DNA of 64,000 nucleotides from an uncultured Rikenella sp. (GTDB taxonomy: Bacteria; Bacteroidota; Bacteroidia; Bacteroidales; VadinHA17): positions 26,381 to 90,380 of the forward strand of contig CAZVLJ010000002.1 in assembly GCA_964627825.1 (NCBI GenBank), given 5' to 3'. Below are positions 1 to 64,000 of the stretch, in pieces (position 1 is the stretch's first letter; each line of letters starts with the position of its first letter). Under the pieces are notes generated by a model that had not been told where the DNA came from, ran no database searches, and worked only from the letters and a program-made list of their open reading frames with translations. A program made the translations under genes and the position numbers.

Positions 1-56
1 AACTCTTCAACTTTTTTAGTTAACATATTCTTGGTTTTAAATGGTTCTTTTTTCAT
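1..56 (-). CDS. 5' fragment of an unidentified CDS running off the window
   Basis: ATG at 56..54 on the minus strand, then an open frame to position 1 (MKKEPFKTKNMLTKKVEE..). It lies 24 nt downstream of the response-regulator stop on the same strand. Too short to name. Confidence 0.3.
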   Translation of the reverse strand, partial: MKKEPFKTKNMLTKKVEE

Positions 57-80
57 GTAACAAGTCAATGGCGGGAATGT

Positions 81-446
81 TTATCCGATCATCACCTTCA
101 CTTTTTTCACCAGTTCAGAGGGAAGGAAAGGTTTGGAGATCACATGGTCAGCTCCCAGCTTGCTGGCCATGAGGAGGTAGCTTCCCGGGCCTGCCTTGCC
201 TCCACCGCTGATGGCTATAAACCGTATTGAGGGTTTTATCTCCCTGATCTTCATTATTACCATCAGCCCGTCCTCTTCCGGCATCAGCAGGTCAGTGATG
301 ACGAGGTCTACCACCGAGGGTCGGAATTTGAGGAGAGCCTCTCTACCATTGGCTGCTGTTATGACGGTGTAATTTCTTCTCTCAAGGGACTCCCTGAGCA
401 GCTCCAGCAGTGTGGCATCATCTTCAACTATCATTACTCCTGCCAT
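81..446 (-). CDS. Single-domain response regulator (CheY-like receiver)
   Basis: 121 aa. Acidic pocket MIVEDD, phospho-acceptor Asp in DLVITDLLMPEEDG, conserved Ser (IAISGG) and Lys (ISKPF). No output domain. Confidence 0.88.
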   Translation of the reverse strand: MAGVMIVEDDATLLELLRESLERRNYTVITAANGREALLKFRPSVVDLVITDLLMPEEDGLMVIMKIREIKPSIRFIAISGGGKAGPGSYLLMASKLGADHVISKPFLPSELVKKVKVMIG

Positions 447-479
447 CTGAACGTCAGTTATTTCTTTGGGTGACCGAAA

Positions 480-1268
480 TTAATTCTTTTCATTGACAGA
501 GCCAAAAGTGGCATCAGGGAAAAGCATTTCGACTATTGTTCCCTGGCTTTTTGCTGATCTGACACTGATTGTGCCGCCTATCTCACTCAGGGCATCGCTG
601 ACCACGGTCAGTCCCAGGCCTGTTCCCTTGGCCCTCTCTTTTGTATAATAGGGCTCAAACATTTTTTCAATTGTAGTGCTGTCCATCCCTTTGCCGGTGT
701 CTCTGATTCTGATAAGGAGGCAAGAATCATTCTCATCCGGTCTGTTTCCCTTGTTGTTCAACGGACCATCAAGTGTTATTTCTATTGTCCCCTCCTTCTC
801 TTCAATAGCCTGGACGGCGTTCATGATCAGGTTGAGGAAGATTCTGAAGAGCTGTACCGGAACCGCATCAATTGTTGCTTCGGTTACATTGATCTTTCTA
901 ACAATCTTAATCCCGTTCGGCACTGAAGGTTTGATAAACTCAATTGTATCAGAGAGGATATCGGTCACCCTTACCGGTACCTTCTCGTCGGCAGCGCGCC
1001 GGCTTAATGATAGTAGTCTTGCCGTGAGCATCTTTGCTCTGTCGGCAGCAGAGATAATTCGTCTTACGGAGGTGGCTGTCTCGCTATCATCTCCTGCACT
1101 CTCCAGGGCCTGTTCGCTGAAGCCGTAGATAGTGGTTATCACAGTATTAAGATCATGAGCTATCCCTCCTGCTATTTTAGCAAGCTGAGCTGATGCCCGT
1201 GTGCCCACTTCATGGACATGGCCGTCTGCGGAAGCGGTATTCCTTTCCTGTTTACCTTTCACCGGCAT
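480..1268 (-). CDS. Sensor-less histidine kinase (HisKA + HATPase_c only)
   Basis: 262 aa. H-box GGIAHDLNTVIT, N-box FLNLIMNAVQA, G1 IRDTGKGM, G2 GTGLGL. Only about 35 aa precede the H-box, with no TM, PAS or GAF segment. Confidence 0.88.
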   Translation of the reverse strand: MPVKGKQERNTASADGHVHEVGTRASAQLAKIAGGIAHDLNTVITTIYGFSEQALESAGDDSETATSVRRIISAADRAKMLTARLLSLSRRAADEKVPVRVTDILSDTIEFIKPSVPNGIKIVRKINVTEATIDAVPVQLFRIFLNLIMNAVQAIEEKEGTIEITLDGPLNNKGNRPDENDSCLLIRIRDTGKGMDSTTIEKMFEPYYTKERAKGTGLGLTVVSDALSEIGGTISVRSAKSQGTIVEMLFPDATFGSVNEKN

Positions 1269-1278
1269 CTGTTTTTGT

Positions 1279-3012
1279 TTACTCGAAATCCAGGTTAAAG
1301 GTCTTCTTCAGATCTTTAAGCGCGGGATTCCCTGCTGCCAGGTGGTTAAACTTCTGCTCGGGTGAATAGAGTATCTCCCCCCTTTCTGTTGCCTCAACAA
1401 TTGTCTGAAGACTAATCTGGCTGTTTTGCAGTGTGCGGCGGAGATGGCCTTCCATCCTGGGCTTGAAATTATGATCGAACGCCTCTTTCAGGGCTGAATT
1501 GTCGAGCCGGAGTACAACTGTCCTGTCAGGGAGCAGTTCGGGTGACACTGATGACAGGGTGACGGCAATCCTCGGGCTTTCCTCTTGTACTTCAGTGGCG
1601 AATGAGACCCATGCTTTCAGCAGATCATCGCCGGTAAAATCAATATCTTCCCCCTGTGCAGATAACTCACCGGCAGGCTCATTCAAAGTGTCTCCGGCAG
1701 CTTTTGAGCCTGCCATGATCTCTCTGATTGATACTTTTCGTGTTTCCTCCCGTGAGGGTATGGTTTTATGAGGGGCAGCGGCAGTGGACTGCTGGTCAGC
1801 CACTGGTGTTGATTGCTTCGTGGCAGCGGGAGAGCGGGCCGGTGGTGCAACAGTGAACTCCTGCTCATCATCCTGAGGTGCAGGTTCAGCTTTTTTTTTT
1901 GACTCCTCCGGGCGCCTTTCTTCAGAAAGGTTGCACATGCGCAGCAGTGCCAGCTCAACATGCAATCGTTGATTTTTGCTGCTGCGGAAGTTGAGCATGC
2001 ACTGTGATCCTATGTCCAGTGCCTCATATATGAAGGTCAGCCGTGCCTTTATGGCCTGCTCGCGGTAGCGTAGCCTGATAGACGGAGATGTCTCCAGCAG
2101 TTTAACCGTGGATTCATCGCGACTAACAAGCAGGTCACGCAGGTGATTGTTCAGGCCTGCCATGAAGTTGTAGCCATCAAATCCTTTGTTTAGTATCTCG
2201 TTGAAGGTAAGCAGTGCCGAGGCTACATCCCCTTCTATGGCTGCCGATGTAATACGGAAGTAGTACTCATAGTCAAGTACATTAAGATTGGCAATGACAT
2301 CAGCATAGGCAATATTTTTACCGCTGAAGCTCACTATCTGATCAAAGATGGAGAGTGCGTCGCGCATTGCTCCGTCAGCCTTGGTAGCGATCACGTGCAA
2401 TGCCTCATGTTCTGCATTCACGCCCTCATTGCCGGCAACAAACGTGAGTCGCTGAACTATATCATCAACATTGATCCGGTTGAAGTCAAATATCTGACAC
2501 CGTGAAAGGATAGTGGGGATGATCTTGTGCTTTTCGGTTGTTGCCAGTATGAAGATAGCGTGTGCAGGGGGTTCTTCCAGTGTCTTCAGGAAGGCGTTGA
2601 AAGCCTGCGTAGAGAGCATATGTACCTCATCAATGATATAGACGCTGAATTTTCCGACCTGTGGAGGTATCCTTACCTGGTCAGTCAGGTTACGTATGTC
2701 GTCAACACTGTTGTTTGAGGCTGCGTCAAGCTCATGGATATTGAATGATGCCTGGGAGTTGAATGACCTGCATGACTCGCATTTGTCACATGCTTCACCG
2801 TCAGGGCCCGGTTCGGAGCAGTTGATTGTTTTGGCAAAGATCCTGGCACAGGTGGTTTTGCCAACTCCTCTCGGACCGCAGAAGAGGTAGGCCTGTGCCA
2901 GAAGGTTGTTCCTGATGGCATTTTTCAGTGTAGTGGTTATGGTATCCTGCCCCACGACCATGTCAAAAGTGGCAGGTCTGTATTTGCGTGCAGAAACAAT
3001 AAAGTTATCCAT
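1279..3012 (-). CDS. dnaX: DNA polymerase III subunit tau (gamma/tau)
   Basis: 577 aa. Walker A GPRGVGKTT, Cys-rich Zn module (CSEPGPDGEACDKCESC), Walker B YIIDEVHML, SRC motif LSRCQ, Pro/Ala/Gln-rich linker, then a tau-type C-terminus. Confidence 0.96.
   Translation of the reverse strand: MDNFIVSARKYRPATFDMVVGQDTITTTLKNAIRNNLLAQAYLFCGPRGVGKTTCARIFAKTINCSEPGPDGEACDKCESCRSFNSQASFNIHELDAASNNSVDDIRNLTDQVRIPPQVGKFSVYIIDEVHMLSTQAFNAFLKTLEEPPAHAIFILATTEKHKIIPTILSRCQIFDFNRINVDDIVQRLTFVAGNEGVNAEHEALHVIATKADGAMRDALSIFDQIVSFSGKNIAYADVIANLNVLDYEYYFRITSAAIEGDVASALLTFNEILNKGFDGYNFMAGLNNHLRDLLVSRDESTVKLLETSPSIRLRYREQAIKARLTFIYEALDIGSQCMLNFRSSKNQRLHVELALLRMCNLSEERRPEESKKKAEPAPQDDEQEFTVAPPARSPAATKQSTPVADQQSTAAAPHKTIPSREETRKVSIREIMAGSKAAGDTLNEPAGELSAQGEDIDFTGDDLLKAWVSFATEVQEESPRIAVTLSSVSPELLPDRTVVLRLDNSALKEAFDHNFKPRMEGHLRRTLQNSQISLQTIVEATERGEILYSPEQKFNHLAAGNPALKDLKKTFNLDFE
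1886..1910 (-). promoter_or_regulatory. Candidate -1 frameshift / transcriptional slippage site in dnaX (A10 run, upstream GGAGG, -1-frame UGA)
   Basis: The coding strand reads CGGAGGAG UCA AAA AAA AAA GCU GAA (T10 on the plus strand at 1891..1900). The -1 frame reads AAA AAA AAA AGC UGA, with the stop at 1888..1886. Confidence 0.5.
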
Positions 3013-3097
3013 TGATGGTTTTTACAGTGTATTTAGATATCAATCACAAATATAGTCAAATAGTTTTCGGAATATTTTTTTTTAATATTAAATGTCT

Positions 3098-3105
3098 TAC
3101 TTTTG
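3098..3105 (+). promoter_or_regulatory. Bacteroidota-type -7 promoter box (TACTTTTG) for rpsF-rpsR-rplI
   Basis: Exact match to TAnnTTTG, 41 nt upstream of the rpsF ATG. Confidence 0.5.
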
Positions 3106-3145
3106 CATCCCAATTTATTAACACTAAATAAAAAGCAATTAAGAG

Positions 3146-3499
3146 ATGTTGAATCAGTACGAAACCGTTTTCATTGCAACTCCCGTTTTGTCTGAGAATC
3201 AGATGAAGGAAGCGGTTCAGAAGTTCAAGAAGATCATCACTGACAACGAAGGTGAGATCATTCATGAAGAGAACTGGGGTCTGAAGAAACTCGCTTATCC
3301 GATCCAGAAGAAGTCGACAGGCTTTTATTACCTGGTTGAATTCAAGGGTCCGGGCGAGATGGTAGATAAGCTGGAAGTACAGTTCAGGAGGGATGAGAGG
3401 ATCATCCGATTCCTTACCTTCCGTATGGACAAGTATGCTGTAGAGTATGCTGAGAAAAAGAGAAAGATGAAGGAAACTGAAAAAGTCGGGGAGGAATAA
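3146..3499 (+). CDS. rpsF: 30S ribosomal protein S6
   Basis: 117 aa, [13 protein letters not shown].. S6 family. It is followed directly by S18 and L9, as in the conserved cluster. Confidence 0.95.
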
Positions 3500-3501
3500 T
3501 C

Positions 3502-3771
3502 ATGGCACAGAACAATTCAGAGATCAGGTACCTGACACCGCCTACAGTAGAGATCAAGAAGAAGAAATACTGCAGGTTCAGGAAGAACAAGATCAAGTAC
3601 ATTGACTACAAGGACCCCGAGTTCCTGAAGAAGTTTCTCAATGAGCAGGGTAAGATTCTGCCCCGCCGTATCACCGGCACCTCGCTCAAATACCAGAGAA
3701 GGGTAGCAAAGGCAATAAAGCGTGCCCGTCACCTTGCCATGCTTCCGTATGTAGCTGACCTGTTAAAGTAA
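3502..3771 (+). CDS. rpsR: 30S ribosomal protein S18
   Basis: 89 aa; ..[45 protein letters not shown]. Confidence 0.95.
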
Positions 3772-3784
3772 AGGAGGAATAGAG

Positions 3785-4231
3785 ATGAAGATAATACTGA
3801 AACAGGATTTAGATAAGTTAGGTCAGAAGAATGACATTGTCACCGTCAAGACCGGTTACGCCAGGAATTTTCTCATTCCGAAGGGATTTGCCATACAGGC
3901 GACCGATTCTGCAATCAAGATCCATAATGAGAACCTGAAGCAGAGGGCTCACAAGGAGGAACAGATCAGGAAAGAGGCTGAGAAACTGGCCGAGAAGCTT
4001 GCCGGAGTGAAGCTGGTGATAGGCGCCAAGGTAAGTTCAGCAGGCAAGATATTCGGATCAGTCAACACTATCCAGATTGCTGAAGCCCTTAATGAGAAGG
4101 GTTTTGAGATTGAGCGCAAGAATATCCTCCTCGGTGAGGATGCCATCAAGGAGGCAGGAAGCTACAAGGCGGCAGTCAGGCTGCACCGCGATGTAAAGGT
4201 GGAGATAGATTTCGAGGTTGTGGCCGAATAA
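3785..4231 (+). CDS. rplI: 50S ribosomal protein L9
   Basis: 148 aa; MKIILKQDLDKLGQKNDIVTVKTGYARNFLIPKG; AAGGAGG 8 nt upstream. Confidence 0.95.
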   Translation: MKIILKQDLDKLGQKNDIVTVKTGYARNFLIPKGFAIQATDSAIKIHNENLKQRAHKEEQIRKEAEKLAEKLAGVKLVIGAKVSSAGKIFGSVNTIQIAEALNEKGFEIERKNILLGEDAIKEAGSYKAAVRLHRDVKVEIDFEVVAE

Positions 4232-4256
4232 TTCCACAAACCATATTGATATGCAG

Positions 4257-4285
4257 GTAACGGGGGGTCTGAGACCCCCCGTTAC
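4257..4285. repeat. Palindromic G6/C6 hairpin repeat, copy 1 (GTAACGGGGGGTC-tga-GACCCCCCGTTAC)
   Basis: Perfect 13-bp arms with a 3-nt loop, in the rplI/ridA convergent spacer. Confidence 0.85.
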
Positions 4286-4320
4286 TGTATACAGATGCGA
4301 ATCTGTCTGGTATGCGGGAT

Positions 4321-4347
4321 GCAACGGGTCTGAGACCCCCCCGTTAC
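4321..4347. repeat. Palindromic hairpin repeat, copy 2, with unequal homopolymers (G3 versus C7)
   Basis: GCAACGGGTC-tga-GACCCCCCCGTTAC. Same core as copy 1, but the left arm has 3 G and the right arm 7 C. Confidence 0.8.
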
Positions 4348-4351
4348 CATA

Positions 4352-4729
4352 TCATTTGACCGCCACGGTCTCTATCTCAATGAGGGCACCCAGCGGCAGT
4401 CCCTTAACGGCGAAGGCAGCCCTGGCAGGCTGATCAGCAGTATAGAACTGTGCATAGACCTCATTCATAGCCTTGAAGTCTGCCATTTCAGAGAGCAGGC
4501 AGGTTGATTTGACCACGTCATTCATAGTGTATCCTGCAGCGATGAGTATTGCCCTGATGTTTTTCAGTACCTGTGTGGTCTGTTCAGTTATGCCTCCCTC
4601 AACCATCTTTCCTGTTGCAGGGTCCACCGGCACCTGTCCTGATATGTAAAGCGTTCCGTCGGCCTCCACGGCCTGGCTATAGGGGCCGATGGCTCCCGGG
4701 GCAGCTGTTGTGCTGATGATTTTTTTCAT
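4352..4729 (-). CDS. ridA: RidA/YjgF family reactive-intermediate deaminase
   Basis: MKKIISTTAAPGAIGPYSQA.. ..PARAAFAVKGLPLGALIEIE. Start set at ATG 4729; the longest ORF reaches 4783 and would overlap the upstream gene. Confidence 0.9.
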   Translation of the reverse strand: MKKIISTTAAPGAIGPYSQAVEADGTLYISGQVPVDPATGKMVEGGITEQTTQVLKNIRAILIAAGYTMNDVVKSTCLLSEMADFKAMNEVYAQFYTADQPARAAFAVKGLPLGALIEIETVAVK

Positions 4730-4748
4730 GCCTGATCTTGTTATCTCG

Positions 4749-7511
4749 TTAGTAGTTATCATGGTAATCCTTTCTGCGTTCATACTTGAGGTCCTGCAGC
4801 ATGCTTGCCTTAGCCCTGATGGTAAAGTTCCAGCTCTTCATGTATCCTACGGGGATCCATGAGAAGCTCATCTCCCAGCAATGGAGATCACGACTGATAC
4901 CCACGCGGGTCATAGTGATCTCATTCTGTTTGAAATCGAAACCTGTATTGTAATTGATTGCCATCTTTGGAGTGAGCTTCACGTTCCCTGACATTGTCAT
5001 TGTCTGGTTTATGTTGGTTCTCAGTCCCGACTTACTATAATTGAAGTTGTATGCCATTCTGAGTGACCAGGGGACATCAAACCTGGCATATCCGTACTCG
5101 TCCAGGTCTTTGTTGGCCAGGGGCAGATTGCCTGATGCGGCCCCTCCCAAAGCGCCGGGCTCACCCATCTCCCGTCCGGGTGTTCCCTGAGATGTCTGTC
5201 CGGATGACTGCTGCTGGCTGCCGCGGTCCTTCCCTCCCAGCAACTGTCCAAGGTCAAGATCGAAGCTCATATTGAAGCTGGTCATCCTGGCAAGCCCCAG
5301 ACCCTGACTTATGGCCAGCTGGTTCACCGTTCCGCCATTGGCATTCATTCCGTAGAGGGTAAAGCTGCTTCCGGCCTGAACGTTGATATTCTGTGCGAGG
5401 GTTGTCCGGAAAGACATACTGATGGGCGACCAGTTAAGTGAATCGGCAAACAGGTTATAAGAAGTATTAAGTGACAGACTCTCAATAAGCTTAACCTTTT
5501 TCGGCTTTCCGGTTGTATCATTTTTGGCGTACATCTTTGCCTCCACGAGATTGGTAAGGCTGAATGAGACCGATCCCGATCGTCTTCCGCTGGACGGTGT
5601 TCCGTAGATACTTCCGTCATAGTAAGAATACAGCCGTTTCCTGCCCGAATCATCATACTGGACGCTGTCATGCATTCTGGAAGTCAGCCAGTCGGCTTCG
5701 GGAGAGTAGGAGAAGCCCACTGATGGTTTCATTACATGTCTTATAGATTCAATCCTGGAGCCCTTTTTCGTAAATGAAAATGTTCCATACAGTGAGGGAT
5801 TAAATGAGGCGCCAAGTGTGGGCACCAGGGCCTGGCCGTAGGTTAATCCTCGAATTGTATCATTGACCACTGACGGGACCACCGTGTTCCTGGTTTCGTC
5901 ATAATAATCCGGATCCCATCTCTTGTGAATCTGCTGTGTATAAAGCACCCCGGTATAGCGGAGTGAGGGTGAGATTGAAAAATTGTTGAAAGGTCTTATC
6001 TGAAGGCTCAGAGGTACTTCATGCTTGAACCCGGTCTGCATGCTCTTCCAGACGGCGCTGGTAAAGAGGAGGCTGTCATAGGTGTTGATCTTGTTCTCAA
6101 AGGAGGCTGTATACTGGGTGGTGATGTCATGGTACCACCTGCTTGTGCCAACCAGCTTCTTTGGCTTGAAGGGATAGATTCTGGATACGGTGAGGGAGCC
6201 CCTGGGCAGGCTCAGGTTCATTGTTTTCCTGCGTGTATCCTGGTTCAGGTTCAGGCTTGAGGAAAAACTAATGGGGGTGCCTGCCCATGATTTTGAGTAG
6301 TTTATGTTAGATTGCCTTGAGGTAGTAACATGATCAGTCACATCGTAACTGTTCTCCTTGTCATAACCGCTTGATTTCATGTTTACGCTGGCTGAGAATC
6401 TGGAACCGGGATTAGCCTTGGCGTCTTGAGAGTGGCTCCAGCTGATGCCATAGTTGACGTTCTGGCCATAGTCAGGCATACCCTTGTAGCTGGTAACGTT
6501 GTTTGCATAGCTGAAAGCAAAGGAGCCCGAGAAACGGTATCGCAGCCGGTATGAGGTAGCCGCATCGGCAAGCCAGGTGCCGTTGGTATAGATTGTACCG
6601 GTCAGCTTGAGATCAAAATAATCACTCAGGGCAAAATAGTAACCTCCGTTTGAAAGGTAATAACCCCGTCGCGTCTCCTGTCCGTACCTGGGCATGACTA
6701 TTCCTGAGGCTCTCTTCTGCTGTACGGGGAAGAAGCCGAAGGGCAGTATCAGGGGCAATGGTATATCTGCAACAACCATATAGGCTGGTCCGGAGACAAT
6801 CTTTTCCCCCGGGTATACCTTGGCTTTGGGTAAAGCCAGATAAAAATGCGGTTCCTCGGCCTCACAGGTAGTAAATTTACTGCGGTTGACATGGAGGGTC
6901 CCATCCTCATGTCTCTTGGTTGTCAGGCTCTGCAGGTAGCCTCCCTCCTGCTCTGTGGTAACATTGCGGATAACTCCCTTTTTTGATTTGAAATTATAGG
7001 TCAGTTCCTTCGATTCAAACTCCTCCGAGCCATCCTTGTAGACAGGCAATCCGATCATCTTCCCTGTTGAATCAATCCTGCCCGTAGCGTACACCGAGCC
7101 GGTCTCCATGTCAAGTACTATGGAATCAGCTGTCAGTTCAGTTGTTCCATAGGTGACCTTTGCGCTCTGTACAAGGCTCACCTTGCGGGTTCGCAGGTCC
7201 GTTTTCATATACCCTTCGGCGTTGTATATGATTGGTTCATCAACGGCATCGGGAGAGATTCCCAGTGGTGGTTTTACACCTGCAGTGTCCTGCTGATCAT
7301 TCTGGATTGGGTCAATGATACGCGGGGTTTCCGGGAGATCCTGTCCGGCCACAGTCAGCGTATCGGGCAGCGTTCTCCTCAAAGAGTCGGGACTTTCAGG
7401 CTCCTGAGCAGACAATGCCGTTGTGAAGAGAATCGGCATGAAAATTGTCACAATCAATCTTTGTGCGACAAAATGCAAGTTAAATGCTATTTTTGCGTAG
7501 TTGTTGTGCAT
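4749..7511 (-). CDS. LptD/OstA-like outer-membrane LPS-assembly protein (putative)
   Basis: Long beta-rich secreted protein with FTTCE..PHFY..KAKVYP and DIPLPLILPFGFFP motifs typical of LptD. Start set at ATG 7511, supported by the minus-strand TAGTTTTG box at 7536..7529. The longest ORF reaches 7574. Confidence 0.7.
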   Translation of the reverse strand: MHNNYAKIAFNLHFVAQRLIVTIFMPILFTTALSAQEPESPDSLRRTLPDTLTVAGQDLPETPRIIDPIQNDQQDTAGVKPPLGISPDAVDEPIIYNAEGYMKTDLRTRKVSLVQSAKVTYGTTELTADSIVLDMETGSVYATGRIDSTGKMIGLPVYKDGSEEFESKELTYNFKSKKGVIRNVTTEQEGGYLQSLTTKRHEDGTLHVNRSKFTTCEAEEPHFYLALPKAKVYPGEKIVSGPAYMVVADIPLPLILPFGFFPVQQKRASGIVMPRYGQETRRGYYLSNGGYYFALSDYFDLKLTGTIYTNGTWLADAATSYRLRYRFSGSFAFSYANNVTSYKGMPDYGQNVNYGISWSHSQDAKANPGSRFSASVNMKSSGYDKENSYDVTDHVTTSRQSNINYSKSWAGTPISFSSSLNLNQDTRRKTMNLSLPRGSLTVSRIYPFKPKKLVGTSRWYHDITTQYTASFENKINTYDSLLFTSAVWKSMQTGFKHEVPLSLQIRPFNNFSISPSLRYTGVLYTQQIHKRWDPDYYDETRNTVVPSVVNDTIRGLTYGQALVPTLGASFNPSLYGTFSFTKKGSRIESIRHVMKPSVGFSYSPEADWLTSRMHDSVQYDDSGRKRLYSYYDGSIYGTPSSGRRSGSVSFSLTNLVEAKMYAKNDTTGKPKKVKLIESLSLNTSYNLFADSLNWSPISMSFRTTLAQNINVQAGSSFTLYGMNANGGTVNQLAISQGLGLARMTSFNMSFDLDLGQLLGGKDRGSQQQSSGQTSQGTPGREMGEPGALGGAASGNLPLANKDLDEYGYARFDVPWSLRMAYNFNYSKSGLRTNINQTMTMSGNVKLTPKMAINYNTGFDFKQNEITMTRVGISRDLHCWEMSFSWIPVGYMKSWNFTIRAKASMLQDLKYERRKDYHDNY
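7488..7495 (+). promoter_or_regulatory. -7 promoter box TATTTTTG for the amidase gene
   Basis: Exact TAnnTTTG, 24 nt upstream of ATG 7519. It overlaps the 5' end of the divergent LptD-like gene. Confidence 0.45.
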
Positions 7512-7518
7512 CTCTGAC

Positions 7519-8889
7519 ATGCCAGCGACAAAACTAATTAAAATTCGCATAGCAGTAATGCGGCAAAGTACCAAAATAAGAGGCTTAAAAGATATTCTGG
7601 CAGGTGCCTTCCTGCTGGCAGCAATTTCTGTGCCAGCAGGACTCTTTGCACAACCCTTGCCGGCAGTAGATGAATGGGTTGTGGTTATTGATGCAGGTCA
7701 TGGAGGAAGGGATCCCGGCGCTGTCGGCTCCCGCTCCAGGGAAAAGAATATCAACCTGTCTGTTGCACTTAAGACAGGTAATTATATCAACAAGCATCTG
7801 CAGGATGTCAAGGTTGTATACACCAGGGATGATGATACTTTCATCGGTCTGGCGGAGAGAGCTGAGATAGCCAACAGGCACAAGGCTGACCTCTTCATAT
7901 CTATTCATTCCAATGCAATGACTGACAAGCGTTTTACAGGTGCTGAGACATATGTACTGGGGCAGACCATGGATGAGGCCAACCTGCAGGTGGCTATGAA
8001 GGAAAACTCTGTTATTACTTTTGAAAAGGATTACGAGACTAAATATGAAGGATTTGATCCCAATTCGGTTGAGTCATATATAATCTTCTCATTGATGCAG
8101 AACACCTATCTCAAGCAGAGCACTGAGTTCGCCACCCTGATACAGGACCAGTTCCGTGACAGGGTCGGGAGGAGAGACAGAGGTGTCAGGCAGGCAGGAT
8201 TCCAGGTTCTCTGGAGGACAACCATGCCCTCGGTGCTTGTGGAGCTGGGTTTTGTCACCAATCCAGATGAGGAAAAGTTCCTCTTGTCAGAGCTGGGTCA
8301 GGATTATCTTGCGTCTGCCATCTTCAGGGCTTTCAGGGACTACAAGCAGATCATTGACAACCGTTCAGGGTTGAATAACGGAGGTATCAGGGCTGAGGCA
8401 ACAGACAGGGCTGCTGGTACGGCAGAAAGCTCTGCAGACCAAACCACTGAGGTGGCCACGGGCGGAAGCAACACCACCTCAGTCAATCCCCAACCCGTGA
8501 CAGCATCAGCACCATCCGGCGCAGTAGCTACGGCACCGGCAACGGCGGGGGCAGCCACGTCAGTAAGTGATACCGGTGGCATGCCGGCTTCAACAGGTAC
8601 TGCCAGACCTTCCGGCGAGGATGATGAGATAGTATTCATGGTACAGATAGCAGCTATGCCCAGGGGCAGAACACTGAATCAGAGTCAGTTGAAGGGAGCA
8701 GATCAGATCAGCACCATAGAAGATGGCGAACGTACTAAATATGTGTCCGGAAAATTCGTTGTATATGATGATGCTCTGAAGCACAGGCGAACACTCACGG
8801 GCAGATTTCCCGATGCCTTCGTCATAGCTGTAAGGAATGGAAAGATAATGCCTCTGAGAGAGGCTATTGAAGCAAAGAAAAGAAAATAA
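7519..8889 (+). CDS. N-acetylmuramoyl-L-alanine amidase (Amidase_3) with C-terminal SPOR domain
   Basis: VVIDAGHGGRDPGA, ADLFISIHSNA, GFQVLWRTTMPSVLVELGFVTNPDEE. An Ala/Thr/Ser/Gly-rich linker is followed by a SPOR-like end (IVFMVQIAAM..KYVSGKFVVYDDALKHR). ATG 7558 is an alternative start. Confidence 0.9.
   Translation: MPATKLIKIRIAVMRQSTKIRGLKDILAGAFLLAAISVPAGLFAQPLPAVDEWVVVIDAGHGGRDPGAVGSRSREKNINLSVALKTGNYINKHLQDVKVVYTRDDDTFIGLAERAEIANRHKADLFISIHSNAMTDKRFTGAETYVLGQTMDEANLQVAMKENSVITFEKDYETKYEGFDPNSVESYIIFSLMQNTYLKQSTEFATLIQDQFRDRVGRRDRGVRQAGFQVLWRTTMPSVLVELGFVTNPDEEKFLLSELGQDYLASAIFRAFRDYKQIIDNRSGLNNGGIRAEATDRAAGTAESSADQTTEVATGGSNTTSVNPQPVTASAPSGAVATAPATAGAATSVSDTGGMPASTGTARPSGEDDEIVFMVQIAAMPRGRTLNQSQLKGADQISTIEDGERTKYVSGKFVVYDDALKHRRTLTGRFPDAFVIAVRNGKIMPLREAIEAKKRK
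7529..7536 (-). promoter_or_regulatory. -7 promoter box TAGTTTTG for the LptD-like gene
   Basis: Reverse complement of CAAAACTA; 18 nt upstream of ATG 7511 on the minus strand. Confidence 0.45.
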
Positions 8890-8896
8890 CAGACCT

Positions 8897-9838
8897 ATGA
8901 AGATATCCCATGAGGTAAAGGTCGGAGCCGTTGCACTGATCACCATCATTGCATTTATACTCATGTTTGAGTTTCTCAAGGGCACTGCACTCTTTACCAG
9001 CACTGACACGTATCATATTGTTTATGACAACATTGCCGGGCTGACAGAGTCGAACCCTGTTGAGATCAACGGATACCAGGCAGGCGTTGTCCAGGATGTG
9101 AAGCTGATAAATGACGGCTCAGGACGTATCCTGGTGTCACTGTCAGTTGACAAACATTTCAATATTCCAAAAGACACGAAGGCGGAGATAACAACAGCAA
9201 CCCTGATAGCAGGGATGAAGATCATTCTCCGAATGGGCGGGAGCACTGAGATGTGCCATGACCATGACACCATCTCAGGTTACGTGGCAACCTCTATTCT
9301 TGACAGGTTAAGTTCAACTGTCGCACCGCTTGAGGATAATATTACAAATATAATTCTCAAGCTTGATTCAGTGATTTCGGCACTGAATGATATATTCACT
9401 CCCGGCATGACGGCTGAAATCAGGTCAACCATGGCCAACGTCAACTCTGTCACAGCAAGCCTTAAAGAAGTATCAACCAACAGCAAGGATGAGCTGATTT
9501 CATCCATTGAGGACCTGCAGTCTTTCACTGCCATGCTTTCTGCCAACAGCGAAACGCTTGATTCCACCCTTCAGAACATAAGCAGCATCTCAGATGCAAT
9601 AGCTGCTGCTGACCTGGGAACAACCCTCGGCTCTCTCAGGTCCTCTCTGACCAACCTTGACGATATAGTCAAAGGCATCAGCCAGGGGGAAGGAACGGCC
9701 GGAAAGTTTATCGCCAACGACAGTCTCTACACAAATCTCAGCAATACCCTCTTTAATCTGGACATGTTACTTCGAGACATGAAGGAAAATCCGAAGAAAT
9801 ATGTCCATTTCTCACTTTTCGGCAAAAAGCAGGAATGA
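8897..9838 (+). CDS. MlaD/MCE family protein
   Basis: MKISHEVKVGAVALITIIAFILMF TM anchor, then an MCE domain (YHIVYDNIAGLTESNPVEINGYQAGVVQDV), then a helical C-terminus. Confidence 0.8.
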   Translation: MKISHEVKVGAVALITIIAFILMFEFLKGTALFTSTDTYHIVYDNIAGLTESNPVEINGYQAGVVQDVKLINDGSGRILVSLSVDKHFNIPKDTKAEITTATLIAGMKIILRMGGSTEMCHDHDTISGYVATSILDRLSSTVAPLEDNITNIILKLDSVISALNDIFTPGMTAEIRSTMANVNSVTASLKEVSTNSKDELISSIEDLQSFTAMLSANSETLDSTLQNISSISDAIAAADLGTTLGSLRSSLTNLDDIVKGISQGEGTAGKFIANDSLYTNLSNTLFNLDMLLRDMKENPKKYVHFSLFGKKQE

Positions 9839-10161
9839 TTTGCTTCAATAATACAAAACCTCTATGCTTCAGTGCATTAACTGTTGTTTTTAGCTTCCGG
9901 GAGGTATAAGGAATATCCGGACCATCATATCCTCATCTTCATAACTTTCTGTAACACATTGCTTTTTTTGTATAGTACTGATTATTTGTTAGTTATAAAT
10001 TTTGATGAATGTTCCCTGTTTTAAGGACCTGATGGTCATAACAGTAAAGAATAAATGTAAAAGTCAATAGAAAAAAATTTTTTTTTTTACCTTTTTTTTT
10101 ACAAATATTGTCCCGGGTTTCAGCACCAGATAAAATAAGCGAGTTTTTAATTTTAATCTGA

Positions 10162-11592
10162 ATGAACAAGTCACACGATGAGGTTTGGAATAACTGTCTG
10201 GAAATAATTCGTGACATTATTCCTTCGGCCAGCTTTAAAACCTGGTTTGAGCCTATTGTTCCTCTCAGGCTCGACAAGAACATTCTTACAATACAGGTGC
10301 CCAGCCCTTTCTTTTACGAATATCTTGAAGAGCAGTACATAGATATCCTGCGCAAGACGCTGAGGCGGGAGATTGGCAATGATGCCAAGCTTGAGTACAA
10401 CATCATAATGGAGAACTCGGGCTACACCAATGGCAAACCGTATACTGTCCGTTATCCTTCGAGGAACAAGGCTGATCTGCAGAACAAGCCAATGCAGGTT
10501 CCCTTCGAGGTGACTCAGCCGGCCATCAGGAATCCTTTCATTATTCCGGGTATAAAGAAGCTTCATTTTGATCCGAGGCTTAATCCTGATTATTCATTTA
10601 ACAATTTTGTTGAGGGTGAATGCAATCGTCTTGCCCGTTCTGCAGGTATTGCGGTAGGGAGCAATCCTGGCGGCACAGCCTTCAATCCCCTGATGATCTA
10701 TGGTGATTCAGGTCTCGGCAAGACTCATCTGGTTCAGGCCATTGGTATCCTTGTCAAGGAGAAGTTTCCTGACAAGACTGTTCTTTATGTCAATGCCAAC
10801 AAGTTCCAGACACAGTTTGTTGAATCTATCCGCAATAACAACAAGAATGATTTTCTCCATTTTTATCAGATGATTGATGTTCTGATCATTGATGACGTAC
10901 ATGAGTTTGCCGGGAAGGAGAAGACACAGGACACTTTCTTTCACATTTTCAACCATCTCCATCAGTCGGGCAAACAGCTCATCCTGACCTGTGACAAGCC
11001 GCCGGTAGAGTTGCAGGGTATGGAGCAGCGGCTTCTGTCTCGTTTCAAGTGGGGTCTGCTGGCAGACCTTCAGAAGCCCGATTATGAGACCAGGCTTGCC
11101 ATTCTCAGGAAGAAGGCCTACAATGACGGCATTGAGTTGCCCGATGAGATCTTCGAATTTCTTGCAGAGAATATATCCTCGAATATAAGGGAGCTTGAAT
11201 CTGGGCTTATCTCCCTGTATGCCCAGAGCACCCTTAACCGTAAGGAGGTGACCCTTGAGCTGGCACGCCAGATGGTAGACAGGCTGGTGAACACTCAGCG
11301 CAGGGAGATAACTATTGATTATATACAGAAGGTGGTCTGTGAATACTACAAGATCCCCGTGGAGCAGATGCAGGGCAAGACCCGCAAGAGAGAGATAGTT
11401 CAGGCAAGGCAGGTTTCCATGTATTTCTCAAAGAACCTTACAAAGGCATCACTGGCCAGCATCGGATCCATGATCGGGGGCAAGGACCACGCCACCGTGC
11501 TCCATGCCTGCAAGACCGTGAACAACCTCATTGACACTGACAGGCATTTCAGGAGCCAGATACTGGAGATAGAAAAGAAACTCAAGGTATGA
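10162..11592 (+). CDS. dnaA: Chromosomal replication initiator DnaA
   Basis: 476 aa. Walker A GDSGLGKTHL, Walker B VLIIDDVHE, C-terminal DNA-binding domain (REIVQARQVSMYFSKNLT..GGKDHATVLHACKTV). Confidence 0.97.
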   Translation: MNKSHDEVWNNCLEIIRDIIPSASFKTWFEPIVPLRLDKNILTIQVPSPFFYEYLEEQYIDILRKTLRREIGNDAKLEYNIIMENSGYTNGKPYTVRYPSRNKADLQNKPMQVPFEVTQPAIRNPFIIPGIKKLHFDPRLNPDYSFNNFVEGECNRLARSAGIAVGSNPGGTAFNPLMIYGDSGLGKTHLVQAIGILVKEKFPDKTVLYVNANKFQTQFVESIRNNNKNDFLHFYQMIDVLIIDDVHEFAGKEKTQDTFFHIFNHLHQSGKQLILTCDKPPVELQGMEQRLLSRFKWGLLADLQKPDYETRLAILRKKAYNDGIELPDEIFEFLAENISSNIRELESGLISLYAQSTLNRKEVTLELARQMVDRLVNTQRREITIDYIQKVVCEYYKIPVEQMQGKTRKREIVQARQVSMYFSKNLTKASLASIGSMIGGKDHATVLHACKTVNNLIDTDRHFRSQILEIEKKLKV

Positions 11593-12755
11593 AAGCTGAC
11601 GTAAATTATCTGAAAGAAGAGTTTTTCAGATTATACGGGGACAGGGAGAGAGAGCCTGTCCTTTTTTATTCTCCCGGAAGGGTGAACCTCATAGGTGAGC
11701 ACACTGACTACAACGGGGGATATGTTTTTCCCTGTGCCCTCGATTTCGGGACCACCCTGCTGGTCCGAAAGACCGACGAAGCGGAACTAAGACTGAACAG
11801 CATCAATTTCCCGGGTGATGTAAGAGTCCCTGTAGCTCTCAATTATATTCCTGTACCGAAGAGCTGGACCAACTATCCGGTAGGAGTGATTAATGAATTT
11901 GCCCGCAATGGCATCAGGGCTTGTGGCATGGAGATGCTTTTCATGGGTGACATTCCGAACGGCGCCGGTCTCTCTTCATCAGCATCAATTGAGATGGTCA
12001 CGGCTGTAGCTATGAATGAGCTTACCGGAGCAGGACTGGAGATGATGGAGATGGTAAGGATGAGTCAGAAGGCTGAGAACGGCTTTGTAGGGATGAACTG
12101 CGGCATAATGGACCAGTTTGCCGTGGGTTTCGGCAGGAAAGGTCATGCCATCAACCTCAACTGCGATACCCTTGAATACAGGTATGCTCCGCTGAACCTG
12201 GGAGACAGGAGGCTGGTAATCACTAACACCAATAAACGCCGGGGTCTGACTGACTCGAAGTATAACGAACGGCGCTCAGAGTGCGACAGAGCGGTGGAAC
12301 TGATCTCTGTCCACAGGCCCATACGTCACCTCAGTGAACTGACTGTTGCTGACCTCTGGATGCTTGACAGCTACATTGATGATCCCGTGGTCAGGAAGAG
12401 AGCCAGGCATGTCATTACCGAGAACGGCAGGACCCTCGATGCCATCATGGCATTGGAAAGCAATGACATAGCTCTATTCGGTAAACTGATGAACGAGTCG
12501 CATGACTCACTCTGCAATGACTATGAAGTTACAGGCATGGAGCTGGATACCCTTGTCTATGAGGGCAGGAAGCTGCCCTGGGTTATCGGTACAAGGATGA
12601 CCGGCGCCGGCTTCGGGGGATGCACTGTCTCAATTGTTGAGAATCGGCATGTGGACGAATTCATTGAGAAACTTGGTGAGATCTACGCCCGGAAGAGCGG
12701 ACTGACTGCAGACTTCTACCTTCCTGGCATCGGTGACGGAGCCCGCATTATGTAG
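11589..12755 (+). CDS. galK: Galactokinase
   Basis: GRVNLIGEHTDYNGG signature and GHMP motif PNGAGLSSSAS. The start overlaps the dnaA stop (ATGA). Confidence 0.95.
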   Translation: MKADVNYLKEEFFRLYGDREREPVLFYSPGRVNLIGEHTDYNGGYVFPCALDFGTTLLVRKTDEAELRLNSINFPGDVRVPVALNYIPVPKSWTNYPVGVINEFARNGIRACGMEMLFMGDIPNGAGLSSSASIEMVTAVAMNELTGAGLEMMEMVRMSQKAENGFVGMNCGIMDQFAVGFGRKGHAINLNCDTLEYRYAPLNLGDRRLVITNTNKRRGLTDSKYNERRSECDRAVELISVHRPIRHLSELTVADLWMLDSYIDDPVVRKRARHVITENGRTLDAIMALESNDIALFGKLMNESHDSLCNDYEVTGMELDTLVYEGRKLPWVIGTRMTGAGFGGCTVSIVENRHVDEFIEKLGEIYARKSGLTADFYLPGIGDGARIM

Positions 12756-12851
12756 GCAGTAGGCGGTAGGCAGTAGTGAAATTACTGCTAATTATGCAGT
12801 TACAGTTTATATTGTCAACACTCTTGTCTCTTGCCTCTTGCCTGCTGCCTG
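12753..12851 (+). repeat. Heptamer-armed hairpin element, family 1 (TAGGCAG-type / CTTGCCT-type arms)
   Basis: Left arm TAGGCAG TAGGCGG TAGGCAG TAGTGAA, right arm CTTGTCT CTTGCCT CTTGCCT GCTGCCT. 12754..12776 pairs with 12828..12850 (17 WC, 4 G.U, 2 mismatches). It fills the whole gap between two convergent stop codons. Confidence 0.85.
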
Positions 12852-12852
12852 A

Positions 12853-15627
12853 TCAAAGATCACGAACGCATCTGAATCCGACGGTGGCGCTGCGGTCATA
12901 GCCGGGTGAGACCAGGAGCTGCATCTGGGTCATAGAGAGCGGTTGGGGACCACCGCGCACATACCACCAGCTTGATTCCGGCCTGTACCAGCTTCCCCCC
13001 CTTATTATATTGAAGTAATAGGCTCCGTTACTGTACACATCGCCTGTCATCTGCCAGACATTCCCAACCAGATCAGCCACACCGTACGGGCTCTCTCCTT
13101 TGGGAAAGGCATCCACGGGAGTGGGTCTGCCGAACCCGTTATTGCACTTGGTTGCGTGGAACTCGTCACCCCATGGCCATTCCCTCCCATCGGTGCCCTG
13201 TGCTGCCAGCTGCCACTCCACCTCTGTGGGGAGACGCTTGCCAGCCCAGCTGGCATAGGCCCTGGCATCCTCCAGGCTGATCCAGACAACAGGGTAGCGC
13301 TCCTGCCCGGCAACAGGCAATCCCATCTCCCAGTGTCTCAGATAGTTTGATGTATCCGCCGGTATATACCTGGCAGCCATGATAAACCGAAGATATTCTT
13401 CGTTTGTCACGGGGTACCTGTCAATCAGAAAGCTGTCAGGTGTGGCAGTGATCATCATGCCGGCTGCCGGGTAAGGGACAAACTCATCGGCAGCAGAAAG
13501 GGTGTACGTAAGTGTTGCCGATGGTATGAGTACCATTCCTTCAGATATTTCTGAAGCTGATGCTGTCTTCACCGTTTCCGATACCAGCCATGGGCGTTTG
13601 CGTTCGGGAGCAACAACTCTCTCATCAAGAAGAACTCCGTCAGTGTCAACCAGTTCAATCACAATCTTTTCTCCGGCAATTCCAAATAAAGCGTCACTGT
13701 TCAGGAGGGTGTCCGCCGGAGCATTTATGCTCATTGAGATGTTGTCATAACCGGGTTTCCCTCTGTATATCAGCAGGGTTCCTTCTACAGGTGAGGAGAT
13801 GTGGATCCGGCTGCCGTGGAATTCTGCGGTTATTATTTTTGGCAGCAGGGCAATGCAGTCTATTGAGCTCTCACGCCTGGTGCCGTTAAAAGCCTGGCTC
13901 CATCCTGGTGTCTCAACCGGTGCCATCAGAGTGTTGTTAATTACAGAAGGATTGATTTCCTCATGTCTGAAGAGGGAGACAAGGTGTTTACCTGCGGTGT
14001 CTCCCGGGTTGAATAGCGGGCCGCTGTAACCCCGGTGATCCATATTGAGTACTGTAAAGATCTTCTTCTCACCAGCGTTCCAGCTATTGACATATAGTCT
14101 GTCTGCTTCGCTGCTGATCAGTGGAGTCCAGCTGCCCCCGGAGAAGGCATCGCTGTTCCTTCGTAGGATATATGTTGTTTCTGACAGGTATTCGAGGTCT
14201 TTGCGGAGCTCCTCTCCTCTTCCGCCGGGTCTGAACATATTCAGTTCAGTGCCGTATCCGTTGAAGAATGCCACGGAGATCTCACGGCGGAGCACATCCT
14301 CTCCCGCGTCAGCCACCCTGAAGATGGCAAAGTCAGGCCTGATGAGCTTATTCAGGTTCAGTTCCGGGCTGAGGAACAGGGCGTTATGTACCCTTGCGGC
14401 CACAATCCCGGGCATATCTTTAACTACCGGCATCCCCTCCGAGTACATCACCACCCCTGTGCGGACGGTATCAGCAGCCTGCTGCAGCTCTGCCGATGAC
14501 CTGCCCTCAGTATCGAGTACCACTCCGTCAGCTTCGGTCTCGGCAATTATCTGTGCCATCCCGTGCAGGTGATCTTCTTCACGTGTGCTTTTGTCCCACG
14601 GGTTATAGGCAATGAAGAAACGGCAGCCGTCTGAGCGAGCCGCTCTGCTCAGTCGCCTGAGGGCGGCAGTTCCTCCGGGCAGGTCGCGATAGAGATCCCA
14701 CTGGTTCCTGTCATCCAGGCCCAGTCGGGGCCATGTGGGCCATATCCCGTATACATCCACATGCCCAAAGAGCCTGTTGTACTCTGCAAGGTAGCTTTCG
14801 AACCCTTCCGTGCCGGTGAAGCGGTCATGGAATTCCCTGTCCCAGGCCATCTGAAGGATCATGAGATAACTTGTGCGTATCCATTTCAGGTCGTCCCGCT
14901 GATAGAGAGTCTCGTCAAATCTTTCAAGGTCATACAGCCATCGCTCTGCAAACATCAGCTTCAGTCCCTCCTGCCATTCTCCCCTGAAGAGATCAACCCA
15001 AATGTGGTAGGTAACAGAGGTTCCCGGAGGCAGTATTGTTTCATATCTGCGCATGGTTCCGTTGTCAGTGCCTGTTCGCCGGGCTAATGCCGCAACAGAG
15101 AGGTCACCGGTGGCACGGAAGGTACTGAAACCCGTCTCCCAGGCATTATCAGGGAGAATAACACGCACGGGGCTCCTGCCAGGCAGATGAAGAAAAGCTC
15201 TTGCCAGTGCAGGTGGTCCTCCGCCGGTGATAAAGGCATCATTGTTCTTTTCCCCAAAGGGAACAACATCACTGACAGTAATGGTATCATTCCAGTTATT
15301 GCGCAGCACAAGTTCTGCCAGAAAGCCCGGGTGTGATCCGCCGCGAGGGGTGTACGCAGCTTCAGCTCCTCCGGGGTAGACCATAAGGAAGCGGCTGCCT
15401 GCCAGTCCTGCAGGCACGTCATCAGACTCAAAGCTGACGCCATCAAGCCGGAAGCTGAAAAGGGGCCTTGGTGCATCCAGGTTGACGGCCGTACTGTCAT
15501 CAATGATCAGTGAGACTGCACTGGCGCCATTATCCCTGACAATACCCAGATTATGAAGCGACTGCCCTGACACTGCAAGACAGAACATGAAAAAAAAGAG
15601 GGAAAACCGAAACCTAAAGCTGCACAT
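12853..15627 (-). CDS. Secreted multidomain protein: about 690-aa N-terminal region of unknown function plus a C-terminal FGE-sulfatase (SUMF1-like) fold domain lacking the catalytic Cys pair
   Basis: Signal-like N-terminus MCSFRFRFSLFFFMFCLAVSGQ. The C-terminal part has YPVTNEEYLRFI, RLPTEVEWQLAA, GNVWQMT, RGGSWY and VGFRCV. Confidence 0.7.
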   Translation of the reverse strand: MCSFRFRFSLFFFMFCLAVSGQSLHNLGIVRDNGASAVSLIIDDSTAVNLDAPRPLFSFRLDGVSFESDDVPAGLAGSRFLMVYPGGAEAAYTPRGGSHPGFLAELVLRNNWNDTITVSDVVPFGEKNNDAFITGGGPPALARAFLHLPGRSPVRVILPDNAWETGFSTFRATGDLSVAALARRTGTDNGTMRRYETILPPGTSVTYHIWVDLFRGEWQEGLKLMFAERWLYDLERFDETLYQRDDLKWIRTSYLMILQMAWDREFHDRFTGTEGFESYLAEYNRLFGHVDVYGIWPTWPRLGLDDRNQWDLYRDLPGGTAALRRLSRAARSDGCRFFIAYNPWDKSTREEDHLHGMAQIIAETEADGVVLDTEGRSSAELQQAADTVRTGVVMYSEGMPVVKDMPGIVAARVHNALFLSPELNLNKLIRPDFAIFRVADAGEDVLRREISVAFFNGYGTELNMFRPGGRGEELRKDLEYLSETTYILRRNSDAFSGGSWTPLISSEADRLYVNSWNAGEKKIFTVLNMDHRGYSGPLFNPGDTAGKHLVSLFRHEEINPSVINNTLMAPVETPGWSQAFNGTRRESSIDCIALLPKIITAEFHGSRIHISSPVEGTLLIYRGKPGYDNISMSINAPADTLLNSDALFGIAGEKIVIELVDTDGVLLDERVVAPERKRPWLVSETVKTASASEISEGMVLIPSATLTYTLSAADEFVPYPAAGMMITATPDSFLIDRYPVTNEEYLRFIMAARYIPADTSNYLRHWEMGLPVAGQERYPVVWISLEDARAYASWAGKRLPTEVEWQLAAQGTDGREWPWGDEFHATKCNNGFGRPTPVDAFPKGESPYGVADLVGNVWQMTGDVYSNGAYYFNIIRGGSWYRPESSWWYVRGGPQPLSMTQMQLLVSPGYDRSATVGFRCVRDL

Positions 15628-15801
15628 CGGAGTTTAAACTGATATAAATAGCTTCCCAACAATACGGGAGTGCAATTTATGATATTGTCTCTGAAAATAA
15701 AAGCAAGGATAGTGAGAATGAGTGTTTTTAGAGATATTGTTTATTTATATTGAAATGTCAAGGATTTATTTCTACATTTAGGAATTAGTCAGCAAAAACT
15801 A

Positions 15802-16008
15802 ATGAAAAAGGTTAACTTCAAGGGCGTCACACTGATAATACTGATTCTCACAGCTATAATGTTGCTGCCGGCGTGTGCGCCTTCGAAGAAGAGAGCTTAT
15901 AAATCAGCCCGGAAGAACTCATATATTGACACCTCCCAGCTGGGGCGCAACAAGTATTTCTTCTCCAAAAAATACCAGAAGAAGCTTTACAGATATAAAA
16001 AGAGGTAG
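15802..16008 (+). CDS. Small basic lipoprotein (hypothetical)
   Basis: 68 aa. Signal peptide with lipobox LLPAC. The mature part is Lys/Arg/Tyr-rich. A near-consensus TACATTTA box lies about 25 nt upstream. Confidence 0.5.
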   Translation: MKKVNFKGVTLIILILTAIMLLPACAPSKKRAYKSARKNSYIDTSQLGRNKYFFSKKYQKKLYRYKKR

Positions 16009-16040
16009 ATATCTCGCGGATAAGCAGCCTTTAATGTTCT

Positions 16041-16062
16041 GAACCCTTTACAAGAAGGGTTC
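16041..16062. terminator. Hairpin between convergent genes (GAACCCTT-6 nt-AAGGGTTC)
   Basis: Perfect 8-bp stem between the small lipoprotein stop and the MBL hydrolase stop. Confidence 0.5.
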
Positions 16063-16064
16063 CC

Positions 16065-16853
16065 CTACTCCTCACAGGTAACCTCCAGTCCGTCCCATGC
16101 CAGGGTCACGTTGACCGGCAGTTCACTGTTCACTTCGGCATGTTTGCCCATCTGATGGCCGATATGGGTGATATAAGCCTTGCGGGGAGATATCTCACGT
16201 ATGAGGTCAAGAGCCTCACCGAGGCTGAAGTGAGATATATGCTTCTCTTTCCTGAGTGCATTGACTACCAAATGCTTGACACCGAATAATTTCTCTTTTG
16301 TCTCCTCGGAGATGTAGTTTGCATCAGTGATATATGCCATATCACCTATCCTGAATCCGAATATTGGCAGTCTGTAGTGGAATACCCGCAGAGGGATGAT
16401 AGTGTCTCCTTTTATGCTAAAGTTGTAGTTGTCTATTGTATGCAGTTCCATTTTCGGGACGCCGGGGTACTGGTATTCCGAGAATACATATGCATATTCC
16501 TTTCTTACGGCTGCCTGTACTCTCTCCTCGGCATAGATATCAATGGCTGACCGGGATTTGTAGTTGAAAGCCCTCAGATCATCCATTCCTGCTATATGAT
16601 CCTTGTGTTCATGAGTCAGGAGTATGGCATCAAGCTTTTTCACCTTCGCATTGAGCATCTGCTGTCTGAAGTCAGGACCGGCATCAATGACAATTGTATT
16701 CAGGGCTGTCTCAACCAGCAGGGAGGTCCTGAGCCTTTTGTCTCTTTCATCTGTTGAAGTACAAACTGCACATTCGCATGCTATTACAGGCACTCCCTGA
16801 GATGTTCCGGTACCGAGGAAGGTAAATTTCACCATTGTTTCTTTACACTGCAA
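16065..16853 (-). CDS. MBL-fold metallo-hydrolase
   Basis: HxHxDH motif LLTHEHKDHIAG; FLGTGTSQGVP N-terminus. A start at ATG 16835 (MVKFTFLG) is equally possible. Confidence 0.85.
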   Translation of the reverse strand: MQCKETMVKFTFLGTGTSQGVPVIACECAVCTSTDERDKRLRTSLLVETALNTIVIDAGPDFRQQMLNAKVKKLDAILLTHEHKDHIAGMDDLRAFNYKSRSAIDIYAEERVQAAVRKEYAYVFSEYQYPGVPKMELHTIDNYNFSIKGDTIIPLRVFHYRLPIFGFRIGDMAYITDANYISEETKEKLFGVKHLVVNALRKEKHISHFSLGEALDLIREISPRKAYITHIGHQMGKHAEVNSELPVNVTLAWDGLEVTCEE

Positions 16854-16947
16854 ACATAACCCGAAAATGAGAGACGAACAATATCAATGATCACTTTGGC
16901 ATCCATGAGGCTAAATGGGTATCTTTACGATTCAGATTATTAAGCAT

Positions 16948-17649
16948 ATGAGTGGAACGGTATACATGATCCCGGTTGCGCTGGGTGATTCCGACCCCGA
17001 ATTGACGATACCGCGGGGCACCAGGGAAATAACCCTCTCACTGAGGCTTTTCGCAGTTGAAGATATCAGGTCTGCCCGTCGCTGGCTGAGGAGTCTTGAC
17101 AGGTTTTTTCCTATTGACAGTACCCTCTTTTTCCCGATAGGAAAGCATGCTGATCCGTCAAATCCATTTGAGATCCTTGACAGGGTATCGCAGGGGGTTG
17201 ATGCCGGTGTAATGAGCGAGGCCGGCATGCCGGGCCTGGCTGATCCCGGAAGTCTCATTGCTGCCGAGGCTCACCGCCGGGGTATCAGGGTCATCCCCCT
17301 CACCGGCCCCTCTTCAGTGATGCTGGCCATGGTGGCCTCCGGGCTAAACGGTCAGTCATTTGCGTTCCACGGGTATCTGCCCGTTGATACCGCGGGCAGG
17401 AAGAAAGCCATAAGGGACCTCGAGAGATACTCTTCAGGCGGACAGACACAGATATTCATGGAGACACCCTTCCGAAACACAAAAATGGTTGAAGAGATAC
17501 TCACCGTCTGCATGCCCTCCACAAGGCTTTGCATTGCAGCCGACATCACCCTTGCCGGCGAGGAGATACGGACCATGAGTGTGGCTGAGTGGCGTAAACA
17601 GGTTCCCGTACTGGACAAGAGGCCTGCAGTGTTCCTGATTTTGGCATAA
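16948..17649 (+). CDS. SAM-dependent methyltransferase, tetrapyrrole-methylase fold (RsmI-like)
   Basis: GTVYMIPVALGD.., DAGVMSEAGMPGLADPGS, IPLTGPSSVMLAMVASGL. The longest ORF starts at 16915. Confidence 0.8.
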   Translation: MSGTVYMIPVALGDSDPELTIPRGTREITLSLRLFAVEDIRSARRWLRSLDRFFPIDSTLFFPIGKHADPSNPFEILDRVSQGVDAGVMSEAGMPGLADPGSLIAAEAHRRGIRVIPLTGPSSVMLAMVASGLNGQSFAFHGYLPVDTAGRKKAIRDLERYSSGGQTQIFMETPFRNTKMVEEILTVCMPSTRLCIAADITLAGEEIRTMSVAEWRKQVPVLDKRPAVFLILA

Positions 17650-17862
17650 TCAGGCAGCAGATGACCGAACGTAAAGAATTGATCCGACAGGTCAGGGTAT
17701 GACGAAGAAGGTCTGCGGGGAAAGACATCAGCGGAGTTGGTAACATCAGACTGCCGGCATTTCACCACCACAGCATTGTGTCATTTCTGACTGCATAACA
17801 CATTTCTGAGGTCAGCAGTGATTGATTTAAATGGCTAAATTGTATCCATAAAAGATACAGTG

Positions 17863-20800
17863 ATGACAATAAGATCCTTCCTTACCGTTTTTGCGATCAT
17901 GATCCCGGCCCTGCTTGCAGGTCAGAAAACTGATATGTCGCTTTTCAAGGGCATCAGGCCCAGGAATATCGGCCCCGGCGGCATGAGCGGAAGGGTCACG
18001 GCATTTGCCGTTGATCCGAGAAATGAGAATGTCTTCTATGTCGGCTCTGCCTCCGGTGGTTTATGGAAGACGGTAAATGCAGGCACCACCTTCTCCCCTC
18101 TCTTTGATGATCAGCCCGTTGCTTCAATAGGAGCGCTTGCCATTGACCCGCAGAGACCTGACATTATATGGGCCGGCACCGGTGAAGGCAATCCCCGCAA
18201 CAGTGTCACGGGAGGGTATGGCATCTACAAAAGCGCTGACGGTGGCCGTACATGGAAATGCATGGGCCTGGAGCTGACAAGGTACATCCACCGCATCATA
18301 GTTGATCCGGTCAATCCTGATGTCATTTATGCCGGCGCCATAGGCAATCCGTGGGCACCCCATACAGAGAGGGGTCTGTATCGGTCTTCTGATGGTGGCC
18401 GCTCATGGAGCAGGCTGCTATTTACCAATGAGACATCCGGAGTGGCTGACATGGTCATGGACCCGACCAACCCGGGCAAGATCTTTGTTGCCATGTGGGA
18501 TCACCACCGCTGGCCATGGTTTTTCACCTCCTCAGCTGCCGGCTCAGGTCTGTGGATCACACATGACGGTGGTGACACCTTTAAAAAAGTTGGCGGAGGA
18601 TTACCTGAAGAGGTGGGACGAATAGGGCTGGCCATTGCACGGTCAGATCCTGATTATGTTTATGCGTATGTCGAGTCAAAGTCTTCAGCCATCTATCGTT
18701 CCACCGATGGCGGCGTGACATGGGAGAAAAGGGGTGACAGGAATATTGGCAACAGGCCTTTTTACTATGCAGAGATTTATGTTGATCCTCAGAATGAAAA
18801 CCGCGTTTATACACTCTTTTCAGGTGTCAACGTGAGTGATGATGGGGCGCTCACCTTTGACAGGCGCACCGCCGAGTCGGTTCACCTTGATCATCATGCC
18901 TGGTATATTGATCCGGTCAACCCTGACCGCATGCTTGACGGCAACGATGGCGGGATGGGGATCACCTATGACAGGGGCAACACATGGCGCCATATTGAGA
19001 ACCTGCCCCTGGGGCAGTTCTATCACATAAATGTGGACAATGAGCTGCCTTACAATATCTACGGGGGTTTGCAGGATAACGGCTCATGGCGCGGGCCGGC
19101 CTACTCATGGCATAGCGGACCCCTTATTAATGAGATGTATGACTTCCTCATGGGTGGAGACGGTTTTGATGCCATGCCTGTACAGGGTGACAACCGATAT
19201 TGCTATGCGCAGTCGCAGGGTGGGTCACTACGCAGGTTTGATCTGCATACCGGCTGGAACAAGAGCATCAGACCTGCTGCTGAAGAGAGAGAAAGGCTCC
19301 GCTTCAACTGGAACGCGGCACTGGCCCAGGATCCTTTTGACAATAACGCAATCTATTTCGGAAGTCAGTTTGTACACATGAGCACCGACAGGGGTGACAC
19401 ATGGACCAGGATATCGCCTGATCTTACTACCAACGACCCGGAGAAGCAGAAACAGGATCAGAGCGGAGGTATAACCAGGGATGTCACCGGTGCCGAGATC
19501 CACTGCACGGTGATCACTATCGCGCCCAGTCCTGTCAGAAGAGGACTCATATGGGCAGGAACTGATGACGGGATGATCCAGATCACTGAAGACGGAGGAA
19601 AAAACTGGAAAAACACCTCCGGTAACATCAAGGGCATGCCACGAAACGGGTGGGTGCCACAGATCACTGCTTCAGCACATGATCCCGCTGAAGCCTTTGC
19701 CGTGGTCAATGACTACAGGCAGGGTGACAATGCCGCATACCTGTTCCGGACCAGGGATTACGGCCGCAGCTGGCAGCGCATCATTGATGATACTGATGTA
19801 TGGGGTTATGTGTTATGTTTTGTGCAGGACCCGGAAGAACCGAAGCTCATGTTTGCCGGGACTGAGTTTGGTCTCTACGTATCATTTGATGAGGGTGACA
19901 CGTGGAACAGGTGGAAGAGCGGATACCCGACTGTATCAACCTATGACATGGTTATCCATCCACGTGAACATGACCTGGTGATTGGCACCTTTGGGCGGGC
20001 TGTATGGATACTCGATGACATCAGGCCGCTGAGGTCACTGGCATCGTCCGGCAGGAGTCTGCTGAAGAGTGAACTGACATCATTTGAGGTGCCGGAGGCA
20101 TACCTCGTTTCAAGAAAAAACCTTCCGGGCTACTACTTCTACGGTGATGCGATGTACCGTGGTCAGAACAGGGAACAAGGCGCCATGATCACATTCTGCA
20201 CAGCTGCAGATTCCGGAAAGGTGTCAGTTGAGATATCTGACCAGAACGGGAATGTGGTTAAGACAATGGAAACAAATGTTACAAAAGGGTTCAACCGCTT
20301 CACCTGGTACCTTGACCGTAATCCTCTTCCGCAGGTCACCTATCCCTTTGACCGGGACCAGCAGCAGGATTCCCGGGCGAGGTACTTCAGGGGATTCAGG
20401 GGGATGGTTTCTCCCGGAACCTATACTGTTAAGCTAAACATGGGCAGTGCGAATTCATCCGCCATCGTCAGGGTTAATCCTGACCCCAGAATGCCCACTC
20501 TGGATACCGATGCCATAAAAGGCAATCATGAAAGGGCAATTGTCTTTGGATCGCGGATTGATTCTCTCAATGAAAAACTGAAAGCCCTCACTACTGTGCG
20601 GGAGGCTATTGCGAATAGTGAGAAGCTGTTTTCACGAAACCCGGACTTCGCAGCATCCGTCCTGGAAGTGCATAAGGCAGTCACAGAGGAGCTTGCAAGG
20701 ATGGATGAAGCCTTCCGGAGTCGACAGGAAGGACTCTCCTCAAGGATCGGCAGTTACAGGGTATTGATTACCGCTTCAGGCCCTCTGACGGAACAGGAAG

Positions 20801-20940
20801 AAGCGGCTGTGGAGGATGCAGGGGATGCCCTGGATGAGGCACAGAGACTAATAGATACTTTGACTGAAGGCAGCTGGGCACGATACGTGGCAAAGCTTAA
20901 GGAAGTGACCCTTACCGGTGATGCAGTGGTACTAAAATGA
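17863..20940 (+). CDS. Secreted Asp-box (BNR) / sortilin-VPS10-like beta-propeller protein
   Basis: Signal peptide, then about ten SxDxGxTW-type boxes (SADGGRTW, SSDGGRSW, THDGGDTF, STDGGVTW, STDRGDTW, TEDGGKNW, TRDYGRSW ..). Confidence 0.85.
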   Translation: MTIRSFLTVFAIMIPALLAGQKTDMSLFKGIRPRNIGPGGMSGRVTAFAVDPRNENVFYVGSASGGLWKTVNAGTTFSPLFDDQPVASIGALAIDPQRPDIIWAGTGEGNPRNSVTGGYGIYKSADGGRTWKCMGLELTRYIHRIIVDPVNPDVIYAGAIGNPWAPHTERGLYRSSDGGRSWSRLLFTNETSGVADMVMDPTNPGKIFVAMWDHHRWPWFFTSSAAGSGLWITHDGGDTFKKVGGGLPEEVGRIGLAIARSDPDYVYAYVESKSSAIYRSTDGGVTWEKRGDRNIGNRPFYYAEIYVDPQNENRVYTLFSGVNVSDDGALTFDRRTAESVHLDHHAWYIDPVNPDRMLDGNDGGMGITYDRGNTWRHIENLPLGQFYHINVDNELPYNIYGGLQDNGSWRGPAYSWHSGPLINEMYDFLMGGDGFDAMPVQGDNRYCYAQSQGGSLRRFDLHTGWNKSIRPAAEERERLRFNWNAALAQDPFDNNAIYFGSQFVHMSTDRGDTWTRISPDLTTNDPEKQKQDQSGGITRDVTGAEIHCTVITIAPSPVRRGLIWAGTDDGMIQITEDGGKNWKNTSGNIKGMPRNGWVPQITASAHDPAEAFAVVNDYRQGDNAAYLFRTRDYGRSWQRIIDDTDVWGYVLCFVQDPEEPKLMFAGTEFGLYVSFDEGDTWNRWKSGYPTVSTYDMVIHPREHDLVIGTFGRAVWILDDIRPLRSLASSGRSLLKSELTSFEVPEAYLVSRKNLPGYYFYGDAMYRGQNREQGAMITFCTAADSGKVSVEISDQNGNVVKTMETNVTKGFNRFTWYLDRNPLPQVTYPFDRDQQQDSRARYFRGFRGMVSPGTYTVKLNMGSANSSAIVRVNPDPRMPTLDTDAIKGNHERAIVFGSRIDSLNEKLKALTTVREAIANSEKLFSRNPDFAASVLEVHKAVTEELARMDEAFRSRQEGLSSRIGSYRVLITASGPLTEQEEAAVEDAGDALDEAQRLIDTLTEGSWARYVAKLKEVTLTGDAVVLK

Positions 20941-20943
20941 AAG

Positions 20944-20964
20944 ATGCGCCGGGTGACGGCGCAT
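20944..20964. terminator. Hairpin between convergent genes (ATGCGCCG-ggtga-CGGCGCAT)
   Basis: Perfect 8-bp GC-rich stem, 3 nt after the BNR gene stop and 5 nt before the FKBP gene stop. Confidence 0.55.
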
Positions 20965-20969
20965 TTCCA

Positions 20970-21482
20970 TTATTTCTTTGCTTTCCTTGTCATTTCCTCA
21001 ACCTCCATCTCAAAGAGCAGCGGAGTGTAGCCCGGTATTACTGTGTAGTAGTACCCGTAGATATCATATGTCCCGAAGCCCATGGAGCCGTATGCGACCT
21101 TTGATGGCAGCAATACTTTAGCCTTGGTTCCCAGTTTCATTTTAACAAGTGCCAGTGACCACCCCTCAATGAGGTCCGGTGTGCCCACCCTGAACCTGTA
21201 GGGTGTTGGTGCATCGAGGTTGTCATTAAAGGCCTTCCCGCTGAGGAAAGAGCCTGAGTACCTCACCCCTACCGAGTCTCCCACCTGTATCAACTCTCCG
21301 GTACCGGGGTACTCTTCAATATAATAGATGCCGTTAGCATCGGGTGCCACTGCTATATTGTTCTGTGCAACATAGTCTTCGATCAGGCTTTTTTCCTCCT
21401 CCTCATACTTCTTGGCCGGATTGCAGGCAACTATCACAACAGCCAACAGTGCCGTCAGGGCAACGCTGAATCTCTTTCTCAT
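20970..21482 (-). CDS. FKBP-type peptidyl-prolyl cis-trans isomerase (lipoprotein)
   Basis: Lipobox VIVAC. FKBP core: VGVRYSGSFLSGKAFD..FRVGTPDLIEGW..LPSKVAYG. Start set at ATG 21482. Confidence 0.85.
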   Translation of the reverse strand: MRKRFSVALTALLAVVIVACNPAKKYEEEEKSLIEDYVAQNNIAVAPDANGIYYIEEYPGTGELIQVGDSVGVRYSGSFLSGKAFNDNLDAPTPYRFRVGTPDLIEGWSLALVKMKLGTKAKVLLPSKVAYGSMGFGTYDIYGYYYTVIPGYTPLLFEMEVEEMTRKAKK

Positions 21483-21525
21483 GGTTCTAAATGTTTCCCC
21501 CATTTCCCTCAAATATCGTTCCAAT

Positions 21526-22026
21526 TTATATTATATCCCTTATTCTTATCCTGTAGATCAATATGGCTCTTCCAGGTATCTTAGCGCCGTCACCTGTCAG
21601 GCCGTAGGCCAGGTAAGGAGGCACAATGAACAGATAATCACTGCCTTGCTGCATGAGCTGAAGGCCTTCAGTGACACCGCTGCCGGTATCGGCATAACCT
21701 ACCCTGATTGTTTGTGTGCCGCTGTAACAGGGATCTCCGTTAAGGAGCGTGCATTCATAGTCGAAGCTTACATTATCCCCGGTCTTGACTGCAGGTCCTG
21801 TTCCGTCAGTCAGCACACTGTACCACAGTCCTGTCTCTGTTTCGGTGAACTGGCGGTCTGTTTTGCTTAAATAGCTGGTTATCTGTTCGCGGTCCTGGGT
21901 GAGCATCGAGCGGTTTATCTCTATGAGTTCCGCCTCGGTGCGGGGGGTTATCTTGCTTCTGCTATCAGGTTTATTCTGGCAGCCGGCAGCAAGGATAACG
22001 AGTGCTATCATCAATGCTATTCTCAT
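21526..22026 (-). CDS. FKBP-type peptidyl-prolyl cis-trans isomerase (lipoprotein)
   Basis: Lipobox LAAGC. VSFDYECTLLNG.., GVTEGLQLM, VPPYLAYG. Confidence 0.85.
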   Translation of the reverse strand: MRIALMIALVILAAGCQNKPDSRSKITPRTEAELIEINRSMLTQDREQITSYLSKTDRQFTETETGLWYSVLTDGTGPAVKTGDNVSFDYECTLLNGDPCYSGTQTIRVGYADTGSGVTEGLQLMQQGSDYLFIVPPYLAYGLTGDGAKIPGRAILIYRIRIRDII

Positions 22027-23063
22027 CTCATCATCTCTTTTGCAGCCTCCTCCAGTTCTCTGCGGAATGAAGGCAGAGTATTCTCAAAGTGGTTCACAAC
22101 CTCGTGAATGGTGCCTTTCATCTCTCCCCCTGCAGCATTGCGGTGTCCACCACCGTTGAAGCACTTACGTGAGAGTTCGTTGGCATTAAAGCTTCCCTTT
22201 GAGCGGAGTGACATCTTTACAAATCCGGTGCGCTCCACAAAGAGAACCGATAGTACTATTCCCTCCATGGTGAGAAGAACGTTGGCGAATCCTTCCGTAT
22301 CGCCCTTCACGTGGCGAAATCTTTCAAGATCTTCCTTCGTCAGCCAGATATAGGCAGTATGGAGCTCAGGATAAACAACCATCCTGCTGTGCAGCGCAAA
22401 GCCCTTAAGCCTTATCCTGTCAGAGGAGAAGTTGCTGAAGATATGATCATGTATTCTTTCCTTGTCAACGCCCAAGTCAAGAAGGTGGCCAACAGTCCGC
22501 ATTGTATCACCGGTATAGTAACCGTGCTCAAAATTACCCGTATCAGTGATGATGCCCACATAGACAGCAGTGATGAAGTCGCTGTCACTGAATTCCGTCC
22601 CCTCCATCCCATTCACCAGGAAATAGACCAGTTCGGAGGTCGAACTACGGCTGACGTCTGAGATTACCAGGTCTGCAAAATTACCCGGATCCGGGTGATG
22701 ATCAATCATCACCTTCCTGGCACCTGAGCTGATAACCAGTTGCTCTGCCTTACCCATCCTGGAGGTGGTATTGAAATCAACCATAATAATGAGGTCGGCT
22801 TCGTTTATCAGCCTTGCACCCTCTGCCATATTATGATGGAAATCAAGTACCTTATCCACATCCTTCATCCATAGGAGGAATTTCTGCAGTGCATTTGGAG
22901 ATATCATTCTGGCATCCTTGCCCTGTGACATGATCCACTTTCTCATTGCCAGCATGGCACCAATGGCATCACCGTCAGGGTTTATGTGACAGATAAGCAG
23001 AATGTGTTCTGCCTCACTGATCAGCTTCTTTAATTCTTTTGTATATTTACCGAATTCTGGCAC
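22023..23063 (-). CDS. DHH/DHHA1 phosphoesterase (NrnA-like oligoribonuclease/pAp phosphatase)
   Basis: DGDAIGA, MIDHHPDPG (DHH) and GGGHRNAAG (DHHA1). 4-nt overlap with the downstream FKBP gene. Confidence 0.85.
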   Translation of the reverse strand: MPEFGKYTKELKKLISEAEHILLICHINPDGDAIGAMLAMRKWIMSQGKDARMISPNALQKFLLWMKDVDKVLDFHHNMAEGARLINEADLIIMVDFNTTSRMGKAEQLVISSGARKVMIDHHPDPGNFADLVISDVSRSSTSELVYFLVNGMEGTEFSDSDFITAVYVGIITDTGNFEHGYYTGDTMRTVGHLLDLGVDKERIHDHIFSNFSSDRIRLKGFALHSRMVVYPELHTAYIWLTKEDLERFRHVKGDTEGFANVLLTMEGIVLSVLFVERTGFVKMSLRSKGSFNANELSRKCFNGGGHRNAAGGEMKGTIHEVVNHFENTLPSFRRELEEAAKEMMR

Positions 23064-23145
23064 TTTTTTAGCCTTTTAAGGCGACAAAGATAAGAAAATA
23101 ATAAAGTTTAGAAAAAGAGTTAAATTAACCCATTCTCAAACCATT

Positions 23146-23565
23146 ATGAGTGATGATATTACTTTCTCGATCATCAAGCCCGATGCTCTTGCCAGGGGTG
23201 ATGCTGCGAGGATTCTCTGCAGGATAGCTGAAGCCGGTTTCACCATTGCGGCCCTGAAAATGATTCATATGACCACGGCACAAGCCGAAGGTTTCTACGC
23301 CGTACACCGGGAAAGGCCATTCTTTAAGGGACTGGTGGAGTTCATGTCAACCGGGCCCGTGATGGTGATGGTGTTGAGGCATCCGGATGCCGTTGAGAAG
23401 TTCCGGAGCCTCATAGGCAGCACTGACCCTGCAAAGGCCATACCGGGAACCATCAGGGCCGAATACGGTACCACAGTGCAGAAAAATGCGGTTCATGGAT
23501 CGGACTCCCAGGAGAACGCCCTCAAAGAGGCCTCCTACTTCTTTTCTGCCATCGAAATATTCTGA
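23146..23565 (+). CDS. ndk: Nucleoside diphosphate kinase
   Basis: 139 aa; TFSIIKPDA.., FYAVHRERPFF, NAVHGSDS active-site His. Confidence 0.97.
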   Translation: MSDDITFSIIKPDALARGDAARILCRIAEAGFTIAALKMIHMTTAQAEGFYAVHRERPFFKGLVEFMSTGPVMVMVLRHPDAVEKFRSLIGSTDPAKAIPGTIRAEYGTTVQKNAVHGSDSQENALKEASYFFSAIEIF

Positions 23566-23609
23566 GAAAAACAAATTGCTTGAATTTCTTGTTCTGGTAA
23601 AAAACTAAA

Positions 23610-25358
23610 ATGACTAAAACCTTTTCACCTGACTTTTCGGATAAGAAAACACTCGAAAAGTACTCGTCTGCCTATACCCTCTCCGATATGGAGATCTTTA
23701 TCTTTCCCGACCTTTTTTACCCGCTGGTACTCTCCAACATCATGTCTCCGCTCATCTGGCGTTGGCGTGACGATCCATGGTTCAGGGACATGCAACGAAA
23801 GAACTTCATAAGCAGGGCCAACAGAATCAAACAATACATCATTGACAACTATATCTTCAACCTTGATCTTGAGACGTGGGGATTAACGGAGAAGGAGAAG
23901 GAAACTGCCCGTTTCAGTGACTTCTTTGATACTGAACTGCTGAAACAGTCCAATGCCCTTTTTGGATACGAGGGCGACAGGTATTATTTCAGCATTGATA
24001 TCCGCCGCCATTTCGGGCTTGACAAATATAATTCCTCTGTCATCCCTTACTGGAAGACAGAAACGGTGGAGGCAATGGACGCCTTCAGGCACAGGGAACA
24101 CTACACTACCGGTGCCGGTGAGTGTGTGAGTCTTGCTGCACTCTACGCTGCTGCCATGTTCATAGTGGGTGAGATATCACTTGAAAAGATCTTCATGATG
24201 GCCACTCCTCTCCATTCCCAGAACTACATAGACATGAAAGAGGGGCTTATGACCAACAACCGCAGGATCATGACAAAGAACATGTGGTTCAACGGTACGG
24301 CCCTCTCAGGCAAAGCACGCAGAGCACTTGAGAATGAGAAGGTAACGATTGTTTCACACATCACGGGGCACATACATACTGTGTACGAGGAAGCTACAAT
24401 TGACAGGGATGCCTATATCTCTTTTACTGATAAACTGAGAGGCTTTGTCAGAACACAGCTTTCACCGGTGGTCTTTGTCAACTTCCTGAGGTTTAAACCG
24501 GAATACAAGTGTCTCTTCCAGTACCATCACCTGCGGACCGGATCAAACCATTATATACCGCTTGAGAAGCTCTTTGAATATGAGCACTCATCCAGGGCCA
24601 GCATGAATGAAGAGACGCGAAGCAAGCTGCTTGCCGAGGTTGACCCTGAGGAGTTCCATTGTGAACCCATTCCCGGTAAGATCATACTGAATGATGTGGA
24701 AGAGTTTCTTAAAAACCATCTCAACAGTGACCTGAAGGTAATTGAAGAGACTTTTACCAGGGAATTCCAGACTGAACACACTGATTGTGTGAAGCGGATG
24801 TTCAGTGATATTGGCAGTTTCATTCTAACCGAACCCAGGCTGCCATCCGTGGAAAGAAAGTTCAGGAAGGTAACCCATCCTCAGATCTCCGTTACTGACA
24901 GCCGCAAAGAGATCATCGGTAAGATCACAGATCTCTCCAACGAATCAGAGATGGCGCTGCTGGCGCTGTATGCATTCCGTGATATGGAACGGACTGACTG
25001 GAGACCGTTTATCAAGGCAGCCATTGAAAGGAATCCCGTGAGCCATGATACCCTTGCCGGCAGGAGTGCGGATGAGATATATAATATTATCAATGAGCTG
25101 AAAAACAAATCTATCTATGACTCAGGGCGGATGGCCCAGCCTGATGAGGTATGGAACTTCAGGCGGGGCGACGGGGCCGAAAAGGCTTTTCTCATGGCCA
25201 ATGTGCTGCTCTTCAATGACCCTGCTGCCAGGGTAGAGATATCACTGCATGATGATCATGCTATGCTTGAGTATTCAGGACAGCATTTCAGTTTTGTCAC
25301 AGCCAAGGGTCACAACAAAAAGATACTGATCGGAAAAGGCTCTTTCATCGCAGAGTGA
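23610..25358 (+). CDS. Hypothetical protein (582 aa) with a possible transglutaminase/papain-like Cys-His core
   Basis: Long uninterrupted ORF with no TM or signal. GAGECVSLAALYAAAMF is followed 34 aa later by TPLHSQNYID. No family recognised by eye. Confidence 0.6.
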   Translation: MTKTFSPDFSDKKTLEKYSSAYTLSDMEIFIFPDLFYPLVLSNIMSPLIWRWRDDPWFRDMQRKNFISRANRIKQYIIDNYIFNLDLETWGLTEKEKETARFSDFFDTELLKQSNALFGYEGDRYYFSIDIRRHFGLDKYNSSVIPYWKTETVEAMDAFRHREHYTTGAGECVSLAALYAAAMFIVGEISLEKIFMMATPLHSQNYIDMKEGLMTNNRRIMTKNMWFNGTALSGKARRALENEKVTIVSHITGHIHTVYEEATIDRDAYISFTDKLRGFVRTQLSPVVFVNFLRFKPEYKCLFQYHHLRTGSNHYIPLEKLFEYEHSSRASMNEETRSKLLAEVDPEEFHCEPIPGKIILNDVEEFLKNHLNSDLKVIEETFTREFQTEHTDCVKRMFSDIGSFILTEPRLPSVERKFRKVTHPQISVTDSRKEIIGKITDLSNESEMALLALYAFRDMERTDWRPFIKAAIERNPVSHDTLAGRSADEIYNIINELKNKSIYDSGRMAQPDEVWNFRRGDGAEKAFLMANVLLFNDPAARVEISLHDDHAMLEYSGQHFSFVTAKGHNKKILIGKGSFIAE

Positions 25359-25649
25359 TCAGTGCAACGCTATCTCCCTGACAACCTCTTCTCCTGCCCT
25401 GCTGTTGATCTGAGTCTTCAGGGCATCACGAAGCATCATCAGTTCATTCCTTACAACCGATGAGGTAAGGCTGATATGAAGCACACCATCCTTCAGGTAC
25501 ACTCTTTTTGTCCGTACGGTGATAACCTTGCCGGCTATGCTCTCCCATATATTGATCACGCCTGCTTCCTTCAGCCCTGCACCCAGCCGGTATTCTTTTA
25601 CAAGTTCCTCCAGTGCCTCTCCCAGGGTCATGGTTTTATTCCTTCGCAT
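25359..25649 (-). CDS. DUF721 (DciA-like) protein
   Basis: 96 aa, immediately downstream of recF. WESIAGKVITVRTKRVYLKDGVLHISLTSSVVRNELMM pattern typical of DUF721. Confidence 0.8.
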   Translation of the reverse strand: MRRNKTMTLGEALEELVKEYRLGAGLKEAGVINIWESIAGKVITVRTKRVYLKDGVLHISLTSSVVRNELMMLRDALKTQINSRAGEEVVREIALH

Positions 25650-25652
25650 AAT

Positions 25653-26771
25653 TCACTTCACTCCGTTGGTGATCTCCTCTTCGATAACTCCTTTCCTGCC
25701 GATGCGGTAGAGCCTGAAATCAACCCCGGTATTATCGAGGATACGGTGGATGCGCTCCTGCTGGGTGTCAGTTATTAAGACCTGGCCAAACTCCCCCGAG
25801 CCCACCAGACGAATGATCTCTTCCACCCTGTTCTGGTCAAACTTGTCAAAGATATCGTCCAGCAGCAGTGCGGGAGCGAATCCGTTCATCCTGCTGATCA
25901 GTCCGAACTTGGCAAGCTTCAGTGCCACAATGAATGACTTCTGCTGTCCCTGGCTGGCAGTGGTTCTTGCTGAGTGTCCTTCTATCTCGAAGGCCAGGTC
26001 ATCACGGTGTATGCCAGTAGTTGTATACTGCAAAGCATAATCCCGCTCCCTGGAGGCAGCCAGCTGCTGAAGGTAATCGCCCCCACCCAGGTGTGACCGG
26101 TAGCGTATGGATACCTTTTCGGCTCCGCCGGTTATCTTCTCATAGTAGGAACGGAACAGTGGCAGCATATTTTCAGTCAGTTTCCGTCTCGACTGGTATA
26201 TGAGCTCCGCCTCCTGTGCCATCTGTTCATCATAAATCTCAAGCAGACCTGCAGCATCATAACCTCTCTCCCTGAGTATTCTGTTTCGCTGCATCAGCGC
26301 CTTGTTGTAGCGTACGTGGGCCTCCAGGTAGAGGGGATCATACTGGCTGATGATCATATTCAGGAAGCGGCGGCGCTCCTCGCTGCTGCCGGTAATGAGT
26401 GTACTGTCAGCCGGGGAGAGCATGACCACGGGAAATTTTCCCACATGGTCTGACATACGCTGATATTCCTTCCCGTTGAGTCTGAAGACCTTCTGCTTCT
26501 GCTTCTGGAAAGCACAGTGGAGTTCATCGCTATTGTCATCAGTGACAAACGTTCCCCTGATCATGAAATAATCCTCACCATGCCTGATACTCAACGTGTC
26601 TGAGCTGTTGAAAAAACTCTTGGTCATTGACAGGTAGTGTACTGCATCAAGGATATTGGTCTTACCCACTCCATTGTTACCCACAAAGCAATTGAATCCC
26701 GGAGAAAAGCCGAGTGCAACCTCCTCATAGTTCTTGAAATTTGTCAGTTCCAGCCTTGCCAGGTGCATCAT
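25653..26771 (-). CDS. recF: DNA replication/repair protein RecF
   Basis: Walker A GNNGVGKTNILDA, signature SQGQQKS, Walker B LLLDDIFDKFD. Confidence 0.95.
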   Translation of the reverse strand: MMHLARLELTNFKNYEEVALGFSPGFNCFVGNNGVGKTNILDAVHYLSMTKSFFNSSDTLSIRHGEDYFMIRGTFVTDDNSDELHCAFQKQKQKVFRLNGKEYQRMSDHVGKFPVVMLSPADSTLITGSSEERRRFLNMIISQYDPLYLEAHVRYNKALMQRNRILRERGYDAAGLLEIYDEQMAQEAELIYQSRRKLTENMLPLFRSYYEKITGGAEKVSIRYRSHLGGGDYLQQLAASRERDYALQYTTTGIHRDDLAFEIEGHSARTTASQGQQKSFIVALKLAKFGLISRMNGFAPALLLDDIFDKFDQNRVEEIIRLVGSGEFGQVLITDTQQERIHRILDNTGVDFRLYRIGRKGVIEEEITNGVK

Positions 26772-26879
26772 CTCAGTCAGCGCTTGTCAGTGCGGCAAAG
26801 TTACGAAAAGAAACGGCAGCGTCAAGCAAGCTTGAAGCACTGCCGGCACGCTGAATTGAACAGTTCATTTTTTTAACCT

Positions 26880-26914
26880 TTTGTTTTTTAATAATGTCAG
26901 AAATACTACTTTTG
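26880..26914 (+). promoter_or_regulatory. Bacteroidota-type promoter (-33 TTTG at 26880..26883, -7 TACTTTTG at 26907..26914)
   Basis: Both boxes are present with 23-nt spacing, 38 nt upstream of ATG 26952. Confidence 0.5.
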
Positions 26915-26951
26915 CGGAGTTATTTTTTGACCTGTAACAGAGAAGATTGAT

Positions 26952-27632
26952 ATGAGCAAGAAAAAGGAGACCGCAAAAGGGATCGAGAATGTTGAACAGA
27001 CACTGACCAAAACCGAACAGTTCCTGGAACAGAATTATAAGCCTCTCTTATATGTACTTGTAGTGGCCGTGGTGCTGGTGGGGATAATATGGCTTCTGAG
27101 AATGTATACCCACAAACAGAATGAGGAGGCTCTCAGCCAGATGTTTATGGCCGAGCAGTATTTCGGTGAGGACTCGCTCAGACTTGCCCTTTACGGTGAC
27201 GGCAACAACCTTGGCTTCATAGATATAGCACAGGAATACAAAAGAACAAAGTCAGGCAGACTGGCCAATTTCTATGCAGGTGCCTGTCTCATACATCTCG
27301 GTCAGTATGAGGAGGCAGTAAGCTACCTGAATAAATATAATCTGGATGACGAGGTTCTGGCTCCGCAAGCCAAAGGCCTGATTGGAGATGCGAGGGTTGA
27401 GCTGGGCGACTATAGTGCCGGTATAAAAAACTACCTTGAGGCAGCCGGGATGGCTGAAAACTCATTCCATAGTCCCATTTACCTGATGAAGGCGGGCATG
27501 CTCTACGAGGGTGATGGCAATTATACAGAGGCACTCAGTCTCTATGAACAAATTAAGCAGAAGTATCCCGAGAGCAATGAGGGCAGAAGCATAGATAAAT
27601 ACATTGCCAGGGTCAAAATGCATATCGACTGA
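26952..27632 (+). CDS. Membrane-anchored tetratricopeptide-repeat protein
   Basis: N-terminal TM (LLYVLVVAVVLVGIIWLL), then TPR-like helices (YAGACLIHLGQYEEAVSYL, AGMLYEGDGNYTEALSLYEQI). Confidence 0.75.
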   Translation: MSKKKETAKGIENVEQTLTKTEQFLEQNYKPLLYVLVVAVVLVGIIWLLRMYTHKQNEEALSQMFMAEQYFGEDSLRLALYGDGNNLGFIDIAQEYKRTKSGRLANFYAGACLIHLGQYEEAVSYLNKYNLDDEVLAPQAKGLIGDARVELGDYSAGIKNYLEAAGMAENSFHSPIYLMKAGMLYEGDGNYTEALSLYEQIKQKYPESNEGRSIDKYIARVKMHID

Positions 27633-27635
27633 CAG

Positions 27636-28124
27636 GTGGCAACACGTGATCTTTCTGACTATGATCCTTCACGTGTCCCCGATGCCTCGGGGATGAGGTT
27701 CGGCATAGTGGTAGCCGACTGGAACAGTGAGGTGACCCATGCCCTGATGATCGGTGCAGAAAAAACCCTGATGCGTCACGGCGTTACCGATAATGATATC
27801 ATTGTCAGGCATGTACCCGGAACCTTTGAGCTTACTCTTGGTGCGCAGTGGATGGCCGAATACGAAGATCTTGACGGGGTGATATGCCTCGGATGCGTGA
27901 TTCAGGGTGAGACACCTCATTTTACTTATATCTGCGAGGGAGTGACACAGGGAATCACCCAGCTCAACCTCGATTATAACATTCCATTCATTTTTGGCGT
28001 GCTTACCACTCTTAGCCATCAACAGGCTATTGACAGGGCTGGCGGCAGGCATGGTAACAAGGGTGATGAGGCGGCAGTGACAGCCATCAGGATGGCAGCA
28101 CTGCAACGACTTATGGAGAAATAA
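27636..28124 (+). CDS. ribH: 6,7-dimethyl-8-ribityllumazine synthase
   Basis: RFGIVVADWNSEVT.., VPGTFELT, LGCVIQGETPHFTYI, FGVLTT. GTG start 3 nt after the upstream stop. Confidence 0.95.
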   Translation: MATRDLSDYDPSRVPDASGMRFGIVVADWNSEVTHALMIGAEKTLMRHGVTDNDIIVRHVPGTFELTLGAQWMAEYEDLDGVICLGCVIQGETPHFTYICEGVTQGITQLNLDYNIPFIFGVLTTLSHQQAIDRAGGRHGNKGDEAAVTAIRMAALQRLMEK

Positions 28125-28193
28125 TCTGCCTTTTCGTTTATACTGAGAACTGATGGCATGTCTGTCCTGGCCGGTGGACTATGTCATGTTTTC

Positions 28194-31064
28194 CTATCTC
28201 CTGCAGAGGGTTCTGTAGGGGCAGTAGGCACATCTTCGCCTGAATGAGGTCATCGTAAAATCTTCATTATCAGCAAATATTTTATTCAGGGTCAGCTCCA
28301 GCTGTCGCTGAAAATCTGCCATGAAAGTGTTCCACTCTTCTTGGAGGGCATCAGGACCCTCCAATCCGGGAGCGCGGGTGTAAGGAGTAAAGTCAGCAGA
28401 TGACAATTGCTGGATCCAGTATATGGTTGGCAGCACAAGCCTGCCGGGGTGACTCTGCCTGATAAGCGTACAGTAAAAGAGTGCCTGCATGACGGCATCA
28501 TTGCGTTTGTCCTTTTCTTCATCAAACAGTCCCTCTACGGTGATGGTATCCCTTTTTGGGGCACCTGTCTTGTAATCAACAACTCTCACCGCCCCGCCGG
28601 TCATATCAATCCTGTCAGCCCTTCCTCCCACCTTCACCTCCACCCTGCCGTCAGCGGAGGCCACCGTGAAGGCGCCGGTAAAGTCTTCTTCCAGATGTAG
28701 CAGTCTGAGATCGCTGTGCCTGCCGTCATAGAGCAGCAGCTCCCTGGCATACCTCTCCAGTACATCAATGATTATCACTCCCTTACCTGAGAGGAGCGTA
28801 GGCCTGTCCCAATGCATCTCATCCATCGCAGTGGCGATGATCGTCTCCCGGATATGTTCCCTCTCCCCTGCCATCTTCGCAACGGCTCTTGCATTATCAG
28901 GTGACTCTTTCGCAGTAAGGTACAATCTTCTGAGAGCTTCATGCATGATATTACCGAACCTGCTCTGGTCAATCTCCTTTTCAAGCATCTCTTCCTCAGG
29001 CATTCCGCATACATATTTGTAATAGAAGCGCATGCGGCAGTTCAGCCATGTATTTACCGCGCTGGGTGAGAGGAATTTATCACTCTCACTTCCGTTTCCA
29101 TAAAGGCTGAAGAGGATCCTGTTGTGTTCCTGTTCCCTGGGAAGCGATTCTGCCAGCAGCCGGCTACGTCCGACGTTTACGTGCACTGTCCTGTGTCTGG
29201 GAGCAAATAGAGGGCTATAGCTCATACGCACCAGGTATCTGCTCATCTCTCCGGTGTTCAGACCACTTGTAGTGGAGTTGTACATGAACCAGCCCCTGGC
29301 CGGTTTGCGCAGCAACCTGAAGAAATAATATGAATAGATTGACTCATGCTCGTTTACCGTGGGCAGCCCGAATGCTCTTCGTATGTTATAGGGAATGTAG
29401 GTATTGTCATATGACATTCCCGGGAAGATACCCTCATTAAGGGAAAGGAATACTATGTTCCTGAATTCAAGTGACCTGGTTTCAAGGACGCCCATAACCT
29501 GTATACCACGCAGTGGTTCACCGGAGAAGGGAACAATCATCTTCCTGAAGACCCTGTCAAGCAGCCTGAGGCATGTATCAGGTTTGAGATCAAGGTTATA
29601 GCTCCTGATCAGGTTGGCCAACCTTACCGTGCTGTTCATGGCCATCCTCAGGTATTCACGGTCAACGCTCAGTGACGGACCATCCTTTTCGGCAGTGAAG
29701 GTAGCCTCCTCAAGGTTCTCCATAACCGCAGCCAGGTGTTCAGGTATCTCCGGTCCTCCAGCCGGGACGGAGAAGAGTTCTTTAAGGCCGAAACGCTCAC
29801 CCAGCAGTGAGGCGTTCACCCTGATCATATTGCCCTTGATGATCTCACGCACCACGGTATCGCCATCAGCTCGGGCAAGCAGCCTGAAATACTGGTGTCG
29901 CAGCAGTGAGAGAACATCATCGCTACGGAAGGTGATGTCACCGTCACTGTTTCTTGCAGAGCGGATGAGTGTCATCAACTGCTTCAGAAATGAGTAGAGG
30001 GAAGTAAGCCTGAAAGGGTGGCCCATGGTGACGTTCACATCTTCCACCGATGCTGGCAGTGATCCCAGCACCGGCATCAGCAGTTTCTCGTCAGCAAGGA
30101 TAACCGCTGTGGATGTAAGGTCATTTTCTCCGGTTATCTGCTCATCTTCAAGCAACTTTGCCACCATCCGCGCCTGGGCGGTATCTGTGGGGGCATCAAT
30201 TATCTGCCACAGGCCGCGGGGAGGTTCATGAATGCTATTGTCCGATTTCCCGACGGCATTGCCGAAGATGCGGCTGTTCTCCCTGATAAACAGGGAAGCC
30301 TTGTGCTCCGGGTCATCCATGAAAAAGTGATCGTCATCCCAATAGAATTCAGCCACGCCCAGTTGCTTCAGGTACCTGAAAAGTGTTTTCTCACAGTTGT
30401 TCAGGGCATTCAGTCCCACTATATGCCACCTTATTCCTTCAGGCACCTGCAGTATGCCCGAGAGTGCTTTCTCTGCCACCTCGCGGCACAGCATACCGTC
30501 GCCGGCCATACCCCTTGCCTTCATCGATTCATTGAAAGCGAAGTAAAGCGGGGCCATCTTCTGCCAGACAGACCGGAACCGGGAGCGTGCTTCACTGGTT
30601 GATGCCGAGGGATTGAATGATTTCCAGAACCCGCGTATTATTTCTATCTGTTCATCAGTGAGACCCCCGAAGGCAGCATCTATCTCCTTCAGGTCGGAGA
30701 TATTGCTGTAGAGTTTGCCGGCATCAGCCATGTAGAGGTCAATATCATTGAAGTCATTGATTATCACTTCACCCCATGGCCAGAAGTCATCAAAGCTCAT
30801 CTCCTCACCGAACAGTCTGCGGAAGACCTTATAGAGCTCAAATATCCGGGTATCTGAATCTGCAGGTGTCAGGCCGGTGAATGTCCGGAAGAGTTCACTG
30901 ACGGTAAGTAACGAGGGGGACCATAGAGGTTTGTCGCCCATTCCGGCCAGTGATCGGGTAAGCCACAACCCTGCCCTCCGGCTTGGCAGAACCACTGTCT
31001 GCTTCTCCATTTCATCTCCGTAGCGTTCATGGAGCCTGTATGCTACCCTGTCAAGGAAATCCAT
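28194..31064 (-). CDS. AddB-like PD-(D/E)XK nuclease subunit with Fe-S staple cysteines
   Basis: Nuclease motif RADRID..VRVVDYKTG. Four Cys arranged as C..(distal)..CAYCPYRTLC (CxxCx5C) as in AddB. Start set at ATG 31064; the longest ORF reaches 31100. Confidence 0.8.
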   Translation of the reverse strand: MDFLDRVAYRLHERYGDEMEKQTVVLPSRRAGLWLTRSLAGMGDKPLWSPSLLTVSELFRTFTGLTPADSDTRIFELYKVFRRLFGEEMSFDDFWPWGEVIINDFNDIDLYMADAGKLYSNISDLKEIDAAFGGLTDEQIEIIRGFWKSFNPSASTSEARSRFRSVWQKMAPLYFAFNESMKARGMAGDGMLCREVAEKALSGILQVPEGIRWHIVGLNALNNCEKTLFRYLKQLGVAEFYWDDDHFFMDDPEHKASLFIRENSRIFGNAVGKSDNSIHEPPRGLWQIIDAPTDTAQARMVAKLLEDEQITGENDLTSTAVILADEKLLMPVLGSLPASVEDVNVTMGHPFRLTSLYSFLKQLMTLIRSARNSDGDITFRSDDVLSLLRHQYFRLLARADGDTVVREIIKGNMIRVNASLLGERFGLKELFSVPAGGPEIPEHLAAVMENLEEATFTAEKDGPSLSVDREYLRMAMNSTVRLANLIRSYNLDLKPDTCLRLLDRVFRKMIVPFSGEPLRGIQVMGVLETRSLEFRNIVFLSLNEGIFPGMSYDNTYIPYNIRRAFGLPTVNEHESIYSYYFFRLLRKPARGWFMYNSTTSGLNTGEMSRYLVRMSYSPLFAPRHRTVHVNVGRSRLLAESLPREQEHNRILFSLYGNGSESDKFLSPSAVNTWLNCRMRFYYKYVCGMPEEEMLEKEIDQSRFGNIMHEALRRLYLTAKESPDNARAVAKMAGEREHIRETIIATAMDEMHWDRPTLLSGKGVIIIDVLERYARELLLYDGRHSDLRLLHLEEDFTGAFTVASADGRVEVKVGGRADRIDMTGGAVRVVDYKTGAPKRDTITVEGLFDEEKDKRNDAVMQALFYCTLIRQSHPGRLVLPTIYWIQQLSSADFTPYTRAPGLEGPDALQEEWNTFMADFQRQLELTLNKIFADNEDFTMTSFRRRCAYCPYRTLCRR

Positions 31065-31069
31065 TTTTT

Positions 31070-32029
31070 TCAATCCTTTTTGTACAAACGTCCCTGCCAT
31101 GTCTCACGCTCTTCCAGTCTCTGTTCGAAGAGCCTGAAGATTTCATTGCTGCGCATGTGCCATTTGCGCGGGTCATCAAGCAGATGCCTAGGGGCCTCTC
31201 CGCTGATACGGTCAATCATGATACCGGGTGACAGTCTTTCAGTAAAAGTGATCACCAGGTCAAGATAATCATCAAGGGAATAGAGATCGAATGCTGAGGG
31301 ATCTCTCCTGTATTCCTCCGCCATCACAGTCCCCTTAATCAACTGTAGCTGTCTTATCTTTAGTGACTTCAATGGCAATGTTGATATTATGTCAGCACTT
31401 TCAACCAATTGGGTCCGACTCTCGTCGGGGAGACCGAAGATCAGATGTGCTCCGGCATTCAGGCCCCGGTCAGCCGTCTCGCTGAGTGCCTTTGCTGAAG
31501 CAGCAAAATCATGACCCCTGTTAATCCTTTTCAGGGTATCATCGTTGACAGATTCTATCCCGTATTCAATGAAAATGAAATAGTCTCTTGCCATCACCGC
31601 AAGCCTGTCAAGCAGTTCAGCACTCACACAGTCAGGGCGGGTACCAATAACTATTCCGGTAACAGCAGGGTGGTTCAGTGCCTCATCATATAGTCCGATG
31701 AGTCTGTCGATGTCCGAATATGTATTTGTATATGCCTGGAAATATGCTATATATCTGTCAGCACGACGATACCTGCGGCGGTGGAATTCAATTCCCTGTT
31801 CTATCTGTGACGTAATGCTTTTATCGGGAGTGCAGTAGCCCGGGATGAATGCCTCGTTATTGCAATAGGTGCATCCTCCGTACCCCAGGGTTCCGTCACG
31901 GTTAGGGCAGGTGAAGCCGGCGTTAACGCTCACCTTCTGCACTCTCCTGCCAAAGAAAGAGGTGAACCAGTCGGCATAGGAGTTATACCTTCTCACACTA
32001 CCCCAATCGTATATCCTCTTCCCGTTCAT
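31070..32029 (-). CDS. Radical SAM protein, TIGR01212 (YhcC-like) family
   Basis: GFTCPNRDGTLGYGGCTYCN cluster motif characteristic of this family; 319 aa. Confidence 0.85.
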   Translation of the reverse strand: MNGKRIYDWGSVRRYNSYADWFTSFFGRRVQKVSVNAGFTCPNRDGTLGYGGCTYCNNEAFIPGYCTPDKSITSQIEQGIEFHRRRYRRADRYIAYFQAYTNTYSDIDRLIGLYDEALNHPAVTGIVIGTRPDCVSAELLDRLAVMARDYFIFIEYGIESVNDDTLKRINRGHDFAASAKALSETADRGLNAGAHLIFGLPDESRTQLVESADIISTLPLKSLKIRQLQLIKGTVMAEEYRRDPSAFDLYSLDDYLDLVITFTERLSPGIMIDRISGEAPRHLLDDPRKWHMRSNEIFRLFEQRLEERETWQGRLYKKD

Positions 32030-35000
32030 GCTTCTTCAATGATCTCTTTCATTACATACCACAGGTATGATCTTACATTTGCATAGCCCATTCGCGTCAG
32101 CAGATCACGGTATGTTGCTGCCTGTTGCCTGTGGCGGGATGACTGCTCCCCGAATTTATAATCCACCACTGTGACCTCATCCTCTCCTATCATTATCCTG
32201 TCAGGGCGTCGGGCGGCGCCCGTGGGAAGAATGATGGATGCTTCGGTCATCACTGTGAGTGAGCCGTTGAACCAGCTACGTACCTTTTCTGATGAGAGTA
32301 TACGGTGCAGGCGGCTGGTTATCTCATGACGCCTGGTCAGCGGGAGCATGCCGGTGGCGCAGGCATGGTCAACGGCCTCTTCAATATCTTCAGTGGTGGT
32401 TATGCGGCTGAGCAATTCATGCATCATGATACCGTACACTCTTCCGCCCGTTTCCTCCAGCTTCAGGTCATCCTGCGGGAGGGCGCCGCCCGTTCTCAGC
32501 CTGAGTGAGCCTCGGGGTTCGCTGACAGTGTACTGATCCATCTCTATCGGCTGCTCACGCTGCCCCCTGACCACCGCAGGCAGCTCACCGAACTTAATGA
32601 TCTTAAGTGGCTCCTCTTCCCTGAGTATGAATGTGTCAGGCAATGCTGCCAGGGCCTCATTGAGCAGGCTGCCGGAGTTACCGCTACCACCTGACGTGCC
32701 GGCAAACTCAGGGGCCATAACATAGAGTGCGTCCACTGCCCTCGTGAAGGCTACATAGAGCAGGTTGATCCCGTCAAGCCAGTCGGATGCCTTTTCCATG
32801 CGGGCCTCGGCGGCGAAGAGTGATTCCTCAAGGCTCTTGCTCATTTCGGGCAGCACCACCGGCATGGGCCCGAACGGAGGCGGCACATCAGTGACCCAGA
32901 GAAGAGACCTGTTGAACCCTCCCTTTGAGAAATCCCACGAGGCAAAGGGGATGATCACAACCCTGCTCTGCAGACCCTTGGCCTTATGTATTGTCATCAC
33001 GCGCATGGCTTCCTGCATGTCTGACTGGCTCAGTGTGGTCTTGCAACCTTCATCGTCCCACCATCTCACGAACCCGGAGATATCCGAGCTGTGCCTGCCG
33101 GACCATTCCAGGACGGCATCCTGGAATGAGCTGACATAGGCTATATTATCTTTGTTCTCCCCCAGCCGGAAGAAACGGATCATGTTCTCCGTAGCACTGA
33201 AGAGGGAACTGTTGCGAAAGGAGTTGAGCATCTCCTCCCATCCCTCAGGCAGAGCTGCCGAAGTCATTTCAGTTGCATCCCCGCTGTATAACTGCCGTTC
33301 ATCGCCTCCTGTTGCCAGGATATACGAACGTACCATCTGGCTGCGGTTGATGCGGCTGGAGGGATCAGTCAGGTGTCTCAGGCAAGCTATTATAAGGGTT
33401 ACAGCAGGATTACGTTCAAGCAGCAACGACTCACCCGAAGTGATCTCATAATTGTATTTCCGGTGCTGCTCCGGCGTGCATGTGGAGCTATGTTCAAGGA
33501 TGCGGCTGATGATTTGTTTTCCCTCATCGTTCGTCCGGCAGAGGAACAGTATCTCATCAGCATTGTAACCGTGATCCTGTATCTTCTCAATCAATGAAGG
33601 CAGATCACGGAGCACCTTCTCCTTCCATCCCTCCTCATCGTTCTTCGGATACAGGGTTACCTGCACGAAGCCTCCTTTCATCCCTTCAGTTCCTTCCTGA
33701 CGGGAGTCAGCATAGACCTCACTCAGCTTCAGTCCTTCGAATGCCAGCTTGTCATCACAGAGTGCCGGAACAGAATCTGGACTGAAGATACTGTTGTTAA
33801 AGGTGATAATATTTTCCCTGCTGCGGAAGTTGGTGTTCAGCGGGATGTTCCTGACAACTTCATCACCAAAAGAACGGGCCGCCTCACTGTGTATTATGCG
33901 CCAGTCGCTGTTACGCCAGCGGTATATTGACTGTTTGACATCACCCACCACCAGGTTATCCCTGCCGCGTGAAAGAGTCTCGGCAATCAGTGGCCGGAAG
34001 TTGTTCCACTGGATGCGTGAGGTATCCTGGAACTCATCTATGATATAATGATCATATACTGTGCCTATTTTTTCATAGATAAAGGGAGTATCGTCATCGG
34101 CTATCAGTCTGCTGATCAGCTCCCCGGAGTCAGACAGGAGGAAGAGATTCTGGTCGTGTGCCTGTTCGCGCACTTTCTCGCTGATAGCTCCCAGGATTCC
34201 TATCACGTGTATTGTTCTCACCTGTGCAAGGGCTGCTACATATAGAGGATACTCCTTCTCAAACCATCCGGATATGGCTGTTACCACGTCACCGAGCCCC
34301 ATTGTAATGGCTTTGCCAAAAGCCTGAACCAGCTCCGGTCCGGCGGTCTTGGCATGGTACTTTCCTTCTTCCGTTGCCTTTTTCCAGGCAGACCCGGGTT
34401 TGCGTGTATCACCTTCAGCATATTTTCTGAGGCCATCGCCCACCCCTCCCCTGCTTTTTGAGAGAAAATCGTCAGCAGTGATACCGCAATCGGTGAATAT
34501 CCTTACTCCCTCAGCAGCAAGTCTTTTAAGTTCAGCTTCAAACCTTTTCTTAATGGCATAGACTCCTGAAGCATACTTTGCCATCACTCCGTAATCACTG
34601 ATCTTCTTTCTGTCTTCAGCGCTCAGCTGCCTGAAATTCTCACGGAAGATCTGGTCTGCCACACCCAGGATCTCATGTCTTATGTCCCATCCCTTGCTGT
34701 CATCAAGGCGGGAGGCTACATACGAAGAGATCCAGTCAAGCAACTTTCTGTCACCTGCTACCCCGGCGAGCAGGCTGTCAACCGCATCAGAGAGCAGTGC
34801 CCGGTGTTCCAGTTCAATCTCATATCCGGCGGGTATATCCATCTCACGGGCAAATGCCCTTATGACTCTCTGGAAGAATGAGTCAATGGTGCCCACTGTA
34901 AAGCGGGAGTAATCCTGAAGAATATTTCCCAGTGCCACCGGCGCATTCCTTCTCACCGTTACCAGTGCAGAACCGCTGTCAGGCCACAGATCAGGAAAAA

Positions 35001-35253
35001 ATCTGCACAGGTATTCCGTAAATTCGATCCTCTCCTTTTCGCCTCTTTCGTTTTCCAGGCCCAGAAGGTGCAGTCTCTTCAGAATCCTGCGCTTCATCTC
35101 GGCAGCAGCAGCGTTTGTAAAGGTAACAGCGAGGATGCGCCGGTAAGCCCCCGGATCATGCAACACCCTGGACAGGTAGAAAGCAGTCAGGGCATGGGTC
35201 TTGCCTGACCCTGCCGATGCACTGTATTTCAATAACTTGCCTGGCGAGTTCAT
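32026..35253 (-). CDS. AddA-like UvrD-family helicase with C-terminal PD-(D/E)XK nuclease
   Basis: Walker A ASAGSGKTHALT, DEFQDTS, VGDVKQSIYRWRN, TIHKAKGL, C-terminal RPDRIM..VTVVDYKFG. Confidence 0.85.
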   Translation of the reverse strand: MNSPGKLLKYSASAGSGKTHALTAFYLSRVLHDPGAYRRILAVTFTNAAAAEMKRRILKRLHLLGLENERGEKERIEFTEYLCRFFPDLWPDSGSALVTVRRNAPVALGNILQDYSRFTVGTIDSFFQRVIRAFAREMDIPAGYEIELEHRALLSDAVDSLLAGVAGDRKLLDWISSYVASRLDDSKGWDIRHEILGVADQIFRENFRQLSAEDRKKISDYGVMAKYASGVYAIKKRFEAELKRLAAEGVRIFTDCGITADDFLSKSRGGVGDGLRKYAEGDTRKPGSAWKKATEEGKYHAKTAGPELVQAFGKAITMGLGDVVTAISGWFEKEYPLYVAALAQVRTIHVIGILGAISEKVREQAHDQNLFLLSDSGELISRLIADDDTPFIYEKIGTVYDHYIIDEFQDTSRIQWNNFRPLIAETLSRGRDNLVVGDVKQSIYRWRNSDWRIIHSEAARSFGDEVVRNIPLNTNFRSRENIITFNNSIFSPDSVPALCDDKLAFEGLKLSEVYADSRQEGTEGMKGGFVQVTLYPKNDEEGWKEKVLRDLPSLIEKIQDHGYNADEILFLCRTNDEGKQIISRILEHSSTCTPEQHRKYNYEITSGESLLLERNPAVTLIIACLRHLTDPSSRINRSQMVRSYILATGGDERQLYSGDATEMTSAALPEGWEEMLNSFRNSSLFSATENMIRFFRLGENKDNIAYVSSFQDAVLEWSGRHSSDISGFVRWWDDEGCKTTLSQSDMQEAMRVMTIHKAKGLQSRVVIIPFASWDFSKGGFNRSLLWVTDVPPPFGPMPVVLPEMSKSLEESLFAAEARMEKASDWLDGINLLYVAFTRAVDALYVMAPEFAGTSGGSGNSGSLLNEALAALPDTFILREEEPLKIIKFGELPAVVRGQREQPIEMDQYTVSEPRGSLRLRTGGALPQDDLKLEETGGRVYGIMMHELLSRITTTEDIEEAVDHACATGMLPLTRRHEITSRLHRILSSEKVRSWFNGSLTVMTEASIILPTGAARRPDRIMIGEDEVTVVDYKFGEQSSRHRQQAATYRDLLTRMGYANVRSYLWYVMKEIIEEA

Positions 35254-35330
35254 TTTTTGAAAAGTAGTAAAAAAAGAGCCATGAACCAGTGCTGAATAAA
35301 AGTAGTTTTCAACATATTGAGGTAAAGCAC

Positions 35331-35338
35331 TACCTTTG
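35331..35338 (+). promoter_or_regulatory. -7 promoter box TACCTTTG immediately upstream of mnmA
   Basis: Exact TAnnTTTG ending 4 nt before GTG 35343. Confidence 0.4.
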
Positions 35339-35342
35339 CCCC

Positions 35343-36542
35343 GTGAAAAAGAAGGTCATAGTCGGGTTGTCAGGAGGAGTCGACTCCAGTGTTGCAGCAT
35401 GGATCCTGAAGGAAGGGGGTTATGAGGTGGAGGGGCTTTTTATGATCAACTGGCATGACAGCCGCGGTCTGCTCAAGGGTGATTGTCCGTATGATGAGGA
35501 CATCACCTTTGCCGAGATGGTTGCCAGGAAGCTGGGCATCAGGCTTCGCACTGTGGATCTGAGCGGGGAGTACCGCACCAGGGTTGTGGACTACATGTTC
35601 AGCGAGTATGCCGCCGGTCGCACTCCCAACCCTGATGTGCTCTGCAACCGTGAGATCAAGTTTGACTCGTTTGTGCGTGAGGCACTCAAGCATGGAGCAG
35701 ATTATGTTGCCACCGGGCATTACTGCAGGAATGAGCAGACTGAGACAGGTGGCGGAAGGATTAATCGGCTCCTTGCGGGGGTTGACCGCAACAAGGACCA
35801 GAGCTATTTTCTCTGCCAGGTAAGCCAGAGGCAGCTTGACAATGTGCTGTTCCCGTTAGGCACACTTGCCAAACCGGAGGTGCGTAAGATTGCATCCGAT
35901 CTGGGGCTTGCCACTGCCGTCAGAAAAGATTCCCAGGGCATATGTTTTGTTGGAAAGGTAGATCTGCCGGCCTTCCTGCAGCAACAGCTTGAGGCAAGAA
36001 AGGGAAGGGTCATATATGTACCTGACGGCGAAGTATTCACGGGCTGGCCTGACGGACTGCCCGGTGAAGGCATCTCCGACGGTGATCTGGCCATGATGGT
36101 TCGTCCGCACGCTAAGGATCCCGGTGCCGGGGTGACCGCTGGAGTGCATAACGGAGCCCATTTCTTCACCGTGGGGCAAAGGAAGGGACTCAATCTGGGG
36201 GGCTACAGGGAGCCTCTTTTTGTCATAGGCACAGATACGGTCAACAACATCGTGTATGTTGGTGAGGGACAGATGCACCGGGGACTGTACCGCAAGGGTC
36301 TCTTCATAAAAGCCGGCCAGGTACACTGGATAAGGGAAGATCTGGCCATGATGCCTGGCGAGAGCCGTGATTACCAGGTACGTATCCGCTATCGCCAGCC
36401 CCTGCAGCATGCCCGTATATTTACGCATGATGAGGGTTATTACGTGATCTTTGAAAAGGCTCAACGCGGCATCACACCCGGACAGTTTGCTGCATGGTAT
36501 GACGGTGAAGAGCTGCTGGGTTCAGGGCCCATAGATGAATAA
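35343..36542 (+). CDS. mnmA: tRNA 2-thiouridine(34) synthase MnmA
   Basis: PP-loop VIVGLSGGVDSSVAA, NPDVLCNREIKF, DQSYFL, FFTVGQRKGL. Start set at GTG 35343. The longest ORF (GTG 35289) adds 18 residues that do not look like MnmA. Confidence 0.93.
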   Translation: MKKKVIVGLSGGVDSSVAAWILKEGGYEVEGLFMINWHDSRGLLKGDCPYDEDITFAEMVARKLGIRLRTVDLSGEYRTRVVDYMFSEYAAGRTPNPDVLCNREIKFDSFVREALKHGADYVATGHYCRNEQTETGGGRINRLLAGVDRNKDQSYFLCQVSQRQLDNVLFPLGTLAKPEVRKIASDLGLATAVRKDSQGICFVGKVDLPAFLQQQLEARKGRVIYVPDGEVFTGWPDGLPGEGISDGDLAMMVRPHAKDPGAGVTAGVHNGAHFFTVGQRKGLNLGGYREPLFVIGTDTVNNIVYVGEGQMHRGLYRKGLFIKAGQVHWIREDLAMMPGESRDYQVRIRYRQPLQHARIFTHDEGYYVIFEKAQRGITPGQFAAWYDGEELLGSGPIDE

Positions 36543-36625
36543 GAGCAACAGACAGAGAACTTACTTAAACAATAATTGTTAATTACAGAAGTTATTATTA
36601 ATTGTCATTATTAAAAAAAAGTACC

Positions 36626-37132
36626 ATGAAAAAACTGATCCTTTCCTTAGTCTTTGTTGCTTTCGCGTTTACAATGAACGCACAGAGCAATGTAATCAAA
36701 ACCAATCCTTTAGGCCTGGCCTTCGGAAGCTTCAATGCCACCTACGAGAGAGTATTTGGCACATCCTCCTCGCTACTGGTCAGAGGACAGTACATGTATA
36801 AGCTGCTTGGAGTAGATGTCAGCCTTACCGGTGCAGGACTGGGCTACAGGTACTACTTTACACATACAAAGAAACCTGTTCCCGGCGGTTTTTACATTAA
36901 TCCGCAGGCAGCGTTTTCATTTGGAAAAGTAAACGATGACACGGAAGGCAACTATACCGCAAGCACAATAGGTTTCGGTGCCGAGCTGGGTTATCAGTGG
37001 GTCTGGGATAGCGGTTTTGTCCTTGACCTGGGTATAGGGCCAATGTACACTATTGCCAAAGGAGGGGACAGTGAAAACAGTCTTGATGGCATAGTACCCA
37101 GCGCCACTCTGGCCATAGGGTATGCATTCTGA
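36626..37132 (+). CDS. DUF3575-type small outer-membrane beta-barrel protein
   Basis: Signal MKKLILSLVFVAFAFTMNAQ, alternating aromatic/Gly strands, C-terminal ..LAIGYAF. Confidence 0.7.
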   Translation: MKKLILSLVFVAFAFTMNAQSNVIKTNPLGLAFGSFNATYERVFGTSSSLLVRGQYMYKLLGVDVSLTGAGLGYRYYFTHTKKPVPGGFYINPQAAFSFGKVNDDTEGNYTASTIGFGAELGYQWVWDSGFVLDLGIGPMYTIAKGGDSENSLDGIVPSATLAIGYAF

Positions 37133-37158
37133 CAATTGAAAACACTATTGTTTAAGGA

Positions 37159-37187
37159 ACAGGCGGAGAGATCCGCCTGTTTTTTTT
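37159..37187 (+). terminator. Rho-independent terminator (ACAGGCGG-agagat-CCGCCTGT + T8)
   Basis: Perfect 8-bp GC-rich stem followed by TTTTTTTT. Confidence 0.8.
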
Positions 37188-37191
37188 GGAT

Positions 37192-37299
37192 TAGGCAGTA
37201 GGCAGTTGGCATTAGGCAATAGTGTAACAATGATAAGGTTATTATCAAACTACCCGGCAAAAACTTCACAACTGCCTCTTGCCTATTGCCTCTTGCCTG
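37192..37299 (+). repeat. Heptamer-armed hairpin element, family 1, second copy
   Basis: Left arm TAGGCAG TAGGCAG TTGGCAT TAGGCAA TAGTGTA, right arm ACTGCCT CTTGCCT ATTGCCT CTTGCCT. 37192..37220 pairs with 37271..37299 (21 WC, 3 G.U, 5 mismatches), with a 50-nt loop. Confidence 0.85.
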
Positions 37300-37300
37300 C

Positions 37301-38437
37301 CTATGAGAGTCTGTTGCGATAATCAGTGTACCCGAACTCCCTGACCAGCCTGAATTTCTGATCAGCAGTCCAGATGCCGATATGAGGATGGGGCACACCG
37401 TTGAAGGTGGTGGTCTTGACCATTGTATAATGTATCATGTCCCAGAAGATAATCCTGTCACCGGGATTCAGTTCACGATGGAACGACCAGTCTCCCATGA
37501 AGTCACCTGAGAGGCATGAGTTCCCTCCCATGCGGTAGGTGGGTTTTCCCGGTACCGGGTCAAAGGCTCCCATGATTACAGGTTTGTATGGCATCTCGAG
37601 GCAGTCAGGCATGTGTGCTGTGAATGAAACATCAAGCATGGCGGTCTGTATTCCATCACGTACAATTATATCCTCCACAGTAGCCACCAGTTCACCTGTT
37701 TCCCATGCAAAGGCGCTTCCCGGTTCAAGGATGATATGGATGTCATACTTCTCCCTGAATGTTTTCAGCAGGCCTATGAGATGGTCAGTGTCATAATCTT
37801 TCCGTGTCATCAGATGACCACCACCCATATTGAGCCATTTCAGTTTCGGCAGGAGGTGCCCGAATCTCTTCTCAACCACCTGCAGTACCTTTTCAAGTGT
37901 ATAGGAATCAGACTCGAACAATACATGGAAGTGCAATCCTTCAACTCCTTCCGGCAGTCCGTCAGACAGTTCGTCTGCGGTAACCCCGAGCCGTGACCCG
38001 GGAGAGCACGGGTTATAGATACCTTGGGCAATCTCAGAATACTCAGGATTGATCCGCAGGCCGGGTGAGATATGTTTTCCTTCGCGCTGCAGTACCGGTG
38101 CATATTTCCTGTATTGCGCCAGGGAGTTAAAGGTGATATGCGAGCTGTAGCGAAGAATGGTTCCGAACTCTTCACGGCGGAAGGCGGGGGCATAGGTATG
38201 TGCCGGCACGCCCATCTCCTCATAGCAGAGCCTGGCTTCATGGATGGAGCTGGCTGCCGCGCCGGAGACAAATTCGCGCACTACCGGAAAGACTGACCAC
38301 ATGGCGAAGCCTTTGAATGCCAGTATGATCTCCGTGTCTGAGGTCTGTGCCACATTTTTAATGAGGAGGAGATTCCGCCTCAGCCTCTCCTCGTCAATGA
38401 CATAGCACGGAGAGGGAACCTTGGTGTAGTCAATCAT
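37301..38437 (-). CDS. nspC: Carboxynorspermidine decarboxylase
   Basis: 378 aa, PLP fold-III decarboxylase-like (PCYVIDEERLRRNL.., ILAFKGF, LNMGGG). Immediately downstream of the carboxynorspermidine dehydrogenase gene. Confidence 0.9.
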   Translation of the reverse strand: MIDYTKVPSPCYVIDEERLRRNLLLIKNVAQTSDTEIILAFKGFAMWSVFPVVREFVSGAAASSIHEARLCYEEMGVPAHTYAPAFRREEFGTILRYSSHITFNSLAQYRKYAPVLQREGKHISPGLRINPEYSEIAQGIYNPCSPGSRLGVTADELSDGLPEGVEGLHFHVLFESDSYTLEKVLQVVEKRFGHLLPKLKWLNMGGGHLMTRKDYDTDHLIGLLKTFREKYDIHIILEPGSAFAWETGELVATVEDIIVRDGIQTAMLDVSFTAHMPDCLEMPYKPVIMGAFDPVPGKPTYRMGGNSCLSGDFMGDWSFHRELNPGDRIIFWDMIHYTMVKTTTFNGVPHPHIGIWTADQKFRLVREFGYTDYRNRLS

Positions 38438-38438
38438 A

Positions 38439-39635
38439 TCAGAGTTCGAGGTCTATATCAAACTTTTCATGCCATGGCAGGCCTAGGAAGGCCAGTTTTT
38501 CAAGGAAGGGATCAGGGTTAAACTGTTCAACATTCCATACACCGGGTTTCTTCCAGAGTTCTTTCATATACATCATGGCTCCCGTCGCAGCCGGAACGCC
38601 TGTTGTATAGCTCACGGCCTGTGTTCCTGTCGCACGGTAAGCCTCCTCATGGCTGCAGTTGTTCCATATATAGTAAGTCTTCTCCTTCCCCTGTTTGTCG
38701 AGGCCCCTGATGCGGCATCCGATTGATGTCCATCCCTTGTAGTTCTCACCAAGGTCACCCGGGTTGGGAAGAACGGCTTTCAGAAACTGAATGGGAACTA
38801 TCTCCATGCCATTATAGATAACCGGGTCAATACGTGCCATGCCAATGTTCTGAATTACGCGAAGGTGTGTCAGGTATTCCTGCCCGAATGTCATCCAGAA
38901 GCGGGCACGGCGTATGGTGGGAAAGTTTTTTACAAGTGACTCCAGCTCTTCATGGTAGATAAGATATGACTCCCTGGGTCCTATTCCAGGGTAAGTCAGA
39001 GGCTTGTGAATCTCATGAGGCTCTGTATGGACCCACTGACCATTCTCCCAGTATTTACCCTTCTGGGTCACCTCACGTATATTTATCTCGGGATTGAAGT
39101 TTGTTGCAAAGGGTTTGCCATGGTCGCCTGCGTTGCAGTCAACTATATCAAGATAGTGTATTTCACTGAAATGGTGTTTTGCGGCATGGGCGGTGAAGAC
39201 ACCTGTGACCCCGGGGTCAAATCCGCAGCCAAGTATTGCTGTCAGTCCTGCTTCACGGAAGCGTTCATGATAGGCCCACTGCCATGAATACTCATACCTG
39301 GCTTCTTCCGGCGGTTCATAGTTGGCTGTGTCAAGGTAAGCCACGCCGGTCTTGAGGCAGGCTTCCATAATATGCAGATCCTGGTAAGGAAGGGCAAGAT
39401 TGACAACAAGGTCAGGTTTGAAGGCGCTGATGAGCGATATCGTCTCATTGACATTATCTGCATCAACCTGTGCGGTCTTTATGCGGTTTCCTCCTATGCG
39501 TTCAGCAATGGCATCACATTTTGATTTAGTGCGGCTGGCAACCATTATCTCAGTGAAGATCTCCGGCATGGCCGCCATTTTGACCACCGCCACCGTAGCG
39601 ACACCACCGGCGCCAATAACTAACACTTTTCCCAT
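38439..39635 (-). CDS. Carboxynorspermidine synthase/dehydrogenase (saccharopine dehydrogenase family)
   Basis: Rossmann motif VLVIGAGGVATV, 398 aa, paired with nspC across a 1-nt gap. Confidence 0.9.
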   Translation of the reverse strand: MGKVLVIGAGGVATVAVVKMAAMPEIFTEIMVASRTKSKCDAIAERIGGNRIKTAQVDADNVNETISLISAFKPDLVVNLALPYQDLHIMEACLKTGVAYLDTANYEPPEEARYEYSWQWAYHERFREAGLTAILGCGFDPGVTGVFTAHAAKHHFSEIHYLDIVDCNAGDHGKPFATNFNPEINIREVTQKGKYWENGQWVHTEPHEIHKPLTYPGIGPRESYLIYHEELESLVKNFPTIRRARFWMTFGQEYLTHLRVIQNIGMARIDPVIYNGMEIVPIQFLKAVLPNPGDLGENYKGWTSIGCRIRGLDKQGKEKTYYIWNNCSHEEAYRATGTQAVSYTTGVPAATGAMMYMKELWKKPGVWNVEQFNPDPFLEKLAFLGLPWHEKFDIDLEL

Positions 39636-39717
39636 CAGCTTTATTTTAGGTTATTTGCAAAGGTAATTTTTTCGGACATTTTTTTAAGCCCCCGGATAGC
39701 TGTTTAAGTAAAAGTTA

Positions 39718-39725
39718 TATTTTTG
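39718..39725 (+). promoter_or_regulatory. -7 promoter box TATTTTTG for corA
   Basis: Exact TAnnTTTG, about 120 nt upstream of ATG 39847. Confidence 0.45.
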
Positions 39726-39810
39726 CACTCGTATCAATACAGTTGTCTTTTATGGACGATTATCACGCGAGCCGATTATTAATTTCGTTCTGCTGAGGAA
39801 AGCCTGAACC

Positions 39811-39843
39811 GGTACCTCCGTGGAACACAAAAGAGGAGGTACT
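39811..39843 (+). promoter_or_regulatory. Shine-Dalgarno-sequestering hairpin in the corA leader
   Basis: GTACCTCC (39812..39819) pairs perfectly with GGAGGTAC (39835..39842), with a 15-nt loop. GGAGG lies 7 nt upstream of ATG 39847. Confidence 0.55.
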
Positions 39844-39846
39844 AGA

Positions 39847-40776
39847 ATGATTACTTACTGGCAGATGATCCCAAACGGTCTCCTTCCGTTAAACTCATTT
39901 GAAAAAGGTTGCATTGTAAACGTCACGGACCCTACTCCTGCAGAGTTGGGTATTCTGAAAACCACCCTGAAGGTTCCTGAGGACTTTCTTGCTGATATAC
40001 TTGATGTTGACGAGCGATCTCGCATGGAGGTAGAGGATGACACGCTGCTGATGATCTATCGTATCCCCTATCAGAACCAGGCGAATGGCATACCTTTTAC
40101 AACTATTCCCCTTGGGCTTGTGCTTGACAAGAACAGCCTGGTGATCATCTGTCAAAGAAACAATGAAGTACTTGAAGATTTTTTCAGCCGCAGCGGTAAG
40201 GGAATAACCATTGAGACGAAGATTGACCTTATACTCCACCTCTTCCTGAGGACAACCATGTTTTACCACCGTTACCTGAAGCAGATAAACAACCAGACGG
40301 CCATGATTGAGCAGGATCTGGAAAAATCTACCCGTAACCAGGAGCTGCACAGGCTGCTGAAGATGGAGAAGTGCCTGGTATACTTTACCACGTCACTGAG
40401 GTCAAATGAAATGATGATGCTCAAGCTCAAAAACTCCAAATGGATACGTGATTACGAATTCTCATCTGACCTGCTTGAAGAAGCCACCATAGAGAACAGG
40501 CAGGCGATTGAGATGGCGAAGATATACAGTGACATCCAGAGCGGGATGATGGATGCCTTTGCCTCTGTGATATCAAACAACCTGAGCATAGTAATGAAGT
40601 CCCTGACCATTGTTACAATCATACTTATGGTGCCTACACTGGTTGCCAGTTTCTATGGTATGAATGTCCCAAACATGCTTGAAAACAACATGATGGCATT
40701 CTGGCTTATTCTCGGGGGTTCACTGATTCTGTCATTCCTCGGAGTGCTTCTGCTCAGAAGGATGAAATGGATGTAG
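39847..40776 (+). CDS. corA: CorA-family magnesium/cobalt transporter
   Basis: C-terminal two TM helices with FYGMNVP (GMN motif). Start set at ATG 39847, which has a strong SD. The longest ORF uses GTG 39820. Confidence 0.88.
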   Translation: MITYWQMIPNGLLPLNSFEKGCIVNVTDPTPAELGILKTTLKVPEDFLADILDVDERSRMEVEDDTLLMIYRIPYQNQANGIPFTTIPLGLVLDKNSLVIICQRNNEVLEDFFSRSGKGITIETKIDLILHLFLRTTMFYHRYLKQINNQTAMIEQDLEKSTRNQELHRLLKMEKCLVYFTTSLRSNEMMMLKLKNSKWIRDYEFSSDLLEEATIENRQAIEMAKIYSDIQSGMMDAFASVISNNLSIVMKSLTIVTIILMVPTLVASFYGMNVPNMLENNMMAFWLILGGSLILSFLGVLLLRRMKWM

Positions 40777-40804
40777 CAGGCAATACCGGATCTCCATCAC
40801 CGAG

Positions 40805-42250
40805 ATGACAAGAATAAACCTGAATGCAATAATAAAGCTGGCAGGGCTGATTATGATCATAATCGGCTGTTCCTTCCTGTTATGCATTCCCGTTGCACTT
40901 CTATACTCGGAGAGCATCAGACCCTTTGTTTTCTCAGCGCTGGCAGCCTGCCTGCCGGGCCTGCTCTTCTTTAAGCTTACTCCCGGGTCAGTCAGGGACA
41001 AGATAAGCGCTAAAGAGGGCTATCTTAATGTGGCAATCTCATGGATCATGCTGGCACTCCTTGGTACACTCCCCTATCTCTTCAGCGAATCGGTGTCAGG
41101 ATTTATCAATGCATTCTTTGAATCAATGTCAGGATTCACCACTACCGGGGCTACAGTTATTGGCAACGTTGAGATGTTGCCAAGGTCAATACTCTTCTGG
41201 CGCAGCCTGACCCACTGGATAGGCGGCGTAGGTGTTATCCTGCTCGTGATTGTGATATTGCCAAACATGAAAGCAGGCGGATACCACCTCTTTACCCTGG
41301 AGTCATCAATGAAACAGAAGATACTTCCGAAGACAAGATCAATAGCATCAACAATCCTGATCATCTATCTGGCTATGACCATTCTTGAGGTGGTACTGCT
41401 GCGGCTGGGAGATATGAACCTGTTTGACAGCATATGCCACACTTTTGCCACCGTAGCCACTGCCGGCTTCTCAACCAGGAATACAAGTATCTCTGAGTAT
41501 TCTCCATATATTCAGTATGTTATAGCCATATTTATGTTTCTGGGAGGGATCAGCTATATTGTATATTACCTCCTGGTTAAACGGGAGTTCAGAAAGATTG
41601 CATCATTTGAAGAGGTCTGGTTCTACTTATTCTTTGTTACCACTGCTGTGGCAATAGTGACCCTGATTCTTTATACGGGAACAGAACGTAATCTTGCCCT
41701 GTCGTTCAGGCACAGCTTCTTCCAGGTGATCTCCCAGATAACGGGAACCGGTTTTGCCACAACGGACTATATGCTATGGCCCCAGGCAGGCTGGTTCCTG
41801 ATGATTCTTCTCATGCCCGCCGGCGGATGCACCGGTTCAACCACGGGAGGCATGAAGATGGCGAGGCACCTGATAGCCCTGCGCAATCTGAAGGTAGTCT
41901 TCAGAAGATTCCAGCATCACCATGCTGTTATACCGATCAAACTGAATGACAGGATTATCCCTGACAATCTGAATATTACAATTCTCTCATTCATTCTTCT
42001 TTACCTGGCTCTTGCCTTTATCGGCATGCTTGCAATTCACTTCACCGGTGTTCCTCTCATCGAGGCTGTGGGAGCCAGTGTCAGCGCCATAAGCAATGTA
42101 GGGCCGGGATTGGGAGCATCAGGCAACTTTGGTCATTACAACGCATTCACGGGTGGTGCAAAAATGATTATGGCGGCACTGATGGTTACGGGCCGCCTTG
42201 AGATCTTTACTATCCTGGCTCTCTTCACAAGGTCATTCTGGAAGAACTGA
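40805..42250 (+). CDS. trkH: TrkH-family potassium uptake protein
   Basis: 481 aa polytopic protein with repeated selectivity-filter-like motifs (SGFTTTGATV, ATAGFSTRN, TGTGFATTD, ISNVGPGLG). Confidence 0.9.
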   Translation: MTRINLNAIIKLAGLIMIIIGCSFLLCIPVALLYSESIRPFVFSALAACLPGLLFFKLTPGSVRDKISAKEGYLNVAISWIMLALLGTLPYLFSESVSGFINAFFESMSGFTTTGATVIGNVEMLPRSILFWRSLTHWIGGVGVILLVIVILPNMKAGGYHLFTLESSMKQKILPKTRSIASTILIIYLAMTILEVVLLRLGDMNLFDSICHTFATVATAGFSTRNTSISEYSPYIQYVIAIFMFLGGISYIVYYLLVKREFRKIASFEEVWFYLFFVTTAVAIVTLILYTGTERNLALSFRHSFFQVISQITGTGFATTDYMLWPQAGWFLMILLMPAGGCTGSTTGGMKMARHLIALRNLKVVFRRFQHHHAVIPIKLNDRIIPDNLNITILSFILLYLALAFIGMLAIHFTGVPLIEAVGASVSAISNVGPGLGASGNFGHYNAFTGGAKMIMAALMVTGRLEIFTILALFTRSFWKN

Positions 42251-42289
42251 CCCGGGTTTCTGCCATAATCTGCGTCTGTATCCGCCTTT

Positions 42290-43027
42290 TCAATCTGCTG
42301 AGCCACGGTCAGCGCCGGCCAGGTGGATCCTGATCTTTTCAAGATTCCGGGGAGTGCCGCAATCAAACCAGTAACCATAGTCATGCAGGAAGGTCATTAT
42401 CAGGTTCTCCTTTGCCAGCATGAGATAAAGCGAGGTCAATGAATAGATGCCCTCCTGCATGAGTTTGAAGATTGAGGGCGAGAGTACCTGGATGCCTGAG
42501 AAACCAACCTCTTCGAGCTTCCTGCTGTTCTCAACGGTGATTATCTCCTCTCTGGTGGCATTGTTACGCCATCCGCGCAGTCGGCCTGAGGGATCAGCCA
42601 GGAGCATCCTGTTCCCGGGTCTGTGCCTGACGGCCAGTGTGGCCAGTGCTCCCGTTTCAAGATGCTGGCGGTACAAACCTTCAAGATCAAGATCGGTAAA
42701 TTCATCCACGTTATGTGCAAGGAAAGGCCTGTCATCAAAGAAGTCACGGGCTTTATAGAGTCCGCCTGCCGTGTCAAGCAGTTCATCGCGTTCATCCGAA
42801 ACAGTGATCCGATATCCTCCGGCTCGCAGTCTTTCTGTCTCACCAAGCATCTGGTCAGGGTGGTGATGGATATTGACCAGCAGGTCGTCAAAGCCTGCCC
42901 TGACAAGCTTTTCTGCTGTCAGTTCAAGCATGGTCCTGCCGTTGATGTCAGCAAGCGCCTTGGGAATTGTCTGTGTAAGCTCGCCCAGCCTTGTACCCAG
43001 GCCGGCAGCAAAGATTATGGCTTTCAT
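42290..43027 (-). CDS. Sugar-1-phosphate nucleotidyltransferase, MurU-like (MurNAc-1-P uridylyltransferase candidate)
   Basis: MKAIIFAAGLGTRLGELTQTIPKAL NTP-transferase motif; 245 aa. Directly downstream of the AmgK-like kinase, as in the amgK-murU pair. Confidence 0.75.
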   Translation of the reverse strand: MKAIIFAAGLGTRLGELTQTIPKALADINGRTMLELTAEKLVRAGFDDLLVNIHHHPDQMLGETERLRAGGYRITVSDERDELLDTAGGLYKARDFFDDRPFLAHNVDEFTDLDLEGLYRQHLETGALATLAVRHRPGNRMLLADPSGRLRGWRNNATREEIITVENSRKLEEVGFSGIQVLSPSIFKLMQEGIYSLTSLYLMLAKENLIMTFLHDYGYWFDCGTPRNLEKIRIHLAGADRGSAD

Positions 43028-43029
43028 TG

Positions 43030-44442
43030 TCAGAATGCAGAGTGTTTAACGGTCACCTGAACACCCGGCATGGAGCAGAGCATTGATGCCACCCTTTCTG
43101 CACACCATACCGAGCGGTGCTGACCACCCACGCAACCAAAGGCAGCATGAATGTCGAGTATTCCTTTTCTTCTCATCATAGGAAGAGAATTCCTTATGAT
43201 ATTGGTACAATCGCCTGCAAATGCTACTGCTTCATCATCATTATTAAAGAACTCTATCACTTCAGGATCAAGCCCTGTCAGCTCACTCAGTTCAGCTACC
43301 GTAACAGGATTTCTCAGTCCGCGACAGTCGAAGACAAATCCACTGCCACTGTCATAGCTCACTGATTTTCCCTTGACATATGAGAAGCTTTCAAGGTTTA
43401 TTCTTACCAGGTCCTGGTAGTGTTCCAGAATACGATACTTGCGCTGCAGCGGCACAGCCAGGGAGGCTTTCCTGAGTTCAGGCAGGTCAGTCTGCACTGC
43501 ACCGCTCTCCAGCAGTTCGTTCATCAGTTCCACCGCCGGCACGATGCTCTCATTGAAGGTGGGTTTGTTTTCATGCAATCCCCTGAAGCCGAACGCTCCC
43601 AGAGCCTGCATCAGCCTGATTAGTGTGAAGGCACCCTGGTACATCTCAATTGACTCCCTGGGCTTGCCTGTTGCAGTCGCAAAGAGATCAAGATGGCGGT
43701 CAATTGTAATCTTCCTGATCTTTTCAGGTATAAAGGCCTTGGCGTCATAGACAAGGGAGGCAATATCATACTGCGGTGCTCCCAGCCTGCCTCCCTGGTA
43801 ATCAATATACCACGGCTTCCCGTTGTGGAGCATTATGTTGGCCGTCTGGAAGTCGCGGAAGAGAAAGTACTCCTGGCCCGCATCCAGAAGAAAGCGGGTG
43901 AGTATCTCAAAATCACGCTCCAGCCTCGTCTCATTGAATGGCGCACCTATTAGTTTGAGGAACATGTACTTATAATAGTTCATATCCCACACTATGCTCT
44001 GTCGGTCAAAGCTCCGGTGAGGATAGCATAGCGAGAGATCCAATCCTTTTATACCCTCGGTCTGTATCCTGACAAGGTCAGCAGCAATGGTCAGGAAGAG
44101 ATTTTCCGTCTCCTCATTGAACCGTTCCTCATCAGAGCGACGCGCGAGCCAGGTAAAGAGGTTCGTATCGCCAAGATCCTCAATAAAATATATCTTTTCT
44201 TCCGGATAATAGACATACACCTCAGGTACCGGCAGGCCCTTTGACCTGAAGTGGTTGGAAAATCCCACGAAGGCTTCATTCTCCTCCCTGCTGGGATTCC
44301 ACGCGCCAATGACCTGGTCCTCACGGCAGATAAGCCTGAAATATATCCTGTCAGAACCTGACTGGGGCAGGCGTGTAATAATCTCGGGAGGTGAGCCCTT
44401 CCAGTGCCCGAACGCCTTTTCTATCTGTGTTCGTATATCCAT
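43030..44442 (-). CDS. Fusion protein: APH/choline-kinase-fold amino-sugar kinase (AmgK-like) + RapZ C-terminal domain
   Basis: N-terminal about 335 aa carries a phosphotransferase fold (FRDFQTANIML, WYIDYQGG, QYDIASLVYD). The C-terminal about 127 aa matches RapZ-C block by block (LESFSYVKG, FVFDCRGLRNP, LTGLD..V..F, FGCVGGQHRSVWCAERVA). Confidence 0.75.
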   Translation of the reverse strand: MDIRTQIEKAFGHWKGSPPEIITRLPQSGSDRIYFRLICREDQVIGAWNPSREENEAFVGFSNHFRSKGLPVPEVYVYYPEEKIYFIEDLGDTNLFTWLARRSDEERFNEETENLFLTIAADLVRIQTEGIKGLDLSLCYPHRSFDRQSIVWDMNYYKYMFLKLIGAPFNETRLERDFEILTRFLLDAGQEYFLFRDFQTANIMLHNGKPWYIDYQGGRLGAPQYDIASLVYDAKAFIPEKIRKITIDRHLDLFATATGKPRESIEMYQGAFTLIRLMQALGAFGFRGLHENKPTFNESIVPAVELMNELLESGAVQTDLPELRKASLAVPLQRKYRILEHYQDLVRINLESFSYVKGKSVSYDSGSGFVFDCRGLRNPVTVAELSELTGLDPEVIEFFNNDDEAVAFAGDCTNIIRNSLPMMRRKGILDIHAAFGCVGGQHRSVWCAERVASMLCSMPGVQVTVKHSAF

Positions 44443-44443
44443 T

Positions 44444-45571
44444 TCAGAATTTGATGATTATCTTTTTCCTGTAGAGAATGTAGCCGAATGCCCATACAAT
44501 TAAAACCTGGATTATTGCAAAAAGAAGGCTGGCCAGCTTCTGCTCCTCAAACAGCGGGCTGCATATGTTGTTGAAGATCCATTTATACAGTGACGAATCG
44601 CCAATCTTGATATTCAGCATAGTCTTAGTCCATATTCCTGCAAGTAGATAGGTAAAGAGGGCATTGGTTCCGAATGTATTGAAGAAACCTGTCCATCCTT
44701 TCAGGTTCCACATATCAATGATAATGAACAGGAGCGCCAGGATAACCATCCCGATACCACCTGCATAAAGCACGTATGAGCTGGTCCACAGCGGCTTGTT
44801 GATGGGGAAGTATTGTCCCCAAAGGAGTCCCGCCCCTATCAGCAGGATCCCGGTAAAGGTGAGCCAGCCCGGGGTCTTCCATGACTTGCCGCTGCTGCCT
44901 ATGAGCCCTCCGGCCATAAACCCAAGAAGCACCGTGGCAGTGGCAGGCAGTGTGCTGAGCAGTCCTTCCGGGTCAAATGGCATGCCGAAGCCTTTATAAA
45001 GATGCTTTTCTCCAAGGAGGGCGATGTCTACCGAGCGTGCGTAGTTACCCTCGAGTGAGTAGGGATCCGCTCCTCCCATGAAGTACATCAATGCCCAGTA
45101 CCCGAACAGGATGACTGATGCAGCTATCCAGATATAGTTTCGCCTTACAAGCAAAACTATCACTGCGCCCAGTCCCCATGCCAGGGCAATCCGTTGCAGA
45201 ACGCCCATAATCCTCAGGGTGCTGTAATCACGGGCAAAGAGGGGAAAAATGTTCAGGAACAGTCCTGCCGCAAAGATGAGCAGTACCCTTCTTATAATCC
45301 TTACGAACGAAGGGCCTGAGAAGGCGAAGTTATATTTGCGAAGCGAATAGAACATCGCAACCCCTGAGATGAACAGGAATGAGGGGAAGACGAGGTCGGT
45401 GGGCGTACATCCATGCCACGAGGCATGCCTCAGGGGAGCGTAGACATGACTCCATGTGCCGGGAGTGTTTACTATTATCATGAATGCCACCGTCATACCC
45501 CTGAATACGTCGAGAGACATCAGACGTGCCGACTTGCCGGCACTCTTTCCGGAACTCTTTGATGTTGCCAT
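44444..45571 (-). CDS. HGSNAT/DUF5009-like polytopic membrane acyltransferase
   Basis: RLMSLDVFRGMTVAFMIIVN N-terminal motif and about 10 TM helices. Start set at ATG 45571; the longest ORF uses TTG 45616. Confidence 0.75.
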   Translation of the reverse strand: MATSKSSGKSAGKSARLMSLDVFRGMTVAFMIIVNTPGTWSHVYAPLRHASWHGCTPTDLVFPSFLFISGVAMFYSLRKYNFAFSGPSFVRIIRRVLLIFAAGLFLNIFPLFARDYSTLRIMGVLQRIALAWGLGAVIVLLVRRNYIWIAASVILFGYWALMYFMGGADPYSLEGNYARSVDIALLGEKHLYKGFGMPFDPEGLLSTLPATATVLLGFMAGGLIGSSGKSWKTPGWLTFTGILLIGAGLLWGQYFPINKPLWTSSYVLYAGGIGMVILALLFIIIDMWNLKGWTGFFNTFGTNALFTYLLAGIWTKTMLNIKIGDSSLYKWIFNNICSPLFEEQKLASLLFAIIQVLIVWAFGYILYRKKIIIKF

Positions 45572-45677
45572 TTTTGTGTATTGATCCGGTAAAAATAACA
45601 AATTGAAGCCAATCAACCGGGAAAAGAATCACAAAGAAAATTGCTATTTTTGATTCCGTTTCAAATCATTCCATCCA

Positions 45678-48629
45678 ATGAAAAACTCACTTCTGATCTC
45701 ATTTGCCGCTGTTGTGCTCTTATTGCTGACTGTATCCGGATCACGACCTGCCGAAAACAATGTCCCATGGAAGAAATATGCCGGTGACAGTAGAGTTGAC
45801 AGTATCCTTAACACGATGACAGTCAGAGAGATGATTGCACAGCTGATCTGGGTGCCGGCATGGGCTGACGAGCGGGGAGGGAACTACAGGCAGGTTGAAG
45901 AGCTTGTCACCAGGTACGGGGTGGGCGGAGTGATTTTCTTTGAAGGCTCGCGTGACTTGCAGGTTGATTACACGAGGCGCATCAGCGAGGTATCCGTGCT
46001 TCCGCTTATCATTGCCCAGGATGCCGAATGGGGCACAGGGATGAGACTGAGGGAGGTTGAAGACTTCCCATACCAGATAACACTAGGAGCAGTGCAGGAT
46101 GACTCACTCATATACAAAATGGGAGCCGCTGTTGCGTGGCAATGCCGTGATATAGGCGTCAACCTTAACCTTGCACCTGTGGCCGATGTGAACAACAATC
46201 CGCTCAACCCGGTCATCAACCACCGTTCATTCGGAGAGGATCCCGGAAGGGTGGCAGAAAAAGCCGTTATGTACATGAAGGGCATGCAGGATAACGGCAT
46301 TCTTGCCTGTGCGAAACATTTCCCGGGCCATGGCGACACCAACGTTGATTCGCACACAGGGATACCTGTTATCAGGGGTGACCGTACCCGCTTTGACAGG
46401 GTGGAGTTTGTACCATTCAGGAGGCTGGTGGATGAGGGTATCGGTGCAGTTATGACAGCTCATATCAGCGTGCCGGACCTTGATGAATCAGGTCTGCCTG
46501 CCACCTTCTCACGAAAGATTGTTACAGGCTTCCTCAGGGAGGAATCGCGCTTCAGAGGACTGATCCTCACCGATGCAATGAATATGGCCGGAGCCACAAT
46601 GACCTATCCCTCGGGGATAGCTGATGCTGAGGCGTTCAGGGCAGGCAATGACATCATTGAGTATTCAACTGACCCTGTTCGTGCCATTGATGAGATTGCC
46701 ACCAGGGTTGAGAAGGGTGAGATAGCCGTCAGCGAGGTCACTGACAGATGCAGGCGATTGCTGGAAGCGAAGCTGTGGCTTGAGAGCCTGAAAAAAAGTA
46801 AATGTGACGCGGACAGATCCGGCACGGGTATCCCTGCAGAGGAACACCCGGCGCTGAAACATGATCTCTATGCCGGCGCCATGACCCTGATAGAGAACAA
46901 TGACAACCTGGTGCCGCTGGGAAGGCTTGACCGGATGAGGATAGCCACAGTAGCTGTCAACAGGCTGGCAATGACTGAATTCCAGGGGATGACAGAGAGA
47001 TATACCAATGCTGACCACTATTATATTGATCCCTCCAATGAGCAGGGAGCCCGATATATCCTCTCCAAGCTGAAAGGTTACGACCTGGTGATTGCCGGTT
47101 TCTGCAATATGGATCAGAGGCCTACAGGGCAGTATGGTGTCACTCCGGAGCTGAACAACATCTTCAGTCAGATTGCCGCCCTTGACAGATCAGCCGTTAT
47201 ATGGTTCGGCAACCCTTATGGTATAGACAGGCTGGATATTACAAGTAAACCAACGGCCATGCTGGTGGCCTATCAGGACAACAGTTACACGCAGCAGGTG
47301 GCTGTACAGGTTCTCTTCGGTGCAATACCCGCCTCCGGGAAGCTTCCTGTCACAATCAATGAGACCTACCCGGCAGGTACAGGCATAAAGACCGCCGGAA
47401 ATCTAAGGCTGCAGTTCGGCTATCCTGAGAACGCGGGGCTCTCATCAGTAAGACTCATCAGTAAGGTAGACTCCATAGTTAACGAAGGGCTTGACACCCT
47501 CGCCTACCCCGGATGCCATGTGCTTATAGCCCGCAGGGGAGTGGTGGTACTGAACAAGTGTTACGGTTTTCATCTCTATGACAGTACCGAAGCTGTCAGT
47601 GAGCATGATCTGTGGGATCTTGCATCGGTGACAAAGGTATCTGCTGCCACGCCCTCACTGATGTTGCTGAATGACCGGGGAATCTTTGATCCGGACAGGA
47701 CACTGGGTTATTACCTGCCATGGTACCGTCTCTCGGACAAGGGCAACATGCTGCTCAGGGAGATGCTTGCCCACCAGGCCGGACTGCGGTCATGGATCCC
47801 CTTCTGGAGAAACACCCTGGAGAATGACTCCACCTTCAGGAAAGGCATCTTCAGTGACTATACCAACAAGAAGTTTGCTCTCGCGGTAACCGATTCAATG
47901 TACATGAGCAGGCGTCATCTCAAGGAGATGTTCAGGGAAATACGTGACAGTCCCACCGGGGAGAAGAAATATGTATACTCAGATCTCACCTTCATCCTTG
48001 CCGCAGAGATAATTGAGACTCTGACGGACAGTACCATTGACAAATTTGCCCCGGCAAACATCTACCGACCCATCGGGGCATTCAACATAACCTACAATCC
48101 ACTCGGGAAATATCCGCGTGATCGAATAGTGCCCACTGAATTTGACTCCCTGTTCAGGCATCAGCTTCTGCGGGGCACTGTGCACGATGAAGGGACGGCC
48201 ATGCTGGGGGGAGTCTCCGGTCATGCCGGTCTCTTTTCCACTGGCATTGATCTGCTCAAGCTGGTTGAGATGTACCGCAGGGGTGGTGAATACGGTGGAG
48301 TGCGGGTACTGAGCAGTGATGTCCTTAAGGAATATACGCGGGTACAGTATCCTGAAAATGACAACCGCAGGGCGATGGGGTTTGACAAGCCCCTGCTGGG
48401 AAATGATACAATACCGCCGGAAGAGGCTTATCCGTGTCCGTCAGCATCTCCGTCAAGCTTCGGGCATTCAGGGTTCACAGGCACTTTCATCTGGGTTGAC
48501 CCCGATGAGGAGATATCATATGTGTTCCTGAGCAACAGGGTCTACCCTACTCGGAACAACAGCAGGCTGTCAGACCTCTCCATCAGGGGCAGGATACTGC
48601 AGGCGGTGTATGATTCCAGGATTGATTGA
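45678..48629 (+). CDS. Fusion protein: GH3 beta-N-acetylhexosaminidase (NagZ-like) + class-C-type serine hydrolase (beta-lactamase family)
   Basis: GH3 part: KHFPGHGDTNVDSH and GLILTDAMNM. C-terminal half: SxxK (ASVTK), YSD, HSGFTG. Signal peptide at the N-terminus. Confidence 0.85.
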   Translation: MKNSLLISFAAVVLLLLTVSGSRPAENNVPWKKYAGDSRVDSILNTMTVREMIAQLIWVPAWADERGGNYRQVEELVTRYGVGGVIFFEGSRDLQVDYTRRISEVSVLPLIIAQDAEWGTGMRLREVEDFPYQITLGAVQDDSLIYKMGAAVAWQCRDIGVNLNLAPVADVNNNPLNPVINHRSFGEDPGRVAEKAVMYMKGMQDNGILACAKHFPGHGDTNVDSHTGIPVIRGDRTRFDRVEFVPFRRLVDEGIGAVMTAHISVPDLDESGLPATFSRKIVTGFLREESRFRGLILTDAMNMAGATMTYPSGIADAEAFRAGNDIIEYSTDPVRAIDEIATRVEKGEIAVSEVTDRCRRLLEAKLWLESLKKSKCDADRSGTGIPAEEHPALKHDLYAGAMTLIENNDNLVPLGRLDRMRIATVAVNRLAMTEFQGMTERYTNADHYYIDPSNEQGARYILSKLKGYDLVIAGFCNMDQRPTGQYGVTPELNNIFSQIAALDRSAVIWFGNPYGIDRLDITSKPTAMLVAYQDNSYTQQVAVQVLFGAIPASGKLPVTINETYPAGTGIKTAGNLRLQFGYPENAGLSSVRLISKVDSIVNEGLDTLAYPGCHVLIARRGVVVLNKCYGFHLYDSTEAVSEHDLWDLASVTKVSAATPSLMLLNDRGIFDPDRTLGYYLPWYRLSDKGNMLLREMLAHQAGLRSWIPFWRNTLENDSTFRKGIFSDYTNKKFALAVTDSMYMSRRHLKEMFREIRDSPTGEKKYVYSDLTFILAAEIIETLTDSTIDKFAPANIYRPIGAFNITYNPLGKYPRDRIVPTEFDSLFRHQLLRGTVHDEGTAMLGGVSGHAGLFSTGIDLLKLVEMYRRGGEYGGVRVLSSDVLKEYTRVQYPENDNRRAMGFDKPLLGNDTIPPEEAYPCPSASPSSFGHSGFTGTFIWVDPDEEISYVFLSNRVYPTRNNSRLSDLSIRGRILQAVYDSRID

Positions 48630-48703
48630 TTTTCGATTTGCGATGTTCGATGTTCGATTTGTGATGGGCAATTGTCAATTAATTCGCAGATCGTAGATTG
48701 TAA
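48627..48703 (+). repeat. Heptamer-armed hairpin element, family 2 (CGATTTG-type)
   Basis: TGATTTT CGATTTG CGATGTT CGATGTT CGATTTG TGATGGG ..14 nt.. TTCGCAG ATCGTAG ATTGTAA. 48627..48643 pairs with 48684..48700 (12 WC, 4 G.U, 1 mismatch). The first TGA is the stop codon of the GH3 fusion gene. Confidence 0.8.
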
Positions 48704-48707
48704 ACCG

Positions 48708-48745
48708 CACAGAAAGGAAGCTGCTTTCGCAGCTTCCTTTCTGTG
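48708..48745. terminator. Perfect 17-bp hairpin (CACAGAAAGGAAGCTGC-tttc-GCAGCTTCCTTTCTGTG) abutting the 3' end of tRNA-Leu
   Basis: Perfect inverted repeat with a 4-nt loop, starting 1 nt after the tRNA discriminator base on the minus strand. Likely a bidirectional terminator. Confidence 0.7.
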
Positions 48746-48829
48746 TGCCCAGGACAAGACTCGAACTTGCACACCGTAACCGGCACCAGCCCCTCAAGCT
48801 GGCGTGTCTACCAATTTCACCATCTGGGC
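48746..48829 (-). tRNA. tRNA-Leu (anticodon GAG)
   Basis: 84 nt, class II. GCCCAGA acceptor, D-arm GTG-AAATTGGTAGA-CAC, anticodon stem-loop CCAGC-TTGAGGG-GCTGG, long variable arm, GTTCGAGTC T-loop. One A7.C66 mismatch. No encoded CCA. Confidence 0.9.
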
Positions 48830-48838
48830 GTCTTCTCT

Positions 48839-48907
48839 GCTCAGGGCAGAGGGCTCAGGGCTCAGAGTTTTCCTGCCCTGTGCCCTGCGCTCTTTGCTCT
48901 TCGCTTC
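48839..48907 (-). repeat. Heptamer-periodic imperfect hairpin filling the tRNA-tRNA spacer
   Basis: CTCAGGG CAGAGGG CTCAGGG CTCAGAG - ttttc - CTGCCCT GTGCCCT GCGCTCT TTGCTCT TCGCTTC. In-register pairing runs from 48839..48861 with 48875..48897. Confidence 0.7.
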
Positions 48908-48913
48908 TTCCTG

Positions 48914-48997
48914 TGCCCAGAACAGGACTCGAACCTGCACATCATTGCTGACACTAGTCCCTGAAACTAGCGCGTCTACCAATTTCGCCATCTGGGC
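48914..48997 (-). tRNA. tRNA-Leu (anticodon CAG)
   Basis: 84 nt, class II. Perfect 7-bp acceptor stem GCCCAGA/TCTGGGC, anticodon stem-loop CTAGT-TTCAGGG-ACTAG, GTTCGAGTC T-loop. No encoded CCA. Confidence 0.93.
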
Positions 48998-49065
48998 CGC
49001 TTACAGGATAGAGCAGGATATTCATCCGTATGACGCCTGCCTGCTTTGATCCCTCAACGCGGGTG

Positions 49066-49073
49066 CAAAAATA
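49066..49073 (-). promoter_or_regulatory. -7 promoter box TATTTTTG for the tRNA-Leu pair
   Basis: Plus strand CAAAAATA. It lies about 69 nt upstream of the tRNA 5' end. A TTTG (plus CAAA 49090..49093) lies 16 nt further upstream. Confidence 0.45.
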
Positions 49074-49131
49074 AAGAATTTTTCTTAATCAAATATCCCT
49101 GATACTAAAATGACGAAAAATATTTGTGCTC

Positions 49132-49530
49132 TCAGAAGCCCGGATCAAGTCTAACTCCATTTACTGTCTCGAAGTACCTGAAATAGTAGTAGAGCTTGCG
49201 TTCAAACTCCAGGCCGTAGTCCTTGTAAGAATCATAGTCGATATAGCTCGAGTAGAGGTCTCCATATCTTCTCGGATGAGCATACCGGTAGTTCCATTCT
49301 CTTACGTGGATGGCATTCTTGTTTTTGTAGTATTCAAGCGAATGCTGATGAGTCGGTTGCATCAGGAACCATGAATCAAATCCCTGATCCATTACCACAA
49401 GGTCATATTCAGTGCTGTCAGACTCGTGCTGTATCATAAGGTCCTGGTCATCACCGCCCTGACGGGGCGAGAAGAGAGCACATGACGGCAGGATCAGTGA
49501 CAATAAGGTAAAGTACATTAGTTTCTTCAT
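49132..49530 (-). CDS. Hypothetical lipoprotein
   Basis: MKKLMYFTLLSLILPSC lipobox. The mature part is Tyr/Asp-rich. No family recognised with confidence. The longest ORF reaches 49581. Confidence 0.6.
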   Translation of the reverse strand: MKKLMYFTLLSLILPSCALFSPRQGGDDQDLMIQHESDSTEYDLVVMDQGFDSWFLMQPTHQHSLEYYKNKNAIHVREWNYRYAHPRRYGDLYSSYIDYDSYKDYGLEFERKLYYYFRYFETVNGVRLDPGF

Positions 49531-49758
49531 TTCTTTTCTTTTAAGCTTCAGTGTTATTACCTGAAAAAAACAGTTGTTCAATTATCTTCAGTTGCAGTTT
49601 TATCTATATTTGACAGCTTAAAAATAGCAAATAGTCTGCCATTAGCATGAAATCTTGCAAAAACCACACGGAAGCTATGTCAATGTTTTCAGGTTCAGCA
49701 TTATTCATGCAGGCTATTGATAAGACTGTATTGAGCACAAGTATTATTTTCCGTAACG

Positions 49759-51072
49759 ATGAAAGTATATAAATTCGGTGGTACCTCAGTTGGCAGTGCT
49801 GAACGTCTCAGGGCGCTGATCCCTGTCATCAATGACGGTGAGTTCAAGATAGTTGTGCTTTCCGCCATGGCAGGTACGACCAATGAGCTGGCAGAGATAT
49901 CCGGTCTCTTTTCTTCCGGAGACAGTGAGAGAGCTGCCGGCAGGGCCGAACAATTGCGTATGAGCTATCACACTGTTGCAGACGAACTCTACTCCTCCTC
50001 CACCTGGGGAGAAAAAGCCCATGATCTGATTGATGAGCATTTCAATTACATCATTGCTCTTTTTTCGAGGGAATTCAGCCGGCACAATGAGAAAAGGATT
50101 CTTGCGCGCGGAGAGCTTCTGTCAACGGCTATGTTCCACTTCCTGCTGTCAGAATGCGGCATCCCCTCACTGCTTGTCCCCGCCCTTAATTTCATGAGGA
50201 TAGATAAGGACAGCGAGCCTGATTATTTCTATATCAGGGAAAACCTAAGGCGTGAACTTGGTGCGGTGAAGGATGAGAAACTGATCATTACCCAGGGTTT
50301 CATCTGCCGCAATGTCTTCGGTGAGACAGACAACCTGCGCAGGGGCGGCAGCGACTACAGTGCAACGATCATCGGAGCGGCGCTGTCAGCAGAGGAGGTA
50401 CAGATATGGACAGATATAAGCGGGATGCACAACAATGATCCGAGGTATGTTAAGAACACTAAGGTCATCAGGAACCTCTCCTTCGGTGAGGCAGCCGAAC
50501 TGGCCTTCTTCGGGGCAAAGATTCTGCATCCGTCAAGCATCAATCCGGCCAGGATGAAGAACATCCCGGTACGGCTTAAGAATACCATGGAACCTGAAGA
50601 CGAAGGTACGCTGATAACCTCTGACTCTTCCCTTCAGGATTATACTGCCGTGGCTGCCAAGGATGGTATCACGGCCATCAGGATACGTTCAGACAGAATG
50701 CTTATAGCCTATGGATTCATGAGAAGAATATTCGAGGCATTTGAAGCATACAAGACCCCAATAGATATGATCACTACCTCTGAGGTATCTGTTTCACTGA
50801 CTATTGAAGATCCGACAAATCTTGAAGATATTGTAAAGATGCTGAGCTCAATAGGAATGGTTGAGGTTGAATATGACCAGACTATAATCTGCGTGGTGGG
50901 CGACTTCCGTCCGGACAGGGTCGGGTCAGCTCCCGAGATCTTTGAAGCGCTCAATGATATCCCGGTCAAGATGATATCATACGGCGGCAGTGAAAACAGC
51001 GTTTCCATACTCATAAACACAAGTGATAAGATAACAGCGCTGAAATCGCTGGGGGAAAAGTTATTTGATTAG
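49759..51072 (+). CDS. lysC: Aspartate kinase
   Basis: MKVYKFGGTSVG.., GGSDYSAT, AKILHPSS, C-terminal ACT-type repeats; 437 aa. Confidence 0.93.
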   Translation: MKVYKFGGTSVGSAERLRALIPVINDGEFKIVVLSAMAGTTNELAEISGLFSSGDSERAAGRAEQLRMSYHTVADELYSSSTWGEKAHDLIDEHFNYIIALFSREFSRHNEKRILARGELLSTAMFHFLLSECGIPSLLVPALNFMRIDKDSEPDYFYIRENLRRELGAVKDEKLIITQGFICRNVFGETDNLRRGGSDYSATIIGAALSAEEVQIWTDISGMHNNDPRYVKNTKVIRNLSFGEAAELAFFGAKILHPSSINPARMKNIPVRLKNTMEPEDEGTLITSDSSLQDYTAVAAKDGITAIRIRSDRMLIAYGFMRRIFEAFEAYKTPIDMITTSEVSVSLTIEDPTNLEDIVKMLSSIGMVEVEYDQTIICVVGDFRPDRVGSAPEIFEALNDIPVKMISYGGSENSVSILINTSDKITALKSLGEKLFD

Positions 51073-51077
51073 TGAAG

Positions 51078-52223
51078 ATGTTTACACGAGAGACTAAAGA
51101 GAAGCTTGGGAGTCGGGAGACCCCCTTCTATTATTATGATCTGGAGATGCTTAAAGAGACGCTTTCAGTGGCGTCAGCTGAGGCAGCCAACAGGGGTTAT
51201 CATGTTCATTATGCCGTGAAGGCCAACTTCAATCCGGTGATAATGAAAATCATTGCCGGTTACGGACTGGGAGCCGACTGTGTGAGTTGCAATGAGGTTG
51301 AGCATGCAATTGCCTGTGGTTTTCCGGCACATGAAACGGTTTTTGCCGGCGTGGGCAAAAGTGACAAGGAGATTGAGACAGCGCTGAAGATCGGGATCAA
51401 GTGTTTTAATGTTGAATCTGCTGCCGAGCTTGAGGTCATTGACAGCATAGCCGGCCGCACGGGCACGAAAGCCTCAGTGGCCATCCGCATCAATCCTAAC
51501 GTGGAAGCACATACAATCAGGCATATAACCACCGGCACTGATGAAAACAAGTTCGGGATCAGGATCACCGAGCTTGACACTGTCCTGGAGCTGATGAAGC
51601 TGATGGAGAATATTCATTACCGGGGCATTCATTTTCACATCGGGTCACAAATCACTGACCTTCATGTCTACCGTAATCTCTGTACACGGATCAATGAATT
51701 ATGGCAGTGGCTTACAGACAGGGGTTTTGAGCCTGAGGATATAAATGTTGGCGGAGGCCTTGGAGTAAACTATGATGATCCGGACCAGTTCCCTCCTTTT
51801 GCTGATTACTTTGATGTCTTTAAAAATCATCTCGACAGCCATATAAGGAGCACCATATCCTTCGAACTGGGCAGATCGCTTACAGCCAACTGCGGATCAT
51901 TGATAACCAGGGTTTTATATGTCAAGCCAGGGGCTGCGGAGACATTCGTGATCCTTGACGCCGGTATGACCGAGCTGATGAGACCGGCTCTCTACCATGC
52001 CTATCACCGTATTGAGAATCTCACCTCAGAAGGACCTGAGAAGAAGTACACGGTAGTAGGTCCCATCTGTGAGACCACTGACACTTTCGGCAAATTCATG
52101 CCGTTGCCGGAGACGCACCGCGGTGACCTGATTGCTATACGTTCCGCCGGGGCATACGGTGAGGTAATGGCCTCCAGGTATAATATGCGTTCACTCCCGG
52201 AATCGCTCTTCTCTGAAGAGTAA
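51078..52223 (+). CDS. lysA: Diaminopimelate decarboxylase
   Basis: PLP-Lys motif HYAVKAN, GGGLGV, ELGRSL, CETTD. ATG 51078; GTG 51072, which overlaps the lysC stop, is an alternative start. Confidence 0.93.
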   Translation: MFTRETKEKLGSRETPFYYYDLEMLKETLSVASAEAANRGYHVHYAVKANFNPVIMKIIAGYGLGADCVSCNEVEHAIACGFPAHETVFAGVGKSDKEIETALKIGIKCFNVESAAELEVIDSIAGRTGTKASVAIRINPNVEAHTIRHITTGTDENKFGIRITELDTVLELMKLMENIHYRGIHFHIGSQITDLHVYRNLCTRINELWQWLTDRGFEPEDINVGGGLGVNYDDPDQFPPFADYFDVFKNHLDSHIRSTISFELGRSLTANCGSLITRVLYVKPGAAETFVILDAGMTELMRPALYHAYHRIENLTSEGPEKKYTVVGPICETTDTFGKFMPLPETHRGDLIAIRSAGAYGEVMASRYNMRSLPESLFSEE

Positions 52224-52247
52224 TTCCAGACCTTCAGACCCTCAGAC
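52224..52247 (+). repeat. Three tandem 8-nt units (TTCCAGAC CTTCAGAC CCTCAGAC) right after the lysA stop
   Basis: Read directly; starts 1 nt after TAA 52221..52223. Confidence 0.7.
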
Positions 52248-52248
52248 T

Positions 52249-52281
52249 AAAAAAAAAGCTGCATACCTGCAGCTTCTTTTT
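52249..52281. terminator. Bidirectional rho-independent terminator (A9-AAGCTGCA-tacc-TGCAGCTT-CTTTTT)
   Basis: 8-bp stem flanked by an A-run and a T-run, between convergent lysA and the small membrane protein gene. Confidence 0.8.
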
Positions 52282-52287
52282 CACTTG

Positions 52288-52500
52288 TTATGGTTTTTTC
52301 CTGCGTTTTCTGACCGGATCAGAGAAGAGCAGCATCAACAGGCCGAAGGCGAGAGTGCCAATTCCCGAGATCAGGTTAATATTCACATTGAGTGACCTGG
52401 CGTACATGGGGTCATGCCCCATGGTGGCCAGCCCGTAGATCAGTATTATGAGTCCCACTATTGAGAACATCAGGCCTATTGGAAATCTTATATCCAGCAT
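52288..52500 (-). CDS. Small two-TM membrane protein downstream of the SSS transporter
   Basis: 70 aa with two hydrophobic helices and a basic tail RKRRKKP, 18 nt downstream of the transporter gene. Confidence 0.55.
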   Translation of the reverse strand: MLDIRFPIGLMFSIVGLIILIYGLATMGHDPMYARSLNVNINLISGIGTLAFGLLMLLFSDPVRKRRKKP

Positions 52501-52518
52501 TGTATTTAGTTTTTTTGA

Positions 52519-54249
52519 TTACCAGAACAAAATTGAGAGCACAATCATTATGACACCCACAATGGCAGCCAGGAACCAGGGTCTCTGATACCATTTTACG
52601 TCGCTGTCGTCAAGCTTTGGTGTCATTGAGTATACCAGTCCGTTAAGCTCCTCATCGCTCTTCTCACGTTTTGACAGCAGGGAGATAACAACGGTGAGTA
52701 TTGCTGCAGCAGAGAATGCGAAGATAGCTGTCCAGAAGTTCTGTGCCATCTCTACCGGGTAAGTATGAACCACTCCCAGCCAGCCGCCTTTGACCAGTGT
52801 ATCTGCGCCGGCCGGCATGGTAAGTCCATGATGCAGCAGTGCAATGAGAAATCCCATGAGCAGGCCGATGAAAGCCGCATTTCCGGTTGATCGTTTCCAG
52901 AACATACCCAGGAAGATTACCGCAAAGAGAGGTGCGTTGATCATTGAGAAGACCGTTTGCAGGAAGTCCATTATATTACCGAACTTACTGGCTATGTATG
53001 CTGCTGCAATACTCACCAGCACTCCCACAATAGTAGTGAGCCTTCCCACTTTCAGATAATGCTTTTCGTCTGCCTCCTTATCACCTGTTGCCGGCCGGAG
53101 GTAACTCTGGTATATGTCATAGGTCCAGACAGTGTTGAATGCCGATACGTTGCCTGCCATGCCTGACATGAAAGAGGCGAGCAGGGCAGTGATGCCGAGG
53201 CCGAGTACCCCTGCGGGGAGGTACTGTTTAAGCAGCATAATGATAGTATAGTCATAGATTGGCTGCCCGGCATCGTTAACCGGCAATGCAAATCCTTTCA
53301 GCGGGTCATTGAGAAGTACCAGGGCGGCTATACCAGGAATGATAATCAGGAAAGGGATGAACATCTTGGGGATAGCGCCGATGAGAGGCACCTTTCGTGC
53401 GGCTGTCATTGATTCGGCAGCCATTGCTCTCTGCACGATGAGGAAGTTGGTGCACCAGTAACCGAATGAGAGCACAAATCCCAGGCCTGCCAGTATACCG
53501 TACCACTCCACGCCCATCGGGTTACCGCCTGCGGTAGCAGTATATTTCCAGGTAGTTGTCCAGGCATCGGGGGCAAAACCCTTCCCTTCTACTATGGGAC
53601 CCAGGCTGGCCTGCATGCCACCCCATCCGCCAACATCAACCATCACCAGGATAGCCATTGGCAGGAGGCCAATGATTATTATGAAAAACTGGAGGACTTC
53701 ATTGTAGATTGCTGAAGAGAGCCCGCCAAGGTATGTATAGGCCAGCACAATGGCTGCCGAAGCAAGCAGTGAGACGTTGAAGTTCCATCCGAGGACGTTC
53801 TCAAGCAGGATAGCAAGCGCATACATGGAGATACCTGATGCCAGCACTGTCATCAGTGCAAACAGGAAGGCATTCAGTGCCCGTGTTTTTTCATTGAATC
53901 TGAGTTTCAGGTACTCAGGTACCGAGCGCGCTTTGGAGCCATAATAGAACCGCATCATGAAGAGAGCCAGGAAGACCATCGCCGGAATGGCTCCTATCCA
54001 GTAAAAATGCGTGGTGAGCATGCCGTACTTCAATCCTGAGCCTGTCATACCCATCACCTCGAGAGCACCAAGGTTGGTGGAGATAAAGGCAAGCCCTGCC
54101 ACCCAGGCCGGGATGGACCTCCCCGCCTCAAGAAAAGCCGAGGCGTTCTTCATATATTTCCTGAGGGCCCAACCTATACCCAGCACAAAAACGAAATAGA
54201 CCGCCATGATCAGGTAATCTATTCCCTGAAGCGCGAATTGTGTATCCAT
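52519..54249 (-). CDS. Sodium:solute symporter (SSS) family transporter
   Basis: 576 aa with about 14 TM helices. FLEAGRSIPAWVAGLAFISTNLGA and GLSSAIYNEVLQ are typical of the SSF. Confidence 0.9.
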   Translation of the reverse strand: MDTQFALQGIDYLIMAVYFVFVLGIGWALRKYMKNASAFLEAGRSIPAWVAGLAFISTNLGALEVMGMTGSGLKYGMLTTHFYWIGAIPAMVFLALFMMRFYYGSKARSVPEYLKLRFNEKTRALNAFLFALMTVLASGISMYALAILLENVLGWNFNVSLLASAAIVLAYTYLGGLSSAIYNEVLQFFIIIIGLLPMAILVMVDVGGWGGMQASLGPIVEGKGFAPDAWTTTWKYTATAGGNPMGVEWYGILAGLGFVLSFGYWCTNFLIVQRAMAAESMTAARKVPLIGAIPKMFIPFLIIIPGIAALVLLNDPLKGFALPVNDAGQPIYDYTIIMLLKQYLPAGVLGLGITALLASFMSGMAGNVSAFNTVWTYDIYQSYLRPATGDKEADEKHYLKVGRLTTIVGVLVSIAAAYIASKFGNIMDFLQTVFSMINAPLFAVIFLGMFWKRSTGNAAFIGLLMGFLIALLHHGLTMPAGADTLVKGGWLGVVHTYPVEMAQNFWTAIFAFSAAAILTVVISLLSKREKSDEELNGLVYSMTPKLDDSDVKWYQRPWFLAAIVGVIMIVLSILFW

Positions 54250-54266
54250 GAGTTTCTTTCGATTAG

Positions 54267-54287
54267 GTTTGTGAACTCACAAACTTA
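54267..54287 (-). promoter_or_regulatory. 8-bp inverted repeat (GTTTGTGA-ac-TCACAAAC) overlapping a TAAGTTTG -7 box upstream of the SSS transporter
   Basis: Inverted repeat at 54267..54284. The minus-strand TAnnTTTG match is 54287..54280. The start codon is at 54249. Confidence 0.4.
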
Positions 54288-54342
54288 AAGAAATTTATCA
54301 AATGGACTCCTTCGCGCCAGCTTTATTTTGTAACCTGATTGT

Positions 54343-55032
54343 CTACTTTTTTAAAGTGGCTTCTGCCGTTCTGCTCTTGAGCGGGAGAAGCTGTTTCCGG
54401 TCGCGTGTTGCTATCCCCTTGGCGCCAGTATAATCAACCCATGCAATGAACTGGTTCAGCTCATTGCTGTATAACTGATCGGTTCGGATAAATCCCACAT
54501 CCTCATTTCTGAGAGTGTAGTTATTATGGGTCTCATGCCATACATCAACATAATAGACACGGGCCTGCAGGTTTGTAAAGATCACCTTGCCAGAGGCGTT
54601 TGTAAATCCTTCCACTATGGCGTTGGTTTCATTGTCCCAGTCACTCTCCGTAGGATACAGTATTACGCTGGCACCTTCCACCGGGTACTGGTCATAATAC
54701 TCAAGTACCTCAACCTCAAGCATTGTCTTCGAGACCACTTCGATGTCAAGATATGACCTGTCAACATTCCCGTTCCTGGTGTAGGCACTGAGGACCACTG
54801 TGAAGATCCCTGAACCGTTGTAAGAGTGAACGGGCTCGTATGCATCGGACCATGTACCGTCGCCAAAGTCCCATTCATAATCAATTGCATTGTTTGAGCC
54901 GTTGTAGAAGAAAACATCTTCGCCTACCTCAGCCTTGATCTTGTCTGAGAAAAAGTATGATTCGGGCTGGACTTCACAAGAGCTTAGCATTATCACTGCC
55001 GCTGCTGCCGTTGAGATTAATATTCTTTTCAT
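54343..55032 (-). CDS. PKD-domain lipoprotein with carboxypeptidase-regulatory-like C-terminal domain
   Basis: Lipobox MLSSC. PKD motif YEWDFGDGT..HSY. Start set at ATG 55032; the longest ORF reaches 55101. Confidence 0.7.
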   Translation of the reverse strand: MKRILISTAAAAVIMLSSCEVQPESYFFSDKIKAEVGEDVFFYNGSNNAIDYEWDFGDGTWSDAYEPVHSYNGSGIFTVVLSAYTRNGNVDRSYLDIEVVSKTMLEVEVLEYYDQYPVEGASVILYPTESDWDNETNAIVEGFTNASGKVIFTNLQARVYYVDVWHETHNNYTLRNEDVGFIRTDQLYSNELNQFIAWVDYTGAKGIATRDRKQLLPLKSRTAEATLKK

Positions 55033-55147
55033 GATTCCCGTTTTTAGTTCTGTTTTATTAAATTCAAAATCTGTGCCAATTGATATTTTCAAATTTTCCA
55101 TTCTCAGGGAGCGTTATGCTGCAGTCATTCCGTACATTAAAAAATAT

Positions 55148-55155
55148 TATCTTTG
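55148..55155 (+). promoter_or_regulatory. -7 promoter box TATCTTTG for thrS
   Basis: Exact TAnnTTTG, 24 nt upstream of ATG 55179. Confidence 0.45.
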
Positions 55156-55178
55156 CAGACTATAAAAATGAAGATTCT

Positions 55179-57119
55179 ATGATTAATATAACGTTTCCTG
55201 ACGGGTCTGTCAGGGAGTACAATAAGGGGATTACCAGCCATGAGATAGCGCGGTCAATCAGCCCAGGGCTGGCTGCAGATATCTACGCGGCTACTGTCAA
55301 CGGAGAGCTCCGGGATCTGTCGAGGCCCGTCAATGCAGATTCAACCCTAAGGTTCCACAAGTGGGATGACGCAGAGGCGAAGCATGCCTTCTGGCATTCG
55401 TCGGCGCATCTGATGGCCGAGGCGCTGGAAGCACTGTGGCCGGGAACGAAATTCGGTATCGGGCCTGCCATTGAAAACGGCTTTTACTATGATGTTGATC
55501 CGGGTGAAGGCAAGGTCATCACTGATGCTGATCTTCCCCTGATAGAGGACAAGATGAAGGAACTGGCAGCAAAGAACAGTCCTATCATCCGCACCGAGGT
55601 GACAAAACAGGAAGCAATGGATCTCTTCACCGCCAAAGGTGATGAATATAAGACGGAGCTCATCTCCGAGCTTGAAGACGGCACTATTACCATCTACCGT
55701 CAGGGCAACTTCACTGATCTCTGTCGTGGCCCTCATCTGCCTGACACCTCATCCATAAAGGCCATCAAGGTGCTCAGTCTTGCAGGCGCCTACTGGCGGG
55801 GGGATGAGAAGAGGAAAATGATGACGCGTATTTACGGCATCACTTTCCCGAAGCAGAAGATGCTGGATGAGTACATGGTTATGCTCGAGGAGGCGCGCAA
55901 GCGTGATCACCGCCGTATAGGCAGGGAGCTGGAGCTCTTTGCCTTCTCGCCGCGAGTGGGTATGGGATTGCCGCTGTGGCTTCCCCGCGGAGCGGATATG
56001 AAGCAGAGGCTGATTGACTTCATGACCAGGGTGCTGAAGGAAAGAGGTTATACAATGGTCTCCACACCTCACATTGGCAATGTGGATCTATACAAGACCT
56101 CGGGGCATTTTGAGAAATACGGGGCAGACTCATTCAGGCCCATTACCACACCGCAGGAGGGCGAAGTATTCATGCTCAAGCCCATGAACTGCCCGCATCA
56201 CTGTGAGATCTTCAATGCCACTCCTCACTCCTACCGTGAGCTGCCTGTGAGAATGGCCGAGTTTGGTACCGTCTACCGCTATGAGCAGAGCGGTGAGCTG
56301 CACGGACTGACACGCGTGCGCAGTTTCACACAGGATGATGCACATCACTTCTGCCGTCCGGACCAGCTGAAAGAGGAGTTCAAGAGTATTATTGACCTGG
56401 TGCAGTATATCTTTAGAATAGCCGGCTTCAATGAATTTACGGCCCAGATATCTCTCAGGGACCCGGAGAACAGGGAAAAGTATATAGGGTCAGATGAGAA
56501 CTGGGAGAAGGCTGAGCAAGCCATCATAGAGGCTGCCGGAGAAAAGAACCTGGTGACAACCATTGCCGTGGGCGAAGCCGCTTTCTACGGCCCCAAGCTC
56601 GACTTCATGGTCAGGGATGCCATCGGCCGTAAGTGGCAGCTGGGAACTATACAGGTAGACTACAACCTGCCTGAGCGTTTTAGGCTGGAATACACCGGCA
56701 GTGATAACCAGAAACATCAGCCGGTTATGATCCACAGGGCCATCTTCGGATCAATGGAACGTTTCGTGGCCGTACTCATTGAAAATACTGCAGGACGTTT
56801 CCCCCTCTGGATCACTCCTGATCAGGCCGTAATACTGCCAATCAGCGAAAAATTTAATGATTATGCAAAAACTGTTTCAAATCTCCTTAATAATTCCGAT
56901 ATTTGCACCCTGATTGACGACAGGAACGAGAAGATAGGTAAAAAGATAAGGGATAACGAGTTAAAGAGGATTCCCTACCTTCTTGTCATAGGCGAAAAAG
57001 AGGTTACATCGGGAACTGTCTCCGTCAGGAAGCAGGGCGAAGGTGACAGGGGAGTCATGAAACCCGAAGAATTCATCGGCCTTGTGAAGAAGGAGATAGA
57101 AGAAGAAATTGGCAATTAA
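55179..57119 (+). CDS. thrS: Threonine--tRNA ligase
   Basis: TGS start [14 protein letters not shown], editing-domain HSSAHLMA, class II motifs ([51 protein letters not shown]), C-terminal anticodon-binding domain. Confidence 0.96.
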
Positions 57120-57165
57120 TGAATTAATTTACAAGATATTATTAACTTAACTGGAGGACAAGACA

Positions 57166-57720
57166 ATAGCAGGACCGACTTATTACAGGCCCAGACCGGG
57201 AAGAAGACCCGAACCGGAACACCGGATAAACAACCGGATCACAGCAAGGACCGTAAGGGTCGTAGGTGATAATTTAGAAGCAAAGATAATGAGCATAGGT
57301 GATGCTCTGCGGCTAGCTGACGAGATGGAACTTGATCTTGTTGAGATCTCACCCAACGCTGACCCGCCAGTCTGCAAAATTGTTGATTATCAGAAGTTTC
57401 TGTATCACCAGAAAAAGAAACAGAAAGAGATCAAAGCCAATGCGGCCAAGATTGTAGTGAAAGAGATACGTTTCGGTCCGAACACCGATGATCATGACTA
57501 CAACTTCAAGCTTAAGCATGCGATCAACTTCCTGGAAGAAGGAGCCAAGGTAAGGGCGTACGTCTTTTTCAAGGGAAGGTCAATTCTCTTCAAGGAACAG
57601 GGAGAGAAGCTGCTGGCAAGGTTTGTCAGTGATCTCGAGGAGTATGGAAAGGTAGACCAGACACCAAGGCTGGAAGGAAAGAGGATGATAATCATCCTTT
57701 CGCCGAAGAAGAAGAAATAG
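57166..57720 (+). CDS. infC: Translation initiation factor IF-3 with a predicted non-AUG (AUA) start
   Basis: The IF-3 match ([21 protein letters not shown]) extends upstream of the first ATG (57289). The frame is closed by TAA 57148..57150, with no in-frame ATG, GTG or TTG in between. ATA 57166 lies 8 nt after GGAGG 57153..57157. Confidence 0.8.
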
Positions 57721-57743
57721 TTTTTTATACATATATATACAAG

Positions 57744-57941
57744 ATGCCAAAAGTGAAAACAAATCCGGGTGCAAAGAAGAGATTTTCTTTGACCGGTACA
57801 GGTAAGATCAAGCGTAAGCATGCTTACAAGAGCCATATCCTTACCAAGAAGTCAACCAAGCGCAAGAGAAATCTTACGTATGACGGACTGGTGAGTAAGG
57901 CTGACGAAAAGAACGTAAAGCTTCTGCTCGGACTGAAGTAG
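57744..57941 (+). CDS. rpmI: 50S ribosomal protein L35
   Basis: 65 aa; [36 protein letters not shown]. Confidence 0.95.
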
Positions 57942-58042
57942 TGTTTACCGCCTGTCAGGGAGTTAATCAACAGAATTATTAACCGGGGTGTGAAGCATAA
58001 AAGACCTGCAGAGGCGCTTACATCCGAAAAAGAGAAAACAAA

Positions 58043-58390
58043 ATGCCAAGAGCAACAAACGCACCAGCATCGAAGGCAAGAAGGAAGAAGATCTTAAAAC
58101 AGACAAAGGGGTATTTTGGCAACAATGCTAACGTCTATACCGTTGCCAAGAACGTACTTGAAAAAGGTCTTGCCTATTCTTACCGTGACCGTAAAGACAA
58201 GAAAGGCCAGTTCCGCGCACTGTGGATCCAGAGGATCAACGCCGGGGCTCGTCTTCACGGAATGAGTTACTCACAGTTTATCGGCGGGCTTGAGAAGAAG
58301 GGTATCTCCCTTAACCGCAAGACCCTGGCCGATCTGGCAATGAATCACCCGGAAGCCTTCAAGGCAATCGTGGATAAAGTCAAGGAGTAA
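58043..58390 (+). CDS. rplT: 50S ribosomal protein L20
   Basis: 115 aa; [47 protein letters not shown]. Confidence 0.96.
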
Positions 58391-58391
58391 G

Positions 58392-58419
58392 AAAAAGCGG
58401 GCTGCGGCCCGCTTTTTTT
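58392..58419. terminator. Bidirectional rho-independent terminator (A5-GCGGGC-tgcg-GCCCGC-T7)
   Basis: GC stem flanked by A5 and T7, immediately after the rplT stop. Confidence 0.85.
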
Positions 58420-58420
58420 A

Positions 58421-58478
58421 TTGTCTATTGCCAATCTGCGATTGTCGGATCAAATCGTAAATCGTAAATCGCAAATCA
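58421..58478 (-). repeat. Heptamer-armed hairpin element, family 2, in lepB-sense orientation
   Basis: The minus strand reads TGATTTG CGATTTA CGATTTA CGATTTG ATCCGAC AATCGCA GATTGGC AATAGAC. 58467..58478 pairs with 58432..58443 (9 WC, 3 G.U). The first TGA is the lepB stop codon. Confidence 0.8.
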
Positions 58479-59876
58479 TCTCTTGGCTCCCTTGAAGAAT
58501 CTTTTAAATCTTATCTTTTTGAAGCCCTGTGCCTCTTTGTCAACAGAGAGCCAGACCAGCACCGGGCGGCCCACTATGTGATCTTCAGGCACAAAGCCCC
58601 AGAAGCGTGAGTCAGCTGAATCATGCCGGTTATCGCCCATCATCCAGTAGTAATCCATCTTGAATGTGTAACTGTCGGCCGGTACCCCGTTGATATAAAT
58701 CACCGTGTCACGTATCTCAAGGTCATTCTCCTCGTAGATATCTATTACAGAGGTATAGAAGCTGATGTTGGTCATATCAAGTTTCACCGTGGTTCCCCTT
58801 TTCGGAATCCAGAGAGGCCCGAAGTGGTCCTCATTCCACTTGTACTGAGGATCATGCGGAAAAACCGACGGGGAATATTCACCCGGCCTTCGATAGTCAG
58901 CCTCAATACCTGTCACATTGGCAAAGCCTGAAATAAGTTCGGCATTCTTCAGGGTCATCGGGAGCCTGTAAACAGTTCCTGATAGCATCAGCGACTGGTC
59001 AGACTTTGATATCCCCATTCTTTCAAAGGCTTTCGGGTTGATGCGGGTACCATTGGTGCGGACATAGTAGGATGTCTGTTGCGAATCATGCACCGGAGCT
59101 TCTGTACCGTTGACATACAGTGTTCCTCCGATGATCCTGACTGTGTCTCCGGGAATACCAACACATCTCTTTACGTAGTTATCACGTCTGTCAACAGGTC
59201 TGTTGATAACTGTATACTCATTCCATATCATCTGCCGGGCCCGGCTGTAATATTCTTCCTTGCTCTTCAACGGCCTCCCCGCCCTGATGTCTTCCTTGGT
59301 AAGCACTTCAATGCGGTCACGAAGAATTTCGTAATAGCTTATTGCCTGCTGTTCAAGACAAACAGTATCTCCCGCGGGAAAGTTGAAGACAACTATATCA
59401 TCATTCTTCACATGCCCGAATCCCTTGAGTCTCTTGTATTTCCAGTGAACAAGATCAGACCATGATTTGCCTTTGCCCCCGGTAAGCGGCAAAGTATGTG
59501 AGGTGAATGGGAAGGCAATTGGGGTATTGGGCATTCTGGGTCCGTATGCCACCTTGCTTACAGCAAGATGATCACCCACCAGCAGGGTCTTTTCCATTGA
59601 GGGGGTGGGAATGCGGTAATTCTGGAACAGGAAGATATTTATAAGTGTCACGGCAATCACGGCAAAAATCAATGCATCAAGCCATTCTATAAGTGTGCTG
59701 TTCTTGCCGTTCCGTTTTTTCCAGAACGCCCAGTTAACCTTTTTGCTGACGTAGATGTCAAACACTATCGGGAGACCGAGCAGAAGCCAGTAGTTGCCCA
59801 CCCAGATGACCCACAGCAGGTACAGTACGCCTGCCACGCCAAACTTGAAGTATTTGTTCCGCAGAAGTTCTTTCAT
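58476..59876 (-). CDS. lepB: Signal peptidase I (S26 family)
   Basis: Catalytic Ser box IPTPSMEKTLLVGD, Lys box YVKRCVGIPGD, GDNRHDSADSRFWGFVP; 466 aa with a large insertion domain. Confidence 0.9.
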   Translation of the reverse strand: MKELLRNKYFKFGVAGVLYLLWVIWVGNYWLLLGLPIVFDIYVSKKVNWAFWKKRNGKNSTLIEWLDALIFAVIAVTLINIFLFQNYRIPTPSMEKTLLVGDHLAVSKVAYGPRMPNTPIAFPFTSHTLPLTGGKGKSWSDLVHWKYKRLKGFGHVKNDDIVVFNFPAGDTVCLEQQAISYYEILRDRIEVLTKEDIRAGRPLKSKEEYYSRARQMIWNEYTVINRPVDRRDNYVKRCVGIPGDTVRIIGGTLYVNGTEAPVHDSQQTSYYVRTNGTRINPKAFERMGISKSDQSLMLSGTVYRLPMTLKNAELISGFANVTGIEADYRRPGEYSPSVFPHDPQYKWNEDHFGPLWIPKRGTTVKLDMTNISFYTSVIDIYEENDLEIRDTVIYINGVPADSYTFKMDYYWMMGDNRHDSADSRFWGFVPEDHIVGRPVLVWLSVDKEAQGFKKIRFKRFFKGAKR

Positions 59877-59896
59877 CTTTGATTCTTTTCGGTGTG

Positions 59897-59904
59897 CAAA
59901 TCTA
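59897..59904 (-). promoter_or_regulatory. -7 promoter box TAGATTTG for lepB
   Basis: Plus strand CAAATCTA; 21 nt upstream of ATG 59876 on the minus strand. Confidence 0.45.
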
Positions 59905-60032
59905 CTATAATAAATTTAAAATTGCTGCCGTCACCGGGCACCCTGTGCAATCAGATGATTTTTTCCGACATCTCCCGGCCGCATCCTTTGGTTACCGCCG
60001 GTCAGTCAGGAGATGTACGGCCGGGTATGGTA

Positions 60033-61325
60033 TCATTCCTCCTTTTCTGCCCGCAGCTTAATTTTTGCTGTCCTGTCAAGGTCCCTTGCGTAATAGCGTG
60101 AACCGGTATAGAACAGTATGGCTCCCAGCAGCAGCATGAATGGCAGGAGCGCCATGGCAGTCTTTATATCATAGAGATCATACAATCTGCCTATAACAAG
60201 GGGTGCTGTGGAAGCTCCAAGCAGGTTCTGCACCACTACTGCCACCGCGTAAGACATAGCCCTCATACCTGCGTGGATAACATCCTGGGTGACAGCGGCA
60301 GCTGCCGGGACAAAGGCCGTGACAGTGACCCCCATCAACAGGAAGAAGACATACTGTAGTGTACCCGTAGTCAGCCAGAGGGCTATCAGCAGAAATATGG
60401 CAGCGAGTACCGAGGTGATTGTAGGGAAGAGCAGGCGCGCATTGATATTTGACTTGCGCCACCTGTCCGTTATTATTCCTCCCACGGGTGCCCCCACTAT
60501 TGCCAGGACCATTACTGCGCTGGCCATTGTCCCTGCCTTCTCGGCCGGGATACCGCGGGTAACATGAAAGTAGGTTGAGAGCCACGTTATCAGTGAAGTG
60601 GTAACAAAAACCACTGCTGCAAAACCGAAATAGGTAAAGATCAGAGAAGGTCTTGAGATGAACTCCCTGAACATGTCCATCTTCTTCATCTTCACCTTCA
60701 TGTTGTTACTGTCCGTGAACGAGAGATCAACAGTTTTATAGTCTTTGACAAAGAAGAAGAGTATGGCCACTATCAAGCCCGGCAATGCCACTATCCCGAA
60801 GGCATGTTTCCATCCCAGCCTGGTGGCTATTATACCTCCTAACAGAACACCTATTGCTGTTCCAAGGGGTATTGATGCATTCCACAGGCCCATCATCTTT
60901 GACCTTTTGCCCTCGGGGTAGAGTCCTGAAATGACTGCACTTCCTCCCGGAGCATAACCGGCCTCCCCTATTCCTATCAGTGCCCTGGCCAGCACAAGTT
61001 GAACAAAGTTTCCTGTCAGTGCGCAAAGGGCTGTTGCAAGACTCCATAAGACAGCCATGATACCGATGGTCTTGGTGCGGTTCCAGCGGTCAACCAGAAT
61101 GGAAACGGGGAATGTGAGCAGCACTATGGCCCAGTAGACAGCCGAGACAAGCAATCCACTCTGTGTGTGAGTGATACCCAGGTCCTGCTCAATGTGCACG
61201 AACATTGAAGTGACAATCATCCTGTCTATGTAGTCAAACATATAGAGCAGGAAGAGAAGAATGAAAACGTAGTTGGTGTATCCCTTTGAATAGAGATACC
61301 CGGCGGGAATTACCTTATTTTTCAT
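60033..61325 (-). CDS. MFS transporter
   Basis: 430 aa with 12 predicted TM helices and a motif-A-like loop VDRWNRTKTIG. Confidence 0.85.
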   Translation of the reverse strand: MKNKVIPAGYLYSKGYTNYVFILLFLLYMFDYIDRMIVTSMFVHIEQDLGITHTQSGLLVSAVYWAIVLLTFPVSILVDRWNRTKTIGIMAVLWSLATALCALTGNFVQLVLARALIGIGEAGYAPGGSAVISGLYPEGKRSKMMGLWNASIPLGTAIGVLLGGIIATRLGWKHAFGIVALPGLIVAILFFFVKDYKTVDLSFTDSNNMKVKMKKMDMFREFISRPSLIFTYFGFAAVVFVTTSLITWLSTYFHVTRGIPAEKAGTMASAVMVLAIVGAPVGGIITDRWRKSNINARLLFPTITSVLAAIFLLIALWLTTGTLQYVFFLLMGVTVTAFVPAAAAVTQDVIHAGMRAMSYAVAVVVQNLLGASTAPLVIGRLYDLYDIKTAMALLPFMLLLGAILFYTGSRYYARDLDRTAKIKLRAEKEE

Positions 61326-61420
61326 GGGTGTACCTATTGGAGTTTCTGTTCACAGGTTAATGAGCATCTAAAGTAATGTCTATTTTTTTATCTTTCGCCT
61401 GTTTTATGAAAATCGTTGTA

Positions 61421-63106
61421 ATGAAAAATACAATAGTAATGTTTTTTGCGCTCGTGACAGTGTGTGCTTCCGGGTGCAGGCAGTCAGAAAAGGCTGATCT
61501 TGTCATCTCCGGCGGAAAGGTCTTCACTGTGGATGAGTCGGAACCTGAGGCTGCCGCGGTAGCAATAAAGGGCAACAGGATCATAGCTGTTGGCACTGAT
61601 AAAGAGATCAGCAGGTATATTGACCCGGCCACAACAAAGGTCATTGATGCAGCCGGGAGAACTGTTCTTCCGGGATTCAATGATGCCCACGCTCATTTCG
61701 GGCCTGTTGATCCCGACTATATTGAATTAAGGTATGTCACTGATCCGGCAGTAATCACTCACAGGGTGAAGGAGCAGGTGTCACGGTCGCAAAAGGGTCA
61801 GCTGATCTATGGCGGTCACTGGGAGCATGAGATGTTCACCACGCGTGAATGGCCGACGAAGGCGCTCATTGACGGCGTTTCCCCTGATAATCCAGTGGTG
61901 TTGCGCCGCACAGACGGCCACAGTGCCCTGGTGAACAGTTATGTGCTCAGGAGATCAGGGATAACCAGGGGAACTCCAGATCCGTTTGGGGGTGAGATCA
62001 TGCGTGACCCCGTGACTGGTGAGCCCACCGGCATACTTAAGGAGAGCGCCATGGCACTTATCAGGACCGGAGCAGTGCAGGCAGACAGGAGTGCAGATGA
62101 GGAGAGAGAGAGGGAGTGGCGCGGTTACCTGCTGGCACTGGACCAGGCGGTATCATATGGCATTACAAGTATACAGATACCAGGCAGCGCTGATTTTGCA
62201 ATGTATGACTCCATCATGGCCCTCGGGAAGCTGACCTGCCGCATTGATATAGGAGGTGAGCTGACAGCTGATCCGGACCGCCTTAACATGTACGAGGAGC
62301 TGAGGCAGAAGTACCCTTCGTCAGGTGACTGGATCAGGTTCGGTTTCCTTAAGGACTTCATGGATGGGACACTGGGTTCCGCCACGGCAATGATGTTTGA
62401 ACCTTTTAATGACGAACCGGACAAAAGCGGCCTTCCCCAGATGAGCTACGAGGAGCTGGAGGCCAGGGTACTGGAGGCTGACAGAAGAGGTTTCCAGATC
62501 GGCATCCATGCCATTGGTCCCATGGCCAACAACTGGATACTGAATGCCTACGGGAAAGCCCGTGAGGTAAACGGTGTCCGCGACAGTCGCCACAGGTCTG
62601 AGCATGCGCAGATACTTATTGAGGAGGATATTCCCCGCTTTGGTGCGCTGGGCGTTATTGCCTCTATGCAGCCGACTCACTGCATCACTGACAAACGGTT
62701 TGCCGAGAAGCGTATAGGCACAGAACGAAGCCGTTGGGCGTATGCATGGAAGAGTCTGGCTGACAACGGTGCGCAGCTGGCGTTTGGAACAGATTACTCG
62801 GTGGAGCCCCTGAATCCTATGGAAGGCTTATATGCATCGGTAACCCGCAAGGACCGTGGAGGGGAAGAGGGTGATGGCTGGTTTCCCATGGAGAAGATCA
62901 CGATGGGAAAGGCAATAGAATACTATACCCTCGGCTCTGCCTTTGCACAGTTCATGGAAGACAGGAAAGGGATGATCAGGAAGGGCTATTTAGCAGACAT
63001 AACCATCCTCTCAGAAAATATCTTCAATACCCCTGAGGAGATGATTATGTCAGTAAGAGCAGATTATACTATCGTTGACGGAAAGATCGTCTACGAGAGG
63101 AAATAG
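61421..63106 (+). CDS. Amidohydrolase-3 family metal-dependent hydrolase (YtcJ-like), lipoprotein
   Basis: Lipobox VCASGC; PGFNDAHAHF metal-binding HxH; ..GIHAIG.., FGTDYSVEP. The longest ORF starts at 61376. Confidence 0.85.
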   Translation: MKNTIVMFFALVTVCASGCRQSEKADLVISGGKVFTVDESEPEAAAVAIKGNRIIAVGTDKEISRYIDPATTKVIDAAGRTVLPGFNDAHAHFGPVDPDYIELRYVTDPAVITHRVKEQVSRSQKGQLIYGGHWEHEMFTTREWPTKALIDGVSPDNPVVLRRTDGHSALVNSYVLRRSGITRGTPDPFGGEIMRDPVTGEPTGILKESAMALIRTGAVQADRSADEEREREWRGYLLALDQAVSYGITSIQIPGSADFAMYDSIMALGKLTCRIDIGGELTADPDRLNMYEELRQKYPSSGDWIRFGFLKDFMDGTLGSATAMMFEPFNDEPDKSGLPQMSYEELEARVLEADRRGFQIGIHAIGPMANNWILNAYGKAREVNGVRDSRHRSEHAQILIEEDIPRFGALGVIASMQPTHCITDKRFAEKRIGTERSRWAYAWKSLADNGAQLAFGTDYSVEPLNPMEGLYASVTRKDRGGEEGDGWFPMEKITMGKAIEYYTLGSAFAQFMEDRKGMIRKGYLADITILSENIFNTPEEMIMSVRADYTIVDGKIVYERK

Positions 63107-63109
63107 TTT

Positions 63110-63445
63110 TCAGGCTTTCGTCTGGTCGTCCACCGTTGCACCGGGAGCGTTCTTTTTTACAGAAGCAATGCCGTTGTCACAGCTGGCTTGTGATTCGTAC
63201 ATCTCGCTCTTGCCTATCACCTGGCCATTGCCAGCCTTAAGGGTGAAATATACTTTGCCGTTCTTGGCCACCTTTGGATCAAACCTCTTGACATCAGCAG
63301 CATTCTTCATCACGGATTTGACACCATTCATGCATGAAGGCTTTGATGAATAGCCCTCGCTGGTAAGTATAACCTGGCCATTGCCGGCAAGCAGATTAAA
63401 CTGGAACTCACCGTTTTTCCTTTTTGAGATAACAAATTTTCCCAT
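63110..63445 (-). CDS. YegP/DUF1508 family protein (two tandem repeats)
   Basis: [34 protein letters not shown] and [34 protein letters not shown]. Confidence 0.85.
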
Positions 63446-63532
63446 GTTCTAAATTTTTGTTGTTGGTTAATTTCGACTTGTCGTTTCCAAATATACAAAA
63501 AAACTATATTAGATTTACCAAACGCGAATTTT

Positions 63533-64000
63533 ATGAGAATTGACATAATAACAGCACTTCCCGGGCTTCTGCGCAGTCCGTTTGATGATTCAATCATCAG
63601 GCGGGCCCGTGAGAAGGGCATTGCTGAGATAAACCTCATCAACCTGCGTGATTATGCAACTGACAGGCACAGGAGTATTGATGATTATCCTTTTGGCGGC
63701 GGCGCCGGGATGGTGATGATGATAGAGCCGGTATATAACTGCATCACCCATCTCACCTCACAGAGAACATATGATGAGATCATCTACACCTCGCCTGACG
63801 GGCAGCGCTTTAACCAGTCATTGGCAAATGAACTCTCAATGAAGGAGAACATCATAATCCTTGCCGGTCACTACAAGGGCATAGACCAGCGCATCAGGGA
63901 TCATCTTGTCACCCGTGAGATTTCTGTCGGCGATTATGTACTTACCGGCGGTGAACTGCCTGCTGCCATCATCACAGATGCCGTTGTGAGGCTGCTGCCC
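63533..64000 (+). CDS. trmD: tRNA (guanine37-N1)-methyltransferase TrmD, 5' part (runs off the window)
   Basis: My own translation from ATG 63533: [83 protein letters not shown]. Open to the window end. Absent from the ORF track because no stop codon is reached. Confidence 0.93.

Follow-up and report, generated by a model that had tools for sequence, protein, structure and literature searches.

A heptamer-repeat hairpin conserved at the stop codon of a GH3 gene in uncultured Bacteroidales, with a probable origin by slippage

The 77-nt element E3 (positions 48627-48703), which begins at the stop codon of a GH3/β-lactamase fusion gene, is a real and conserved member of a described, functionally unexplained class of heptamer-repeat palindromes at gene ends. 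It is probably a 3′-UTR stem-loop that originated by slippage, and an RNA-level role is plausible; both its transcription and this role are inferred. On balance, we read E3 as a lineage-conserved, dispersed element of the STRR/LSSR type in inverted-pair form, with a putative stop-proximal role as a 3′-UTR stem-loop. To our knowledge, no long simple repeats of bacteria are commoner than those with a heptanucleotide unit. The GH3 locus provides a clean comparative series of one element at one stop codon in five species, together with losses and a traceable copy. This series makes it possible to test both RNA-level selection on pairing and spread by gene conversion between similar terminators.

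E3 and the other heptamer hairpins of the window

We label the five heptamer-array hairpins of the window (the whole 64-kb stretch of DNA that was analysed) E1 to E5. The GH3 open reading frame encodes 983 aa, has the C terminus ...DSRID and ends in the TGA stop codon 48627-48629. The E3 locus comprises:

45678-48629, + strand: GH3/β-lactamase fusion gene (open reading frame list; Pfam PF00933 and PF00144, Glyco_hydro_3 and Beta-lactamase)
48627-48661, + strand: E3 5′ arm, five tandem heptamers (TGATTTT CGATTTG CGATGTT CGATGTT CGATTTG)
48662-48682, + strand: E3 loop, degenerate in-phase units (TGATGGG CAATTGT CAATTAA)
48683-48703, + strand: E3 3′ arm (TTCGCAG ATCGTAG ATTGTAA), the wobble complement of the 5′ arm (pairing; folding)
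48706-48747, no strand assigned: perfect hairpin of 17-19 bp adjoining E3 (folding; pairing; comparison with relatives)
48745-48829, − strand: tRNA-Leu(GAG), convergent with the GH3 gene (ARAGORN; Rfam RF00005)

A single 7-nt register starting at 48627 holds the whole 77 nt of E3 in phase as 11 units, of which the first is the TGA stop codon plus 4 nt; TRF reports period 7 with 4.7 copies at 48628-48660. The loop units are similar to the GGCAAT-type units found in E5 and at a Planctomycetota locus (L009). The main stem joins 48627-48643 to 48684-48700 through 12 Watson–Crick pairs, 4 G·U pairs and 1 mismatch (16/17 positions paired), and an alternative register with a shorter loop joins 48655-48664 to 48684-48693 (8 Watson–Crick and 2 G·U pairs). 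RNAfold places the stem base at G48628 and predicts the heptamer stem for the + (gene-sense) strand alone (−20.0 kcal/mol, against −9.1 kcal/mol for the other strand). The preliminary description had proposed these units with the TGA as unit 1, both pairing registers and the stop codon as the base of the stem, and our analysis bears it out on each. E3 is identical in five independent assemblies, one of them 0.34% divergent, and the GH3 gene is 100% identical across five metagenome contigs.

Of 5000 shuffles, 29 contained a partner complementary at 16 of 17 positions within 77 nt, as did 2 of 5000 window positions drawn at random. Given its G/U-rich composition, 48620-48706 has an unexceptional total folding energy (z = −0.59, a level reached by 49 of 200 shuffles), and we therefore rely on the register-specific pairing and on the orthologues. 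The window E3 also fails a strict reverse-complement test (≤1 mismatch per unit) because of its G·U positions. A scan of 48300-49200 with Rfam 15 matched the two tRNAs alone, even at E ≤ 1.

Period 7 is the sole enriched tandem period in the window (7 arrays, versus 0-3 for each other period), and the E3-type motif occurs 5 times against 0.32 expected. Three unrelated heptamer families coexist there, with the remaining elements as follows:

12753-12851, no strand assigned: E1, family-1 heptamer hairpin (TAGGCAG ... CTCTTGC)
37190-37303, − strand: E2, family-1 heptamer hairpin
48839-48910, no strand assigned: E4, heptamer hairpin with GGGCTCA / TGCCCTG-CGCTCTT units, lying between two tRNA-Leu genes
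58421-58478, − strand: E5, second family-2 hairpin
58390-58419, + strand: canonical bidirectional terminator of rplT, abutting E5

Four of the five hairpins start at a stop codon, all four at convergent junctions. By a manual tally from the open reading frame list, these stop-abutting elements occupy 4 of 11 convergent junctions and 0 of approximately 36 other junctions; the other 7 convergent junctions have no such element. E1 opens with the TAG stop of galK (11589-12755, +), and its end falls 2 nt short of the stop of the convergent gene (12853-15627). E2 lies on the − strand, where its TAGGCAG starts at the TAG stop of gene 37301-38437. E5, named in the preliminary description as a lepB-proximal copy for comparison, has the same architecture as E3: its − strand reads TGATTTG CGATTTA CGATTTA CGATTTG ... 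AATCGCA GATTGGC AATAGAC AAT, and the TGA with which it starts is the stop of the lepB-like signal peptidase gene (58476-59876). Within both the E3/E5 pair and the E1/E2 pair, only repeat units and short motifs are common, and the loops differ.

Conservation of E3 across five species

We compared the window species (W) with L206, L209, L211 and L212, which together are all of the genus that could be fetched (87-95% AAI, with 95% between W and L206) and have the phylogeny ((W,L206),((L211,L212),L209)). The element is present at the same GH3 stop codon in all five, each time with a T(G/A)A stop in phase as unit 1 and with differing numbers of units. The orthologues begin TGATTTT in L206, TGAATTG CGATTGG in L209, TAATTTG GGATTTG in L211 and TGAGTTG CGATTTG in L212. 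Units have been gained and lost on both arms between species, yet the hairpin based at the stop persists, and a consensus stem is common to all five orthologues. In each predicted fold the stem base lies 0-1 nt from the stop, and a stable hairpin thus starts within 15 nt of the termination codon in 5/5 orthologues. Folding ranges from a near-perfect stem of approximately 23 bp in L212 (z = −8.4) to weak folding in L211 (z = −1.9).

The sense strand is the more stable in all five E3 orthologues, which are not independent of one another, with a margin of 1.4 to 10.9 kcal/mol. Of the 7 hairpins at the E5 and E2 sites, 5 are likewise more stable in the sense strand and 2 fold about equally well in both, which gives an overall sense-strand advantage in 10 of 12 hairpins. 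This agrees with the earlier proposal that the wobble pairs favour the gene-sense RNA. All three substitutions between W and L206 at paired positions (48689 G/A, 48696 G/A and 48699 T/C) keep the pair, and do so in the sense RNA only. Covariation analysis of the five orthologues was nearly uninformative, because the repeats pair and align in several registers. Mutation associated with transcription, with its bias towards A>G and C>T changes on the non-template strand, could account for the excess of G·U pairs in the sense strand. Pairing is maintained despite the turnover of units, and the additional copies sought in the preliminary description occur at E5, at the GH3 stop of four sister species, at another stop in L212 (a paralogous copy) and in other phyla.

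These results bear on a neutral reading, possible although in our judgement unlikely, in which the elements are selfish or inert DNA: slippage expansions and template-switch palindromes occupying a harmless niche between stop and terminator, with no RNA function. On this account the stop-codon boundary merely marks where protein-level selection begins; the unexceptional energy of the window E3 and the species-specific copy and unit numbers fit it, and an explanation by slippage has been published (Mrazek 2007, as cited in PMC4679880 and PMC4692102). It does not readily account for the retention of E3 at the same stop in five of five species despite fast internal turnover, for the folding advantage of the sense strand in 10 of 12 hairpins (the remaining 2 being about even), or for arm substitutions that preserve pairing in 3 of 3 cases. 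The confinement of the window's stop-abutting elements to convergent junctions also argues against it. In addition, the same unit families recur at loci that are not linked, contrary to what random local slippage would be expected to produce.

E3 and transcription termination

E3 fills the entire interval between the stop codon and a bidirectional terminator common to the GH3 gene and the convergent tRNA-Leu. The preliminary description had correctly reported a separate perfect 17-bp hairpin next to E3 and missed that E3 lies upstream of a real bidirectional terminator. The adjoining hairpin has 17 perfect pairs (48708-48724 with 48729-48745) and is extendable to 19. The relatives carry AAAAAAAGCTGC...GCAGCTTTTTT at this site, a comparison that indicates that the hairpin 48706-48747 derives from the bidirectional terminator, whose A- and U-tracts have in the window been turned into extra stem. 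A canonical A-tract/stem/U-tract terminator directly follows E3 in all four relatives, and canonical terminators also lie just beyond E5 and E2, in the latter case for the convergent + gene (37160-37187).

E3 is not an intrinsic terminator, because it has no U-tract and is positioned between the stop codon and the real terminator. It resembles intrinsic terminators, including tandem-hairpin types, in being a hairpin directly downstream of a gene and followed by a second hairpin, but its stem is weak and rich in G·U pairs, and the true terminator is the next hairpin. We give very little credence to the alternative that E3 itself terminates transcription of the GH3 gene, as an intrinsic terminator lacking a U-tract or as a Rho pause hairpin. 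Its location immediately after the gene would suit such a function, and E1 is the sole structure between its two convergent genes. However, E3 has no U-tail and an A/U- and G·U-rich stem, a terminator scan called nothing terminator-like at 48627-48703 or at 48706-48747 (tail, ACCGCAC), and its lower stem would be held open by the terminating ribosome. The canonical terminator that follows at once in the relatives, and likewise at E2 and E5, also speaks against it. In other phyla, none of the 28 stop-abutting arrays among the matches listed has a canonical terminator within 220 nt. This count can be taken in favour of termination by the arrays themselves; it also led us to reject the order stop, array, canonical terminator as a general design, and suggests that this architecture is specific to the genus.

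If E3 is, as we favour, a 3′-UTR stem-loop, it would be transcribed as the first of two 3′ hairpins. With the stop codon at the base of the stem, a terminating ribosome would have to melt the lower stem, and the extra 5′ units may allow the stem to re-pair afterwards in a shifted register. Such melting and re-pairing at the stop codon suggest a stop-proximal role, as for REP sequences in Escherichia coli. By this analogy the most likely role of E3 would be that of a stop-proximal 3′ structure modulating the end of translation and the stability of the mRNA 3′ end, and not that of a transcription terminator. The 7-nt units would arise by replication slippage, selection on the sense-strand RNA, template switching between arms or the two together would keep the arms complementary, and new copies may form by non-allelic gene conversion seeded by common terminator sequence.

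Turnover, dispersal and related repeats

The heptamer-hairpin family is shown by sequence comparison to spread and shrink as whole units. Orthologues of E5 are present in L211 and L212, and those of E4 in L209 and L129; E4 is absent from L206, L211 and L212. The sister species L206 has cleanly lost both E4 and E5, and has lost the 3′ arm of E2 as well; these losses without replacement indicate that the elements are dispensable. Further family-2 copies in the sister genomes lie at E3, at E5, at the site c9 and in the E2 loop, with gains at new loci in L212 (c9) and L211 (c7 and the E2 loop). In L212, the E3 and c9 elements align at an estimated 85% or so over a stretch that opens with the stop codon, crosses the loop (TTCCA) and runs into the terminator. 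The copied cassette comprises approximately 110 nt, hairpin and terminator together, and sits at another gene end with unrelated flanks. The sister species L211 carries other arrays at the c9 site, where one family takes the place of another (period-8 CAGACC arrays, family 1 or family 2). The replacement of one family by another at c9 and the clean loss of whole elements in L206 both sit comfortably with neutral turnover.

We initially considered E5 to be a fresh 57-nt insertion at a stop codon, from the comparison of W with L206. The orthologous E5 elements of L211 and L212 speak against this and, given the tree, make loss in L206 the more parsimonious history.

The dispersal of a family with inverted arms raises the possibility of a MITE- or REPIN-like element, in which heptamer arrays form terminal inverted repeats and a transposase inserts at TAA or TGA stops with a short target duplication; we think this very unlikely. 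E3, E5 and c9 do have a T(G/A)A left flank and a TAA right flank, filled E5 sites read TGA/TAA...TAA-AAAA against an empty TAA-AAAA in L206, and the gains at c9, c7 and the E2 loop are of the kind that mobility would produce. But the loops are unrelated between copies and no core is conserved beyond the repeats, the right-hand TAA can be put down to the join between the last arm unit (..CAAAT) and the terminator A-tract, and tree parsimony makes the L206 site a loss and not an empty target. The sole traceable gain was copied with its neighbouring terminator, which is more like gene conversion than transposition.

A more ambitious reading takes the heptamer hairpins as a distinct self-copying 'gene-end cassette' of stop codon, repeat hairpin and sometimes terminator, with the cassette supplying the stop codon. 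Its selected sense-strand RNA structure would tune translation termination or mRNA decay, the stem re-registering around the terminating ribosome, and it would amount to an unrecognised counterpart of REPs in Bacteroidales, perhaps extending to the many phyla with CGATTTN...NAAATCG hairpins. We consider this extended version doubtful.

Among the cross-phylum matches listed, to which all the figures that follow refer, period 7 is dominant, with at least 324 arrays versus at most 20 for any other period and approximately 90 different units. CGATTTN-type arrays occur in many phyla and in every intergenic type, and copies of the CGATTTN family in other phyla have unrelated loops. Approximately 16% of the period-7 arrays have an inverted partner by the strict criterion, and by eye approximately 20-25 of 123 CGATKTD arrays do. 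When 120 cross-phylum loci were searched for partner arms with RNAduplex, the U/G-rich arrays paired so indiscriminately that the output was too noisy, and the strict unit-based test took its place. Strand asymmetry showed no consistent bias relative to CGATTTN orientation, a statistic that is meaningful for single arrays only, since a palindrome reads the same arm first on both strands. The link to stop codons claimed in the preliminary description stands within the genus, where the T(G/A)A is in phase as unit 1, and falls across phyla, where arrays are not confined to gene 3′ ends. This breadth of units and intergenic types, together with a giant heptamer hairpin that sits between divergent genes (L127), favours the neutral reading.

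The period, which is strictly 7 across many phyla among the matches listed, might alternatively mark an array of sites for a multimeric protein that binds RNA or DNA in 7-nt steps (cold-shock, RRM or HutP-like, or gyrase as at REP/BIME), to which we assign an almost negligible probability. Family 1 reads UAG-N4-UAG-N4-UAG, which we take to resemble a HutP site and count in favour of such an array. Csp, S1 or CsrA have been proposed for the TAACTGA repeats (MacGregor, PMC4679880). Against a binding array, the approximately 90 unrelated units among the matches listed have the period alone in common, the window contains three unrelated families, units drift freely between species, and no candidate protein emerged from the analysis.

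Our literature searches turned up no account of these elements from Bacteroidales. E3 has at least three head-to-tail 7-nt units in non-coding DNA, and its unit family recurs elsewhere in the genome (E5, 58421-58478), both of which are properties of heptanucleotide simple sequence repeats of the LSSR or STRR type. Cyanobacterial STRRs and heptanucleotide LSSRs are intergenic and attributed to slippage (Mazel 1990; Mrazek 2007; as cited in PMC4692102 and PMC4679880). As far as the accounts in these two papers go, period-7 arrays are the dominant long-SSR class, and each genome has a few unit families spread over many loci. The arrays described there are direct, and the hairpin arrangement and stop-codon phase of E3 lie outside that definition.

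The closest parallel to the hairpin arrangement is in Xanthomonas, whose GGGAATC heptamers, like the GGGGA(C/T)T repeats of Nostoc, are intergenic and tandem with typically approximately four units (Rehm et al. 2015, PMC4692102). Each Xanthomonas genome has 70-75 inverted heptamer pairs, convergent arrays able to form stem-loops, which are strongly biased to lie 0-50 nt from the stop codon or to overlap it; the repeats are conserved in position and variable in length between species, and most are transcribed (PMC4692102). E3 likewise consists of convergent heptamer arrays able to form a stem-loop, at a stop codon, with conserved position and variable unit number in 5/5 species. It differs in having the stop as in-phase unit 1, a wobble and not an exact 3′ arm, a location between stop and canonical terminator, and an uncultured Bacteroidales host. 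In Xanthomonas the units are rich in G and were examined as G-quadruplexes, whereas CGATTTG, TAGGCAG and GGGCTCA units cannot form these structures, and the CGATTTG and CGATGTT units of E3 have no G-tracts. The G-quadruplex property is the focus of PMC4692102 and not of heptamer repeats in general.

TAACTGA direct repeats are patchily distributed across phyla, at hundreds of intergenic sites in Beggiatoaceae, Cyanobacteria and some Bacteroidetes, and some overlap stops since the unit carries stop codons (MacGregor 2015, PMC4679880). Unlike E3, they lie mostly just upstream of start codons, where control of translation initiation has been proposed, and are almost all direct, with one inverted case, whereas E3 is an inverted pair (PMC4679880).

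In their dispersal at gene 3′ ends and convergent junctions, and in the gene-conversion-like copying seen in L212, the heptamer hairpins resemble REP sequences. REP, BIME and REPIN elements of Enterobacteria and Pseudomonas are imperfect palindromes scattered over these same kinds of site; REPs are transcribed into 3′ hairpins that stabilise the upstream mRNA, and evolution by gene conversion has been proposed for them. When a REP lies less than 16 nt from a stop codon, it causes ribosomes to stall and reduces translation (PMC12306157). They have a conserved sequence of 20-40 nt and a RAYT transposase, whereas the heptamer hairpins have only the 7-nt periodicity with no conserved core, and E3 has no palindromic unit conserved in all copies.

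All five contigs examined end inside tRNA-Leu, and the heptamer repeats and duplicated tRNA-Leu genes may be break points of short-read assemblies of this organism.

Heptamer hairpins in the window

Five hairpins in the window are built from arrays of 7-nt units, either TAGGCAG-type (family 1), CGATTTG-type (family 2) or, at E4, GGGCTCA / TGCCCTG. E3 is the feature under study.

E1, 12753-12851: family 1 (TAGGCAG / CTCTTGC), from the galK TAG stop to 2 nt short of the convergent gene's stop
E2, 37190-37303: family 1, beginning at the TAG stop of a − strand gene
E3, 48627-48703 (+ strand): family 2, beginning at the TGA stop of the GH3 gene
E4, 48839-48910: GGGCTCA / TGCCCTG units, in the spacer of two tRNA-Leu genes
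E5, 58421-58478: family 2, beginning at the TGA that ends the signal-peptidase gene (lepB)

E5, the lepB-proximal copy with which comparison had been proposed, is also of family 2 and likewise begins at a TGA stop. Of the 11 convergent junctions, 4 hold an mRNA-linked element (E1, E2, E3 and E5), against 0 of ~36 other junctions (our tally from the ORF list), and E2, E3 and E5 each lie between the stop codon and the convergent gene's hairpin terminator. A terminator scan found no U-tail at any of these three, and in 48300-49200, the stretch around E3, Rfam matches only the two tRNAs. E4 folds better antisense to its tRNAs (−40.9 versus −32.3 kcal/mol) and has orthologues in the outgroup locus L129 (2257-2375; 7+6 units, against ~3+4 in the window) and in sister species L209 (~13030-13130). 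The convergent junction at 4232-4351 holds a G+C-rich palindrome twice at 4255-4345, one copy perfect and one imperfect (GTAACGGGGGGTCTGAGACCCCCCGTTAC); this pair represents a hairpin-repeat family other than the heptamer ones.

The GH3 gene (45678..48629; 983 aa; Pfam Glyco_hydro_3 and Beta-lactamase) ends in ...DSRID and a TGA at 48627-48629. The preliminary description had heptamer units starting at this stop, and the 77 nt of E3 do read in register from its T, as TGATTTT, CGATTTG, CGATGTT, CGATGTT, CGATTTG, TGATGGG, CAATTGT, CAATTAA, TTCGCAG, ATCGTAG and ATTGTAA. The stem it proposed between 48627-48643 and 48684-48700 is exact (12 Watson–Crick pairs, 4 G·U, 1 mismatch), as is the alternative register pairing 48655-48664 with 48684-48693 (8 Watson–Crick, 2 G·U). 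The adjacent 17-bp hairpin has 17 perfect pairs (48708-48724 with 48729-48745) and can be extended to 19. RNAfold places the base of the E3 stem at G48628 and forms the stem on the + strand only (−20.0 versus −9.1 kcal/mol on the − strand).

Period 7 alone is enriched among tandem periods in the window, and the family-2 unit motif occurs five times against 0.32 expected. A partner complementary at 16 of 17 positions within 77 nt arises in 29 of 5,000 shuffles and at 2 of 5,000 random window positions. The total folding energy of the window E3 is unexceptional for its G/U-rich composition (z = −0.59), so the case for E3 is one of register and comparison, not of energy.

E3 in sister species

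Close homologues of the GH3 protein are numerous among Bacteroidales MAGs from digesters. We fetched syntenic loci from four species and built a tree from nine concatenated proteins, which pairs the window with L206 (95%) and groups L211 and L212 with L209 (~88%), with L129 as outgroup at 68%. A family-2 hairpin lies at the GH3 stop in 5/5 species of the genus sampled, with the stop codon as unit 1 in phase (TGATTTT in the window and L206, TGAATTG in L209, TAATTTG in L211, TGAGTTG in L212). Unit number and sequence vary on both arms, the stem base is 0-1 nt from the stop in each species, and the sense strand is the more stable in all five. Of seven hairpins at the E5 and E2 sites, five likewise fold better on the sense strand and the other two fold about equally well on either strand. 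The window and L206 share an identical 5′ arm; their three paired-position differences in the 3′ arm (G/A, G/A, T/C) all change a Watson–Crick to a G·U pair in the sense RNA. Fold persistence, sense-strand advantage and arm substitutions are consistent with RNA-level constraint; however, the orthologues are related rather than independent, and an A>G / C>T mutation bias linked to transcription predicts the same sign.

E3 lies upstream of the real terminator. In the relatives, a canonical bidirectional terminator (AAAAAAAGCTGC...GCAGCTTTTTT) follows directly, its A-tract marking the exact end of the hairpin, and in the window the A- and U-tracts of the terminator beyond E3 have been converted to additional stem. 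The terminator stem GCTGC...GCAGC is found at two unlinked gene ends per species (48706-48747 and 52258-52290 in the window; E3 and the gene-end site c9 in L209, L211 and L212). In L206, as in the window, the tracts of the E3-side copy have mutated to a longer stem that no longer matches the canonical pattern.

E3 is identical in all five examined contigs with an identical GH3 gene (L001-L005; Logan, ENA). All five stop inside tRNA-Leu, 143-202 nt past the GH3 gene, and the duplicated tRNA and repeat region seems to be a break point of short-read assemblies.

Losses, gains and copying

L206 has no E5, its lepB TAA stop directly adjoining the rplT terminator, and the 3′ arm of its E2 is gone; E4 is missing in L206, L211 and L212, leaving a 9-nt spacer between the tRNA genes. 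The tree and the E5 orthologues in L211 and L212 indicate that the L206 absences are clean losses. L211 carries an insertion of ~200 nt, made up of period-8 and period-7 arrays, at its TrkH / NTP-transferase junction (6410-6655); the same junction measures 39 nt and holds no array in the window (42251-42289) and L206. In L211 the NTP-transferase gene is shorter by 7 aa and terminates at a TAG that belongs to unit 1 of a TAGGCAA array, apparently a case of a repeat capturing the stop codon. The L211 E2 loop contains a nested family-2 array. Within that loop (~1369-1402), UUGCGA is self-complementary through G·U pairs, such that a lone CGAUUUG array can self-fold in RNA without an inverted partner.

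At c9, L209 and L211 carry family-1 arrays and L212 a family-2 hairpin, located at the stop of a gene other than GH3. The L212 hairpin is a copy of that species' own E3 (~85% over ~110 nt, our estimate from the alignment), the similarity spanning the stop codon, the loop TTCCA and the terminator end between unrelated flanks; in L211 other arrays precede the same terminator. The copy looks like the product of non-allelic gene conversion, with the shared terminator as its seed, and not of transposition. Window c9 (52224-52300) has a TAA stop, a short period-8 array (TTCCAGACC TTCAGACC CTCAGAC) and then the bidirectional terminator AAAAAAAAAGCTGCATACCTGCAGCTTCTTTTT. Clean losses and the replacement of one family by another favour the main rival explanation of E3, namely functionless repeat DNA that the genome tolerates.

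Related repeats and a possible role

Heptanucleotide repeats are, as cited in PMC4679880, the most abundant prokaryotic long simple repeats and ascribed to polymerase slippage (Mrazek 2007). Xanthomonas has ~185 GGGAATC arrays, with 70-75 inverted pairs among them; the arrays are strongly biased to positions at or over stop codons, are in the majority transcribed and keep their position between species while varying in length (PMC4692102). TAACTGA repeats are known from Beggiatoaceae, Cyanobacteria and five Bacteroidetes, chiefly ahead of start codons (PMC4679880). We found no description of E3-type heptamer elements in Bacteroidales in the literature. E3 adds a new member to the class of inverted heptamer-repeat pairs. 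The comparisons above establish its position, phase, conservation, turnover and one copying event. It probably arose by slippage, with homogenization of its arms, and is presumably transcribed.

Further copies exist elsewhere: surveying one genome per species for runs of three CGATKTD units gave at least 120 loci. The matches listed include Verrucomicrobiota, Acidobacteriota, Planctomycetota, Bacteroidota, Chloroflexota, Cyanobacteria, Nitrospirota and others. Among them, period 7 predominates (324 arrays against ≤20 per other period, with ~90 different units), a strict inverted partner accompanies ~16% of the period-7 arrays, and the CGATTTN...NAAATCG hairpin recurs in many cases, with unrelated loops. 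Arrays in these matches occur in every intergenic type (++ 31, −− 32, convergent 18, divergent 16), which also favours functionless repeat DNA. Where there is an upstream sense gene, 25 of 52 listed arrays start −10 to +14 nt from the stop-codon end, and none of the 28 stop-abutting arrays listed has a canonical terminator within 220 nt. A set of 80 loci from relatives (~1 Mb, found via threonyl-tRNA synthetase) shows no general period-7 enrichment, so heptamer richness is lineage-specific.

With its stem base at the stop codon and a shifted register available, we infer that E3 most likely serves as a stop-proximal 3′ structure acting on mRNA 3′-end stability or termination-linked translation. 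Because the stem starts at the stop, a terminating ribosome would have to open its lower part, and the surplus 5′ units (48655-48664) could then provide the shifted register for re-pairing. REP elements ≤15 nt from a stop codon cause ribosome stalling and lowered translation (PMC12306157).

Bacteria of this family also have heptamer hairpins away from 3′ ends: locus L127 has a very large one (5721-5940; arms ~120 nt; GCGGCGA-type and GCCCTGA-type units) in a promoter region with divergent genes on either side. A Planctomycetota MAG (L009, 282-352) combines CGATTTG arrays with pairing partners of the CGGCAAT type; GGCAAT units similarly adjoin both family-2 elements of the window (48665-48680 and 58430-58445).
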